Shown: one piece after another, positions 1 through 64,000 of the stretch | Layout of the letters: every line of letters starts with the position of its first letter | Position numbering within the stretch: position 1 is the stretch's first letter | NCBI GenBank assembly: GCA_050084515.1 | Contig: CM114271.1 | Location: forward strand, 28,148,001-28,212,000 | Direction of reading: 5' to 3' | Length of the DNA stretch: 64,000 nt | From: Blasia pusilla | Taxonomy: Eukaryota | The notes under the pieces: generated by a model | Seen by the model: only the letters and a program-made list of their open reading frames with translations | What the model was told of the DNA's origin: nothing | Databases searched by the model: none | Made by a program: the position numbers and the translations under genes

Positions 1-1173
1 ATAACCATCTTATTGGTGCAATGAAAATTCTAAACCCCTTACACATGCCTTCTAGACATGTGGGATTGAATAGCTGGGGATGTAAAGATTTAGATGATTT
101 GTGTGGTTTCTTTGGAGCTCAATTACCTCTTAGAGGTCAGTTGCAACTTGGTTTGATTAACTCTCCTATTGTGAAACAAGAGTTTCAGTCTTTCAAACTG
201 ATAGCTACTACAGAGTGGAAGGATCGCAACTTTAGGGACCTATGGGCTATGGTAAGTTGGAGTCCCTCTTTGCAATGTAAGTTTTCAAACTTGTTGATTT
301 TAGCAAATATTGCTAGAGTCCAATGTGTGAGTACTGCTATTTGCGAGAGAGCTTTCTCCATTCAAAATATGATCAAGAGCAAATCTCGCAATAGGTTGTC
401 TACAAAATACTTAGATGTTGTTTTGAGGATTTCCTTAGAAGGCCATTCCTCTGATTACGAGGACTTGTTGGGTGAGTCTGTTGTGTTATGGAAAAATTCT
501 GCTCATTTTAGATATATCTTTGCTAGTCCAGAAAAATATCTGTCTTCAGAGGTAGAAGGAGACAACACTGAATTTTCTATAAAGTAGGATGTTTTGATTT
601 AGATTTGTTGGTTTTGTAGGGCCCTTTTAGAATTCTTGGATCTTTGGGGCTCCAAGTATTGTAGAGGGGGAGGATCCTTTGCTCTCAACTGGTGGGAGGA
701 ACCAGGTTCAACTCCTGCCAAGGATATCTTACTAAATGATATGTGATTTACTACCAAGTGACATGAGGTCTTTGAATGTGAATTTTTTTAGAGTGTTGGA
801 AGTCAGGTTGCTTAGAATGTCGGAGTGATGATAGTGAATGAATGGGAAAGAGAGGACATTGCTTGCTGGCTGAAAATCTTCCGACCGTACTTGCTAGCCG
901 AAAATTAACCGACGAAAACTTCAACGGCCGGATTTTTCCCGGTGACTACAAAAAAAGCCGGAAACTCATTGGTGACCATGAATCGGGACGAAAATTCGGC
1001 ACGGAAATTTTTTAATTTTCGGAATTTCATGGATTAAAATGGAAATTTACCAGAAAATGAACCTGGATAATAAAAATTTCCAGTTAGAGCCGATGACTTC
1101 AGAAAAAAAACCGGGTAACTATATATATTACCAGTAATCGCCTGGCATCTTTAAAAAATCTCCCCGAACCCTG
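1..1173 (+). mobile_element. 3' end of a hAT DNA transposon (5' part lies outside the window)
   Basis: Transposase C-terminal ORF at 21-587, a CCG/CGG-rich subterminal zone at ~880-1170, and the end ...CTCCCCGAACCCTG at 1173 (reverse complement CAGGGTTCGGGGAG, a hAT-like CAGGG TIR). The following 8 nt, TAACAAAC, would be the right TSD. Confidence 0.6.
21..587 (+). CDS. hAT transposase C-terminal dimerisation domain (ZNF862-like type), 5'-partial
   Basis: Motif LANIARVQCVSTAICERAFSIQNMIKSKSRNRL matches the hATC consensus (S..CER.FS....K...RNRL). Confidence 0.8.
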   Translation: MKILNPLHMPSRHVGLNSWGCKDLDDLCGFFGAQLPLRGQLQLGLINSPIVKQEFQSFKLIATTEWKDRNFRDLWAMVSWSPSLQCKFSNLLILANIARVQCVSTAICERAFSIQNMIKSKSRNRLSTKYLDVVLRISLEGHSSDYEDLLGESVVLWKNSAHFRYIFASPEKYLSSEVEGDNTEFSIK

Positions 1174-2608
1174 TAACAAACACTCCAACTTACTTTCAAT
1201 TGCATCATGCAGCAACCATATTATTTCATCCAACCACCAGCTTTGAGAGCTATGTACATGTCTAAACAATTGTACCTTCTATAATTATTTTTTAAGGCTA
1301 CTCTATGTTGTCAATGATGTCCTTTTACCTTCTTCCAAAAATCTTTTAATGCACACCACTATGGCCTAACCTATCTTTAATCATCTTATTTAATCCACCC
1401 ACATCTTTTTTTCATCTTCACACATTCAATGCACGCTGATCCCTTATTATATGTTTCATGCTTCTAAACTCTTCTCAATTCTATCTTTTGCTTCCCATGC
1501 CTCCTATTCAAGTCTATTCTAGGCCGCACGCTTGTTGATAAAAACTAGGCGATATGCGCATGTTACGCCATTAAAAATCCATGGTACAATGGAATCAAGA
1601 TCGAGCCTTGATTCCACTGTACCGGCTTCTTTTGTAAAGGCTTCCGACAGAAATTAGAAATTTCTAAGACACGACCAAAGGCATCGGGGAAAAACCGGAT
1701 GCAAAATGTGATGTTCCAAAAACCAGCCGCTCTTCCATAAGTGTGTCGACAATTTTTCCAAGTTACCTTAGGTTTTCCGGTGAGCTTCCCGAGTACATTA
1801 ACCGAGCAAACGGGGATTGCCGATGAGGGTCGAGTATTTCCGGGGGCGAGCTACCCGGGCCCGTTTAGCCTTGTTATGGGACATCGGGGACTCGGGGCTG
1901 CCTTAAGGAATATAGAATAAGGATTAGGGTAAAACAATATTAGGGCAACGGGGTTGGGGCCCGCATGGATGGCGGCGCTGATGCGGGACTCAAGGGAGGC
2001 CTGGGAGGCTAGTCTGGATGACATATAGTCTCAGTCCCTCTCTCGTCGCGACTCATTTTTTTCCCCAACTTTTTCGTGTCCTTGGATTCTCGTCCCTCGT
2101 TTCTCTCAAGTCCAAACTTCCAAGTTTGAATTTTAGTTTTCCAGGATCGAGACTCCGTAGTCCGCACCATACACACAGCTTGGTTTAATCAGTTCTTTCG
2201 GAGTGCCATTGCTTATTTTTGTAATAGTTGTATGTGTTGCAAGTCTTGCAAGGTGTTCAGTATGGCCATTTTCGCAATGTTATGTGCGCCCCAAGCATGA
2301 GGCCATGCGTACTTAGGTGTTGGCACATGAAGTCTGAAAGCGTCCTTGGTCACTTGCAGTATACTTACATCCGTTTGTGAGAATGTGACTACATGGTGCG
2401 GCCACCGGAGTCCTGAAATCAGTGACTTCGTACTAAACTGCTGCTATACTCTAGCTCGTTGTGACTATTTTAGTTGCGCTACGAACTCCATGAGCACCCT
2501 ACTTTGACACAAATTGGCGTTGTGGCCAGGCTATGATCAATCTCTTTCGGACAGATTATTTCATGGCAGAAACATGCTTCATTTTTTCATTCTCTGGTCT
2601 CTGAATGT

Positions 2609-2680
2609 TTCTGAAATCAGAGTTTGTTTGAATAACATCATCTTTCTGAAATCAGAGTTTGTATGAATTACAACATCAAT
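2609..2680. repeat. short tandem duplication (~35 bp unit)
   Basis: TTTCTGAAATCAGAGTTTGT(T/A)TGAAT..AACATCA occurs twice in tandem. Confidence 0.7.
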
Positions 2681-3925
2681 GTATAACATAACAAATCTAG
2701 TGCGCAATGATAACATGTATTAGTTTTGTAGTACAAAAATTACTTTTAGATAGAGTTAGACTAAGTTCCATTTATGGACTGAAGGTGAATGAATCCACGG
2801 ACATATTGGTGACAGGACATTGCCTTTATCACTTACGTTGATGAAGGTCAAGTGTTGCCCTCATTGTTAGGATTGATTTGAGTTGATAACAAGGACGCCA
2901 AGTCTATTTCAGAGTGTATTGTATCCTTACTTGGGAATGGGGGGAATTTCCTTCAGGGAAAGAATACAATATGTACATGTTACAAGAGGCCATCACCAAC
3001 AATCCTTGATAGCTTACAGCAAAGCAATCGAGAATTCATTGTGTGAGTGCTTATAATTAACAATAGAAACACTCATCAGACTTGACAGTGAAATTCAGGC
3101 TGCAATGCAACTAGGCTTATGTATACTTTTCTCTACATATCTTCTCAGCAGCTAACTGCTCCTTCCAACATAGAACAAAAGTCTCAAAAACCCCCATTAA
3201 ACACAAAAGGAGTACCAACTGTACTCCGCACTTCCTGTCAAAAATTACTACCTTTCCGTGATGAGCAGAACTTATAGAGAGCACAGATTACCAATGAAAA
3301 AACCAAGAATCAATCCAAAAATACTCCGCAGGTAACTCATGCGCACTTGATTTCTTCTGCAAAGATCAAGTCCCCACAACAAAAGTTTGAGGTTGGTAAA
3401 GAAAACCACCACTCTCAACGAAGGAACTCAATACCACAGTGAATGCTCTAAGCTCCACTTGCACAAGTTTTGTCATGCTCAGGCACAGAAAGCTATGTAG
3501 AAATATATCATGATTTTTCAAATGACCATACCTCAATGAGTTGACAATGGATGTCAGTGGAAATGCCTTCCCAAATCTCTTCCAGAACTCTCCTTCTATG
3601 TCGACTTCATGACCTAATGTAGCCCTTTTTGTCCCTGCTTCCAGCCACCAATAATCTTGATCTACACCTCGTCCTTTCACTAACTGGTTGAAACTAAAGG
3701 AAAGGGTCGAGTAAAATGCCTCGCTATCATTCACTACAGGAGTGAAAAAACACATATAACGTCCTCATAAGAAGAGGGCATGCATGCCTAATTAGATATG
3801 CAAGTGGCAGTAAGGCCACATAACCCCTTACCCAAAGGAACATACTCATGAGTGGCACAGGACTTAAAAACAGACACCAAAAATCCTGCATAGTTACATT
3901 GCAGTATCCCCATTTTATAACTAGT

Positions 3926-6900
3926 TCAAGTTTGTCCCATCACAGACCCAAGTGCATTAGCTTCTTGGGGAGAAAGGGCACTGAGAAGAGACTGCATTTG
4001 CTCTCTGTACTGTGCCCACAACTGAGTAACTGCTTGACCAATCACTGCCTTTACTTCGGATTTGACTTCTTCTGATGACACAACCTGTGCAAACACAGGC
4101 ACCAATTGTGGTACCAGGTGAAGAATCTACATAGCACAAAACAATCCAATCAGCATCTTCATACTTCATCCATTATCAAGTTTTGTTATTAATGAACCAA
4201 ATTCTGAAAATGTATCAATGATAAAAGGTTCTTTTACATCCAATCTCTCAAGTGTAAGGTAGTTTACACAGACGATTATCAGAGTCTCTATGGCGAACAT
4301 TCTGACACCTGACTGAAGCTCGTATTCAATGAGTGTTATGAATGCTGTCTATTGTGATATCTGTGGGAACTCACCTCAGGATTAGATGCAAAGATAAGTC
4401 CACACAAGGAACCATAAACACTTTCTGATTCCTCAATATCCTCTTTCAAAGGCAGGTTTCTCAGCAGTGCAGGTAAAACCTGTTCAGAACACAGACATGA
4501 AGTAAACCTTTGAGGATCCTAGAAAGACAATTCTTTCGACCTATTTAGCTTGGGACCTAAATTATCAGAGTAAAAAAGCAACCTAAACAAAAGGGCTAAC
4601 CTTACGAAAATTTCTTCCAACACTGAAACTTTCCATAGCAGAGACGAGGTTCACCTGATTCAGTGGAACAGCTTGTGGATGTGCAGTGATCATGCGTGCA
4701 ACAGCACCAGCCGCATTATCCCTTACTCCATCATCAGTCTCAAGGTCACTGAAAAGAGGATGTAGCCCTACTAGAATACTCTGGTAGTACCTGGTTAAAA
4801 GCTAAGGAGACTCCGCGGAGATTTGATTATGAATATTACAATACAGCTGCAATTTTGGAGAAACAGCAGAACTCATGGAAATCAACAGGATACTGTAAGG
4901 CTTTCTCTCCACCATGTTGACATAGCTCCCCTACACAATAAGCTGCATTTCGACGATTTGTGGGCTCAGTTGAAGAAAGTTCCTTCAGCGCTATGGGCAT
5001 TACCATCTGCAGTATCATTCCAGAATCCTTTTCAATTCAAGTACAGTAAGAAGAAAAAATGTACGTCCAAATGATCTGTGCTGGAATAAATACTTCTACC
5101 CACGACCAAGAACCACAAAATCTCTCTAAAGAAAATCATTTTACCACGTATCCCACTTACATCAACATAGGGCACAATCGCATCACCTATCTCTTTGGCA
5201 ACCTCAGCTACACAGGCTACAGCCATTGTCCTGTCATTGGCTGGGCGTGCATGACCCTACATGCACAGCAACCAGATAAGTTTTTTCATTTTATCTGGAG
5301 TTAGATCCAGCTCATACTTCCAAGACAATAGTTCTCAGCTAATACTTGACTACCTGGTCTCTTCTGCAACTCACATCAAAGTCAATTACCATATTCAAGT
5401 CAGTCCACACCCATCATCTGTAGGGTCCTTCTTACCCTGAAGAAACCAAAATACTGACTTCTCTTTCAGACCTGAAAGCAAGGAGGTCACCAACTAACCG
5501 CGAATTTCATTAGTGGTTCATAGAACTGGCGGAAGAGTGGCTCAAAGGCTGCCCCCATGCATGATCCCATAGCCGGCAGAAGGTCAGTGACAGCATCCAT
5601 CAGGATATCGTCATGTTCAAGATCATCCTCATCCCCGTCACTGTCAGTATCACCTGTTTCCTGACAAACAGCTTCCTGTCGAAGAAGCATCAGTGTAGCA
5701 TCTGACAACCTTCCAATGTCTGCGTGCCAGCGTGCTCAGTCAGATACTAACTCAAACTAAATACATGTCCTTTACCCTGAATCAACATACCAAATGCCAA
5801 ACTGTCCATAGTTTGATATGCAAAAAAATTGACTGCGGCTCTGCTAACTGTTCAAAATTTCAATTCAACTTGCACTGTTCCAAATATACATGACATAGTG
5901 ACATCTACGTTCACTACCCTCTGGTTTAGAAATATAATGAACAGAACTTAAGTTTCACAATCCACAGTACTCCTATTCCTCTCAATCACACATAATGAAA
6001 TGATATGGGCAAGTGACAACAAAAGAAACACATCATATTCCAGATACAATCATGTAGACTCGCAGAAATAGCTTACAATGCTGTACTGATTCATATGGAA
6101 CAGACTTGATCACATCAACAATTGAAGAACACACTTGGGAAACTGTGTCCTTGTCATCATCCTCATTCAATGCCCTTAAATACAGCTCCATCACCGTATC
6201 TGTTCCACAATCCAGAAACCATAAACTCTGAATGAGTAATGTCGGTTTCAAAAACTGCACAACTTGAATGAGGAATGGAAACTTAAATGTTCAGTTACAT
6301 AACTCATGCATACCTAGGACATGCTTTGTCTCAGGGGATATATTCTGCACAAAACATACATCACCAATTCAAAGGTGAGTGAAATGTACTTTCATGACGG
6401 CACACTCTAAGTCATTTTCATTGACAGGATGCAAGTCCACCCACTAAAATTCCCAACCCAACTAAGGAGATAAACATGCCAGTGAGATAAACATGTCCAT
6501 GAAGCTCCCAAAGCCATTTTGTACCAGATCCTTGGTCAGATTGACTTGCATGAAGTCAATCTTCTAACAGAAGTTTGTTTTGGACTAAGCTCAACTGTAC
6601 ATGTTGGGTGCAATGGCGTCTATGACAAGCACACCTTTTAGGCTACATCCACTGGGATTCCCAGCTTGTTCAAATTACCCCAGGTTCCGAAACAATGCTT
6701 CTATACAGCACTTTCTTGAGATCAAACGGGTTCCCGATCTGAATATTGTATACAAAAATACTAGGCATCAGAAGATAGGTCAAGTGAGAAGTCTCACATT
6801 CTCATGACTGGGGAAAGCAATTTGTGTTGCTGTTAAGATATCTGCAAAGAGGACACGCAAAAGTTGAGTTTTCATGTGTCCAGCTAATTAAGGACGTGGT

Positions 6901-9900
6901 ATTTTTCCTATCACTTAAGACTCACTTGAGACATTTAATTCTTCAAAAGTGATTTGCCATGAATGACCCTCCCATGGCACCCAGGGATCAAAGCACTGGA
7001 AAATTGTCCAACCAGCCTTCCCGTGCGAGTCCACACGCATATTACCTTGTTCATGTTCCCTTGCAAAACACTCTTGAATTTGTAGACTGTAACAGTATTC
7101 GTTTGCATGACTATGATGTAAGATATGTCATTTCCATGTCAACAGCAGGTCTACTGTATGAGAGAGAAGCTGGAAGGCCCACTGACATGGGTAATTTGCA
7201 TAATTGATAGACCAGTATGCCTACAAAGTCAGACACACAAGCTTGCAATATTATGCACTAGAACTACTAGGATGTAAGATATGTCCCTTTCATGTCACCA
7301 GCAGGTCTAATGTATGACAGAAAAGCTGGAGCTTTAAAAGACCCACTGATGTGGGTAATCTTGCATAATTGATAGACCAGTATGCCTACAAAGTCAGACA
7401 CACAAGCTTGCAATATTATGCACTAGAACTGAACCATAAATTAGGGACTCCTCCTGTCTTCTATTTGTGTTGTCACCACTTGAGATGTTCTATATCTCCA
7501 TCTTCAAAGAGCAACTAAATCCAGTTGGTACACAATAATTAAGAAATCAAGTGAGAAAAAGGAACACTTTAAACTCTACACTAATAATCAAGTGAGAAAT
7601 GCACTTACGTTGAAGAGCAATCATAGCCTGAAGTCGAACATCTTCATGAAAGTAACCAGAGTGTTTTTTCAACACCTTGAGGGTGTCTTCCATATACCTG
7701 AGGAGTGATGTAAGGGTGGTACTTGAAATTCAAACGTAGAGCATCACTGGACAGGTTGGTCAAAAACTTGCTCACATTCCACAACCTTAGCAAGATTTCA
7801 AATTTTTCAAGGAAACTCTGTTTAAATTTTCTGGCTTCACACAAAACTAAACCCTTCAGTCTCACAAAAACAGCTCTCATCATTCTCCAAAGCAATCTTA
7901 TCACTCAGAAAGAGTGTCTCCGGTGCGCCAACAGACTCATCAAACTCAATACAGAGTGACAACATACTGAGCCATAGAATAGACCCAATATCAAACATCA
8001 ACACAAAATGGAGAATCTAAGTTTGCCATGAGATCTACCTATCAGTAACAAAGGAATAGCATGCTCAAAGATACGGCATAAAAGCTTGTTTCGTATAAAG
8101 TGCATATAGACCAAGGGCCTGGGTTGCAGCAGCTTTTTCATCCAAGACCCCTGTTCTTACACTAATGTTGCGGAAACGTTTGTCAGCCGACTCATTCTCA
8201 TCATCAGATGACAGGGCACCAAGTCCATTTGACATATCAGCTTCTCCATCTGAATCACCAAAGTCTAATGCTGTCCCATCATCCAAGTTGCACGACGCCA
8301 GGGCCAGGGGAACCATCCGAGGAAGATACTGACATCCAAGTAAAAAACAGAGATGCACTGTTCAAATTCATGTCTATCAGTTACTAGGGCTTCCACAGCT
8401 TTCCAACTGAATGCAACTCTGCACAAATTGAGGTTCAACCACAGTAGATAACTACTTGTGCCTGCTTTATTCTTCTGACAATCTGTAAATCTAACCAAAC
8501 ACATCTCTCATCTAAAGTGGATGTTTCTCATTTTTATTCTCCCACCCCTGTACATTTACAAAACCTAGAGCTGCTCTCTTGCCAATAGACCTATAGTTCT
8601 GCAATCCTGTCACATAATGGAAACAGCATCTTACAACACCCCTCACATGTACAATATTTCATGACAAGACCAAAAGCTCTTTCTTAAAAAGGCAATACAC
8701 ACGAGGATCAATCTCTGCAAGAACTTACTGGCACCAGGTTTTCTTCCAGAATTTCTGCTGCATTGCTGAAAAACCCGTGGGAATACTCCCGCAACTCACT
8801 AAACTCCAGGGAAAATCCCTGCAAAATGGAACAAAAATTAGGCAGGGAAACGTATCAAGGTTGCCTTGATTCTCCAGATCTCTTATTCAAATAAGTCAAA
8901 AGATTCAGATGCCTCCCTCCCATGAGAGAATATCTTTCTGATAGAGATTGGAACTCCATGACTTCATCAAACTCAGAACTAAAAGCAACAGTCTGAAGGT
9001 CAAATGCCGAGACACACATTCAATTTTTCTAACCCACATGTCAATCGAGGCAGATTTGGGTCTCCCAGTGAACACCAGAAGCAGCTGAAAAGCTCCCCTA
9101 GCATGGATGACAATTTCTTCACTTGCACCCAGCACCCTTTTGGTGTACACACAAGGAAACTGGCAGGGTGGAACTACTCTGGACTGCTATTTCCCTTGGT
9201 AGGAAGAGAGCTAAGATGGCTGCCCCGACAGGAAGTCCAGGTAGTGCAGAGTATCACTACCTTACATCAACTGCAGACACTTAAGATCAGGTACAAATGG
9301 TTACACCAGGTTCAACAACAGACATAGAAGAGGTGACTAAACCAAAAGTAGAGAACTGGGACCAATCCAACCAGCCAGACCAATATGAAGCTTACAAAGC
9401 AAATCCACTTTAACTAACTCTCATTCTCTTATATTAAAGATTATTCAAATTTCCTCCACATCAGAAAATGGACTACATTGTGATGATGGTTAGACAGACA
9501 TAACATTTGAGATACCAGTCGGCCCACCAGTGTCGTGCATGATGAAAACACATAATTCCTTCCACATCATTTTGAAAAAATTCCAACCCCTGTTGATTTC
9601 CAGCCTCCTTCCCCACATTTTTCTTTCTTCTTAAAACTGCCCAGTTTCCATCAACCAAAACTCCTCAAACTCCAAATAGAACTTCCACAAAATTAATGTC
9701 TTGACTCAATTCTTACTTTTACAACTCCAACCCACCTCTTCTAAGCTTCTCCGAAAGAAACATTTTCATCCCAATAGGACCCATCTGCTCATTTCAAGGA
9801 ATTGAAGAATAATTTTTTCTCCCCTTCATTCTGTGAAGAAATAGGTAGAGGATTTTCTACCATTACACAGGTAGACAGACAACAACATCTTATCAAACAT

Positions 9901-12900
9901 TGATGATTTACATCATGACTAAAGCACCAAAGAAGAAGTCTTTTTGTCAGCTTTTAGATCTTCTAAGAAACCAAATACCTTCCCTGACTGCATCACTCCT
10001 CACCTTAAGAACCACCAAATTACTGTAGTATAACCGATTGATGTATAGGTAGTCTATGAAGTGAGTTAGTTCAGGGCATGTAAATTCGATCATCACACTG
10101 AATTGTTTATGTTTGTTTCTTTGGCAGAAATGTGTCATAAGTTACCCAAAGGAAAAGAACTAAGGTGAAATATGATTTAATGAACACTCTATGAATTCTT
10201 CCCACAATCCCAGAGCTGTCTTTCAAATCATCTTCTACGATCAACGGCCCAGATAGGTCCAGATACAAATATATTAGATGATACGGTCATGCGACAAAAA
10301 ACTACCACGAAGAGTGGGGAACATACCCCAAGGGCCGCTTCGATAAAACTTGGAAGCACAGACTCGATGTAAGGCCTTCCAACTGCTAATCCAACAATGC
10401 CAACCAGTTCAGTTGCGCGGGCACGAACAGGAAGATCCTCGTCTTTAGTACAAACCATGAAGTTTTGCAAAATATGCAGAACTTGCTCCACATACGGCAC
10501 AAAGGCCGACTCTGCTGCAGCTGCAGCTGACCCAATTGCAGACTGCACACAGGTTTCAAGAAAACTTCATGAACTGCTGTCATGCAACAATTCACGGCTG
10601 ACCACAAAAACAAAGCTATTATCTAGAGTCATCCTAACAGACAAGAATTGAGACTTCAAAACCATGCACAGGATGATTGACAGCACTACATATACAAACT
10701 ACTAGAGAACAGGACCTTTCACCTAGCCATGCCTGATCAGGAAAAGTGTCCCTTAATCACATATATCCTTCCGCCAGCCAATCCAAAGACTTCACAGTTT
10801 TAGTATCTGACATACAGCTGCACTCCTGTGGGCACCGAGTTCAAAGGATGTAAATTTCTAAACTTGATACATACCATGCATGTTTCCTGAAGATCTCGAC
10901 GATTGCTCTGCAGTGCCTCCAACAGTTTTTCCATGAGGGGACCCAAATAGGGAAGAATCTCTTCCTTCAAATTCTCACAAAATGCAGCCAAAGCATAGTA
11001 AGCCTTTTCCTGTAACAACAACAGAATAATTAAAACTAAATAAAAGCCATGAACCAAAGGATCAAAAGTTTGTGCTTCAGTGTCATAATAGAACTAAACA
11101 AGGAAGGGAACTTTACACTTGAACCACAGAAAAGGAGAGGGAAATTTCCTGTCCTCAACTGAGAGGTAAGTCCTAACTCAGACGGACGCCAGAAACCAAT
11201 CCATTTAGAACCACTGCAATCTCAGATTCAGACGCATCTTTTGACCTTGAAGTGTTGGTCAGACCTGGTGGTCCCTTCAACCTACACTGAAAAGTTCAAT
11301 TACGAAGGGACACAATTTCTGGGATTGGCCGTATCAACTCTGATACTCTCTTCATTAAGACATACACTTGTCAAGGCTATGTGCTCCCGAAAAGTACTAT
11401 TGACAGGACTAAACTCAACTCAGACTACATTCACACAAGTGGTCTCAACATCCACAAACATCTCATAGACATTAAATATTACTCACTTGCACTTCTGGTG
11501 ACGAGTCATTTAGGACCTCAAAAATACTGGGCAGAACCCTCTCATAATGCTCCGCAACCTCTGGTTGTAGATGTTCAGCAAACTGCCCCAATGCAAAGCT
11601 GGCTGCCCCTCGTACCAACTGTTCAGTATCTTTCAGGGCTTGAAGTACTAAAGTCAAAACAACCTCCAACTTACCTTTCATGGCTTCATAGCAACCTTCA
11701 GATATGACCCCCAAAGCCATCACTGCTGCCTCTCGCCAATTGAAGTCCACGTTTTGAATATTGGCAACAGCAAAGTTGAGGACAGAAGGAAAAACATGCT
11801 TCTTGGGGAGGCTCATTGCCATGGTATCCAAGACTTCTGCAGCAGCCCGATCAGAAGAAACATCGTCCTCACTATGCCTTGCGTTAGGTTCAGCTAGAAT
11901 AGGACACATCACAGTGAGAATCGGAGTGACTAACTTATGCTTGACCAGAGTTTTGGGTTTGTACTTCGCAAGCCAGGAGACAATCTGGATAGCCTGCATG
12001 TAAAAATCATTTTACAGAGTGAGTAATGACAACATGACATAGACTACTCTCAGCAAGTTTTCCTTGACTTGGACCCACTCCTTAGCACCCAAGAAAATTT
12101 AAGAGCCTAAAATGCGTTTACAGTTCAAAATTACCTGATACCGTGTGTTTGCCTCCAACGACTTGTTGGAACATACTTCCAAAGCAAACTGCACAATCAC
12201 TGGAATTGTGGGGCCAAGCAGTGGAGCAGGTGATTCCACAAGCTCATCAAAAATCTCAAATGCTAATATGGCCACGTCCTCATCACCACTTTCTAAACAC
12301 TGGCGAGAAACATTCAATATGGGTGCAATGAGCTCCCGGAACATCATCTGCAAGAAGAGCTACAGAATTAGTATAACTTGGAACAGAAAAGACTATCACT
12401 CAAATCATGGCCTTCCGAATACATTCTGGTGGTGAAAAAGGTACTGACATCAATGATATACCAGGAAACACATAAGTGTAGAAATGGCCTACATGAAGAC
12501 ACCTACCCAGTAGATCTACTGGAAGCACAATCACAAGAGAATAGTACAACAAACACCACATTTTATCATCAATGCCACAATTCTTCAGCTGGAGTAAAGA
12601 AACTTGTAATCCACATCATTGTATCAAAGAGGAGGCAGACTCACAACTTCTTGCTCAGTTTGAATATAGCCTACAAGAGCCCCAACTGCTCTGCACCAGA
12701 ACAGTCACAATAATCAATGGTCAGAAATGTACTTTTACAGAAAATATATCTCAACATGCAAAACCTTGACAAATGAAAGTAAGACCTTAGGAACAAAGGA
12801 AGACTTTGGAGCATATTTGGTAAATTTGCATGCAGACCACTCCAACAATCATCCAAGATTTACACATTAATTTGAGAATAACTGACAGGAAATATTTCCG

Positions 12901-15900
12901 TTTAGAAGGTTGGCAAGGAGCTAAACTTAACAAATTTCAGGCCCAACTCAAAATTATAGGAAGCCACTGTTGAGTGCAGAATACGTCTTTCGTTTTAGTT
13001 CACATTCATCCTTCCCTATTCCCAGGATTCCTATCACTTGAGAACTTCTATTTGAGTGTTTGATTGCATTTCTGGAATGGAACATCAAACTGCAAGAAAA
13101 GTAATACACATGGCTTCCAAAAATTCACTCCTCACTACCTTCTTCTCAACTATCACCTTATTCAGCGTCTTCTAAACTTCTACAACTTTCAATTTCTCTA
13201 GGACAGATACTGGCTTCCCCGGTATCTCCCTCTGTTTGCATTGGATGCAAGTACATAGACATTACAGTGGCACCCACAGAAAAAAAATACAAGACAGAGT
13301 TCACAAAAAGTCCTAGGTCGTACTGTCTCACTCAGCATAGTCTACCATCTCAAGTGTAACACTATCACAGACTTCTCATAAAAGTTAGATGCAAAGAGCA
13401 AAATACTACTGGATTCCAAGTGAGCTGCATAATTTTGATGTTTAAATCTCCGTAACAAATACAAGTGAGTGTTTGCAGTAGTCAGGGGCTGCTTGCCATT
13501 GGGAACAAAAACTAATTCTACTAATAGTTGAGTAATGGAGTGCCTACAGTATACCTATAGTCATTGACCATGGAGAACAGAGCAATCAAGACAAAAGGAA
13601 GATTCCATGGTATTCCACGATAGTGGATTCCCTGTAAAACGTCCATAAGTTCATTATTGACTAACACAAACTCAGCAAGACACCAGTTTCTCAGAGGCAA
13701 TGCTCCCATTTTCTCATCCTGAGCCTGGATTAGAAAATTGGTAAAAATCCAATTGCACAAGTTGATTGCACAGAAACAAACAATGAAAGAAAGAGGAACC
13801 AAGCTGATACATACTTCAATGCAGCCACTCTAACTCGATTGCTTTGCTGGTCATTCAATCCATGAATGAAAACTGCCTGCAGAGTATTGAAGTGGGGCCG
13901 AAGTACATCCCCTATTGTCTCTGTCAATGAGCTGAACAGTATCAAGGCCACCTGCACAATTTACCACAATCAGACTGACTGTCTTAACCTTACATTAAAC
14001 CCACCACAGAGAAGAGACCTACGGAATGCTAGATTAAACATGGGAGAAAGACAAGAAACCCTTTGTGGATACCATAACAAAACAGTGGGAGAACGATCAC
14101 GGCAAAACAGTATTGAGGAATCCATGAAATGTCCAAACTTTCTCTCATGACTGTATACCCAGAACAAGAAGTGAAGAAATACTTGAGGAACCCTTATTTG
14201 GGAACCCTGCTTCAGTTCTTCAAATTCAGAGAGGGGGCAATCCCTTGAGCCACCAGAAAAGCAGGATGGGACCACCTAGAGTCAAGCACCTTGTGTGATG
14301 ATGGGACTGAAACGATTAGTCAAAACCTGGTCACTACAGAAAGATCAACTGCGTATGCTGATATTGCTAGGCTGGTAAACTGTACGACAAATTCAGTAGC
14401 CTAGATTCCCTGCCCAAAGCTGCTGAACTTGTACATAAAGTGTATTGGGGATCCCAATCAGGTAAGGTAGATAGTGTTGTAAAGCGCTTCCTGATTGGTA
14501 GATACTTCGCATCAACACTTACACTACATGAGAGTCTCCCTCCTCTCATATGGTACCTTCTGCACTTCTTTCTCTATCTGCCTGGGCAATATGCTTAAAC
14601 CCAGCAACCAATGGAGAATTAATAGCAGCCACTGAAAAGCTACTATGGGTTGAAATGCCTACACCCAAGTTGCAAAGGATGAACGTGTGGCACACACAAC
14701 AGAAGCTGTGTCTATTCAAATCCATGGTTATCCGGGCCACCTTGTATGCTCCTGAATTTTTTTGTGGACACACAAAACTCTTCATGCGGAAGAGCTTAGG
14801 AATTAGAAGAACAACACCCAACAATTTGATACTTGCCCAATTTGGCAAGGTAAGGATGGAGTCCATGACATCAAATATCTGCCATCCAAAGCTCTTAAGG
14901 GTTGAGACACCCACACCTGCTAGACTCCAGTTGCAAAAGGACGAATGTGTGGCACACACAACAGACGCTCTGTCTATTCAAATCCATGGCCATCCCAGGC
15001 CACCTTGTATCCTCCTGAATTTTTTTCTATTATTTTTTCTTTGGGGGGGGCACCCCCAATGAGAGGCCTAAGAGAGTTGACAACACACAAAACTCTTCAT
15101 GCCAATGTGCTTAGAAATTAGGAGGACAACACCCAACAATTTGATACTTGCCCAATTCGGCAAGGTACAGATGGAGATCCATGCCATCAAATATCTGATC
15201 ACGTTTCTGAAGCCCCTCAAACCTATCGATGCAGATAACCTCGACTGCCTCTCTGCTAGAGCTTTTGAAGCTTCTAAGAACAGTGCTACAGCTGGGGAAA
15301 AAAACGGGTACTATGATTGGAGGGAATGGGTTGACCAATAGGACATTTCAATCCATAACTTACCAACAAGCACCAACAAAGATGTTTAGGAGCTACTGCA
15401 CAATAACTATGTCTCAAACAGCAGGGATAGACATCAGAAGATTTAGAGAGGAGAAGCACTGTAGGTGGGAAAACTGGCAAAAGAATGAGACAGTATCACA
15501 CCTGTATGAATCCTGGGAGTCCAAAAAGAAGGCCTTTTACATCTCTAGCCCCATGCCCACTAAGCTTTGTCATGCACAGGCTAGATTTAGATCTGGTTCA
15601 ACTGACCTGGAGTTAGAGAAGAGAAACTTCTCCCATACAAAAAGAGAAAAAAGATTGTGCAGGCACTGCAATTCCAGGACTCTGCATGATAAGGAGCGCT
15701 ATCTTTTCTATTGCAATTACCGTGATAACATCAGGCTAGAGTTTCCTGATCTCTAACATGGCTCCACTCTCATGGTCAGCGATCTCATAGCCAGCAAGAA
15801 CTATATTCAGACTGCTAAACTCTTACACAGGGAGCATCATCTGAAACAGAGGACCTCTTATTCCTCCTTGGTTGTGCTACCTTGTTCCACAATTTGCAAA

Positions 15901-17925
15901 CCAAAGTCCCACGGCCCTTTGGACTCCCAATGGTGGATAAATCGCTGCATTCATTCTGCACCCATCCTAGTCTCTAGCACCGTCCAACCAGGGCAGAGGG
16001 TCTGTCACCTCAATCCTTCGAAAGGAACTACTGAATGGGTAGTCTCTCTCTTGAACATCACAGCTCTATGGTCACGACACTACAAAAGCAACTACTAAAT
16101 GGTACAGATTCTTGAACATGACATCGCCAAGTTGAGGCAGCAGAGGACGCTGGAAGTAATGCACCCCCTCCTCATCCTAGAGTGTTGACACAAGGGAGGT
16201 CAGAGAAGTAGGCCAAATCTTGGATGAAAAATATTCATGCAATTATCAGTACACCAAAACTCTTTAAACCAGCTTAACTGTGGGACCAAGGGGAAAAATC
16301 TTTGGCGGAAACTGAGAACAGAGCAGTCGGAGAGCACTCAAACCAAGACCTGGACACAGAAACCAAAATGTCAGACCATCTCTCTTTATTGTGTATCCTG
16401 AACCAGCAAGACGGAAAGTTATCTGCAGGGGACTCCTTGTTTGGGAATCCAGCTCGCATTCAAGCTGGGATGGTCTGTCTGTGGTTCAAGGATACTCCCT
16501 TGAACCACAGACAGGGCATTGAGAACACAATTGAAGTCCTCCAAGTCTTTGTCTGATGGTGGGGGTGAAACCTCTAACTCACTATCTGATCGCTTGTGCA
16601 AAAATTACAACACTGACGGGAACAGAATACCCTAAATTTGGTACTTAAATTTGGTGTTTATCAGAAACAATGGCCACTGTTCACTCCCAAACCCTCTGTA
16701 CTGGTAAGCAAAGTCTTTTGGGGATCCTAATCAGAAAAGATAGATAGAGTTGTAGGAGTTCCTTGGCTGATATTTGGAAAGTCCGTTCCAACACTCTCTA
16801 TCTTAAGCACCAACTTTATGACAGTCTCCCTACTCTCAGGGTACGTTCTTCCCCTCCTTCTGTGTCTGCACTGATTCGAGTCTCTAGAGCGCAGAGTCGA
16901 CGGTCACTCCAAAAGGAACTACTTCAGGAGTGCAGTCTGGCTCCAGATCGCCAGGGAACCAAATTTGTGGTGATTAGGCTATGAAAGGATTAGTACAGTC
17001 TTGCCCCACACCTCTCATCTCGGAAACCCTGGCCTTTCCTCGTGGAATTCAGGCACTACCTCCACAGCCAGATTACATCTTCATCAACCGTTGCTCGATT
17101 AAAGGAAATGCAAACAATAACTTTTGACCTTGGATGAGTAACAATAAGTAGGAACAAAAGATCATCAATGTGCACATAAATTGAAAATAGATCAACGCCA
17201 CGCGTAGGGAGTTGAGATCACTCACTTCTCTGTGATCTTCTTGCCCACTTTGAGAGCACTGGAACAAGAAAGGAAGCAACTCTGGCCATTCTCTGCTTGG
17301 CACTGCATGTTTTGCTATGACACTGACCACATTCGCACTGGCTCGCCGAACTGGCTGACTGCAGAGATGATACAAAACTCGATCTCATAATTAGACAAAA
17401 ATTAATACTTCTTGAACTTTTTAAAACAAAATCTTCATTGCACGGACGTATATTCAATGAAAGTTGATTTGGAAGAGGACAACCTTCTTCTACAAAGCGA
17501 TTACTTCCTCTTGAAAACCCATCATCCACTTGGTTTCAGTAACGAATGTTCACAATTCGCGTCATTCAGGTACTCCTTGTACAGGGCAAATATAGATATA
17601 GATCAATTCTGAAGTCCAGACTTCCGTCAAGGTAAGGTTTTTCTAATGCTTACACTGGATCGCTAGTGACGCTCTCCAAGAGGATCGATTTAGCCGAATG
17701 CTTTTGTTCTGGAGGTAGTCTCATCCAATGCCCGGTGATTTTCTTTCGTAGGATGACAGCCGCGAGCTGTCGCACATTAGGAGCCTGCGCCGTCCGCAAA
17801 TGGTGCAGCAAGGCAGGCACAATCTGTGAATCTTTGGAGAGCTTACGAATTTGCTCCTCTGCTGCCTTCCGCGCCTCATTATCAGGCACGAGAAATTGCA
17901 GCAGCAGAAACTCCAACTGATCCAT
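3926..17925 (-). CDS. IMB4: Importin-4 (karyopherin-beta family, plant IMB4-like), 20 exons, 1053 aa
   Basis: Hand-spliced GT-AG exons (minus): 17654-17925, 17226-17358, 13815-13951, 12645-12690, 12135-12347, 11487-11993, 10875-11009, 10327-10542, 8729-8818, 8075-8328, 7609-7697, 6798-6841, 6314-6344, 6077-6199, 5499-5719, 5161-5256, 4894-5006, 4655-4790, 4375-4479, 3926-4126. Total 3162 nt, phases consistent, ends TGA. Peptides: N-terminal MDQLEFLLLQFLVPDNEARKAAEEQI, HEAT repeats (VRGAASFALGQFAEHLQPE), RNISVRTGVLDEKAAATQALG, VRDNAAGAVARMI, LPLKED. Confidence 0.93.
7115..7430. repeat. ~155-bp tandem duplication inside an importin-4 intron
   Basis: GATGTAAGATATGTC...GCACTAGAACT at 7115-7265 and 7271-7430; the 3' ~70 nt are identical. 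Confidence 0.9.
14550..15850 (+). mobile_element. 5'-truncated, decayed non-LTR retrotransposon (LINE, RTEX/L2-like ORF2 3' end) in importin intron 2, antisense to the host gene
   Basis: Post-RT peptides KLCLFKSMVIRATLYAPEF and LGIRRTTPNNLILAQFGK, and C-terminal ARFRSGSTDLELEK...REKRLCRHCN...ERYLFYC (CCHC-like). An internal ~300-bp duplication (~14650-14885 vs ~14900-15200) is present. Confidence 0.7.
16400..17000 (+). mobile_element. possible second LINE (L1/Tx1-like) 3' relic in intron 2
   Basis: Peptide DIWKVRSNTLY resembles the W..IWK.RN..F C-terminal motif of L1-clade ORF2; otherwise heavily decayed. Confidence 0.3.
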
Positions 17926-20699
17926 GGACGCCACCTCTGGCTGCACTCTTCTGCACCAAATGCGCGGTCTCAGCGATTCTCATATGAAGAACCGAACATG
18001 CCCTCGAGAGGGCCTACGATCTTTTCAGAATCGCTATTTGGTGCAGCGTCTCTGGGCTGGAGGGATCCGCGCACCGCCATTTGGTAGGGCAGCTTGCCAA
18101 GCCCTAAAACGAAAGTTAGGGCATTCTTCTTCAAGGTTCCACTTATTTTTTAGAGTTTACTAGTAAGGGAAAAGTTTTGGGTCGCGGGGATCGTGAAGAT
18201 AAGCGACTGAAATTTAAAGGACCCAAAACTCCTTGATCGGTCCATGCCGCCGAAATCATGGCGCAGAAACTCCGAGGATGATTCTTGGGTCCCAAATATG
18301 CTATAGCACACGACTATTTTCTAGAGAACTGGTTACATCCGGTTACGTTTCCCTCTTTTCGACGGAGGGGATTCGGAATGCACGACGGAGAGGTATGGGA
18401 TTTGGAATGCTAGTGGTGCCACTTCGTGCCTTTCTTGATCATTGCCATGTCTGATGCGTGAAGTGATAAATGTGGATCTTTCTTTGCACCGTGTTTTTCT
18501 TAATGATTTCCATGTCTGCTACACACATTTCTGGTTCTCCACGCTCAATACCCCTGTTGAATTCCAATACAAGACTTCTCTCTCAATAGTTCGAGTGGCA
18601 ATTGTCTTTCTCTTTCCGATCAGGAGTTTCATTTCGCATGATTTTTCTTTCTCTTCAATCAGGAGTTTGAGTTTGAGTTCTCTAGGATGTGCGATCAGGA
18701 TGTACAAGAGTTCTTTTCCGAGTGCAAGGAGTCAGGGGGAGAAGTATATTGGGCGCCCTTTTAAGAACGTCTTGCTGAAATTGGAAATGTCGAAACATAG
18801 GTGGAAACCATAATCTTTCTTGAGCGCAAAAGGATGTTGTATGCAGATGGAATCGAGTACGTTGCACTACAAAGTGCGGCAAATAATTCACCTCCCCGAT
18901 TTGATAACGCTAAGCTTCACTATCATAGCAGTGCGCGCATCGGGCCAAGAACCAACGAAAGAGCTTCACTCCCAAATCACCCGTCAAACGAGCCAGACCC
19001 AAACAGCTCCACACCTTCGCTAGTGAATCAAGCAAGCTAACAACAAATAACCTTCACGATCACAATCTTGCGTCAATCGACCGCGCTTCACCACAACACT
19101 CGAGCATCATGTGAGTTCCGATTGTACACGCTTCACCACAACAATAATGCGTCGGACGAGGCAAATCAATGAAGCTTCATCAACATTGTAATCCGAAAGT
19201 AAGCGCATTAAGATTACAGCCATCGCCGAAATAAAACGAGGGAGAGGTCCATTCCTACTCTTTTCAAATTTGTGATCAATTATGTTCTGGCTTTACGTGA
19301 AACACGAAAATAACTTTGACGGTGAAGTCCATGAGTTGCTGGAGGAAGTGGAGGGATACCCGTAGTAGTACGTTTTCCATCATTGTAGTGGACATAAGTG
19401 CTTCGTTTCGGTTGAAAAATCCAATTGTACACTAGAAAGACCTAACATCGGAAATCGATGGATCCTGCCTAACCCCAGTGAAGTCGCGTGTAAATATCAC
19501 AGACTTGCCAAAATAAATATAGGACCAAGGACGTAGGACTTCCGCGACCCATCGTCGCGGTTTCCATGGGAACCTGCTGTAAGGTGCACCGGAAATAAAA
19601 TGTGTACGCATCCCTTCAGCATCTCTTAAGCTCGTGTGAAATATTTTCTTGCAACTTATTTCATGTCAAATTCTATTTCAGAGAAGACTTTCCAAATCAA
19701 GAAGGCACTCTCTAATAATAATATAGATTGTAATGTTGGATATGTGAGCTACAAACTACTATTTTAAAATTTTCAATACGTTTGGATCTTAACAATTTTC
19801 ACTTATTAATTCATAGGGTTTCTAATTTTGAGTCCTACAAGCCTTCCAAAGCCTCGTCGACGCATACTTCCGTGCATTTTTAGTGTTTAGAGGTCCTAAG
19901 AAGTATTTTTCAATTTTTAGTGGAAAGCATTTTCCTTCCTTTCTTTACTTGCTAGTGAGGATCCGTAAGAGATAGTGCCAACCTTTTTGTATGACCTCAA
20001 TCAACGTGATCAAAAGTATTTTTGAAGGAGTAGTGAGAGGTGTTAAAAAAAGTAGTAGCTCAACAAATTGCATCCTCTAATTAATGTAAAGATTGAGTAT
20101 ATCCTATTCACTCAAAAAATAAATTGTCTATAGTTGTTGTGATAAATCACATCACATGCATTCTGCAATGGATTTTTCAACAATTATATTATTTCACAAG
20201 CAAATCATTTCCATGTTTACGATATGTGCACTTCTAATCAACCACACTCGTAATAGAAAGTATGCATAACCCCAAGTTATATCATATCTTTTCTATTTAT
20301 TGGTTGTGAATTCTCTTGAGTTGAAACTTTTTTCCATACTATATTCTAATATAACGATTGAAAATAAACACAATGGATTCCAAAAAGGGTTATTTTTTAT
20401 GATGTCCCTCTTAAAATTTCATGGATTCAATTTTCATAATAATATAATCATGAATCATCATCTTCTATCTCATGCAATAAAATAAATCATCTTCATTAAT
20501 TTCCAAGTAATTTAATTATAGAAAATTACAAACCCTTGATATAATTGCAATATCCTACAATGGGACTAGTTATATCTCCTTCCACATTTGTTCATACCAT
20601 AATTAAATCATCCCAAGAAAAGGGACATATGACACAAAAAATGAACCACAATCGCTACCATCTTAAATTAAATGTATTTCAAGATGTAGCATGTATTTA

Positions 20700-23600
20700 C
20701 ATGTTCAAAAACAAAGATCAAGAGACAATGGTAGTGTAAACCCACATTCTAATGTATGTGTATTTGTGAGAGCTAATTTATGGACAATATATGAATCTCC
20801 TTAGATCCAAGACTAACCACAAAGATAGTTTTATTTCCATTCTTATTTCCTTACTAATTAGGGTATTTCATAAGGCACTCAACATTTGCAAATTATATGC
20901 AAACACAACGTAGACTACCATGTGGTGTACTCTCCTTGTATGAGCCTTCTTCCATGTTGATGTATCATTTACGTCAATCAAATACTTTGTGCTCAAGTAG
21001 AAGATCCTTTTATTTTGAACGGAGAATTTGGTAGATTTACAAGAGATAAGCCTCATCCGAAATATGAAGAAGACCTCATTTGTCATTTTTCCAAATATTC
21101 CATAAGCCTAAGACTTCCAAGTAGCCCACATTGCACCAAAGGCATTTAAAGGGCTTTAAAGTCATGGTTCATATATGGTTCATGCCTCGTTGCTTCCTTA
21201 CCCTCACTTCATATGAAGTTTCTAACAACCATTGGCATTAATTTGAAAATATTGAATTGGTACTCATAAAAATCAACCTAAGCTTTATATGGTGTGATCA
21301 TCATAGAATCCAATCTCTACCTAAATTCACCCTAAATCCCTGCCAATCTTAATCTTTGCAAGCAGAAGACTTAGATTGAATTCAAGAGACTCGATTGGTT
21401 TTGTATTCCATACGTAGCAAAGAAGCTGCCAAACGCTAGTGAGGTTGAGTCTCCCCAAGTGTGTATTTTCTCCATAGCAAGCCTTTTTCCCAAGCCTCGA
21501 CCAATCTCTCAAAGTTACTCGTTTAAATTAGAGCCCGTCGGTTAACTCTCTAATATACGTTCTTTAACTCAAACTTGAAACACGGACAAGCATGCATCAC
21601 GATTAGTTCATGGTTCAAGGACTTGAGCGGATAGAGAAGGAAAGTGTCCTCCCTATAGGAACTTCTGGACTTCTCTGAGGGAATATCAATCCTTCACACA
21701 TGTTTGATAATTATTTCTCTCCCCACCACCTTCACATTTTACCTTACCCATTACCTCCCTAAGCCCTTCATTTTGGCCCAAAGCCCAAATATGGTTTGTG
21801 ACCCAAAGACATAGATTTGACTAGTTATCCATCAAAATGGTGCAGTAGAGGCTTCTTGCAGCTTATGCAACTCCCGTATCCCTAAATACATCTAGGAGCA
21901 CAAACTTGCGTTTTATGTGTAGTACCCATAATGACTTCTTGTTTAGATCTAGATTTGATTAAATTATTTTCTTATCATGTTAGGATATGATGTTTCATCG
22001 AGAGCTCAAATCAACAGGGTTATTGAATTTCATCCTTTACACTATTGGAATTAGTTGTTTACATAACTCTCTTAGATCATGTCCTATTTTCCTTTGAGAA
22101 TGTTTTTATATCTTGTTTATCGCCTAAATGGAAATCTCTTCATGAATCTCTATCTCAAGATTGGAAGATATCTCTGAACTTATTAAGTCTAACGCTATTT
22201 GAAACCTTTGGAGCCCACTACATGTATATGAAGTTATTGTCAAAGTTATCAATGCTTTGCAACCTAAATTTTAGATGGATATCAATGACATTATGTCTTG
22301 TTCATCAAATATATTTAAGCTATCATATTGTGTAACAGATAATGATGTTGGTGAGTCTAATGTTAGTATACTTAACGATCAACATAAAGTATCGTTTAAC
22401 AGTTTAAACAAATTAAAAGGGTAAGGATTTCTTACAGGACCATAATGATATGGCAAAATATTCTTCATTTTATATATTCTTAAAAAGATTTTGGAAATCT
22501 ACCACTATATCACCCCTTCTCATAGCCATGATAGTGGTCGTTATATCTGTGATATCAATCCTTCACACATGTTTGATACTTATTTCTCTCCCCCCCCCCC
22601 CCCTTTTTTAAAGGTTGCACACTAGTAACATTACATATTAATGCAACAACAATGCATTCATCATTCTCCATTCCTATTTGAGGTGATTTACCAAACTTGC
22701 CTATGATTTATGACTCTTACTTATGATTAAAATATGCTTATGTTATAGTTATAGAAGATTTTTTTATAATAACATCCAAGTTATTTCAAATTATCGCTAT
22801 GTATCATATTCGGGTTTTTAAAAAATCTTATGGAAAGCCGTTTGGTATAAAAATAATACTTCTTGTTGGATATCTCTGGTAGTTATTCTCGGTGTGGAAC
22901 CAACAATCTAATAAGCATTGCCTTCATTATCATAGATTCCTCCACATTCTTGGCAAGCATGTCTATCTATGAACTCACAACTTCTATGAGGCACTTTGAA
23001 GGTCCAAATTATATTTACTTCCTCAACTCAATTAAGACTAATATTCAAACTCAAAGTGCAATAAATGATTGTTTGACAAACTTTTTATGTTAGAGAATGA
23101 AATAATAGACTACATTCATTTGGATGTAACTATTATGAATACTTATTATGAAGGTGTGTCTATTTTCAAGGTGTTAGCTCTAAAATACTTTTTTGGTGAT
23201 ACATTTATCATAGAGATGATGGTCAAATTTGATGTTTCCTTAGGTCGTAAATTAAACCCGTGGATGTAGGATGAAATATTTCATCAATTACCATTCATTA
23301 TAATTCTTGGTATTGTAATACTTTTTACCAACATAACCTCAATCAATGCTAGAACAAGGCAACAACTAAGAAAAAATTGTTCGCGCAAACTTAATAATTT
23401 TGAAGTATTTGGACTTAAAGAATAATCAACTCATTGTTGTACGATTCACTTTGAGATTATACAACATGGCATCTCATAACAACTCGACCAAGGGACATGA
23501 AACTAAGCTAAGTTCTCATAATACTCGTCTGAGCCATTAATTTCAACTTAATTGAATGCAAGGTGTGTCTCTACACAAGCACAACACCAATCCTAAAGCA

Positions 23601-24230
23601 TTTAACAATGTGGAGATGAACATATTACCACAACACCACAACCATGTTGTTCCAAAGATATTGTTATAAATACAATTATTTACTTTGAACCATTTGACAC
23701 TTTCCTCTCACGTTTCCACAACCTATATGGATTTTAAAAGCATGATTCTAAACAACATTCATACTTATCAAGAGGAAATCCAACCATATTTTATATAACT
23801 CATCAAGAACCAAATGAAATACTTAGATAATCTAGGCTATATATATTAGCCTGTTAGAAACATAGTGTCATAAGACTTTAAATCTAAACTTGGGTTTTCA
23901 TTAAACAAGTGTGGGATTCCAAGTTTTATCGTGTGAATAAGGATGGTTATGGCACAACTAGTTATTGAATATTTTTTATTAATTATTTTTTTCAATTTTA
24001 CTTTTTATAGCTTTCATTCAAGTGTTGGAAACCCCTTTAATTGACGATATGTATTTATGAAACTCTTTTGTATCCAGAGAAAGGTGCTTAGATTCAAGAA
24101 CGTAGACCTTAAACAAACCTCACTGACTATAAAAAGCCACCAAACTTTTCAACATTGCATTAGGGAAAATAAGATTTGAATAACATAAGGCATGGTATGC
24201 ATCTCCCTATCACTGTTTATGCTATTGGAC
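20700..24230 (+). mobile_element. highly decayed Helitron copy A (helicase C-half plus accessory gene, possible Rep scraps)
   Basis: 22980-23170 (MRHFEGPNYIYFLNSIK...) aligns by eye with helicase 34395-34580, and 23730-24170 aligns with 35455-35870. Boundaries are uncertain. Confidence 0.55.
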
Positions 24231-24289
24231 TTGACCTTAGTCAAAGATACTCATTTATTTAATGAGTATCTTAGACTAAGATGAAGTCT

Positions 24290-24870
24290 ACTACTTGAGA
24301 AGCAAGTGAAGGTAGTTATAAGTTGGGCTTCAAAAAAGCAATCTATTGTTGTTTTATCTTCAATAGATACTGAATACAAATAAGCAACCAATGCAACATG
24401 TGAAGCATTGTTGCTTCATTGATTACTTTATGAGATTTTTGTTTATAATTCATGACATAGTCTAATATATGCAAACAACATAATTAGTGTTAAGTTTGCC
24501 TATAATCTTGTGTTTCATGCTTCAATAAAGCATGTAGAGTTGCGCTAACACTTTATCAGAAAGAAAGTAATTGCAAGAGAATTGGATCTTATGTATACAG
24601 CCACACATGAACAACTTGTTGATATTTTAAAAATATATTATCTAGAGAAAAGTTTGAGATGCTTTGAAATGATTTAGGAATTAGAGATAACGATATAAGC
24701 TGGAGGGGTAGTTTTGAAGATTACGTTACATTAAAGTTCATCAAACATACAAATTACTATATTTGGTACTCATATAAAGTAGGAAAGATCAATAGTGGTT
24801 TATCGATTAAGCATGACGATCTTCACTAGGGTTAGTTAACCACAATTAGTATGTGAGTGTGAGAGTTGAA
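24290..24870 (+). mobile_element. Ty1/copia 3' fragment: RNase H, polypurine tract and partial LTR
   Basis: VISWASKKQSIVVLSSIDTEYK and KHVELR*HFIRKKV; purine tract GGAGGGGTAG at ~24702-24711; the following sequence is the reverse complement of the copia LTR at ~52390-52524. Confidence 0.8.
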
Positions 24871-25299
24871 TCCCAGAAGTCATATCTATTTCATAGTTTT
24901 TTACATCTTTCACTACCCAAAAACGATGCAAGCTTTCATTTCATGGTTAAGGCTTCTCCTTGTTGATGTCTCAACTATACGTTTTGCCTACTAATGGTTT
25001 ATTTGTTTGCTTTCCTTCCTTAATCCTCTATGTTTATCCATGATTTAAGGGAAAGAGCTACGCTATGCCAAACCAACTATATATATTTGAAAAATATTTC
25101 TTTAATTATTCTCCATTTATTAAGTTCATCATTCATTATAGTTTGCATGTTCTTTGGTATTGGGTGGTTTTTATTGTTGATTACAATTATACCATTATTG
25201 GTGTTAGATGCATCTTTTGAATGTGTGTCCAATTGTGCTTTCATGTAGTAGCTTCTCCTTGCTCCCTTAACCTATACACATCCTCAAGCATATCTTAGC

Positions 25300-26820
25300 T
25301 TTGCAAACACTTTTGAATAACATCGGCAATTCATTTGGATCCTCGTAATATATCGACATTGTCTAACTAAGACCTAGACAAAACATATCCTTACATTCAA
25401 TGGGAGGAAATGGCCCCCAATATGTTATTCAAGATCAAATCTATGAGAGGGCCAATAAGAGGAACTTCAATACTCAACAAAGCCAATCTAGCATATCTTT
25501 GTCAACATATACGTAGTAAGGTTGTCTATTTCAAGAAGGTGAATTGTACACCTCAATGTATGGATTCTTCGCATACTTTGATTCTTACTTCAGTAGATGG
25601 CGTGTCGTATGCTCATTAATTGTCAAGAATATATAATGTTGTGGTTATTATGGGTTTGTATTGTATTGCAACACTCGAGTAAAGACAAGTGTCGTTTAAG
25701 ATGCATCAAACTCGCCATTTGCATTATGTAATGCTTTTCTCAAAGACTATACAATACCATAGCCAAACCACTTCTATGTTTGTGATTTGTGCATCTTGAG
25801 TGGACCTCGCACCAATGTAAAATTGTGCATACATTAGGCAATTATTTATTGTCAATCCACTGCATTTATTATCCATAGTTGATTCTATAGTAGGGGTATA
25901 GAAGAAGCTCGATGGCTTTTGTAGGGGTTTTTTTATAAGTTATATCAATTTTGGATTTTACTTTCATTGGTTTCAACCTTGGCAATAATATAGATGAAGC
26001 TCAATCCTCGAATATCCAACAGTTCATGAAGATAATTATTGAAATTAATCCCTTGAGCAAAGATTACAAGACTCTTATAGAGTTGCCAAATCCCACATTT
26101 TAGATTAGTTATATTTCCTTCGTCATTTGTCCATAGGACAGTCAAGGTCTCTCAAGATAGAAGGCAAGTTACACATAGCATGAACCACGACCCTTATCAC
26201 AATGACTTGAATATGGGTTAGGATGTCCCCTACTCTCTAATTTTCCAAAGGCAAACCTCCATTGATATTTATGACAATGGTAGTATCTCCTTGCGAGCAA
26301 ATTCATTTTCCCATGACAAGCTCCTTACCAATGTCTTCGATACATCAATTGACCAATGATTTATAATAGAGATTGCATCATTTCCAATTATTGTTGCCTT
26401 TTTATCGTGGATATTTTATAGATAGGTCTATATTCTCTTACTACATTCAAGCCCAAACCCGCCAACTGGTTAGTGCATTCTTATTGTGCATGCCATATCT
26501 ATTGTTGATGTACCAACTATGCCAATTTGTTGCTTTATCTTCCATCTTAATGGGGAGTTAGACAGCCTTTCTAGAGATAAGCAACAATTGAGTGACGAAG
26601 ACTTATATAACTATCTACATAAATACTCGCTTAGACCTTAGATCCCTGATAGTCATGATTGGTACTCACATGCAACAATTGGACTTTTGTAGTAGATGAG
26701 ATGTTGGCCCTTTCTAAAGTAGATATTCTATTCAAACTTAAGAAAGAAAAAGAGATCTCTAGAATCGTTCTAGATCAATAAAGCACTTGGAAAGTTCACC
26801 CTCTAATTCCTCTAAATGTG
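25300..26820 (+). mobile_element. decayed Helitron N-terminal (pre-Rep) fragment, a further copy
   Basis: Colinear similarity to 29150-30600: ATATAATGTTGTGGTTATT (25632 and 29483), TGCATTATGTAATG (~25720 and ~29572), CATGA.C.ACGACCC.TATCA (~26179 and ~30038). Confidence 0.6.
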
Positions 26821-26931
26821 TCTCTCGTATGATTTGCAACATGCATGGGTGTGAGGATATGTTAAAAAAAAACCTGGAATTATATGGGGAACAATGAAAC
26901 TCACTTCGTTAACACTCAAATGCGCTAAGTA

Positions 26932-28050
26932 TGTAACGACTCAAAACACGGTCATTACGACCTCTACAAGTAGGGTTGAAATGAAATGCTTCCTAGGGAT
27001 TGAGACAAGTCCTCTTTTTATTTTGGATATGCAGACACTCCACGTGGAAAAACTAGATACCTATTGTGGAAAAACTAGATAGTAAGTTTGTTGAGGAGGA
27101 TCTTCTATTTTTTCGTGTATGTTTGAGCCTATTTGTGTGCGTTCGAGCTCTTCCGTGAGTGTGGCTCGTACGGACGTCCATCTTCCTACAAGTTTTATGC
27201 CTCGCATATGAGAATGTTGCATGGATTTCATAGCGTCATCGCTCCTGTGGTTATTTATGCCAAACATAAATGTTTCATCAATGCTACGAGGTTCAACCTA
27301 CTTTGATTCTGTTTGAGTCTACTGCGTCAGCCATTCACAGTATTCATGGATCCGTGCGCGATTTCTTTTCCATCTCCATTCCAAGTTCCCTTCTTACCTA
27401 CGCCCACACGGTGTCTTGGACTCATTCCGATTGTGCTTAAGCTAGTGTAAGCCTTTTGATTTCTGTGCCTTTTGGTAGTATCGGATTTATTATCAACATT
27501 GTCGTTGTGTCCTTCCACATTCTTGCCGTTGGCTCCTTGCTGTGCGCATTGGTGTGGTCTTTGTGCATACCGTCACTTGTAGTTCTGCTGAGTGTCATAT
27601 TGAAAACTGTTTTTCCCATCTCGCGTTGTCTGTGCTTGCTCGACCCTTGTCTAGGCTGCTCGTTTAAGATCGGTGTTTGAGGTTCTTTCAATTCTTTGAC
27701 TCATACTTTTGATTCATGTTGTATTGGATTCTACCTTTTTCTCCTCCGCTGCACATCTACTATGAGCCTGCGACACTTGGCTCTCTCCGATTTACTCATT
27801 TATCATTGTTTCGTTGCTCAATAGACCATTCTAGTAATACAGCTGATACTTCACGATTGGGGTCGATTTCACTTTGCAGTTGTGTATCTTCTTTGCTAGT
27901 GCACTTGCTTTCCGATTCTCCTTTTCTCTATCTGCATTAGGTTTTATACTACTTCCTCTTTGCATTGCGGTTCTTAAGTACTCGTCTTTTCCTCTACATT
28001 GTGTTGCTCTTCCGACGGTGGCGTTGTTTGTTTTTTAGGGATATGTTTTG
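26932..28050. mobile_element. probable LTR or LTR-retrotransposon fragment
   Basis: Begins TGTAACGAC (LTR-like start), with a compositional shift to a less AT-rich, pyrimidine-biased sequence. No right end or TSD was found. Confidence 0.3.
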
Positions 28051-28500
28051 AATTCTTCCAATCTGCTCCAGTCGGCTCATATGTTAGTCGAGAAGGCTGA
28101 GCTTGCTATTTCCTATCCCAATCAATTGGCATTTAGTGTTTGATTTTCCCAATTTGAATTTCTAGAACTGAACAGAGTCTAATGTCTTTCCACTTTGATC
28201 TGCCAAACCGTAGCAATGTGCTCATGAAGGGTCTTGAAATCATCACTAGTGCCCTAAGAAATCATGAGAGACATCATTCAATGTTTAGCGTGTAGTGTGC
28301 AATGTTCCCCCTCGAGATAACTAAAGTCCCAATGTACTAATTTGAACCCGAGAGGTTTTTGACTCAACCAACTCTCACTATTCTCTATCTATTATAAATC
28401 ATGAGCCAACATCATCTCTACTGACAAATTGAAGTCTCGAGCATGCTATAAACAAGCCCTACAACATACATGATACTTTTAGCATATATTTTGATAGACT

Positions 28501-29125
28501 ATTATCTTATCTATCCATCCTCAAACCGATCATAGGCTGCTCAAATTCAGACCAGACCCCTTGGATTATGCACTCGGGAGGTTCTGGGCTCAAACAACTC
28601 TCACAACTTTGTACCTGCATGTAATCGTGTATTTGTCCCCAATGGGTTTGTTGCTCGCCTCATTCATAGATATATCTTACGTGTTGTGAACAAAAAGCTC
28701 ATGATTTTCTATCTATTGCAATATGATAATACATAAACTACTGTATATCAGTTGTTGGTGCTTATAGATCACATCCTCTACTAATAATACATGGTACTAC
28801 AAATAAATTACTCTAAATTATCTTATCTATCCATCTTCAAACCGACCATAGGCTCCATAAATTTAGACCAGACTCTAAGGATTTTGTACCCAAGAGATCT
28901 TGGGCTAAAAAAACTCTCACAACTCTATTCCTACAAGTAATCATGTATTTGTTCCCAATGGGTATGTTGCTGGCCTCATTCATAGACATGTCCTACTTGC
29001 TGTGAACATAGAGTTGCTGATTTTCTATCTTTTGCAATCTAATAAGACATAAACTATTGTACATCAGTTGTGGGTGCTTATAGATCACATCCTCTACTAA
29101 TAATACTTGGTATAATAAATAGATT
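28501..29125. repeat. ~316-bp tandem duplication in the Helitron 5' coding region
   Basis: ATTATCTTATCTATCCATC(C/T)TCAAACCGA...GATCACATCCTCTACTAATAATAC starts at 28501 and at 28817. Confidence 0.9.
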
Positions 29126-30753
29126 AAATCTTTAGATTGCATCTTTTTAATACTCCCTCATACTATGAACAATCATCTGGCCAATACACACACCAACAAT
29201 TATTGTTGTGCAAATGATGAGGAATCAATTTGAAGAAGGACAACTACTTGGCAAGAATATAAGGCTCAAGTCTATACACTACACAATAAGCAGGTCAGAC
29301 AATGTACATCATTCATCTGTATTTGACAAAGCTCGCCTAAAACTTCATAGATTATATATCCAAAATAGGATTGATCTTGATAAGAAACTTTAGTGCAACC
29401 CATATTGTTATGATAGGGCTTTTGCCAACCATCATCTTTTGGGATGGGGGAATGTATGTGCGAAGACAATTAAGCAAATATAATATAATGTTGTGGTTAT
29501 TGTGGAGCTATTCTATACGGTAACACTAGATCTAGGATGTGTGTAGTCCAATCTACAATATACCCACCTTATGCATTATGTAATGGGTTCTTGAAAGAAT
29601 ACATCATACCACATCCAGGTCATTTTCATATATGTGATTACTGTAGCTCAAAATAACCCCGAACTAATCTTAACGTTCATATGATGCCTAGATACATGAG
29701 AAAGATCCTCAGTATTAATCCCCTATAACTTCAACTTCTGTCTATTATAGACTCAAAAATAGGGATTGAATCAAAATATAATGGGTTCCACAAAGGAATT
29801 TTCTATATATCCTCCATGTTAGATTCTCCCCTCATTCAATTCAACTACAATAGTCCAAGGCATGAACTCCAATCACCTATACTCGATACCATCAAGCAAA
29901 TATTTGCGATCAATCTGTCAATAAATACACTCTATACAGACTACCCCAACTATCATCTGGCTTAGTTGAATTTCCCCTCAACAACAATAGAGAAAATACT
30001 CACACAATCTCAAGAAAAAAGGCCAAGTCATACATAACATGAGCTACGACCCCTATCATTATGAGTTGAATATTTTGCAAGATGTAGTTTACTTCAACTG
30101 ATATTTTTGAAAACGGTAGCCTTTATCTACGTCATAATTCTTCTGTAAGAGAGAGTCTTCTCACATAAATTTATGGTCTCTTTAGATTCTCTTCTCACAA
30201 TAGAAATAGGTTTGTTTCCTTTTATATTCCATTATCTACGAGGATATTCCTCACGAAACTCCTCATTTCCTAATTCCATGCGGAATCGCTCAAAGCAATT
30301 ATTTAGTATATTTTCTCTTTATAAGCCTTAATCTCTCCTTATGCATCAATTGAGGCAGGAAATAGCCTTGTGTTCAAATAGCAGGACTTTCATTCTCACT
30401 TGAGAACTAGACAAGTAAGAAGAGAAAAACCACATCTTCTAGAAGAAGATTTATATTCCTATTTAACTAAATATTCGATTAATCCACAACTTCTTGGAAA
30501 TCCTGCATAGCATTGTTGTCACCTTAAGGACTTGAAAGCCATGGTCCCCAAATCGGGTATGCCTCATTTTTTCTTGACTTCCACATTTGATGACGTTTGA
30601 CCAACCAGATGGCCTGAATTTGATGATATTGAAGTCCTCTTAAAACAGTTCAACACTACATTTTCTTGGCGAGATGCTCCAGCTGAATATGCCCAGTTGT
30701 TCCATTCGAGATTACATTCTTTCATGCAGAAATTTATCCTACGTGGCCTCCAT

Positions 30754-31757
30754 TTTCGCCATCCTCATGACCAAACGAATGCCATAGGGGAACATCGGAA
30801 CATTAGCGGGCTCATGCTAAGATGGTTTGCGCGTTGGAGTGGTCTCGAAAAAGAGACAAGAGATAGGACGCAAGCGAAGCTTTGCGTTTCAGATTGTGTG
30901 GTCGCAACTGAGAAACTTGGACCAAATGCGGAACAAGACTTGAAAGGAGTTGAGTCTAGAAAGTGGGTTGTCAAAGGAAGGAATCCGGATTTGGGATGCC
31001 ACTAGCGTTTGAGAGTTTCCGACTGTATTTATGGCCATAACTTTTAGTGACGAGATGCGTTTGGATTGAACAAGGGTGCGTTAGAAGGCTTATGAAAATC
31101 CACTTCAAACGCACTAAAGATCTCTGCAAACGCATAAGCAACGACTGAGAAACAACCCGAAAATGACTGCAAGTAGAATCGGGTTGAGGGCCACAATGAA
31201 GGGCCCAACCCTCCTTTTCCAAAGGTGGGGGGTTATTGGAGAACCCCATAAGTATTAGTAAGGGGGAAGGTCTCCAAGAGTGCTTGGAACTTGAACCCCA
31301 CTTTGGGCGCCACGGGGCGGCTCAAGGGCATGGAATGGATCGAGAGTTTGGGGTTGGGTTGGAAAATTTGAACCAAGTCTATGGAGGCAATTTTAGACAT
31401 CCCTCTTGGATTTCACCCCGCGACTCAATTACTTGGGTCTCAGTTTGGAACTCACATGAGGTTTGTTGAACAGTTGGGATTACTAGGCGCGCAAGTGCCA
31501 CTTTAGGTTCCTGGACTAATCAGGAAGTTTGTTCCAAGTCTTGAAGGGCTTTCCATGTTTTGGAAACTAGGAAGTAAGGAAGGTTGAGCTTAATGAGACG
31601 TCGAGTTGAGAACTCGGTGGGTTGGAACGCTGGTTGGCCAAGACGCGGCTAACGAGAGTGCATGTTTGGGTGCAGATCGGCGATGAGATCGTGTCCTACT
31701 GAACGTACGCTTCTGCAACAATAAAGATTGACGTTCAAGGAGAGTAGGGGCGCGACA
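30754..31757. mobile_element. solo LTR (~1.0 kb) inserted in the Helitron Rep
   Basis: Perfect 5-bp TSD TCCAT (30749-30753 and 31758-31762); termini TTTCGC...GCGACA (TG..CA with one mutation). Removing it restores the frame ILRGLH|VLGKVVNYLLRHELQGRG. Confidence 0.85.
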
Positions 31758-32495
31758 TCCATGTTCTTGGTAAAGTTGTAAACTATTTACTGAGACATGA
31801 ACTACAAGGCAGAGGTAGTCTACATTGTCACATGGTACTTTGGGTAGACACATCCATATTAGACAGAGTTATCACATAAATCTGTTCCTTCCAATGTAAG
31901 TACATCTAACTTCTCCATATCATCACCAAATGCTACTTCCACTCATGACTTATTACTGCAATATATACTCATAAAATAATTACATAAGTGTAAGCCAGAT
32001 GTATGTGTCATTAGAAAAAAGAATCATAAACCTTACTCTAGGCTAGGGTTCCCTACGGCGCCTAACCTTAGTCCGGTACCTTATATTAATTCTAAAATGA
32101 TAAGATATTTCCGTCCTTCTCTATAACATCGTTAAGATTTGTGCTCTTTGATGGATGTGTTACAATATAAACAACCAATTTGGACAAGTTTTCCTTTGAA
32201 TAAAAACTACTCTTTGCATTACCAAGATTAGACTTTAATGGATCGAGCTAGCTAATCATAGTTATCTTGCAATGATTTAATAAGTCATTTAAGGATAACT
32301 CCCCTTACTTAGATGGATCTATTAGACCTCCAAAAAGAAGGTTATCTAATTGCTTGATAAGCCAATAGTCAAAGTAGTAATAGTGCACCCTGATACACAA
32401 ATGTTTGTTTCTTATTGGGTTGCAACATGAATGATTCTTTTGAGCTTAGGAAATTAGGGAATTGTCATACTATAATCCATTTCATTATTATATAC

Positions 32496-32498
<3 letters not shown>

Positions 32499-32554
<56 letters not shown>
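32499..32554. repeat. (TA)28 microsatellite
   Basis: Directly visible. Confidence 0.95.
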
Positions 32555-32557
<3 letters not shown>

Positions 32558-33859
32558 TTTAGATGTTTTTACTCAAACCTGACTTTAGAATTGATCGCTA
32601 TCTTAATCTCTTAATCACAAAATGGATTAAACTACAAAATGTTTCACTCAAACATAATCACGTAAAGTTGAATGATAGACTTTATCTAGTTCATTTTCAT
32701 AAGAGGTAAAGTGACACATCATATTTCTTTGAAAATAACTACTTCTTTTACGGAGACCTTTGTCACACCAAAAGCCTCCTTCTTCAAATAATAGCATAAG
32801 TATGCTTAATTTTCCTTGATTTTATTTTAAATTTTGTATATTCAATAGATGATAGAGTACAATAACTTGTTATAAGAAATATTAGCTATAATAATCTAAC
32901 CTAAGAAACCAACACAATTCATACAAATTTCTTATTAATTTTCTCTGATGATTTAACTAATAAATATTAACAAAGTTTATTTGTAGTTTGGTTTCTTTTC
33001 ATTTCCCAAATTCTGAAGATTTTTGGAGGACTTTTCCTGATTGTGTGGGGAAGTATAACATTCCCCCTTGCATCTCTTTCGTGAGTGATATTTTATTTGT
33101 ACTTCTAGGTAATGATTACTTGGTCTTAACTTTGTGGTGATTTTCCTCCATTTCCTTTAGGAATTTTATGCGAAAAGGGAAGAAAATGAACCAATTGGAA
33201 GCAGTTATCCAAAGAAGCATATCTCATATTCTAGGGTATATCCAAAAGTTTCACTTAGTACAACAAGTTTTTGTATATAAATTGGGATGATGACAGAGAT
33301 GTTTCTTAAAACTATAAGACTTCCCATGGAATCCCAACACAATAATCTTTGCATTGCATAGCATTTATTGACCTAATTCCATATCACCTACTTTTGTTAC
33401 TCCACTTGGGTGCTCACATGAACATAAAACATGTTACTAGTACTGATTAGTCATTCTATTTGTTAAAGTATGTGTTAAAATCTGAGCCAATAGGGTCACT
33501 AGATATTGATACACAGATTGCTAAGAATAATTCTCTTATTTAGTATTGTTAAATCACATCCACTTCACATCCGAATCTGAAATTTTATCTTCTTCTCAAG
33601 ACAAGTGGACTTATTTACATTAATGTGTACATAGGAAAATAGTACTACGCTTTGAGGATGTATATGCTCTAGTTAAGACTTATGCCATAACAAATCTCTG
33701 GGGTCAGGTACATGTAGATGAAATCCTTGCAAAAGTATTGATATCTTACAACCTGAAATTGTTGTAGATATTTCCGAAATTCTAATACAATCCACTTGAG
33801 CAGCCCTTCCTCCATCACAACCAAAATATGTCCATCCACATGAACCATAGTTGGAAACA

Positions 33860-35125
33860 TTGAATGATGAGCAATTGATGTTTTTCTCCCAACTTAAAGA
33901 CGTACGCTCTGGTCTAGTATTCCTGAAGGGTTCTCTCGGCTGTGGGAAAACTTTATTCATCAAATTCATGTATAGTTATTGGAAGGCTTCTAGTATGTGC
34001 CCACTTCTTACAGCTACAACGGATATTGCCGTTGTTCGTCTACATTCAAAGGCAACCACTATTTGTTCTACTTTGGCCATACCACTTAGAGGCAACTTGC
34101 CTAACATGCATGATGCTGTTCACAATTATATTTGGCTAAGATTATCAAAAGTAGTTGTAATAGATGAATGTTCTATGCTTACAACAAGACTTCTTCGACT
34201 GTGGTAATGCGGCCTAACTAAACCTCTCCTTTAAAGTACACAACTCCATTTGCAAATAAGCTAGTTCTATTGGTAGGAGACTTCTCTCAGATTCCTCCGA
34301 TATATAACCATCGCTCTTATCCTTTCTTTGCTAGCTGCCACATTACTTCATCTACACTATTTCACAATATGCCAACATTTCAGTTGACTACCCCTATGAG
34401 GCACAGGATCCTGATTATCTTACATTCCTCGACATTGTAAGGCAGCGAACACCTATTCCTATAGAAATTCATAGTTTCCTCTCTGAATTTTTTGTCTCTG
34501 AAGACGAGGCTATCGACTTTGTTTATTACGACACTACCATTTTATGCACTCGTGCTGAAGACGTGGATATATTTAATTTAATAACATTGAGAAGGTTGTT
34601 TAGAGATGCATGTGTAGTATCAATAAATATTATATGAGATGCACCCAACACACCTCAGTTTGCATCTTGGCTAAGTAATTCAACTATCCACCAACTACGA
34701 TTTGTTGCCATAAAATGTACTGTTATGCTCACATGCAACGTCAACTTAAAGGTTGAGGTAGCAAATGGATCCTTAGCTACAATTATTGAATTTATTTTCA
34801 TTGAAGACACAATAACTGGTATTGTACTCACCATTATGTCCAACAGCAAGTCTAATACTTTAAGTATATCAAAGTTTGAATCTCTAAGGTATGCATAAGA
34901 CCATACTTACCTTAAGAAATCTTTTCCACTTATTTTACGCTATGCTATGACAGGGCATAAAATCCAAGGCTCTACAACTATTGGTTGTTGTCTTCTAGTG
35001 ATAAATTTGTCTTTGTGTTAGTACTCTTGTATGTAATGTTATCAAGAGTAAAGAATAGAATTCAGTTAAAGATATTTGGAAACTTAAAACCTGAAGAGTT
35101 TCAAGTGTTTTCCGATTCCTCATAA
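33860..35125 (+). pseudogene. PIF1-family SF1 helicase domain of the Helitron RepHel (stops and frameshifts)
   Basis: LNDEQ, Walker A GSLGCGKT, Walker B VVVIDECSML, PFANKLVLLVGDFSQIPPI, FPLILRYAMTGHKIQG, YVMLSRVK. Confidence 0.88.
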
Positions 35126-36422
35126 TACACATTACTTTCTTTGTGAATTTTGGGCATGTAGGTGAGCATGGCATCTCGCATCACTTCAACATGGGGACGT
35201 TTAGGAAGGTCCTCAAACGACTCCCATCCAGGTCTCAACAATTCAGAGATTGGGCACCCTCTTCCATCAAATGACAGAAACTCAGCTTTGATCGAGTTCA
35301 GCGTTGATAAGCAATCTGCAACAATCCAACAAGACCCTCAAGTTCCAAATGAGGCTTGATACTTACCATATTTACTTATCAATAACAATATAATCACACT
35401 CAATCTTCTCATATTCCTTATACTATGTTTGTAGACTCCTCTCAATTACATGGATTTTGCAAGCATGATCTTAAGCGACATAAATAGCTGCCAGGAAGAT
35501 CCCAAGCGACGCTTCACATGCATCACCAACTGAAAATCAAATGAAATATTTAGACAACCTGGGAGTCATGCCTACATTTTGGGAGCACGCGGCCACAAGT
35601 CGACAAATCGAGAGCCTCATCAGCCAAGGTCAAGTTTGGGACTCCAAGTTTCGTCGCACTCACAAGGATGGTCGTGCTTCATGTAAACTCACACTAACTA
35701 TCCACTTCATCTTCGTTTTAGCCAAGTCTTTTCATGCACCCAATGCAGGTCTTTTGTTAATTATGTTATGTTGTTTTTTTAGGAATACAAAAATAAGCCT
35801 TAAGCTTAAGAAATGTTGACTTCAAAGAGGCTTCCCTTAAAAAAATGTCTCCAACCCGATTGTTCAACCTTATTTCGGGAGGCATTCGCCTAAATCAGCT
35901 CATGCAGATTGCTTAGGCATGAAATGCATTTGGCCCTAAATATGCTTCTAGATCTGTCATATTTGAAAGCCACCCATCTCATTGAGCGTACGAAGGAAAC
36001 CCGTTATGATGGTTAGTTTCCAGACTTCGAGCCGGTGCCCATGGACCTGGATAGTGCAAAGTAGGTTCCCTTATTTCCGGATTTTGATGATGTGATCATC
36101 ATTTCTTCTGCTCCTCCCAAAACTACCACTCAACCAAGTAATCAGATGTCAAACAGAGTACATTAGCCACTCGAGTTTCTTAGCCTTCTCAAGTGTCGGG
36201 GACATCACTTGACTCCTATGATTCTAACATGCTTGTTACATCACCAAACAAACGCAAGTGCGCATAGTCTCATAAAGTTGATTATCTCAACCACATACCA
36301 CTTGCATTCTCGTTCTTTTTTATGCGCTACTCTTATAAGTTCTTCATTTTATGATATTTCTTCTTGTTGTCAATGTTGCAGCTTCATGTCATATGGATTC
36401 CAAGCTTCGATTATTCGCTGTT

Positions 36423-37742
36423 TGTGATACCCACAATTTTGTACTTTTGAAGAATTACATCTTTTTATTCAAAGAAGACTTGTATATACATTATGATTTT
36501 GATATTATGGTTGCGTAATAGAAGAATGAGTGAGATTAAAGTGAATCACGAAGCTCCAAGGACAAGGCAGAGAGATAGAAAATCAAGGATTTGCTTGAGA
36601 GGAGAGGAGAATACAATAACGAAGTCTAAAGACTCAGCAAGAAGCTTCGAAAAGACAACGAATCTGTGTTAAGAACTTGTCTATGAAGTGCTTCGCTCCT
36701 GAACGAAGCATCATGAAGAAGAAGAAGAAGAAGAAGAAGAAGAGAAAGAAGTACTTCGCTCTTGAACGAAGAACGAAGCCCTTGGAACAAGAACAAAGAA
36801 TGGAGCGCTTCGTCTTCAGATAAGGAGAAAGAGCTTTGTCCTCAAGCGAAGAAAAAGAGGTCTAGACTTAGCAGCGAAGCGAAGCTACGACTAATAGTGA
36901 TTTCAAGCGACATATAGTTAGAATTGTTATAATAGGAAAATGTGCAACTCTTTGTATCAGATAGGTAGTTAGGACAGTTTCGTTCTGCGGATTCATAGGG
37001 TTCTTAGGAAAAGAGAAGAGCACCATAGATCTAGGTAGTTACAAATGTTGAAGAGACACCAGCTTCATCAAACACGCTTCGAATCTTTAGAATACTCCTA
37101 CTTCAGAGATTATTTAAGAAACATGAAAGTATCTATCATCATTATTCTCTTACGAAATCCTCATGCTGTAAGAATGGTCCGAGCAAGGGAGTAGTACCCT
37201 CTCGAGCTTATATACACTTTTGAAGCTTTCTCATTCTTGATGGAGTAGTAAAGCAATTATTCATTCATTGCGATGTGCGATGCTTATGTCTGAGTATTCT
37301 TTTTGGGTCTGCAGAGTGAAGAGTGAATCAGACAAACCTTTCTCATCGATGGAATAATCAATATGGAGTTGTAGGAAATCTGTTTGACAGAGAGTAGCCT
37401 TCCGAGACGGATTGAGTTTCGGAAGTAGAAGAAGCCAACTTTCATGTTGAGGTCTCTATCAGGTTTCCTGATATCGAGAGGAAATCTACCTGAGCATGTT
37501 GTCAACTTCACTAGAGAGAATTGAGAAAAGAAACTTTGGTACTAAGAAAGATTGAAGATATTGAATCTAAATTATTTACACCTAAATACAAATATTACAA
37601 CAGAATTGTAATTTGAACCTCTCTTTTCATCAAACAATGATCCTCTTGGGGATCGAACTCAGTAAACGATTGAAAAATTGAAACTATTATACATTACACT
37701 ATTACACAAAATTATGTTTTTGTTATTTTTTGCACTTCAGCA
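36423..37742. mobile_element. probable solo LTR (~1.3 kb, Ty3/gypsy-like) containing a (GAA)n tract
   Basis: Termini TGTGATAC...TTCAGCA, near-TSD CTGTT/TTGTT, and purine-rich GAAG repeats at ~36715-36745. Confidence 0.5.
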
Positions 37743-39543
37743 TTGTTCCATCAATAAGCCTGAGTTGTTGAGTTCTTACTAGGACTATGACAGTTATGTG
37801 ATTTCATAAACTATTATGGTAATTTTTATGCATCCCTGATGCTAATTTCCATCTTAGACTCTTCATGCCAATATATTGGAATTCAACAACACTATTTTCT
37901 TTTGCACACCAACATAATGTTCGTTTATTGTGTATTGAGGCTTACATTCATCTATTTATTTCTCATCAATTTTCTCAACTCATGTTTGCATATTCTGCAT
38001 CTAACACTATCATCAATTATTGCTATGAAATATGTTCGTAATATTTTCTTTTGCAGTAGTATTGCTTATGCAAAATCTTTACACAATTATCTGACATTTT
38101 TCTTTGCTCCAATGTTTAATGTGAATCTTTGTTTCTCGCCTTTTTTGGTAGAGTATGTGATTGACATGCACACTCCGTTCTTGTTTTCTTCTTGATTGCA
38201 AACTTCACGCTCCCGCCGTCCTTGCATCCATAGAGCATTTCGTCCTTCAAATCCAGACAAAGCTTACTCAGCAGGACCATCACACCAGGCCGGCTTATAC
38301 AATGTTTAGCTTGCCACAGACAACCCTGTTTGCAATGTGTAAAGGGTTGATAAAGACTCCAATTCTCCTCATCGCCTTAATAATATGGAACATAAGATCC
38401 GTGCAATGCAGACAGAGATCCCGGGTCTACAGGAGTTATTAGACTTAGCTATTCAAGGCAACCAGGAACAAATTCAAGAAGTTGTGGCTCTCAAAAATCA
38501 ACTGAAGGAAGCAAGGGACCAAGTGTCAGCCTTTGCCAAGGATATCCAATGATATATACTTAATGATCCAAAGCTGTCTCTTGATTTGAACAAAATTCAA
38601 TCCATGCTTAGGGACTTTAGGTGTTAGGCGTTGTTGCTTTTACTTTACACTCCAACCTGTGCTCTTTACTGCATTTTACTTTCAGCAGTAGTATAAGGAT
38701 GCTTTCGGCATGAACATTCTTACATGCCCTTTCCCTTTTTGAATCTTAAGCTTTTTCTGTCATTTTTTCTCCAACTGAATCATCCTTTGATATTTGCACA
38801 CTCCATCCAGAGTATGATAATTTCTCTCACTACGCTGTTCCACTTCTAGTGATAACCTTCATGATTTACTTCATTGTGGTCTTTTTTGTTAGACAAATGT
38901 CCTTTCTAAAAATCTCGTCGATGTTTTTACAACAATTTCATTTCATTTCGGCATTGATTCCTATCACTACACGAGTTCTTTCTGTTAATTCACAAAGTCA
39001 AAAGTTCATCAAGACATATCTATAGTTTTGTCCACAACAATGGACTTTTACACATTATATTTCCCATTCAGAAATTAAAGTTAATCCACATGTTGAGCAC
39101 TGTCACATAGTTTTCGCGCAATCCCTTACAACCGTCACACTTCTACAATAGCAAATTATTTAATTTGTGATGTTGGCGCTGTTTTTACAACTCTTCAAAC
39201 ACACTTCTATAATTCACTATCTATGTTTACTTCTCTACGACAACTTCACCCACCTTGTCTTAAGTCATTTTTTTAACAAACCATTTACACAAATGCAAAC
39301 CCATATTTAATGCCAAAACTATATTAAACTAAGTAACCCCTAATTAATTTAGCTGAGTAGGCTGCATACTTGTTTCTAAGCGTTGATAAGCAGGCCTACC
39401 AATCTATACTAATGCTTGAGAAAAATAAATTCAAATTGTTAATCTACATTTGGCGTTAATAAAACAGATGTGTTTGGAATTTTTTAAATTTAATCTGTTT
39501 AATACATTTGTCGTAGGGTCCCTGAAATTCCCAGCCCGAAAAA

Positions 39544-39606
39544 GACACGTGTCACGAGCCTAAGGTGTCGCCATTTGAGGACGCTATCCTCAAACAATAG
39601 TATATA
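39544..39606 (+). promoter_or_regulatory. G-box and TATA-like element upstream of CPN60B
   Basis: Palindrome GACACGTGTC at 39544-39553 (core CACGTG) and TATATA at 39601-39606, followed by a CT-rich leader before the ATG at 39770. Confidence 0.5.
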
Positions 39607-39769
39607 CATTGGTAGGCCGCATTGTCTTTTCGGATTTGATCTTCCCATTCTCACGCCCCTTTCTCCCTGAACAGCTACTCGTGCCGTGCCTCACTGTGCT
39701 CAGAGGCGTCCAGGACTAGTCGCTGGAATCCTGAAGACTTGCGTTTGTGTGCGTGGATTGAGTTCGACA

Positions 39770-42700
39770 ATGGCATCTGCAGTTGGGAGCATGGCTGCAG
39801 TGAATGCTGGAGTCGCGTTGAAACAGGCCGTGCCATCATCGTCGACCTTTGTTTCTGGAAAGAATGTCCAGTCTCTTGGCTCGTCGTCGGCTTTCTCTCG
39901 TCTGTCTTTCTCTGACGTACGCAGTAGACGGAGCAAATCTGTGGCGAAGAGCGGCGCTGTCCGAACTAATGCCATGGCGAAGGACCTGTACTTCAACAAG
40001 GACGGCTCGGCCACCAAGAAAATGCAGGTAGGTGGAGCTGATTTTGTTTTCCTTGAGGCTTGCAGTTTCTTGCGGTCTTCCCTGCAACGGTAACGAGAAT
40101 CGTCACGAGAGGTACCTATGTTGTTTAGCGTACCTTGGTGGTACGCACCGGGGCTCGTGGGTCGTTGTTGGAGGTTTTGAGCTCTAGTGATGTCTGCCGC
40201 AGGCTGGAGTCGACAAATTGGCCGACTTGGTTGGAGTCACTCTCGGTCCCAAGGGTAGGAATGTCGTCCTGGAGAGCAAGTATGGATCACCTAAGATTGT
40301 CAACGATGGTGTGACGGTCGCCAAGGAGGTAAGGTGTCTTATTTAAGATTTTTTACGGTGTTCATAACATCATATTTTTCGTGCTGGAAATGCCTGCCTT
40401 GCCCTACTTTGCTGCCATTATATTCTTGTAGCGCTTTTGTGCGCCGTGATATTTCGCCGACTGCATTTTGGTGACGAAGAGGACGTGGTTGTTTGTTTCC
40501 TATAGAATGTTCCTTTGGGCATGTAAGATTCTCTTTTAGTCTTTGGCCATGTTTCCAACGTTATGAGATGTATGGTCTTCTCTTATGGATGATGTGCTAG
40601 CTATCGTCTACCTCGTAGAGTTGCACGCTTTGGGTTTATGGTTTATGCTTTTTGTTCATTCACTGTAATCTTCTGCAAGCTTTGGCTTGAATGTGGCGGC
40701 AGCAGTGTTTTCGCATTTTGTGCCGATGTGCAGAGGGCCACGCTTTCTGTTGGTAGTTCTTGGGTTGGGACTTTGCCCCGTCAGCCTGACTGTTTTTGTT
40801 GCACGCTTCCAGGTTGAGTTGGAGGATCCCGTAGAGAACATTGGTGCGAAGTTGGTTAGGCAAGCTGCCGCAAAAACTAATGACCTAGCTGGTGACGGAA
40901 CCACTACGTCTGTTGTTCTTGCGCAAGGTCTCATTGCAGAGGGTGTGAAGGTGAACTCACTTTCATATTTAACCATCTGGTTGTAGACGCTTAAGCCCTC
41001 AGCAGCTCGTTTCCTTGTATGGTTCCATTTAGAGTTTCTTATTCGTTTCAATTATGGGTCAGGCCCACTCGATGGCATCGTCTGGATAAGTCTCGAAAGC
41101 CTTTAACTTGACTGACCCTATCTAAATCCCCTCGCTTGACAGGTTGTCGCAGCCGGAGCTAACCCCATCCAAATCACCCGAGGAATCGACAAGACAATTA
41201 CTGCCCTCGTCAAGGAGTTGAAGCTCCTCTCTAAGGAAGTATGTGTTTCACGAGCTTCACACCGGGCATTCTCACATGTCTACGTTTTGTTTTTTTGAGG
41301 GAGAGATCGCTTTATCACGTTATATACTGCCGTATGTCTGACCTAATGTGTGGATATCTGGCAGGTGGAGGATAGCGAGCTGGCGGATGTTGCAGCCGTC
41401 AGTGCTGGTAACAACGAAGAAGTAGGTGCCATGATCGCAGAGGCTATGGCTAAAGTTGGGAGGAAAGGTGTAGTCACACTCGAGGAGGGTAAAAGTGCAG
41501 AAAACAGCTTGTATGTGGTCGAGGGTATGCAGTTTGACCGTGGTTACATCTCACCCTACTTCGTCACGGATCCTGAGAAGATGAACGTGGAGTATGACAA
41601 CTGCAAGGTTTGTTGTGGGATGGTCAGCTGTGGCTTAATTTTATTATTGTTTTCAGCAGCTCTGAAAGAAAGATAAGCTTGGGATTTGGATGGAATGTCG
41701 GGGAATCTGCCTTGGCTCATGAACCCCTGACATGGTCTGTGCAGTTGCTTCTGGTTGACAAGAAGATCACCACAGCACGGGACATGATTGGGATTCTAGA
41801 GGATGCGATCCGGGGTGGATATCCTCTGGTTATCATCGCGGAAGACATTGAGCAGGAAGCCCTGGCCACGCTTGTTGTTAACAAACTTCGGGGATCCCTG
41901 AAAGTTGCTGCACTTAAGGCACCTGGGTTTGGAGAGCGGAAGAGTCAGTACTTGGATGACATTGCCTGCCTCACTGCAGGTATGTGGTTTTTTTAGGGAT
42001 CTTTGGTAGCATGTCTGATAGAATTTATGTGATCTAATCATTCTGATCATAATTCTCTGTGTAAGGTTGGAGTGTTAAGATGTATGACAAGATCGGAAAG
42101 GTCTAAAGAACATGTGTGGTCCGGGTCGTGATGATCACCCCACGAACAAATTCGTTTGCTTTACCAATTCTATTGAAGTAACAGTAATTCAGCTTGGGCT
42201 TCTCGAAGTGCATGACAGTCCTCAAATGTCTGAGGGACAAAGTGGATCATTTATAATCTCACTTTTATCTGGTATGGTTTCTAGGGACTGTGGTCAGAGA
42301 TGAAATTGGCCTTTCATTGGACAAGGTTGGGAAGGAAGTTTTGGGAACTGCTGCAAAAATTGAGCTAACCAAGGACTCTACTACGATTGTTGGTGATGGA
42401 AGCACCCAAGAAGCAGTCACCAGGAGAGTTGCGCAGATTCGGAACTTGATTGAGGTAAATATTGATATGTCTTTGTTAACTTCAGTGCATGCAGAGGTAC
42501 CTGTGAATATGAAAGAAGTGGCTAATTTCATGGCGAAATTGTAAAACCTCCTCTTTCTGGTATCAATGATGTAACCCGCTCTGTGGTGTCTCTGTGAACA
42601 GAATGCCGAGCAGGAATATGAGAAGGAGAAGTTGAACGAAAGAATTGCGAAGCTTTCTGGTGGTGTGGCCATTATTCAGGTATCGTCTGTTTATGACCTA

Positions 42701-44557
42701 CTGTAGAAAATAACTCCCGTTTGAATGCAAGGCTCAGTGGGACACAGTAAGGTTTCCTGTGAGATGAGAATGGTAAAGACAATTCTTTCCAGAGAATTTG
42801 TTGTAACCTGACTCTAAAGAAATACAGAACTCCTCTGTAATCACAGATTCCCTTTTTGTCTCCAATAGTCTCGCAAGTGTAGAGCACGTTCTCCACACAC
42901 ACATGATAAATCTTTCAAGCAACTTGCTCAAGGGTTAAGTTTTACATCCCACTTCTGGAAGATTACAGGATTACTGGATTTTACCTTCCATTTCTTTTTC
43001 TCAAAGACTGTTGTCTTACTTTATGTATGTCACGGGTTTTTTAACAGGTTGGCGCGCAAACTGAAACAGAATTGAAGGAGAAAAAGCTCAGAGTGGAAGA
43101 TGCTCTGAATGCAACCAAGGTGTGTACCTGGAGATCAACTCAGCAGCTAAGCTCGTCGGGTCAGATGTTTTCAATCAACTAGGAAGTAACTGTCATTCTG
43201 AACAGAATGTGTGGAGAATGTGAATGGGCATCAGGGGCAAGAGTTCCTAGAACTAATCATAACTTATGTATCATTTATCTTACAGGCAGCAGTAGAGGAG
43301 GGGATTGTTGTGGGTGGAGGCTCAACACTTTTGAGACTAGCAGCCAAAGTGGATGCTATAAAGTTATCTCTTGAAAATGATGAACAAAAGGTGAGGAGCA
43401 TTTTTTTTATGATAGCATGTTGAGGTTTTTGTTTGGAGAGATGGTTGACGTAGAGTTTCTTTTAGTGTTTTGTTGTAGCTTTGTGTTTGCTTATACCTGC
43501 TCTTTCTGGAAGGTGCATTATATAGGTAGTAGTTTGGAAGATGCACTAATTGTGTAGTCAAATGAGGTTTTCCATCCCTGGAAGGAGAAGCTTCTGTAAC
43601 TTCTGCACTTGAATGTCTCAGTGTGGTAGAGGTGGATACGTCTCCAGTTTATCTAAGAAGTTTATCCTGTTTGGTGGTCTACTTTGCAGGTGGGAGCAGA
43701 TATAGTGAAGCGGGCATTATGCTATCCTTTGAAGCTCATAGCAAAGAATGCGGGAGTGAATGGAAGTGTTGTAGTTGAAAAGGTAAGCTGACTACTCTTC
43801 ACTGTAGGGGTGTATTTGATTGGAAGATTCAGGGATGAAGATCATTCCAACTTACTATGACCAGATACACAGCCTTGCTGATGATGCCTGCATTCCATGG
43901 ATTGGCTGCATCTGGTTTGCACATTAACCATATGTACTTGGTTGGTCTTTGCAGGTACTGTCCAATGATAATCCGAACTGGGGTTACAATGCTGCCACTG
44001 GCGTGTATGAGGACTTGATGGCTGCTGGTATCATTGATCCATCCAAGGTGGGTTATCTGAGACCATTGAGCACTCAGTCTGGTGTATGTCTGGGTACTTC
44101 TGTACTTGAGTTTTACTGGTCACTGGGTCCTGTGGAACATGGACTTGAACTACAATTCAATGTCTAAAAGGCACTACTACTTTGGTGATGGTGATGGTGT
44201 TGGGATTCAATGTTATCCCTCTGTATCTCCTCTCATGTTGTCATCTTGTGCAGGTTGTAAGGTGTTGCTTAGAACATGCTGGGTCTGTGGCCAAGACATT
44301 CCTGACATCTGATGTCGTAGTTGTGGAGATCAAAGAACCTGAATCTGCAGCTGCTCCAGTGAACCCAATGGATAACTCTGGTAAGGCCCGATTCCGGTTC
44401 CAAAGCGGTAGTCCATGAAGTGAAGAGAAGTTGATCGTCGTATTCACTCCTATTTGCATAATGAGTATTTTGAGTTGTCTTCTGATTTGCTTGAGGTGCC
44501 AGTGGGCGTAATTCTGATTGGTTTGAGTACGCCTGGTGTGCAGGTTATGGATATTGA
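39770..44557 (+). CDS. CPN60B: chloroplast chaperonin-60 beta subunit (RuBisCO large subunit-binding protein beta), 14 exons, 615 aa
   Basis: Exons 39770-40027, 40203-40328, 40813-40950, 41143-41238, 41365-41607, 41745-41979, 42285-42454, 42602-42679, 43048-43119, 43286-43390, 43690-43782, 43955-44047, 44254-44380, 44544-44557 (1848 nt, phases consistent). Ser/Ala-rich transit peptide, [48 protein letters not shown]-terminal NPMDNSGYGY. Confidence 0.96.
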
Positions 44558-46299
44558 AAACAGTAGGCTGAAATCACAGTTTTCGCACTAAAAAAGATGA
44601 TTCCGGTACATTTGGGTTTTGTTCCCATTCCCACAAGATAGGAAACTGCGGATTTTAGTAATCCAAGACTCCGAGGTTGTGACATCCTATGAGTAGCAAC
44701 ACATATCTCTCTTGGAATAATTGATGAGCTGTAGAGGAAATCATCAATGATTAATATTAGGTGGGACAGGCTTGTCCGTCCCAAATTGTAGAATTAAATA
44801 TGCAGTAAACCAAAATGGAGTTACACTTTCAAATTGCATGTGTGTTTGCTATCTAGGATGGATAGGTCAAAGGTTCAGTGAAATGGAATGGAATGTTACG
44901 TGGTAGAGGGTGGTAATACTGAAGAGAGCTGCCTCAGGAAATGGAGAATCATCCGCCCATGTTTCTCACAAGGTGACAATCATGGGCGGAAGTTTTTCAG
45001 AATTGAAAACCCACGCCAAGGCATGTAGACTCTCAATGATTAAAAGGTCCAAAACGCCCGGAGTGTAGTCATGACGAGAGACAGCTGAGGAGTAGACGAG
45101 GATGTTATCAAATTTGGTGGAAATGAGAGTCACTGTCCTAGCAAAGATAAATTCGGAATCTTCTAGTAAACCATGAAGGCCAGTCACTACGTAATGAGTG
45201 ATCCATCGAGTTCCTCCGTATTTGGAATTCGTGCGATAAACGGTTGACTGGGTTTATCCACAGCATACGCACTCAACGATGCTGAATCTTTCTGGGCCCT
45301 CCATTGCGTAGTGGAATCTGACTCCGTTCATGAGTCCTAAACCGCATATTTGAACTAGTGTATGATCCGGTACGTAAGCGTGAAAGAGTTGTGAGGAAGA
45401 TTCACGATGTTTCCCTAAGACGTTCACGGGTTTAGAGTGGAAATCTATACTATTTAATTTGTCCAAATTAGGATCTTTCGATTTCGATTGGACATTATGT
45501 ATGGAAGATTCAAAATTATATATTATTCTTATGATCGGGAAGATTTGAAACACCTACTAGTGATGTAATAAGGACTATAGGGCGATCCTCAAATTTTAAA
45601 AAGCCCCTCCTCTCTTTTCCAATTTACATTTAATTGTCTCAAATTTCATCCTCTTTTGATTATTAGTTGATTTAAAAAATAATACAATGTATTTTGAAAA
45701 GATGTTAGTATTCAAGAATTGAATTTCTAAAATTGTTATAAAATAAAATTTCATATTATAAATTTATACAATTATTGGAGAGTTTTTTTCACTTCTCAAA
45801 CTTGTGACTAAGAAAATGAATGATACTACTGGAATATATCTTATAAAAAATAAGATGGTTCCAAGTTTTCTTAAAATGATTTGAGAATTATAAAAGTCAA
45901 GTATCACTTTGGAAGATAATTTCAACTTGCATATTGTATGGACTTACACTAGTATAAGAGAACCCTAGGAAAATTTCATCCTTAGAGCCACACTCCTTGA
46001 AAGGATATTGCTACCTTTTATCATGCCTCTTAGGACATGTAATTGTTTTCATGTAATGTTCTTGTAAATGTTTGTTGCGTAGAGCAATTGGATTGATTCT
46101 ACATAGAAGTAGTACGCAACAAGTCTTTACCATCACATTGTTGGTAGGTTTGTTTCTTGACAAGTCATCATTGAGAGTCATGATCATTCAAGCATTTTAT
46201 TCTCTGGCACCATGATGTTTATTCTCTCATTGTTCATCTCCTAGGATATGGAATGGATGACAATAAGTTAACCAAAATTAGAGTGAACTCATCCCTAGT

Positions 46300-46560
46300 C
46301 GACAATCGTTCTTGACCTAAGTAGACATCATTTTCATATGGATGAGAATGGTTTATTTTGTACTTAATGAGAAGAAGGGGATTGTGGGGCATATGCATCG
46401 ACTTCATTAGCTAAAGAGTCCACGAGTTTGTTCGAGGTGTTGAAAGCATCCACACCCAAGAATGATTCCAAATCTACCAGGTGTCTGTTTGGAAGAAGGT
46501 AGAAACATTTGCGGAGGCTGTGTTCCGACCTTGCTTGCACTGGGGCTATGAGGTGTAATT
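46300..46560 (+). mobile_element. possible Tc1/mariner (plant-type) transposase relic
   Basis: FHMDE(fs)WF and KVETFAEAVFRP resemble VHIDEKWF...KVMFL.AVARP; very degenerate. Confidence 0.3.
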
Positions 46561-47378
46561 CCCTACTTCGTTCTCTGTGTTATACGCTCAATACAGGATG
46601 AAGAAATAGTCCGCATGGTGAATACTATGTCAAAAAATGTGCTTCCATGTTTTGGCGTCTGATGACTTACAATGTTCTTCTCATACAACCCTAAAATGAA
46701 CGTTCGGCTACTACAACGAAGAATGTTAATGCATTGGAGTAGCGCTTATTTAGGGTTCAAAATAAGGGAACTTGAAATAGTTGAAAGAAAGCACCTTGAA
46801 ATATCCATGGTTTAGGCTTCGCCAAGTTTCACTAAACCCTGAACTACACATCAAAATCCCTCCACACTTTTATGCTTGATGCAAATATGCCGCACTAGCA
46901 TACTTCTTGTCCTTATGTCCTAGATTAGGTTTGGAGTAATTTTTTTGTCGTGGGTTGCAGATGATACTTGTCTCCTATCTTATTTTGAGTCTCAAAGACT
47001 AAGTTTGAGACTATTCTATCTACGTTGTGGCATAGTTTTGATGTTTAGAGAAGATAGGGAGCTTGAGCTGAGAATGAAGGATCATATTTGCAGATTTTTG
47101 AACGGAAATTATCCTCGTTATCATTTTTTTACTTTTGGAGTTGCCATCTCAAAAGTTGTGGCGAATCAATTTCATAGGAATTGTACAAAAAGAGGGCTAA
47201 AATATCAGATGATATGGCTCATCACACTTGCACATTTCAATTTGGTGTTGAGAGCATGGTTCCATGGAAGTGGAAAGGTTCATCCATGAGACAAACTTGT
47301 TCAAACATGTTCGACGACATACCATCTTTCAGTCACTCACACATGGGCAGGTTCTAGGTTAGGACGGGGCGCAAGAAG

Positions 47379-50300
47379 TGTAGAAAACTACTAAAGAAAT
47401 ATAACTTGTGGGATTTTATTCACACTCATACACCACCATGGAGAACAAAATTTTGCAATGAGAGAATGAGGAAAGGCTGACCCCCTTCTCAATTATATAG
47501 GGTATATATAAGAAATCCTAACATTAATTGTAACCATAGTCTCAAGTTAGACTAAGTGTCATTAACTAACCATAATTAATATAATCGTGCTTATCTAACT
47601 AACCAAGATTAAGCTTTCCTACTTTATTTGGTACTCATACAAGGAATACAAGGAATACAAGGAATTTCTCTCTGATAAAATGGTAGTGCACTTTAACATC
47701 TATGCTTTGTTCGAACATGAAACACAAGGTTATTAGCAAGCTTGATGCCACTAATATTGTGCACATATATTACATTAGATACTAAGTTACTAATACCAAT
47801 CTCAACAAGTAATCAATGAAGTCACACGGCCGCTCATGCTACATTGGTTGTTCTTTTGTATTCATGCTTTGTTCAAGATAAAGTAACTGTAGGTTGCTTC
47901 TTAGAAGCCTAACTTATAACTTCAATTTCCAAGGTAAATGAGGAATCAAATATGGAATGTCTATCATACATGCTTCCTGTCCAATCAACATCTATGAATC
48001 CTTGTACGTGTAAAATCGGAGAAAGTTCAAATTGAAGCCCGAATTGAAAAGAGAATTTCACATACGCATAATCCTCCTTAGAGCATCAAGGTGAGGTTTT
48101 CAAGATGCTTGCATAAATTGGATCACTAGACCAATTGCATAGCTTAAGTCTGACTAGATTATAGTCAGATAGACCAAACTTCTAACCATGCGTTTATAAA
48201 TATTATAATTTGTAAGCATCTCTCCTTCATCCACTCTTAGCTTCATACTCTTCATACTCTTGTCCAACGGTGTAGAGATTGGCTTACAAGTCATCATACC
48301 ATATTTTGAAAGCATATAAAGAGCAGATTATCGTTATAATAACCACATGCTCTTTCCAACCATGATAAACTCTACACCAAGGAAGTGCTTGAGTTCTCCA
48401 AAGTCATTCATATAAACTTCTACATATAACTTTAGCTTGACTTATTGTACTATATCCTCAGTACTCCCAATAATCAAGAGGTTTTCAACATACAACATAA
48501 TGATAATCGTATGCTATTTTCCTCTCAAGATATAAAATAAGAAGGTAGAATCACATACCCTAAAGCCCAACTCTTGTAGGACATATATAATCTTGCCATA
48601 CCAAGCTTTTTGAGCTTGTTTGAGCCCGTATAAAGCTTTCTTTAACCTGCATACGCGGAATGGAAACTCTTGATGCTCATATCCATGTGGTTGAATCATA
48701 TATACCTCCTCTTATAGATCTCAATTCTAGAAGGAATTTTTGATGTCCATGCGATGTAACCTTCACTTCTTACTTACTAAAACTCTTTTCGTAGTTGCCA
48801 TCTTTGCAACATGGCTAAATATCACCTCATAATCGATGCTATATAATTGTGCATAGCCCTTTGGAAACCAATGTGTGTTTGTATTTGTTCCTATATCAAC
48901 TTGATTACGCTCAACTTTGTGAATCCATTTACAACCAATAGCTTCCTTACTGAAGGTATTTCAACCAACTCCCAGGTTTGTTGATATCTTAATACAACAA
49001 GCTCTTCTTCCATAGCTTTAATCCATTGGACCTTACTTGCAGCTTCTTCAAAACAACTCAACTTCTGTTCTTGAAGAATAGTCATCATATATGCATAATG
49101 TGTTGCAAGGAATCCTTCATTTATGAATCTATGAATAGGATGTGTGACTCTACTCTGATCTACGAAGTTTTTTAGAGGTGTATGAATCTAACATCTGACT
49201 CGAGCTCTAACTAGTGTCAACACACTAAATACCTACTCTTTTCGACTATGGACTAAAAAATTTAACTAAAGAATCTAGAACCTCTTCTTATCCTACGCTA
49301 GTACTTGGGGAATTTATATGCAATTTCTATTGGTTTATAGTCATATTCTCCCCTCAACACACAAGTTTAGAGGTGGAATAGGCTCAGGTGGAACATACCA
49401 TAACTTAATCTCATCAAAGAAAACATTATGACTAGTAATAAGCTGATTAGAGGATAGAATGTAGCACTTTTACCCCTTAGTTTCATCATCGTAGCCTATG
49501 AAGATACATCTTTCATATTTGGGGTCTAGTTTCTAACCTCTTTCAGAAGGAACATGAGCATAACAAATACAACCAAATACGTTCAGGAATGAAAAATTAG
49601 GTTTAGTTCCTATGAAGATTTTGAATGGAGTCTTATCATGAACTCATACTATTGGAGGTAGCTTGATTAAGAAGACTACGCACCCTAAAATCTCTGCCCA
49701 ATACACCTTAGGTAAGTTCTTATCATTCAGCGTGACACGTGCTGCCTCAATAATATATCGATTCTTCCTCTCAGCCACTCCATTTTTTTGTGGAGTGCAA
49801 CAGCTAGTCACTTGTCTTTGGATGCTATTATGATATAACTAGTTATTAGACTATGTTGAAAGGTACTCTCCTCCTCCATTACAACGCAATCTGAGAGTGT
49901 GTTCTCCAATCTACTTCTTTACAAGAATTCTGAATATTTGAAACATTAAGGATATCTTTGACTGGATTTGAGAAAGTATACCCATATATACCTAGAGAAG
50001 TCATCAATAAATGAAATAAAGTACTAACAACCACTAAGATTATGTTGTGATGTTGTTCACACATCAATATGAGTCAATTCCAATATCTTGGATGCTCTTC
50101 TACCCTGCTTTGGAATGAAAATATAGCTTATTTTCCAAATTGGGAAGCAGGGCATATCTCTAGTACATTAGAATTGGCTAATTTATGAAGTCTTACTATT
50201 AGATTAGATGATGAAAGAGTGTGTAATTTTTCAAGATTGATATGCCCAATTCTCTTATGCTGCACATTTAGATTTGTGATTTTTTGGCTAGTTTGACCAT

Positions 50301-52524
50301 ACATTAATGTTTGAATCTCTAGCATAGAAATATCTAATTTGAAAATTTATGGAGATCAAGTTCATTTGGCTATCATATTATGGTCATCTATTATTTCAAT
50401 GAAACAACCGTATGTGTTAAACTTCACTTGATAACCCTATTCAACTTTTTATCATAGAGAGTTCAAATTTCTTGTTCTCTATGTTCTCTATTGTAGGAAC
50501 ATAGAGAACATCTCCAAGAGCACAAAGATTATCTGATGCTATTGGAACTTTATCGATATGCGCGATATGATGTTGAGTATAATCTCTTGTGAGCACTATT
50601 GTAGGATCTTTCGCCGACTTCATATTACTGAACCATTAAGCTTGTGAGCTCATATGATTCCATGCACCAAAATCAATGGAATCGAGTCTTTCTTGACCAT
50701 TGTTCCCATATGATGAATCATAATAAAAAGTTGCTCAGTTTGTAAATGTTGTTGTTAATACTATCCTTGGTAATGTTGCTCTATATAACTTTGTTGTTGT
50801 AAGGCTTATGTTCTGATATCTGCCTTCCTCTTGAAGCAAAACTTTGCATAGTGATCCTTAATCCCACACTAATTGCAAGATCCAAGGATCCTCTGTTGAT
50901 GATCTCGATCCCAATAATTTCCACCATCACCACCTTGTGATTGTGTCTGGTACTCGTTCGTAGTTGATTGATTGAAGTTATGTTGAGTGCCTCTTCCTCC
51001 ATATGCTTGTTATCCACCACAGAAGCTTCTACCACGACTTTTATCTCTGTTTGATCAATTACCTCCAAATAGCGAACTCTCTTGCATACTAAACAAGCTA
51101 CTGCTACCTACTAGGCGTATCTCTTCACTAATTAACAGTGGAACTCAAAAGACTTGTAATCCTTTGGAAGACCTTGAAGAGAGAATAAAATGAGATCATC
51201 ATCTTCTATTGTTACTTCTATTCAACTCATCAACAATATGTCTGATACTCAAAATATAATGATTGATGTTTTGCGATCCTTTCCTCACTTTGTTTAATTG
51301 TTGTGGAAAACTTGAAATTACGTTCTTGTGAGTAAAATTGTTCTTCATGGAGTATTCTTAGACAATAATCATAGATGAGAAGCTAGATAAGCAATATTAC
51401 AATGTTTGGAAGTTTTGTATGAGATAATTTCTCATGGGTCACGAAGTATGGGAGCTTGTTATAGATGATGAGGTCAAACCAAAAGATGACTCAACAGACT
51501 TGAATGTTTGGGCTTGAAACAAAAGTGCAAGGCAAGTAATCCGCTTGATCAGTTCGCCAATGATTGGTCACATTCAAGATGTTGATACTCTGAAGGAAGC
51601 TTGGGATGTATTAGAAAAAATATTTCAATTGAAGCTTTCATGAATTTAATTTTGCTTATCTAGCGTCTCATTTGAGATTGCTATTGAGAAGAACTCCATG
51701 AAGAATGATTTTACTCACAAGAACGTAATTTCAGGTTTTCCACTACTCCAATTGAAGCATAGACCACTCCTAAATAGAAATTGACTTGAAATTTACCAAA
51801 ATTGATTAAAGATATAGAAGAACATGTCGAAATTGGCATGTAGAGAGCAAATTGCACAACTTTCCTTCACTAATTGCACTTTCCTACATTGAAATTGTTG
51901 TTGCAGGAGCTCAGAATGTCGAAATTGAGTGATTTTGGATGATTTGGAAAGCTCTCACCGACCATTTCAAGATGGTGAGAACTAGAATCCAACATAATTT
52001 TGTGTGATGCAGACCTAGATTTCTAAATCAACCGGAAAAACCATAAAAATTGCCTCCAAAGTTTTGTCATCATGAAAGCTCGGGCTGAAATCTTCTTTCA
52101 TGGAGATCTCCATGAAATTTCCTTCTCCCCTACTTTGATTATGCCTTCTCTTTCCTATGTTCTCTCCTCAAACACCAAGAATTTCAATCGATGTTCTCCT
52201 ATCGCTATGATATCATATAGGAAACTGCTAAAGAAGCATAATTGGTGGAATACGACTCTCACATTTACACACCACCATGGAGAACAAAATTTTCCATTGA
52301 GTGAATGAGTGGAGGCTGATTCCCTTCTCAATTATATAGGGTGTGAACAAAAACCCTAACCCTAATCGTAACCATCATCTCGAGTTAGACTATTTGTGAT
52401 TAACAAGCCCTACTTCAGATAATCGTGCTTAACTTACTAACCAAGATTAACCTTTTTTCTTTCGTGTGAGTATCAAATATAGCAGTTCTGATGTCAGATG
52501 AACTTGAGTATATCTCAGATTTCA
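47379..52524 (-). mobile_element. decayed near-full-length Ty1/copia LTR retrotransposon
   Basis: Direct-repeat LTRs at ~47379-47640 and 52216-52524 (shared CACCACCATGGAGAACAAAATTTT...CCCCTTCTCAATTATATAGGG). Degenerate tRNA-Met PBS at 52204-52215 (plus GCTATGATATCA vs GCTCTGATACCA). Minus-strand gag, protease (DFGAWNHM), GAG-pre-integrase (HKRIGHIN), integrase, RT (RLKKALYGLKQAQKAWY) and RNase H (ASKKQPTV) in copia order. No convincing TSD. Confidence 0.9.
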
Positions 52525-55138
52525 TGAGGAAGGAGATGTTTTGAGCTTGAGTACATCCGCGTAGGCTGGAGTCGCGGATGGGTTGCAGATCAGGAGATTG
52601 GGGGCAAGTATGCATGAGGGAAGCCAAAAAATAGACTCAAAACCCAGCTCTGTGCCCCCAATCTCTTCCCCCCCTCTTGCCGAGATCCGTAGAGGGGAGC
52701 AAGAGTGTGACACGGATCAAGAGGTTTGCATTTGGACTTTTTCTGTGTGAAAACTTAGTGTAGAGTGAGTTAGGATTAGGATGAATGAATCTCGATGTTA
52801 TGGTGTATAGCTCTCTATACCTATTGTGGGATACCATCCTAATGTGATATCAAATTTGAGAGGAGAATCAAAGTTCTGGGATGAAGTATGTTCCATAAAG
52901 AGTGACTACTCTAAAATTACACTCATGAGTACAATTTTATAGAGATAGTATAATACTTGGTGGGATGATCATCCCACAAGGTATTATTCTACCTTTGTTA
53001 GAAATTTGGGGTTAACTATTCGAGTATTCTATATTTTTTAGAGCGTGAAATTGTTGAAATGTGAAATTTCCGAAGTGTGAAGGTTTTAGTTTGAGAACTC
53101 ATAGGTGAAATTTGGAGATCGAACTTAGAATCCTGAAATGTTGTCTAGAAGTGCAAAAATTATTCTAAGTTGTGCTTGGATTTCTCATTTAAATTCTGAC
53201 ATTGTGGGTCTTAGTCGCAAGTATCGTTAGTGACCATGTTGGGGTGCTATAATACTTTGAATTCAAATTAACTATATGGATAATAGTACTTTCGAATGCA
53301 ATTTTTCCACTTGGCGGCAACTAATTTGAAATGGAATTCTCCCCACATGGTATTATAATACCTTCACTAGAAATGTTGCTTGTAAATCTGGGTCATGCAA
53401 TCTCCAAAATCTTTAATTTTTGAAGTGTGCAACTGCTGAAGGTCTTAGCTTGAGAATTTAGGGTCAAATTTAATCATTTCATAAATCTTTCACAAAATCT
53501 TGAAATGTTGCTTGGAAATAAAATTCTTCATAAATTTGTGCATCTCTCATTAATCTTCTATCCTTTGAATTTGGCCTTCCATGAGTATCAATGTTTATTA
53601 TTCAATTATTATTATTATTATTTATTTTCCACGAGGAGCTTCTTTGGGCGATGGCTTTTGAGAGATGACAACTAATCATAGGCCAAACAAATTTTGGCGA
53701 GTGGATAATATTATCAATCTCTTCTTAAAAATTGCTTTCAAACATGGAAGGAATGTGTGTTTGAATATTCTATACACAAACAAGTCATGAATAAACCACA
53801 ATCTAATGTCATATTATCTTTTCTTTCCGAAATTTTTTTTGCTTTCAGATTGCAAGCAGATATCTTATTTGATCGATACCTAATGGTAGGCCAATCCGAC
53901 CAATAGTGTAGGGATTAAGAGCTTCTCTTGAACAAATATCTTGGGCAATAAAAGCTAATAAAAGGGCACACAATTTAATATTATTGGTGTTTTGTCTAGC
54001 TAAAGTCTTGTAAAACATTGAAGGAATCTATTTAAGGATTTTTTTTATAAAAGTGGTGATGAACAAACCAAAATCCAAGATCATATTCTTCTTTCAATTT
54101 TTGAATGCCAACCACGTCTTAGATCGATTAGGCTGGTATTCTGGCAAGAGAGAGTAAGAGAGGAGAGGAAGAGAGGAAGAGAGGAGAGTCTCTCTTCAAA
54201 AAAAAGGGCCAAATCCGCCTCCTCTCTTCAAAACTTTTTGACATATTTGAAATTTTTGTTTGCTTTCAAATTTAGGAAATCTTTAGAAGAGAGTAGGTAG
54301 TGGTCCACATTTGGCCCTAAAAAAACCTCCTCTTTCGTGGGGGCGAGAAAAAAGGAGACATCATAAGACCACCCTAAACATTTTTCCATCACTGTTCATG
54401 TGAGCCTAAGTTTCTTAACATTCCCTGTATCGGTCAACAAAAAGCAGTGCCCTTGGTATTTTTGTTGGAGGACCACCCGGATGGGTACCTCTCTTTTTGC
54501 AGGGATTGTTGCCTGCATCATGGCCTCCCCTAAATTGCCCCATAACCAACTTTCTGTCGGTTATGAATGGTGTCTGCTCAAGACCAACTTTCTGAAATGT
54601 GAAAAAAATCATATCCTAAGGCTCAAAAACCGAGAAGCTGCACCCCTCCCAACCCGTAAGAAAGCTCACTATAAGAAACGAAAGATTTTTAGAAGTGATT
54701 TTCTTCCACCCTGCACCCACGACGATCTAACGGGTTGGGAATCCGAAATGGCAATTCGACAGGTAGTAGGAATCTTGCACATCTTAGACAAGAAAAGAAG
54801 CCTACAACTGGTTGGACGAATGAAGGGGAACGAGCCAAAAGTCAAGAAGCCCGCCACAATGCGTCAGAAGTTGGTCTCACCGGAATAGAGTCCGATCACT
54901 CAAGGAGTCAACCTGTCGGAATCCGAGAGGTTTCCTGGAAATGGTTAAAAAGTTGCAGTGGGCAAAAAACAAAAAGTCGGAATCATACGGGTTGCAGAAT
55001 TGCAATTCTGAGTAGCTAAAAGAACACAATCCACAAGTCCAAAAACATATTCCAGAAAAGTTTTACAAACACCATTATGGGTTGAAAAAATCTTGTCTTT
55101 TATTACCTCCAAAGGAACCTCGGAAATGTACATTGAAC

Positions 55139-55420
55139 CTAGTCTATGATTTCTTCAGCCTCGTCATCTATAAATTTACTCCTAACTCTCCTCGGTGATG
55201 AGTACCAAAGGAATGTCTTGGGATTCAAGTGGCTCCTCCGGCGGTTGTAGACGGGATCGAAAATGTTGGCGGTCGAGAGCCTTGGCCCCCTAGGTACACC
55301 ATAACGGTCCCATGTAACTGTCTCGAGTCCCACCGCCTTCCTCGGCAAAGATACCTTGTACGCGCTCGAAATGTGACACCCATCCAAAGATATCAATATC
55401 CGCTCCGCCCCGGTAATACC
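55139..55420 (-). other. coding-like segment (small third gene or terminal exon) of unknown function
   Basis: Open frame ending ...NPKTFLWYSSPRRVRSKFIDDEAEEIID*, preceded by a candidate acceptor (TGCCATAG) next to the palindrome repeats. Confidence 0.3.
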
Positions 55421-56489
55421 ACTATGGCAACCGACGGTAGAAGGAATCCAACACGTCGAGAAGAAAAGAAGCCTACGCCGCTTTACGAGTTGAGGGAAGG
55501 TGCCAAGGAAGAAGCCCGCCAGATCGCTCGATCCGAAAGGGTCCGATCGGCAACTGTCGGAATCAGATAGGTTGCCTGGAGGTGGTAAAAGGGTCCGATG
55601 GTCAAAAAGCGAAAAGTTGCAAGGAGGATAAATCCGACGGGTTGCAGTGGTCATAAAGTGAAAATTGCAAGCAGGAGAAATCCGACGGGTTGAAAAGTAG
55701 AAGACCGTGGAGTACATAGACGATCACATTCGAAAAGACAAAATGATTAGCAAACATTTACAAGCACCACCATCGATCGAAAAAATCTTCTGCTTTATAT
55801 TATCCGAAAAAAGCTCGAATCAGACATTTGATCTATTCTATGAAATCTTTTGCCAAATTATCAAAAAACTCCCTACTCCAAACGCTGCAGTCAAGCTGGG
55901 TCGTTGAGTTCTTTGAACTCACTCGTCATCGTCCGAGAGCTCTTGCAAAATCACTTTCGGCCTTGCCCTCCCGATTTTGGGAATCGTTGGAAGTGACGAT
56001 GGAGTCACTACCAAGGGTGGCTCTCGAACCGGAGCTCTCGGCCGTGGAGAGTTGTACGCCCCAACGAGCCTTTCAGATTCGCCTTTTCCTCCTTGCAAAG
56101 GTCAAACAGTTCTCGCCTTCCCTCGAGGGCAGAATGTTTCTGCCACTCTGCCAGCGCCTCGATACTCGCCCCGAAAGGCCCACTAAGTCAAACACCAAGT
56201 CACCCGGCCTTGAGCAGAGCTCGATGAGCGTTTACATCGTGGTGGCGACTTTTCCTTCCTCCCGAAGTATGGGGTATGTCTTGCATGTAAATTCCGGGGA
56301 ATTGTACAAACTATCTAAAATTTGCACCCATCGAGCATGGATCCACAGGATCCTCGGATCTTGAACACTGGAAATTGTGCTCGGGCGAACGGGCAAAGAC
56401 ACGAGGGAGTGGTCCATCTGAAAATCAGACGAAACAATGTCGAAACTAAAGAAGTCGCCTTGAGAAGATTTTCAATAATCGACTTTGGA

Positions 56490-56855
56490 TCAACTCGCCG
56501 GAGTCCGACGGGTTGTTTTATCCGGACCAACCCGCCGGAACCCGACGGGTTGCGCTTGCTTTTGGTTTTCCAAGTTGATTTTGGTTTTGGATGCAACCCG
56601 TCGGAAGGCGACGGGTTGTCGCTCAGACCGCCCATGCTCGCTTTGAGAGCAACCCGCCCGATAGCAACCTGTCGCTATTAGACGGGTTGCATCCAAAACA
56701 AAATCAACCGCAACACGCCGGGTTCGACGGGTTGCGTACACCGCGTTTTCCTGTGTATGTGGGAAAGATGCAACCCGTCGGAAACCGACGGGTTGCTCTC
56801 ACCGAGCATGGGTCGCTCTAAGCCAAAGAACCCGTCGCCTTCCGACGGGTTGCTC
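56490..56855. repeat. array of 25-bp palindromes in a cargo-gene intron
   Basis: About 8 copies of CAACCCG(T/C)CGGA-N-(T/A/C)CCGACGGGTTG, e.g. at 56528 and 56771. Confidence 0.9.
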
Positions 56856-58959
56856 ACGGACAAAAAAAACCCAGATTGACTCATTCTACACATCATTATA
56901 AGATAATTGAAATTATTGTACAGGAATTGAGCCTTACCCGAATTTGACTCGTCGCGGATCGGAGTGGGTACTCGTTTTTGATGATCCACGACAGCCGCCC
57001 TCCACTTTAGCGACCTCTTGACGCGATCGGAGGTTGAAGAGCTCGTCCCTGCTCCCTCCAAATCAACACCAAGAAGCAGCCCCTGTCACTTAGATAGGCG
57101 TCTGCAAAGGAGAACAAAAGTGCAATGTGGTCATAAGTGAGCGGCAGATTCCACTCAGGTACCTCGTCCGCCGGATTTTTGCCCCAAAGTCGCAACTCCG
57201 AGGGCAGATCGGCGATCAAGAGATCCACCGCAACCTCTTCCACCACTCCATTCACCGTCCAGGCAACGTGCACGTTTGGTTGGAGCTTCCGTCCCAGCGT
57301 GGTCAATTTTTTGATGGTAGTTGTCGACGCTTGAGAATCAAGTCGTTCGGCTCATCCAAGAAAGAGGTGAATCAAGGAGGACGCTTGTCCGGGTGGTTGT
57401 TTGTCTGTGTCTTCCCAAGGATGATGGGCTGTATTCTCCTTGGGACAACCCGGGCACCTCTCGCTTCCGCTTCTCCCTAGTATGGGGACGGCTTGTCGGG
57501 GTTTCTATGACCTCGGATTCTGGTGGCGTTTTCTTCGCCGAGGACCTGGTCCGACCCTCTCTCTCTGCTCGTCCGGACGATTCCGCCTCTGGCCTCTCAT
57601 CTTCAGGCTCTCTTTGGGAAGTCTCGGCCTCTGAATTTTTCCCTCCCCTCGCCTTGCCTTTGAGACCATTTGTGGATTTGTCTTTGGCTGTCCAGGACCT
57701 TGAAGCCAACTCACTGTTCTTGTGGGCTCGCTTCTTCAGCATCTCCTCCGAAGAAGTCTTCAGGCTGGACGAAATTGGGGATGTCGTCTTGTCCTGAGGC
57801 CACTGCATCATGAAGCACTCGTAAGTCCTTATCCGTGATGTCTTCAGGGTCGTTGAAGTCGAGCCAAATGGGGCAATTCTCCACCTCCCAATCCGACATG
57901 TGCTGACCCATCTCCACGTGTACATGGAGAATGTCTCTACATCCGCGGCGAAGCCCACAATTTCAAGGTCGCCGGTAATTTTCCCCACGATCTGCGTTCT
58001 TACATCGGACGAGGTACCGAATACCATCCGTTGGCGCAGCTTTTAGTCGAACATTATCGGCCGTCGCTCTGTAGATCTCGCTTCTTCTTCGCTTGATCCC
58101 GTTTGTTACCCTCTACTTCTTCGTCAAGCTCGCCGAGGGAGGACGCAAACCTTGAACATGGTCTTGAATCCAGGGTTCTTGGTTGGCTTGTCCCGGATGT
58201 CGCCGAGCCAAACCTCGTAATCTCCGAACTTTCAAGGTTTGCTTCCGCGAAATGGGCTCTAATCTTCCGAGCTCCGCTTTGCATCCCCAAAGACGGACTT
58301 CCCGATTACCGCAACGCGCCCCTAACGACCATTCGCGTAGCCAATGCGAGATCATCGGATCGGACACACCGAGGATGGTGTGCCGCCCTCTTCCGGGCCT
58401 CTCGAGCCTCGAGATCGATTTTCATCATCGTATCCTCCGAACTCGCTATAATCCCGGATAACGCAAAACGATGCACGCAATCCAGCGACACTTTCTCCCC
58501 AATCCGACCATGCGGATCTTCATCCTCTTCCGCCGACGCTTGATAATCTCCTTGAGCTCCTTGTAGAACTCCCGGACCAAGTTGGGGTTGAGAATGCTTG
58601 ATGTATCGCTGCATCTTGCTCGCCGTGTATTTCGTTGCAATAGATAAAGCACTTGATGAATTTGGCGCTCAGACGCAGATACCTTCTCCCTCCGCTCGCT
58701 CCGCCCCAGCAACGCTTTTCTTCGCGGCCCTGTATCTTCGACCAGCAAAGGATGGTTACGGTTGCATCTTGAGAAATAAACTTGTTTGCCCAAGTTTTCT
58801 TCTTAACTGAGCACCCTTTGCAAGCATCTCGATTGATGAGGGCATCGCCCAAGAACCCCAAGACTCTCTGGGTGCGCCCTAAGCACCTTCCTCACCCGAT
58901 CGCGATCCTGGATCCAATGGTGGGTGACATTCCCTTCCGATACAATCCGCACATCCAAA

Positions 58960-59770
58960 CTCAACCCGTCAGGAAATTACATGGGTTCCTCGCGAACCCG
59001 CCGGACTCGACGGGTCGCCACTTCAGGGTCGGATTCTAGCAACAAGCTAAATGATGCAACTGTCGAGTCCGACGGTTTGCATTCAGATTTGCTAATGCAG
59101 TAAGCAATTTCGTCGGACTCGGCGGGTTCCGGATCGCGACGCCGGATGTTTTTTAAGATTGCAACTCGTCGGACTCCGACGACTTGTTTGATTGAACATA
59201 GATTTAACTAGTTTTGGCCCAAAGCAAACCGCCGGAGTCCGATAGGTCGCTTGTGAGGTTGTTTTTAAGAATGCAACTCGTCGGACTCGACGAGTTGCTC
59301 GAGTGATTGTAGGTTTAGAAGGTTTTTTCCTAAAGCAACCCGCCGGAGTCCGACGGGTTGCTTGCCTCGGCTATTTTCCCCATATCAACCCGCCGGAGTC
59401 CGACGGGTTGATTTCGCCAAAAATTTCAAGGCAAGCAACTCGTCGGCTCCGGACGGGTTGCTTTGGGGCAAAAACCTTCTAAACCTGCAATCACTCGAGC
59501 AACTTGTCGGAGTCCGACGAGTTGCACTCTTCAAAAAACATCCTCACAAGGCGGCCTGTCGAGCAACCTGTCGGACTCCGACGGTTTGCTTTGGGCCAAA
59601 AACTAGTTAAATCTATGTTCCATCAAACAAGTCGCCGAGTCCGACGAGTTGCAATCTTAAAAACATCCGAAAAGCGTGTTCTAGCAACCCGCCGGAGTCC
59701 GACGAGTTGCTTTTCGCTAAACAAACCTAACCCATTCATCAATCGAGCAACTCGCCGGAGTCCGACGAAA
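58960..59770. repeat. palindrome array containing a ~530-bp inverted repeat, in a cargo-gene intron
   Basis: About 15 motif copies; arms 59143-59368 and 59428-59669 are reverse complements centred on the palindrome at ~59385-59411. Confidence 0.9.
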
Positions 59771-61230
59771 GGCGTAAAGTGTTAAAGATACTCACGTGTT
59801 CATGGCATGCATTGCCATCTCCACCGTCACCATGTGATGAGGGTATGGGTAAAGGACCACTGCCTTCACGCAAAAATGTGCCTCCAATGAGTTGGGGCGC
59901 TCCTCCGCAAACTTGGTCCACGCCATGAACCGTGATTTCCATCCCGGATGAAGAAATGCGATTCCTCATCCGGCTGAATTTCGTGCCCTCAACTTGCCTT
60001 TCAAGTCCTGGTCTCGCATCCTCCGAATGTGTCAAGATTTTCCAAGTCCTCCTCGGTAACAGAGCTTGGGTTCCATGCTCGCCGTAAAAGGCTGAACATA
60101 GAAGGGAGGAAAGTCTGTCCACGAGGATGTTGTCGCCGCCGATTTTTTAGCTTTTTGCGATGTCCTCGTCTTGATCAGATTTTGCGGACGTATTCCATTG
60201 TCCTTAATCGCACAAAGTGGAATCTCGGGCGTTAGGCCCTCCATGAGTGCCATCCGCTTTACCACTGTCAAAACCGGGACAAGAGGAATAAGCTACACTG
60301 AAATCCCAATGAATTGCAATTCACATAATTAAAAACCTAACCTCATTACCCGCCGAAAATGGAGTCGGTTTCTTGACCAAACTAACTTGTTCGAGACAGG
60401 GTGGCAAATCGACCGGGAACTCGTCGATCCGATAGAGGTCGATGTCCTCCGCCGGGCTTGGAGTCGAGAATGACCGCTCTCCGGCTTCTTCGCCATGTCC
60501 ATCATCTCCACGGGCGCGGTCCTCATGACCTCGTCGTCATCGATTTGAATTGGTGTTGTTTCCACTATGTTGATTGTGTCCCCGACTTCGTGGGGGGACA
60601 TTTCCGCATCTCAACACTTGCGGTTGGACGGGCTGGGCTATCGCCAATGGCTATCGCTTTTTCCCGCCCGCTTTAGCCGATTCTCGCCTCCTCACCGACG
60701 GCCCGGCGCTTCTTTTTCTCTCTTTTCGCCGGCGATCCTTTTCTTCAAGGCCTGTGATGTCTCGGCCTCTTCGCTCGTTTATCTAGCGCCGCTTGAACAC
60801 GCCTCTGAAGCACTTGGTTGTGCATCTCCGCTTCCCTTTCCCGCCTCGATTTCCTCGCTGCCTAATTTCATTCGCCTTAACGAGGCCCAGGAGAAGCCGA
60901 CGCAGAGTCCTAATGGACTTGGGAGTGAAGCTCCCACTTGTTGGCTTGTGTTTTTTCCTCGTCATTTTTGCCGGAAATGCCTCCACCTATGCCCACGACA
61001 AATCCCTTGATCGTTGCCTTTTGATGTCGAGATGGGAGCTCGTCTCGCCTTGATGGTTAGCTCGATCGTCCCTATATCGCTCGGTCGAACGCCTCGCCTC
61101 GTTCCCTCGCTATCGACTCGCGATGTGTCGCGCGCGTGAAATGCCCCTTCAGATCGATCGGGCCTGCGGGAGAGTGAGGAGTGAGGAATGAAGATCGCGA
61201 AATGAGAAACCGGAAATGAGCGATTTCTGC

Positions 61231-61240
61231 CCTATTTATA
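61231..61240 (-). promoter_or_regulatory. TATA box for the ParB-MTase gene
   Basis: TATAAATAGG on the minus strand, followed by a pyrimidine-rich leader. Confidence 0.5.
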
Positions 61241-61319
61241 CTTTTCTAGCCGTTGGGCTGACCGTTGGGCGTCGCCCTTTCGACGCGCGTGTCGAATGTT
61301 ACGGAAGTCCGGACGTGAA

Positions 61320-62040
61320 AAATCGCAACCCGCCGGAGTCCGACAGTTGCGCCTCGCCATCCTGGGCACGTCGCCACGTGCGCGAGCAACCCGTCGGAGA
61401 CCGACGGGTTGAGCGCCTCCATCGTCTTCGGAAAAGAACGCGAGGTACCCGCGCAACCCGTCGGAGACCGACATGTTGCGTGCCTCCGCCATCCTGCGAA
61501 CGTCGCCACGTGCGCGAGCAACCCGTGGGAGACCGACGGGTTGAGCGCCTCCGTCGTCTTCAGAAAACAACGCGAGGTACCCGCGCAAGCCGTCGGAGAC
61601 CGACATGTTGCGCACCTCCGCCGTGTTTGGGACGGGAACGGGACGTATTTTGGGCAATCCGTCGGAGACTGTTGGGTTGCACGCTTCCCTCATCAAGGGT
61701 TAGGAACGATGGCTTCCCGTGCAAGTCGTCGGAGTATGGCTGGCTGCACCACAAGGCGACGCCCTTGCGCAACCTGTTGGACGGCGACGGGTTGCATGCC
61801 TCATCGTCTTTGGGCTAAAAGGCGAGGCACCCGCGGAACTCGTCGGGAATAGACGGTTTGCACGCCTTTGACATCTTCGAGCAAGAAGGAGCGGTATCCC
61901 AGCAAGTCGTCGGAGAGCGACGGATTGCTCGCTTCGACAATGTTTAGCAGAAGCGTGCAACCCGTCCGATGCCGACGGGTTGCGTGCTTCGTAAGTAAGC
62001 CGGGTAATTTCGAGTTACCAAGGACTCCGACGGGTTTCAA
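61320..62040. repeat. palindrome array with a 133-bp tandem duplication between the divergent genes
   Basis: About 12 motif copies at ~60-67-bp spacing; ~61355-61487 is duplicated at ~61488-61620. Confidence 0.85.
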
Positions 62041-62191
62041 GTGATGCGCAACCCTCTGCTTCCCAAATCTGGTAACATATTGCAACACAATTGAATGTGT
62101 TACAAAATTGGATCCATTGTGTCAGACAATCTCCCCCACCGAATTCATCTTGTCAGTAAAAATCTGTCAGGAGTATCTATTTCCTATTCAC

Positions 62192-62246
62192 TATAAATTA
62201 AATATTCTCATTCTCATTCTCATTCTCATTCTCATTCTCATTCTCC
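62192..62246 (+). promoter_or_regulatory. TATA box and (ATTCTC)n leader for the transposase gene
   Basis: TATAAAT at 62192, then about 7 tandem ATTCTC units. Confidence 0.5.
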
Positions 62247-62435
62247 TCCCGTAGGAATCTTCTTGGAATGGATAATTATGTTAAGCTCACTTGTGGCACT
62301 CATCTGGCGGCCCTTCCTCAATCAGAAATCATCCGACCCCAAGCTCGTGAGTCTTTCGTAGCAGTGGATGAAAATTTTCTGTCTGTTTGATTTCTTCTTC
62401 AAATTGGAACCATCTTTGTATCCAAAGATGTTAGG

Positions 62436-64000
62436 GTGGAAGGTACGGAAGACATAATAGGTAAGACGGTCCAGCCAGTGACCTTGGACCGTAAAGTATG
62501 GAATCTCCTACCTATCGCAAATGGTCAATACAGAGTTTACGGCCTGCCCCTGAATTCATCTGTTTCCCAAGTAGACGGTCTAGAATTTCCTAGTGCTCCG
62601 AGCTCTACGTTTGCAACTCCAAGCTCTGCAGATCCGGCTTCGACTCCAACTTTGCACACTCGTAACAATGTTGTTCTTCCTGAAGAGATTCCGGATGTTA
62701 TCAACCTCAGCGGATTTGTCGGACACCAATCGGGCCCTATGTCCGCCTACTCGTTCCTCTTGTGATTATCAGGCAATAGTTTGCTCGTCTCTGCCCTTGA
62801 AAATGTTCAAGCACATTCTTGTCGATTTAGCCGCCACCCCGCATTTACGATGGTAATTGCATTTTTGAGTTGCCTCCACTTGTCGCTGCTCCTGCTCAAA
62901 AGAAGGATGGAGGCGCTGAAGGGTATGGGATGTAAAGTCTGATTGTCATCGATGGTGCAGGCTTCAACGGACAAAGTGCTTCCATCCCGATGGTCCTTGG
63001 ATTGTCTCCCGCCGCCAATGCGTGGGAGCCTTGGAGTGTAGAAGTCCAAAGCATGCCCGTATCTAGAGCGCAACGGGCGAGTCAATACGCCATAATTCCC
63101 CCAAGAATGCAGAAACTCCATACGAGGTGGGTGCCACAATACGCCGGGAGGCCATCGATGTCCTCATTGTCGCACGCCTTCGTTGGAGCGTGTCCCTGCA
63201 TACATATTTTTCATTGTCCATGACTTGGGCTCCACGCCGAGTATACAAGGTCGGGCGGTTCATGTTGGCTCCCACACTCATCCCGTGACCGATGCAATTC
63301 AAAGACACATCAAGGAGGATGTGGCGAAGAAAGTAGCCGAGGTCTTTGAAACTCTCCGGGTTCAAAGCCTGGGGTGATCAAGCTCACAACGGCATCACAA
63401 ATTTGTGAACAATTGCTTGGAATCCCTGGATAGGGCGAGATCACGCCGGTTGAGGAGAAACAACTCTAGGAAAATCTCGCATTTCTCGCTGATCCTGAAT
63501 GCTTCTGGAATTTGCTACGCCGATACTGAGTTCGATGGAAAGACGGCCGAAATGGATGCCATCGCGTAATCAAGGCCAACTCCAGATTTCCATTCATTCA
63601 GAGATGGCGTTCATGGGCCAAGGAGGCGAGGGATCCAGGGCCTATGTCTTCAAAATGTCAACCACAGGTTCCTCGAGTGGCCTTGATCTTATAGATCGAA
63701 TGAGGGAAGGGAAAGATCTTTACGGGAGCTGGGTCAGCTTTGATATTTGCTCAGAGTCTTTGAACGGATGGTTGACGATGGGTGCTCACGTTTATGACCA
63801 TGTGGAGAAGGGACTCAAAACTATATTTGTGTGTGAAGTAAAGCGTAAGATGTTGGCGGTTTGAAGATGTCTTTGGATACTCTTATTGGAGGTGGTGAAG
63901 GAAAACAAAAGGCCACCTCCGGAAATTTATGGGTTCATGGCGGATAATGCACAACCTGGGTGGATTGCTATCCGGGAAGTGTTGGGTGGAGAGGTTCAAC
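62436..64000 (+). pseudogene. Mutator-like (MULE) DDE transposase, disrupted as assembled and truncated by the window end
   Basis: Cys/His motifs (CVGALEC, HVGSHTHPV), then YVFKMS...GLDLIDRM...WVSFD...WLTMGAHVYD...IFVCEVK and YGFMADNAQPGWIAIREV. The FD and MAD acidic motifs fit the first two MULE catalytic aspartates; the family assignment is from memory. Confidence 0.6.

Follow-up and report, generated by a model that had tools for sequence, protein, structure and literature searches.

Sequence-specific self-recognition of transposons is understood, so far, from flowering plants, where VANC proteins, TnpA and the transposase of AtMu1 carry it out. The sites of VANC21 form tandem repeats in the introns, intergenic and terminal non-coding regions of VANDAL21, where the density of the motif matters; VANC motifs are 9 bp long, arrayed in one orientation and non-palindromic (PMC5735166). 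TnpA and the AtMu1c transposase, according to a preprint, bind clusters of their cognate motifs and activate their own copies (10.64898/2026.08.24.746577).

Here we analysed a window of 64 kb (the whole stretch of DNA studied, positions 1-64000), in which one decayed copy of an element displays the same non-coding motif-array architecture, its relatives being found only among liverwort proteins. What differs is the type of site, a long CpG-rich palindrome, and the candidate partner protein, which is unrelated and unannotated. We regard it as quite possible that the palindromes are family-specific cis-elements, namely two-half-site docking arrays for a dimeric DNA-binding protein, most likely one encoded by the element.

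The element and its four palindrome clusters

Judging from its sequence, the element is a decayed DNA transposon in which both genes are broken. The labels "intron" and "promoter" used below are deduced from GT/AG-like junctions, breaks in open frames or in homology, and TATA-like boxes, rather than from transcripts. The features are as follows, with the strand given where a feature has one:

54650-55692: left zone, 3′ of the accessory gene, with decayed palindromes and two exact solo half-sites
54909-54933, 54970-54994, 55545-55569: examples of decayed left-zone copies
55634-55644, 55682-55692: the exact solo half-sites of the left zone
54700-55880: old tandem duplication of about 700 bp (54700-55200 vs. 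55400-55880), 76% mean column identity
55920-61210, minus strand: accessory ("cargo") gene, pseudogenised, from homology and breaks in the ORFs
56491-56852: 7 palindromes arrayed in intron 1 (putative, about 56418-56937), which belongs to the accessory gene and has splice-like junctions
58962-59776: 14 palindromes arrayed in intron 2 (putative, about 58953-59795)
59140-59672: foldback (large inverted duplication) in intron 2, about 530 bp, 90% mean column identity
61232-61241, minus strand: TATA-like box upstream of the accessory gene, by eye
61326-62037: array of 11 palindromes and a half-site at 62027, between the divergent genes
61355-61618: two copies of a 132-bp higher-order unit, 93% identity
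62191-62204, plus strand: TATA-like box upstream of the transposase gene, by eye, with the ATG at 62268
62268-64000, plus strand: transposase gene, of which the window holds the 5′ part, from homology over three reading frames

Alignment of 35 copies gave the CpG-rich, 27-bp consensus GCAACCCGTCGGAGTCCGACGGGTTGC, which matches the consensus of the initial annotation and extends it by a G/C pair. The more than 30 copies claimed there are reached once degenerate copies are included (35 in total: 7 in intron 1, 14 in intron 2, 11 in the promoter region and 3 in the left zone), but clean copies, with both arms at no more than two mismatches, number only 23. All four clusters were found at the positions that it gave, and the spacing, which it put often at about 50-67 bp, was borne out, being 37-71 bp with a median of 62 and with no helical phasing (Rayleigh p 0.25-0.69). 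The promoter array, flanked by the two divergent TATA-like boxes, is the largest and best kept. The left terminal zone is indeed a cluster but consists only of decayed palindromes plus the two exact solo half-sites, the best arrays being internal.

The full 25-mer with up to three mismatches was found 15 times, always within 56491-61982 (0 expected; maximum of 0 in 100 shuffles). All 40 matches to the 11-nt half-site with up to one mismatch fell inside 54909-62037 (0.21 expected, maximum 2), and the 54 kb of flanking host sequence within the window had no such near-exact half-site. When two mismatches were allowed, 65 of the 68 half-sites lay inside 54650-62037, the remaining three being unpaired two-mismatch matches. 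The palindrome motif is genuine and, within this window, confined to the element. As the initial annotation had stated, the motif is missing from the exons: none of these 68 half-sites fell in the putative exons (55920-56417, 56938-58952, 59796-60292, 60350-61000 and 62268-64000). Taken alone, this absence is poor evidence, because the copies represent a few local duplications (four clusters, not some 60 independent events) and because no gene would survive an array in one of its exons. Two further candidate non-coding stretches, 60293-60349 and about 57351-57716, hold no copy of the palindrome.

Duplication history and conservation of the arrays

The arrays were formed and remodelled through tandem duplication, as indicated by the 132-bp repeat, the kinship of spacers within clusters and the duplication of about 700 bp that carries the left-zone palindromes. 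Each 132-bp unit in the promoter region comprises two palindromes and two different spacers, with CACGTG in one spacer, and the spacer pairs within this higher-order repeat are 0.84-0.93 alike. The intron-2 spacers are mirrored across the foldback, the arms of which (59140-59398 and 59398-59672) meet at a central palindrome (59386-59410). The symmetry extends outward past the arms at lower identity, and no target-site duplication could be read from the sequence at the foldback ends. Since the symmetry fades outward with no sharp end, the foldback arose by inverted duplication in place rather than by the insertion of an element. The initial annotation called the spacers unique, which does not hold within the promoter array and intron 2; they are unrelated solely between clusters, where their similarity (at most 0.65) equals the maximum of the shuffled null.

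In unit alignments, which were anchored on the palindrome and are thereby biased toward its columns, mean pairwise identity in palindrome vs. spacer columns was 0.753 vs. 0.497 for the promoter units (n=11) and 0.731 vs. 0.382 for the intron-2 units (n=13). Comparison of the foldback arms with each other gave 15 differing columns of 130 in palindromes vs. 41 of 147 in spacers (p=0.0009); leaving out a single 15-column indel reduced the contrast to 15/130 vs. 26/132 (p=0.089). Palindromes are 0.72-0.75 alike between clusters and 0.73-0.77 within a cluster, in copies that are non-independent, most having been made by few duplications. The CpG positions are the best-kept part of the palindrome, with 30 departures in about 280 cells at the 8 CpG positions vs. 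131 in about 665 at the other 19. CpG is strongly depleted in the genome around the element, with observed/expected ratios of mostly 0.2-0.5; the element itself is an island rich in CpG, about 9 kb long, with ratios of 0.8-1.4.

An unlikely explanation of these data is a functionless minisatellite. Slippage, unequal exchange and inverted duplication induced by the palindrome would have multiplied a GC-rich palindromic unit, and the copies would be uniform because they arose recently or because gene conversion acted between copies prone to form hairpins. The clear duplication history of all arrays agrees with such a neutral origin, as do the death of both genes in this copy and the position of the large palindrome, centred exactly on a short one, as would be the case if large inverted repeats are seeded by short ones. 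However, the palindrome is common to the four clusters while their spacers resemble each other only at the level of chance, which argues against neutral decay, since this should erode both alike. The preservation of the motif CpGs despite the CpG-depleted surroundings also speaks against it.

Slightly less likely than a neutral origin is that the palindromes matter as structure, either by cruciform extrusion or through transcription of the arrays, chiefly the intron-2 foldback, into long hairpins or dsRNA that feed small-RNA silencing of the family. Foldback structures and hairpin silencers are represented by Drosophila FB and maize Mu killer, and the intron-2 foldback hairpin would be comparable to a Mu killer-like trigger. 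Its arms, being 90% identical, make a long, near-perfect inverted duplication of element sequence, and the folding energy of the intron-2 RNA is −529.9 kcal/mol, compared with −270 in shuffled sequences (z −30.75; none of 20 shuffles as good). Non-coding tandem repeats of VANDAL elements are, moreover, efficient targets of RdDM (PMC10398659). Against this, compensatory change between the arms of single palindromes is absent (paired cells 80.3% vs. 80.2% when shuffled; 9 double changes vs. 7.1 expected), and in the promoter array and intron 1 the dyad symmetry between units is only partial (spacer self-complementarity 0.05-0.71). A silencing trigger would be a by-product and would leave unexplained why the palindrome outlasted the spacers in four places. 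This outlasting, together with arms that do not covary, favours two half-sites read by a dimeric protein over a hairpin function: independent recognition of half-sites predicts the lack of covariation, and a selected hairpin does not. The three central columns are the least informative (0.33-1.21 bits), and this variable, cluster-specific 3-nt centre is expected of an uncontacted spacer between half-sites.

Candidate binding proteins

Returning to docking arrays, we infer the binding, the identity of the binder and the effect of its binding alike. The arrays would have grown as units of about 50-67 bp were locally duplicated in tandem at sites that tolerate repeats, namely the two introns, the upstream region common to the divergent genes and the 3′ terminal zone, with one large inverted duplication added to the tandem growth in intron 2. 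If the protein works like VANC of VANDAL21 and TnpA of Spm, dense sites would enable it to locate its own family, which it would then activate or release from silencing. Some observations sit less well with docking sites: gene conversion promoted by hairpins could likewise keep the palindromes alike, their spacing is not in helical phase, and VANC motifs have one orientation and are non-palindromic.

The candidate binders are the orphan accessory protein and the transposase with its putative zinc-finger N-terminus; Pfam, NCBIfam and PDB profiles identified no DNA-binding domain in either. The closest relatives of the transposase are a Calypogeia fissa protein (53% identity) and an unnamed protein of 1050 aa with a SWIM-like C-terminus. 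No Pfam family, the MULE catalytic domain included, was matched by its relatives P0001-P0003 at E up to 0.01, and P0003 gave SWIM alone (E=2.5) at E up to 10. By eye, P0003 shows CxC...CxH close to its C-terminal end, and P0002, P0003 and the window have a conserved block, C..C...CPA...H.G.H.HP, in common. The structure model of the transposase (pLDDT 41.0) and the AlphaFold model of the accessory protein (pLDDT 41.5) were both unusable.

The accessory gene is interrupted by in-frame stops: six in one frame of the main exon (57714-58952), two in 59795-60292 and one in 56938-57351. Its product is homologous to the Riccia sorocarpa hypothetical protein R1sor_013312 (P0008), and in these searches it matched no named family and no known domain; the orphan has so far been seen in liverworts only (the Riccia protein and its relatives). 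An extension of the docking-site reading, which we hold to be improbable, is that a liverwort transposon lineage evolved its own module for self-recognition and anti-silencing independently of VANC, in which a dimer of the orphan binds the palindromes and keeps the CpGs of the element unmethylated. Such binding would explain both the CpG-rich island and the best-kept motif CpGs.

It is very improbable that host transcription factors read the arrays as captured enhancers responsive to stress. The CCGAC-type cores in the palindrome arms, which we take to be DRE/CRT-like, could suggest this, as could five RCCGAC and two CACGTG in the promoter region, where their densities are 5.3 and 2.1 per kb (flank: 0.24 and 0.06). 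Yet the RCCGAC form needs the promoter-specific centre triplet and occurs once per intron array, the conserved unit of 27 bp is far longer than such cores, and none of the copies falls in the host DNA of the window, which amounts to 54 kb.

The initial annotation took the palindromes for binding or methylation targets of an element-encoded ParB-methyltransferase or of the transposase. Recognition by an element protein fits the conservation, the shared consensus, the arms without covariation and the VANDAL21-like pattern; the part concerning parS-like sites and a ParB-methyltransferase, the least probable reading of all, found no support, because no such domain was detected by Pfam, NCBIfam or PDB profiles and the dyad centre varies between clusters. 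ParB was found neither in the 26 and 40 ORFs of the window (Pfam up to E=5; NCBIfam) nor, by Pfam with E up to 10, in P0010, the read-through translation of exon 59795-60292, which belongs to a decayed gene and for which no intact homologue was found. Methyltransferase searches of P0008, P0007, P0006, P0012 and A7 gave no Pfam, NCBIfam or PDB-profile match, the best PDB-profile E-value for the accessory protein and its homologues being 0.63. Overall, neither family was detected in the 26 and 40 ORFs, three read-through translations or the intact homologues P0006-P0008 (Pfam up to E=10, NCBIfam, PDB profile).

What speaks for a methyltransferase is a D-L-L-I-x-D-x-P stretch, followed by W and G-C-x-L-V, in the accessory C-terminal exon, conserved in 4/4 relatives, and methyltransferase clusters among the ESM Atlas look-alikes of the accessory protein at 0.82-0.91, where scores below 0.9 are leads only. 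By eye, the D-L-L-I-x-D-x-P region resembles the catalytic-loop region of N6/N4 methyltransferases. The catalytic motif of these enzymes has a proline pair and an aromatic residue, which are missing in the accessory protein. In the copies of intron 2 and the left zone, the dyad is centred on GANTC (16.6 and 8.1 per kb, respectively; n=14 in intron 2), but this is lacking in most promoter and intron-1 copies (n=2 in each region), so that the centre is cluster-dependent and offers no fixed core for methylation or recognition. In the ParB-methyltransferase fusions known to us, the ParB part is not a reader of parS. Eukaryotic ParB-HTH-Dam fusions are reported from chlorophytes and chytrids (PMC4738411).

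Comparison with described systems

Like bacterial parS, the site is palindromic, with two half-sites suited to a dimer; unlike in the ParB-parS system, no ParB domain, ParA partner or HTH was detected here, and tens of sites form tandem arrays inside a eukaryotic transposon. Among 185,579 bacterial and archaeal genomes, arrays of the palindrome never occurred, and isolated copies were found at 89 loci (one copy in 88, two in L036).

FB has long inverted repeats built from short sub-repeats, and Mu killer is transcribed as a hairpin that stems from part of a Mutator-type element. The locus shares with them long inverted repeats of short sub-repeats, but its foldback is intronic, has ends without target-site duplication and fades outward in symmetry. 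Here short palindromes seem to have seeded a large hairpin within a gene of a transposon, a change by which a site for activation could become a trigger of silencing.

In En/Spm, TNPA sites occur also as inverted pairs. As with Spm/CACTA TnpA and AtMu1, clusters of cognate motifs would let an element-encoded protein find and activate its own family, with density mattering (10.64898/2026.08.24.746577); in those elements the clusters are terminal, whereas three of the four here are internal and the right terminus lies beyond position 64000.

If our reading is true, the motif-array strategy would be old or recurrent in land plants, and a defined 27-bp site with two candidate proteins would make a testable pair. 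The closest counterpart is VANDAL21 (Hiun) of Arabidopsis (PMC5735166, PMC10398659). It differs in a 9-bp oriented motif in place of a 27-bp CpG-rich palindrome; one array here has become a large inverted duplication, no named family is detectably related to the accessory protein, and the host is liverwort-like, not a flowering plant. VANDAL21 is a Mutator-type element with accessory genes, and an accessory gene is present here too. Both elements carry a short, dense motif, family-specific in VANDAL21 and here confined to the element within the window, in fast-evolving tandem repeats, placed in introns, upstream of the transposase gene and in terminal non-coding parts, with the coding parts left free of it.

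The palindrome and its placement

The palindromic motif proved genuine and far above chance, the full pattern with ≤3 mismatches occurring 15 times vs. 0 expected. Half-sites, i.e., single arms, were found 40 times at ≤1 mismatch vs. 0.21 expected, all 40 within 54909-62037, and at ≤2 mismatches 65 of 68 lay inside the element. The initial annotation had counted more than 30 copies; this figure stands if degenerate ones are included (35 aligned copies, with the consensus GCAACCCGTCGGAGTCCGACGGGTTGC), and it drops to 23 when both arms must have ≤2 mismatches. The aligned copies fall into four clusters, namely putative introns 1 (n = 7) and 2 (n = 14) of the accessory gene, the promoter region between the two divergent genes (n = 11), and a left zone 3′ of the accessory gene (n = 3). 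The relevant features are:

about 55920-61210, minus strand: accessory ("cargo") gene
61232-61241: TATA-like box of the minus-strand gene, read by eye from the sequence
62191-62204: TATA-like box of the plus-strand gene, read by eye from the sequence
ATG at 62268, plus strand: 5′ part of the transposase gene, cut by the window end

The promoter array is located between the two divergent TATA-like boxes. Just as had been claimed, the motif is restricted to non-coding parts, with no copy in the putative exons, the exon, intron and promoter limits being inferred solely from frames, homology and GT/AG-like junctions. The motif is likewise missing from two further stretches that may be non-coding (60293-60349; about 57351-57716). 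All copies in the left zone, an old ~700-bp tandem duplication, are decayed, and two solo half-sites accompany them. A scan of bacterial and archaeal genomes revealed the palindrome at 89 loci as single isolated copies, except for two at one locus (L036), and no arrays.

Array architecture and apparent constraint on the palindrome

Centre-to-centre spacing of the palindromes is 37-71 bp (median 62), and helical phasing of this spacing was tested with a negative result. The spacers had been described as unique, which is contradicted by a higher-order repeat in the promoter and a foldback in intron 2. The promoter unit of 132 bp comprises two palindromes and two different spacers and is repeated at 93%, and older 66-bp units are still discernible (spacer identities 0.65-0.93). 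The intron-2 array is folded back on the palindrome 59386-59410 as its centre, the inverted arms 59140-59398 and 59398-59672 being 90% identical. Because the foldback ends (59134/59672) lack a target-site duplication, as read by eye, and the symmetry fades outward, the foldback is, as judged from its sequence, an inverted duplication made in place. The same observations rule out an inserted MITE or foldback element, which is also countered by the arms being unlike the left terminal zone except for the motif. The intron-2 RNA has a predicted fold of −529.9 kcal/mol (z −30.75), and the foldback would likely be a liability for the element; non-coding VANDAL repeats are described as prime RdDM targets (PMC10398659).

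Spacers compared between clusters show a similarity of at most 0.65, not above shuffled controls. The palindromes are as alike between clusters (0.72-0.75) as within a cluster (0.73-0.77), though the spacers are unrelated. In unit alignments anchored on the palindrome, the palindrome columns are much better preserved than the spacer columns; identity in palindrome vs. spacer columns is 0.753 vs. 0.497 for the promoter and 0.731 vs. 0.382 for intron 2, all comparisons being drawn from a single copy of the element. Between the foldback arms, 15/130 palindrome columns differ vs. 41/147 spacer columns (p = 0.0009); minus one 15-column indel, the spacer count becomes 26/132 (p = 0.089). Within the motif, information content is highest at the CpG guanines and at the A-A in either arm. 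Departures from the consensus number 30 in about 280 cells at the eight CpG positions vs. 131 in about 665 elsewhere, and, as with the other constraint figures, the copies behind these counts derive from few duplication events and so are not independent. The three central columns have the lowest information and are cluster-specific. Selection for a hairpin was rejected on a negative arm-arm covariation test, in which paired cells made up 80.3% vs. 80.2% in shuffles.

The two genes and the setting of the element

The window DNA is eukaryotic nuclear and intron-containing, and an Rfam search of the whole window gave no family at gathering score. The two divergent genes occupy a GC-rich block from ~54.5 kb to the window end (GC 0.44-0.56 vs. 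0.31-0.48 elsewhere in the window); the element continues past this end, so that our description covers its part in the window. All 1-kb bins of 55001-64000 have a CpG observed/expected ratio of 0.75-1.42, whereas in the background (1-54000) it is mostly 0.15-0.55, with a few short bins at 0.8-1.06. Further away in the window lie:

3-587, left window edge: hAT transposase dimerisation domain (E 2.2e-4, at the Pfam cut-off)
11472-12011, minus strand: HEAT-repeat exon of a host gene

Adjacent to the element on its left, at 54195-54320, is a small inverted repeat resembling a hairpin (GGGCCAAAT... / ...ATTTGGCCC, with flanking GA-rich runs); to judge by its sequence, it could be a MITE or a piece of the element's left terminus. 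Another inverted repeat, 51300-51746 (arms of 100 nt, 82% complementary, 247 nt between them), resembles a MITE and bears no relation to the palindrome motif. The left-zone duplication has a minus-strand open frame, 55142-55423, between its two halves, with the acidic tail …FIDDEAEEIID. This frame may be the final exon of another small gene, the third; it resembles nothing else in the window and matched no Pfam family, and the idea that it is a paralogue of the end of the accessory gene was rejected for lack of similarity to that gene.

The transposase is closest to a protein of Calypogeia fissa (53% identity) and to two unnamed proteins of 332 aa and 1050 aa, the longer of which has, close to its C-terminus, a SWIM-like CxC...CxH. 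Pfam recognised none of the three; therefore, the tentative label of a Mutator-like element rests on signatures read by eye, without a family match. ESM Atlas gave no match for the transposase piece, and the AlphaFold model of the transposase relative P0002 was unusable (pLDDT 41.0). A (TCATTC)n microsatellite at 62205-62245 separates the TATA-like box of the transposase gene from its ATG.

The accessory protein has three genuine relatives, among them Riccia sorocarpa R1sor_013312 (P0008; BLASTP E 7e-9 over 290 residues). Three of the six matches in the representative search (P0004, P0005, P0009) were dropped as spurious, being bacterial Ig-repeat proteins, and a search for relatives of P0008 that are longer or of similar length returned P0008 itself alone. 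Element proteins were identified neither by Pfam, applied to 26 + 40 + 3 window translations and homologues, nor by NCBIfam or PDB (by profile and by sequence), and the AlphaFold model of P0008 was unusable (pLDDT 41.5). At the start of the main exon, a Cys-rich stretch, 58806-58880 minus (residues 37-59 of the read-through exon P0011), matches a GRF zinc finger below threshold (Pfam E 0.21) and is a possible nucleic-acid-binding module.

Both genes are dead in the window copy. Each main exon of the accessory gene stays in a single frame interrupted by in-frame stops (two in 59795-60292, six in 57714-58952, one in 56938-57351), and the transposase homology switches among three frames. The transposase N-terminus has a conserved Cys/His block (63147-63308, plus strand) in which the window copy reads V-P-A vs. 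C-P-A in both homologues, a further sign of an inactive copy. Because the element is a CpG-rich island and yet five of the nine in-frame stops of the accessory gene are TGA, this copy is of recent origin, or protected from decay driven by methylation, or was originally even richer in CpG.

Interpretation of the arrays and comparison with known systems

Because a single consensus is maintained in all four clusters, its half-sites conserved independently of each other and its centre free to vary, the palindrome is best read as a putative protein recognition element of two half-sites multiplied into dense arrays. A neutral minisatellite would agree with the duplication history of the arrays, but it conflicts with the conservation of the palindromes across clusters whose spacers are unrelated.

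The initial annotation proposed that the palindromes are binding or methylation targets of a ParB-methyltransferase encoded by the element, or of the transposase. The ParB-METHYLTRANSFERASE claim found no support: neither a ParB nor a methyltransferase family was found in the ORFs, read-through translations or homologues (Pfam, NCBIfam), and the best hit in a PDB profile search had an E of 0.63. By eye, a D-L-L-I-x-D-x-P ... W ... G-C-x-L-V stretch conserved in the accessory protein is reminiscent of N6/N4 methyltransferases in their catalytic-loop region, but the canonical residues are missing from it; the ESM Atlas results for the accessory piece also include weak methyltransferase leads. 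In intron 2 and the left zone, GANTC is often found at the dyad centre; however, it occurs only twice in the promoter region and twice in the intron-1 region, and this cluster-specific distribution rules it out as a conserved target. Sites for host factors are disfavoured, as the enrichment of RCCGAC and CACGTG is confined to the promoter version of the array.

As all clusters but one are internal, the accessory protein seems, by analogy, a slightly better candidate binder of the putative two-half-site element than the transposase. In the full-text literature, four 11-mers of the motif matched 53 papers, which look like primers or constructs by the titles of the 10 listed, none concerning the motif itself, and searches on a ParB-methyltransferase transposon in liverworts and on liverwort Mutator-like elements gave nothing on the window element. 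In Arabidopsis, the VANC21 targets of VANDAL21 occupy introns as well as intergenic and terminal non-coding regions and grew by tandem duplication (PMC5735166); the window arrays agree with them both in placement (introns, shared upstream region, terminal non-coding zone) and in growth by tandem duplication. Furthermore, according to a preprint (10.64898/2026.08.24.746577), it is motif density that guides TnpA, and likewise the AtMu1c transposase, to copies of their own family, and the dense arrays in the window element fit this density rule. What is new here is a palindromic, CpG-rich site of putative function, associated with a different accessory protein and found in a different plant lineage.

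Follow-up and report, generated by a model that had tools for sequence, protein, structure and literature searches.

Among described mobile elements, accessory genes beside a DDE transposase include PAG2 and PAG3 (Plavaka-associated genes), which are found in red-algal Plavaka, Mutator, and Zisupton transposons. As these elements are described, tandem inverted-repeat arrays adjoin the ParB-like gene and are proposed to be binding sites (bioRxiv 10.1101/2025.02.11.637652). Methylase-derived domains are also reported from DIRS1 retrotransposons, where the domains are inactive, the catalytic residues are substituted, and a non-catalytic role has been proposed (PMC4738411). The N4-cytosine methyltransferases MpDN4MT1a/b of Marchantia sperm are described as encoded by host genes; their TSPPY motif is intact and their activity has been demonstrated (bioRxiv 10.1101/2021.02.12.428880). 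Here, a 64,000-nucleotide stretch of the Blasia pusilla genome (the window) was analysed. Our main reading, with a probability of about 0.6, is that the end of the window falls within a single dead copy of a large Mutator-superfamily DNA transposon, present in about 1000 copies in a non-seed land plant, and that the C-terminal domain of its accessory gene is derived from beta-class methyltransferases and is most likely a non-catalytic pseudo-methylase.

Copy number and layout of the element

The left boundary of the element is visible in the DNA reads (run X14): depth is ~0.5 over 52806-53873 versus 417-1278 over 53874-64000. Loose ends of 368 reads lie at position 54131 and agree at only 0.36, which marks a repeat boundary, and G+C climbs to 0.52-0.56 in the element. 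The right end of the element falls beyond the window. The repeat is present in roughly 1000 copies, an estimate for which the single-copy baseline is two bins only. The plant DNA transposon proposed in an earlier sequence-only reading is supported, as a high-copy element. The host belongs to the non-seed land plants, and the nearest named relatives of both element proteins come from liverworts.

The element would carry two divergently transcribed genes (Table 1), between which a 25-bp palindrome with perfect arms is repeated in an array: a transposase on the plus strand (about 62830-64000), and, head-to-head with it, a decayed, intron-bearing accessory gene on the minus strand (about 56076-60150). 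In the window, this palindrome has 18 matches, all within 56491-61982, where 0 are expected by chance, and the palindrome arrays are confined to the element. The copies in the intron at 56454-56934 lie at 56491-56852, and single strands of the intergenic array form hairpins (z-scores from -5.4 to -7.6).

The MULE-like transposase of the sequence-only reading is confirmed by nine homologues (best 2.9e-31), among them a protein of the liverwort Calypogeia fissa, and by tblastn, in which 63571-63996 shares 46% identity with P0009 over 142 aa (E 3e-33) and weaker pieces begin at 63147; residues 62831-63066 were matched to P0009 and P0014 by eye only. The C-terminus of P0014 contains a weak SWIM finger (E 0.015), and the named Atlas clusters listed for the transposase are all MULE or ZSWIM. 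Relative to the window copy, the DNA reads place family indels at 62841-63751.

Table 1 Features of the element in the window.
Feature	Coordinates	Strand	Basis
Decayed copy of the high-copy DNA transposon family, left end to window edge	54132-64000	.	DNA depth, loose read ends, G+C rise
Left subterminal region: degenerate half-palindromes and 48-bp tandem repeat	54899-55692	.	Repeat families D2, D13, D15
Last coding exon, C-terminal half of methylase-like domain: ...YPILREEGKVATTM, in-frame TAA (56232-56234), TLIELCSRPGDLVFDLVGLSG...GRNILPSRE	56076-56453	-	ORF reading, hhalign
GT...AG intron with five palindrome copies	56454-56934	-	Boundaries ...CAAATTCGG/gtaagg and ttttcag/ATGGAC read from sequence
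Exon, N-terminal half of methylase-like domain: VDLLIADLPS ... ADAYLSDRGCFLVLI ... LSWIIKNEYPLRS, in-frame TAA (57007-57009)	56935-57288	-	Homologues, hhalign
Charged low-complexity linker, KRKR-type basic clusters	57338-57700	-	ORF 57338-58042
Frameshifted coding region without known domain, homologous to N-terminal two-thirds of Riccia proteins (ILNPNL, VHRFAL, NCPIWLDF)	57711-58653	-	tblastn of P0004, P0006 on the window
Probable intron full of palindrome array, units about 50-128 bp	58990-59790	-	GTGAGT donor after ...HAMN at about 59796
Upstream coding region with ParB-like FFIRDGNH(R)FMAW, broken in window copy at 59931 and 60086, two stops	59798-60147	-	ORF reading
Palindrome array, 67/132-bp units, between the divergent genes	61320-61990	.	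Repeat and palindrome search
Divergent Mutator-like DDE transposase, N-terminal two-thirds, many frameshifts and one stop, extends past window edge	62831-64000	+	tblastn, homologues

The accessory gene and its relatives

The peptide fragments of the accessory gene are located where the sequence-only reading put them, all on the minus strand: ...HFFIRDGNH (ORF 59866-59988), ...RFMAWTKFAEERP (59792-59965), ...VDLLIADLPSELRLWGKNPADEVPEWNLPLTYDHIALLFSFADAYLSDRGCFLVLI (57007-57351), and TLIELCSRPGDLVFDLVGLSGRVSRRWQSGRNILPSRE (56073-56231). The residues upstream of this last fragment are those listed in Table 1, followed by the in-frame TAA, and not the previously reported "EKS". Most copies of the family are without the stop and frameshift of the window copy. 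The TAA at 56232-56234 is CAA in 951 of 966 DNA reads and in all 64 RNA reads, a 2-nt difference (-2 nt) is present at 60086 in 722 of 858 reads, and one extra base behind 59931 restores DGNH-R-FMAW in 720 of 1142 DNA reads. The frameshift suspected near 59931 is real and confined to some of the copies; the Arg codon is AGG, and not one completed by a missing C.

Members of the family are transcribed at a low level and in a strand-specific manner. RNA depths over 56010-56543 are 10.1/7.0/10.1 versus 0.7/0.1/0.5, and the bias is reversed over the transposase (0.8/1.4/1.5 versus 2.7/5.0/7.4 over 63486-64000). The proposal of spliceosomal-type introns is supported at 56454-56934 by the GT...AG boundaries and by a dip in RNA depth (~0.5 over 56544-57077 versus ~9 over 56010-56543); there is no joint for this intron among the 15 RNA splice joints listed.

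From N- to C-terminus, the accessory protein would consist of a putative ParB/Srx-like DGNHR region, a ~300-residue conserved domain of no known family (57711-58653 has no Pfam matches), a basic charged linker with clusters that, by eye only, form a putative nuclear-localisation signal, and a Rossmann-type domain from beta-class (N6_N4-type) amino-methyltransferases. We infer the first of these, which had been claimed as a ParB/Srx domain, only from the DGNH(R) motif and its frame, restored in most copies; every formal test of ParB similarity was negative or underpowered and none raised the motif above chance, with no ParB_N Pfam match on any piece or homologue.

An exhaustive phmmer search returned six proteins at E<=1e-3, four of which were kept (P0004, P0006, P0007, P0008). 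By sequence, genuine relatives of the C-terminal domain occur in two liverworts, Riccia sorocarpa (488 aa, 2.6e-9) and Riccia fluitans (305 aa, 1.9e-7), in one JGI metagenome contig (104 aa), and in one Logan contig (176 aa). The Riccia gene models end at the exon border and are missing the C-terminal half encoded here by the 56076-56453 exon.

DNA depth is nearly twofold higher over the transposase part (~1200) than over the accessory gene (~700), and many copies may therefore be without the accessory gene. This difference is also consistent with a gene that is not the transposon's own, being either a captured host gene or fragment in the style of a Pack-MULE or part of another repeat adjoining the transposase by chance. 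Host-gene capture by MULEs is known, as described in PMC6431247. The Riccia homologues each form a singleton cluster seen on one contig, a word-indexed search returned no further paralogues, and both Riccia proteins might come from host rather than transposon genes. Such an origin is nevertheless unlikely. One palindrome family occurs in the introns of the gene, between both genes, and toward the left end, which ties these regions into one unit. Depth is even, at roughly thousand-fold, across the entire 54132-62400 region, and most copies keep the frame at the three places broken in the window copy. Since transposon genes are usually masked in gene prediction, a scarcity of annotated paralogues would be expected anyway.

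The methylase-like domain and its motif IV

In hhalign, the family alignment (A2; five sequences, Neff 2.7) matches 24 PF01555 proteins with a score of 38.8, a probability of 80.3%, and an E value of 1.4e-5 over 73 columns, placing DLLIxDLP on DLIitDPPY; scores fall to 19.6 for the reversed control and to at most 15.7 in 30 column shuffles. Against our own 33-sequence PF01555 set, the probability is 90.2% (E 1.5e-6, 101 columns). The 56076-56453 exon alone scores 28.0 over 29 columns (203-231), which cover KP..L..LI..S.PGD.VLDPF.GSG of PF01555 proteins (100 shuffles: mean 12.7, maximum 22.1), at a probability of only 29% and with this C-terminal half known from one decayed sequence. Among the 91 natural ORFs of at least 60 aa in 54000-64000, only the motif-IV exon is exceptional (26.1; second best 16.2). 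With a home-made PF01555 HMM, family members and both exons are the top 7 of 326 targets. For residues 365-488 of P0004, methyltransferase families are among the nearest ESM-Atlas clusters by features; by structure, all 10 rows are methyltransferase clusters. The Atlas rows are all below the Atlas's own bar for family naming and so a lead only.

The profile match above controls and the collinearity of the next exon with KP...PGD.V.DPF.GSG indicate that the C-terminal domain is a beta-class-like N6/N4 methylase relative, with motif IV ahead of motif I; in the window copy, motif I is VGLSG, not xGxG. The N6_N4 methyltransferase of the sequence-only reading thus stands as profile-profile kinship and motif order, and not as an N6_N4_Mtase Pfam match, which neither pieces nor homologues gave. 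That reading had also suggested profile and structure comparisons: the former were positive (80-90% versus PF01555), and two AlphaFold models have no confident fold (mean pLDDT 42 and 38) and are unusable.

Could the likeness be due to convergence or accident, with a generic strand-loop-helix pattern in an unrelated, undescribed fold? Searches of Pfam, PHROG, and PDB sequences gave no methylase match for any fragment, the Riccia proteins, or the family profile, which, together with the AlphaFold result, the five-sequence alignment, and the sub-threshold Atlas rows, would fit this view. What makes it improbable is that two distinct exons correspond, in collinear order, to two segments of the PF01555 profile, in each case with a score well beyond those of the shuffled, reversed, and natural-ORF controls, and that four independent members share one register on the methylase HMM.

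In five of five family members, the motif-IV position of this methylase relative reads D-[LIV]-P-x (DLPS, DLPT, DLPK, DIPN, DVPE) and thereby lacks both Pro-Pro and an aromatic residue; the D and the P are invariant, as are six other columns. This replacement of (D/S)PPY makes catalysis doubtful and element-encoded 4mC/6mA marking unlikely. Loss of the (D/S)PP(Y/F) tetrad across the family most likely reflects a non-catalytic pseudo-methylase. The sequence-only reading had instead envisaged an active prokaryotic-type ParB-methyltransferase fusion that writes 4mC or 6mA on the element for marking or anti-silencing. That mechanism agrees with the IV-to-I order and PF01555 similarity, with DGNH(R)FMAW in frame in most copies, with ParB-N6_N4 fusions described as common in phages (PMC12704722), and with a PF01555-type N4-cytosine methylase that functions in Marchantia (bioRxiv 10.1101/2021.02.12.428880). 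The tetrads speak against it, whereas the active Marchantia enzymes, as reported there, retain TSPPY; neither domain is matched by Pfam, and ParB similarity is absent in all tests run. We regard an active fusion as very unlikely. The pseudo-methylase may instead be retained in a binding role, with DNA, possibly S-adenosylmethionine, or some host factor as its ligand.

Proposed action and comparison with known systems

The accessory protein is proposed to act on its own element in cis and may aid transposition or counter host silencing; its candidate binding sites are the palindrome arrays located in the introns and promoter region of its gene. The VANC proteins of Arabidopsis VANDAL MULEs are reportedly anti-silencing proteins and are not known to have a methylase-like or ParB-like domain. 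By description, and as functional speculation, both systems comprise a Mutator-like element with an accessory gene whose proposed targets are repeated motifs of that same element. VANC is also mentioned in the Bostrychia preprint (bioRxiv 10.1101/2025.02.11.637652).

Prokaryotic and phage beta-class N6_N4 methyltransferases (PF01555, including prophage ParB fusions), as described in PMC12704722 and PMC4738411, share with the Blasia family the order of motif IV, the KP..L..LI helix, and motif I, and the profile-profile probability is 80-90%. Unlike these enzymes, the Blasia family has no Pfam match and carries D-[LIV]-P-x where they have (D/S)PP(Y/F). The Blasia gene also differs in being interrupted by introns and in having some 350 additional residues that separate the putative ParB motif from the methylase-like domain. 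With MpDN4MT1a/b, compared by description only, the family shares a prokaryote-type amino-methyltransferase domain in a bryophyte lineage, but is transposon-borne and lacks the motif. DIRS1 likewise has a methyltransferase-derived domain with catalytic substitutions on a mobile element; as described, that domain is instead PCIF1-like (group 2) and lies within the polyprotein of a tyrosine-recombinase retrotransposon.

The case is interesting, yet precedented, as a transposon with its own chromatin-related helper, and its closest known analogue is the accessory cassette of red-algal Plavaka. In the preprint's description (bioRxiv 10.1101/2025.02.11.637652), PAG2/PAG3 elements are likewise big, high-copy, mostly degenerate DNA transposons with accessory genes next to a DDE transposase, inverted-repeat arrays, and low transcript levels. 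Compared by description, they differ in host (a red alga rather than a land plant), in the catalytic motif, lost in the Blasia family, and in architecture: in the red-algal elements, one gene joins the methylase to SET and a separate gene joins the ParB-like domain to a 2OG oxygenase, whereas in Blasia a single protein would contain both motifs and neither SET nor an oxygenase.

Copy number, age and gene content of the repeat family

From ~54000 to the end of the window, the G+C content is 0.44-0.56, compared with 0.31-0.48 in the rest of the sequence. Reads from one genomic and three RNA runs, all carrying the same species label, were placed on 48000-64000 at a likeness of at least 85%. The genomic depth is 417-828 over 53874-62417 and ~1200-1278 over 62418-64000, against ~0.5 over the unique stretch 52806-53873. 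The element family thus comprises roughly a thousand copies or fragments, with a baseline of two bins only. Of 74,221 placed DNA reads, 611 are at least 99% alike to the window copy, 11,096 fall between 95 and 99%, 31,878 between 90 and 95%, and 30,636 below 90%; because most of these reads are well diverged from the window copy, the family is old. At position 54131, 368 reads have loose ends in poor mutual agreement (0.36), a pattern that places the left end of the repeat here, and its right end lies beyond the window. Upstream, 48000-52800 belongs to a different repeat family (DNA depth ~140-370, against ~0.5 in the unique stretch), many reads of which show inverted ('opposite strands') joints at 51304/51618. 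The remaining features recognized in the window are listed in the table together with the accessory-gene peptides, and the helicase fragment among them may be part of a Helitron-type element. Four air-metagenome runs (X8, X9, X11 and X12) contain a small share (0.08-0.14) of the words of the stretch, which is no evidence of habitat.

Table. Features recognized in the window and the basis for each.
Feature	Positions	Strand	Basis
hAT transposase C-terminal dimerisation region	3-587	+	Dimer_Tnp_hAT, E 2.2e-4, exactly at the cut-off; enters from the left edge
Exons of a HEAT-repeat, importin-like host gene	10228-12011	−	HEAT_EZ, E 1.7e-11
PIF1-like/AAA_30 helicase fragment	33851-34207	+	Pfam, E 4e-8 and 1.6e-8
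Chaperonin-60-like gene	39671-42000	+	By eye; two ORFs there without Pfam match
TLIELCSRPGDLVFDLVGLSG...GRNILPSRE peptide	56073-56231	−	ORF translation
VDLLIADLPS...ADAYLSDRGCFLVLI peptide	57007-57351	−	ORF translation
...RFMAWTKFAEERP peptide	59792-59965	−	ORF translation; neighbouring frame relative to HFFIRDGNH
...HFFIRDGNH peptide	59866-59988	−	ORF translation

The hallmarks of Mutator superfamily elements are long terminal inverted repeats and a target-site duplication of 8-11 bp. On the plus strand, from ~62830 to the window end, the element encodes the N-terminal two-thirds of a transposase-like protein that is interrupted by many frameshifts. Nine database relatives of this protein were found (best E 2.9e-31), one of them from the liverwort Calypogeia fissa, and a tblastn alignment to a relative shows 46% identity over 142 residues. 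By eye, VSFD... and GFMADNA... match the first two catalytic aspartates of MULEs. Pfam gave no match to MULE (PF10551) or Transposase_mut at E≤0.1 in six homologues, including proteins of 660 and 1050 residues, and the C-terminal SWIM finger of the 1050-residue relative is weak (E 0.015; 15.3 bits, below the cut-off of 19.6). The named Atlas clusters listed for the core of the relative are all MULE or ZSWIM (scores of 0.87-0.94) and serve as a lead only. The accessory gene and the transposase lie head-to-head, ~2 kb apart. In agreement with the sequence-only reading, which had placed the accessory gene head-to-head with a MULE-like transposase, the relatives and the tblastn identity support this assignment.

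In all three RNA runs, the first mate is mainly on the plus strand over 56010-56543 (depths of 10.1, 7.0 and 10.1 vs 0.7, 0.1 and 0.5) and mainly on the minus strand over 63486-64000 (2.7, 5.0 and 7.4 vs 0.8, 1.4 and 1.5). Such an opposite bias is consistent with both genes being transcribed at a low level, each from its own strand. A likeness to the window copy of less than 95% is seen in most RNA reads, which therefore derive from other copies. RNA with the strand bias of the accessory gene is also seen over 54942-56009 (minus strand), ~1.1 kb beyond its stop, at a depth of 4-7; well-supported loose read ends occur within this stretch at 55242, 55286, 55318 and 55910, and the ORF at 55139-55723 is without a Pfam match. 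The RNA past the stop could stem from a long untranslated region at the 3' end, from additional exons or from expressed copies of a different structure.

Reading frames and relatives of the accessory protein

Translation of the open reading frames recovered every minus-strand peptide fragment reported for the accessory gene at its expected location, and the 'EKS' included in that report is absent from the fragments. In-frame TAA codons at 57007-57009 and 56232-56234 interrupt two of the open frames, which run on beyond them. Among the reads placed on the window copy, an A>G change at 56234 converts TAA to CAA in 951/966 DNA reads and 64/64 RNA reads, and 722/858 reads have two bases fewer at 60086 than the window copy. 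In the bin 56544-57077, which contains most of the proposed intron, the RNA depth dips to ~0.5; the 15 joints listed, among which the DNA run dominates, include no RNA splice joint. Pfam gave no match for the ORFs at 54367-55723 or for antisense ORFs.

An exhaustive phmmer search with a 152-residue read-through query returned six proteins at E≤1e-3, four of which were retained. The best of these is a hypothetical protein from Riccia sorocarpa (P0004; 488 aa; E 2.6e-9), followed by one from Riccia fluitans (P0006; 305 aa; E 1.9e-7); the other two, likewise hypothetical, are a metagenome protein of 104 aa and a Logan protein of 176 aa. The two matches dropped as spurious are P0003, a nematode tandem-repeat protein of 4866 aa showing 30 weak stretches, and P0005, a bacterial HYR/Ig adhesin. 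Word-indexed protein searches found nothing new with the exon as query among longer proteins and, with the accessory-family alignment A1 as query, only P0004 and a second retained relative, P0008, both already in A1. Metagenome scans with the window exon and with P0007, another retained relative, found no relatives, and a second accessory-family alignment, A2, contains no stretch of sufficient conservation for such a scan. The core common to the relatives reads IDLLIxD[LIV]P....LW..N....VP.WN......F.FA.A.L.D.GC.LV, then W.I.N.YP.R..T.Q, and eight columns of its alignment are invariant. In tblastn, similarity to the Riccia proteins extends to the frameshifted region 57759-58653 (ILNPNL, VHRFAL, NCPIWLDF), and the accessory gene is therefore conserved along most of its length. 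Both Riccia gene models end exactly at the GT donor of the window exon and probably lack the last exon.

A methyltransferase-like domain and a ParB-like stretch

Beta-class N6/N4 DNA methyltransferases (PF01555) have a seven-stranded Rossmann-like fold in which motif IV, (D/S)-P-P-(Y/F/W), comes before motifs X and I; motif I, D-P-F-x-G-S-G, forms the S-adenosylmethionine loop. The accessory protein had been read as such an N6_N4 methylase. Pfam gave no PF01555 match at E≤1 to 10 for the window fragments, the read-through pieces P0001 and P0002, or P0004, P0006, P0007 and P0008, and no relevant family for ten window fragments, the two read-through pieces or the homologues. The window fragments have no match in PHROGs, and the accessory-family profile recovered no methylase from PDB sequences, the sole return being a designed repeat protein (E 0.8). 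AlphaFold models are unusable for the fold, with a mean pLDDT of 42.3 for P0004 with A1 and 38.4 for A2.

A methylase reference set was built from E. coli YhdJ and IMG/VR relatives, a sample of which was confirmed as PF01555 by Pfam. In hhalign, A2 matches 24 PF01555 proteins with a probability of 80.3% (E 1.4e-5, 73 columns, score 38.8), and a 33-sequence reference alignment gives 90.2% (E 1.5e-6, 101 columns, columns 27-127). In this register, DLLIxDLP falls on DLIitDPPY, A.L.D.GC.LV on rvLk.gG... and W.I.N on vW.K. Against the score of 38.8, the reversed alignment reaches 19.6 and 30 column shuffles at most 15.7. The downstream exon (56076-56453), a single sequence, aligns to columns 203-231, KP..L..LI..S.PGD.VLDPF.GSG, with a score of 28.0 and a probability of 29%; its reversed control scores 15.3, and 100 shuffles have a mean of 12.7 (sd 2.7, maximum 22.1). 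Among 91 natural ORFs of at least 60 aa from 54000-64000, only the motif-IV exon (26.1) exceeds 16.2 besides this downstream exon. Motif IV (columns 27-127) thus precedes the motif I region (203-231), the permuted order of the beta class, the second match being weak. The reference-set HMM ranks the family members and both exons as the first 7 of 326 targets, and all of them align in one register. ESM-Atlas look-alikes of P0004 residues 365-488 are methyltransferase clusters (UPF0020, MTS, N6_N4_Mtase), and the structure rows for this segment are all methylases, yet both sets lie below the Atlas's own bar and are leads only.

Judged from sequence comparison, the C-terminal domain of the accessory protein is a descendant of beta-class amino-methyltransferases, motif IV lying ahead of motif I, and it is likened to the methylase fold, not classed as an active N6_N4 methylase. 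The position of the catalytic tetrad is occupied by DLPS, DLPT, DLPK, DIPN and DVPE in the five aligned members, none of which has (D/S)-P-P-(Y/F/W), and the motif I position reads FDLVGLSG in the window copy, which is decayed and the sole sequence covering this exon. Of the features of the proposed methylase, remote homology and the order of motifs IV and I are seen, and a Pfam match and the catalytic tetrad are absent. The methylase-like domain and its transposon context are real and more than chance. The idea that the element marks its own DNA through the activity of an encoded methylase is unlikely, as the tetrad is D-[LIV]-P-x in 5/5 members.

ParB/Srx proteins are marked by the arginine motif of Box II, GxxR / DGxHR, set within a strand, loop and helix. 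A frameshift had been predicted near 59931 within such a motif, and 720/1142 DNA reads carry an extra base behind 59931, with which alone FFIRDGNH is joined to R-FMAW, giving ...DGNH-R-FMAW... in a single frame; the arginine is restored via AGG, and not by a missing C as had been supposed. This stretch stays in frame in most copies, as judged from the DNA reads, and by eye its surroundings resemble a ParB N-domain (...EEDLENL...G...IQP....HFFIRDGNHR...A). No match to ParB_N (PF02195) or Srx was found in Pfam, PHROGs or PDB sequences, and a profile of three plasmid ParB_N domains scored −2.2 against the N-terminal region of the window copy (hhalign probability 0.4%), the first segment of which, lying outside the motif, was one base out of frame in this comparison. 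These searches are low in power: the frameshift splits the motif, the exon is covered by no homologue, and the reference comprises three plasmid proteins instead of a set of the DGxHR type. In a search for references, PF02195 was absent from 14 phage records, none of two plasmid and four phage MTase genes is a ParB fusion as judged from annotated length and product name, and eight IMG/VR reference methylases had N6_N4_Mtase and no ParB_N (Pfam, E≤0.001). A ParB domain in the accessory protein, suggested by the motif and its context by eye, is kept as a lead.

The palindrome CAACCCGTCGG-NNN-CCGACGGGTTG occurs 18 times at three or fewer mismatches in the whole 64 kb, with 0 expected by chance. 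All 18 matches fall within 56491-61982, and the family numbers 23 when more degenerate copies are included. Arrays of them, with units of 50-132 bp, occupy two accessory-gene introns and the interval between the two genes, and degenerate relatives are found towards the left end of the element. When single-stranded, the palindromes fold as hairpins (z-scores −5.4 to −7.6). Because DNA depth is similar over the arrays and over the remaining parts of the element, the arrays belong to it. A perfect (ATTCTC)7 microsatellite lies at 62204-62245, between a palindrome array and the transposase gene, and reads are seemingly cut there.

Proposed role and comparison with known systems

The accessory protein may, with a probability of roughly 15%, be the equivalent, in a land plant, of the red-algal PAG cassette merged into a single polypeptide. 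In this reading, a ParB-like module at the N-terminus would be loaded onto the 25-bp palindrome arrays of the element, as ParB is onto parS, and a methylase domain without catalytic activity would hold on to DNA or sequester S-adenosylmethionine or a host methylase. Jointly, these parts would protect the ~thousand copies against silencing or keep excised elements tethered. If true, a eukaryotic transposon would here possess a self-recognition system made of prokaryotic partition and restriction-modification parts. Genes acting on their own chromatin are known from few eukaryotic DNA transposons: VANDAL elements with VANC, KDZ elements with TET/JBP, and the red-algal Plavaka cassette. The Blasia family would carry this theme into bryophyte-grade land plants. 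It would also be a further example of a bacterial-type amino-methylase domain that is retained in hundreds of copies, across genera, after loss of the catalytic tetrad, and such retention points to a binding role of methylase folds in transposon biology. For annotation, the family serves as a warning, as neither element protein is recognized by any curated model.

Full-text searches outside subscription journals, Repbase and supplements found no Mutator-like family of land plants described as carrying such a gene. In two reports, ParB-N6_N4 methylase fusions are described as frequent in phages and prophages (PMC12704722; PMC4738411), and the latter also records inactive methylase domains in DIRS1 retrotransposons (PMC4738411). 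Another report states that prokaryote-like adenine methylases on retrotransposons are absent from streptophytes (bioRxiv 10.64898/2026.05.21.726589). In Marchantia, MpDN4MT1 is an active enzyme that retains TSPPY (bioRxiv 10.1101/2021.02.12.428880). Three accessory genes are found on the giant Plavaka transposons of the red alga Bostrychia. An N6-adenine methylase domain is joined to SET in PAG2, and a ParB-like domain to a 2OG oxygenase in PAG3, which is adjoined by tandem inverted repeats; PAG relatives are carried by Mutator and Zisupton elements (bioRxiv 10.1101/2025.02.11.637652). This Bostrychia Plavaka cassette is the closest eukaryotic analogue of the Blasia accessory gene.
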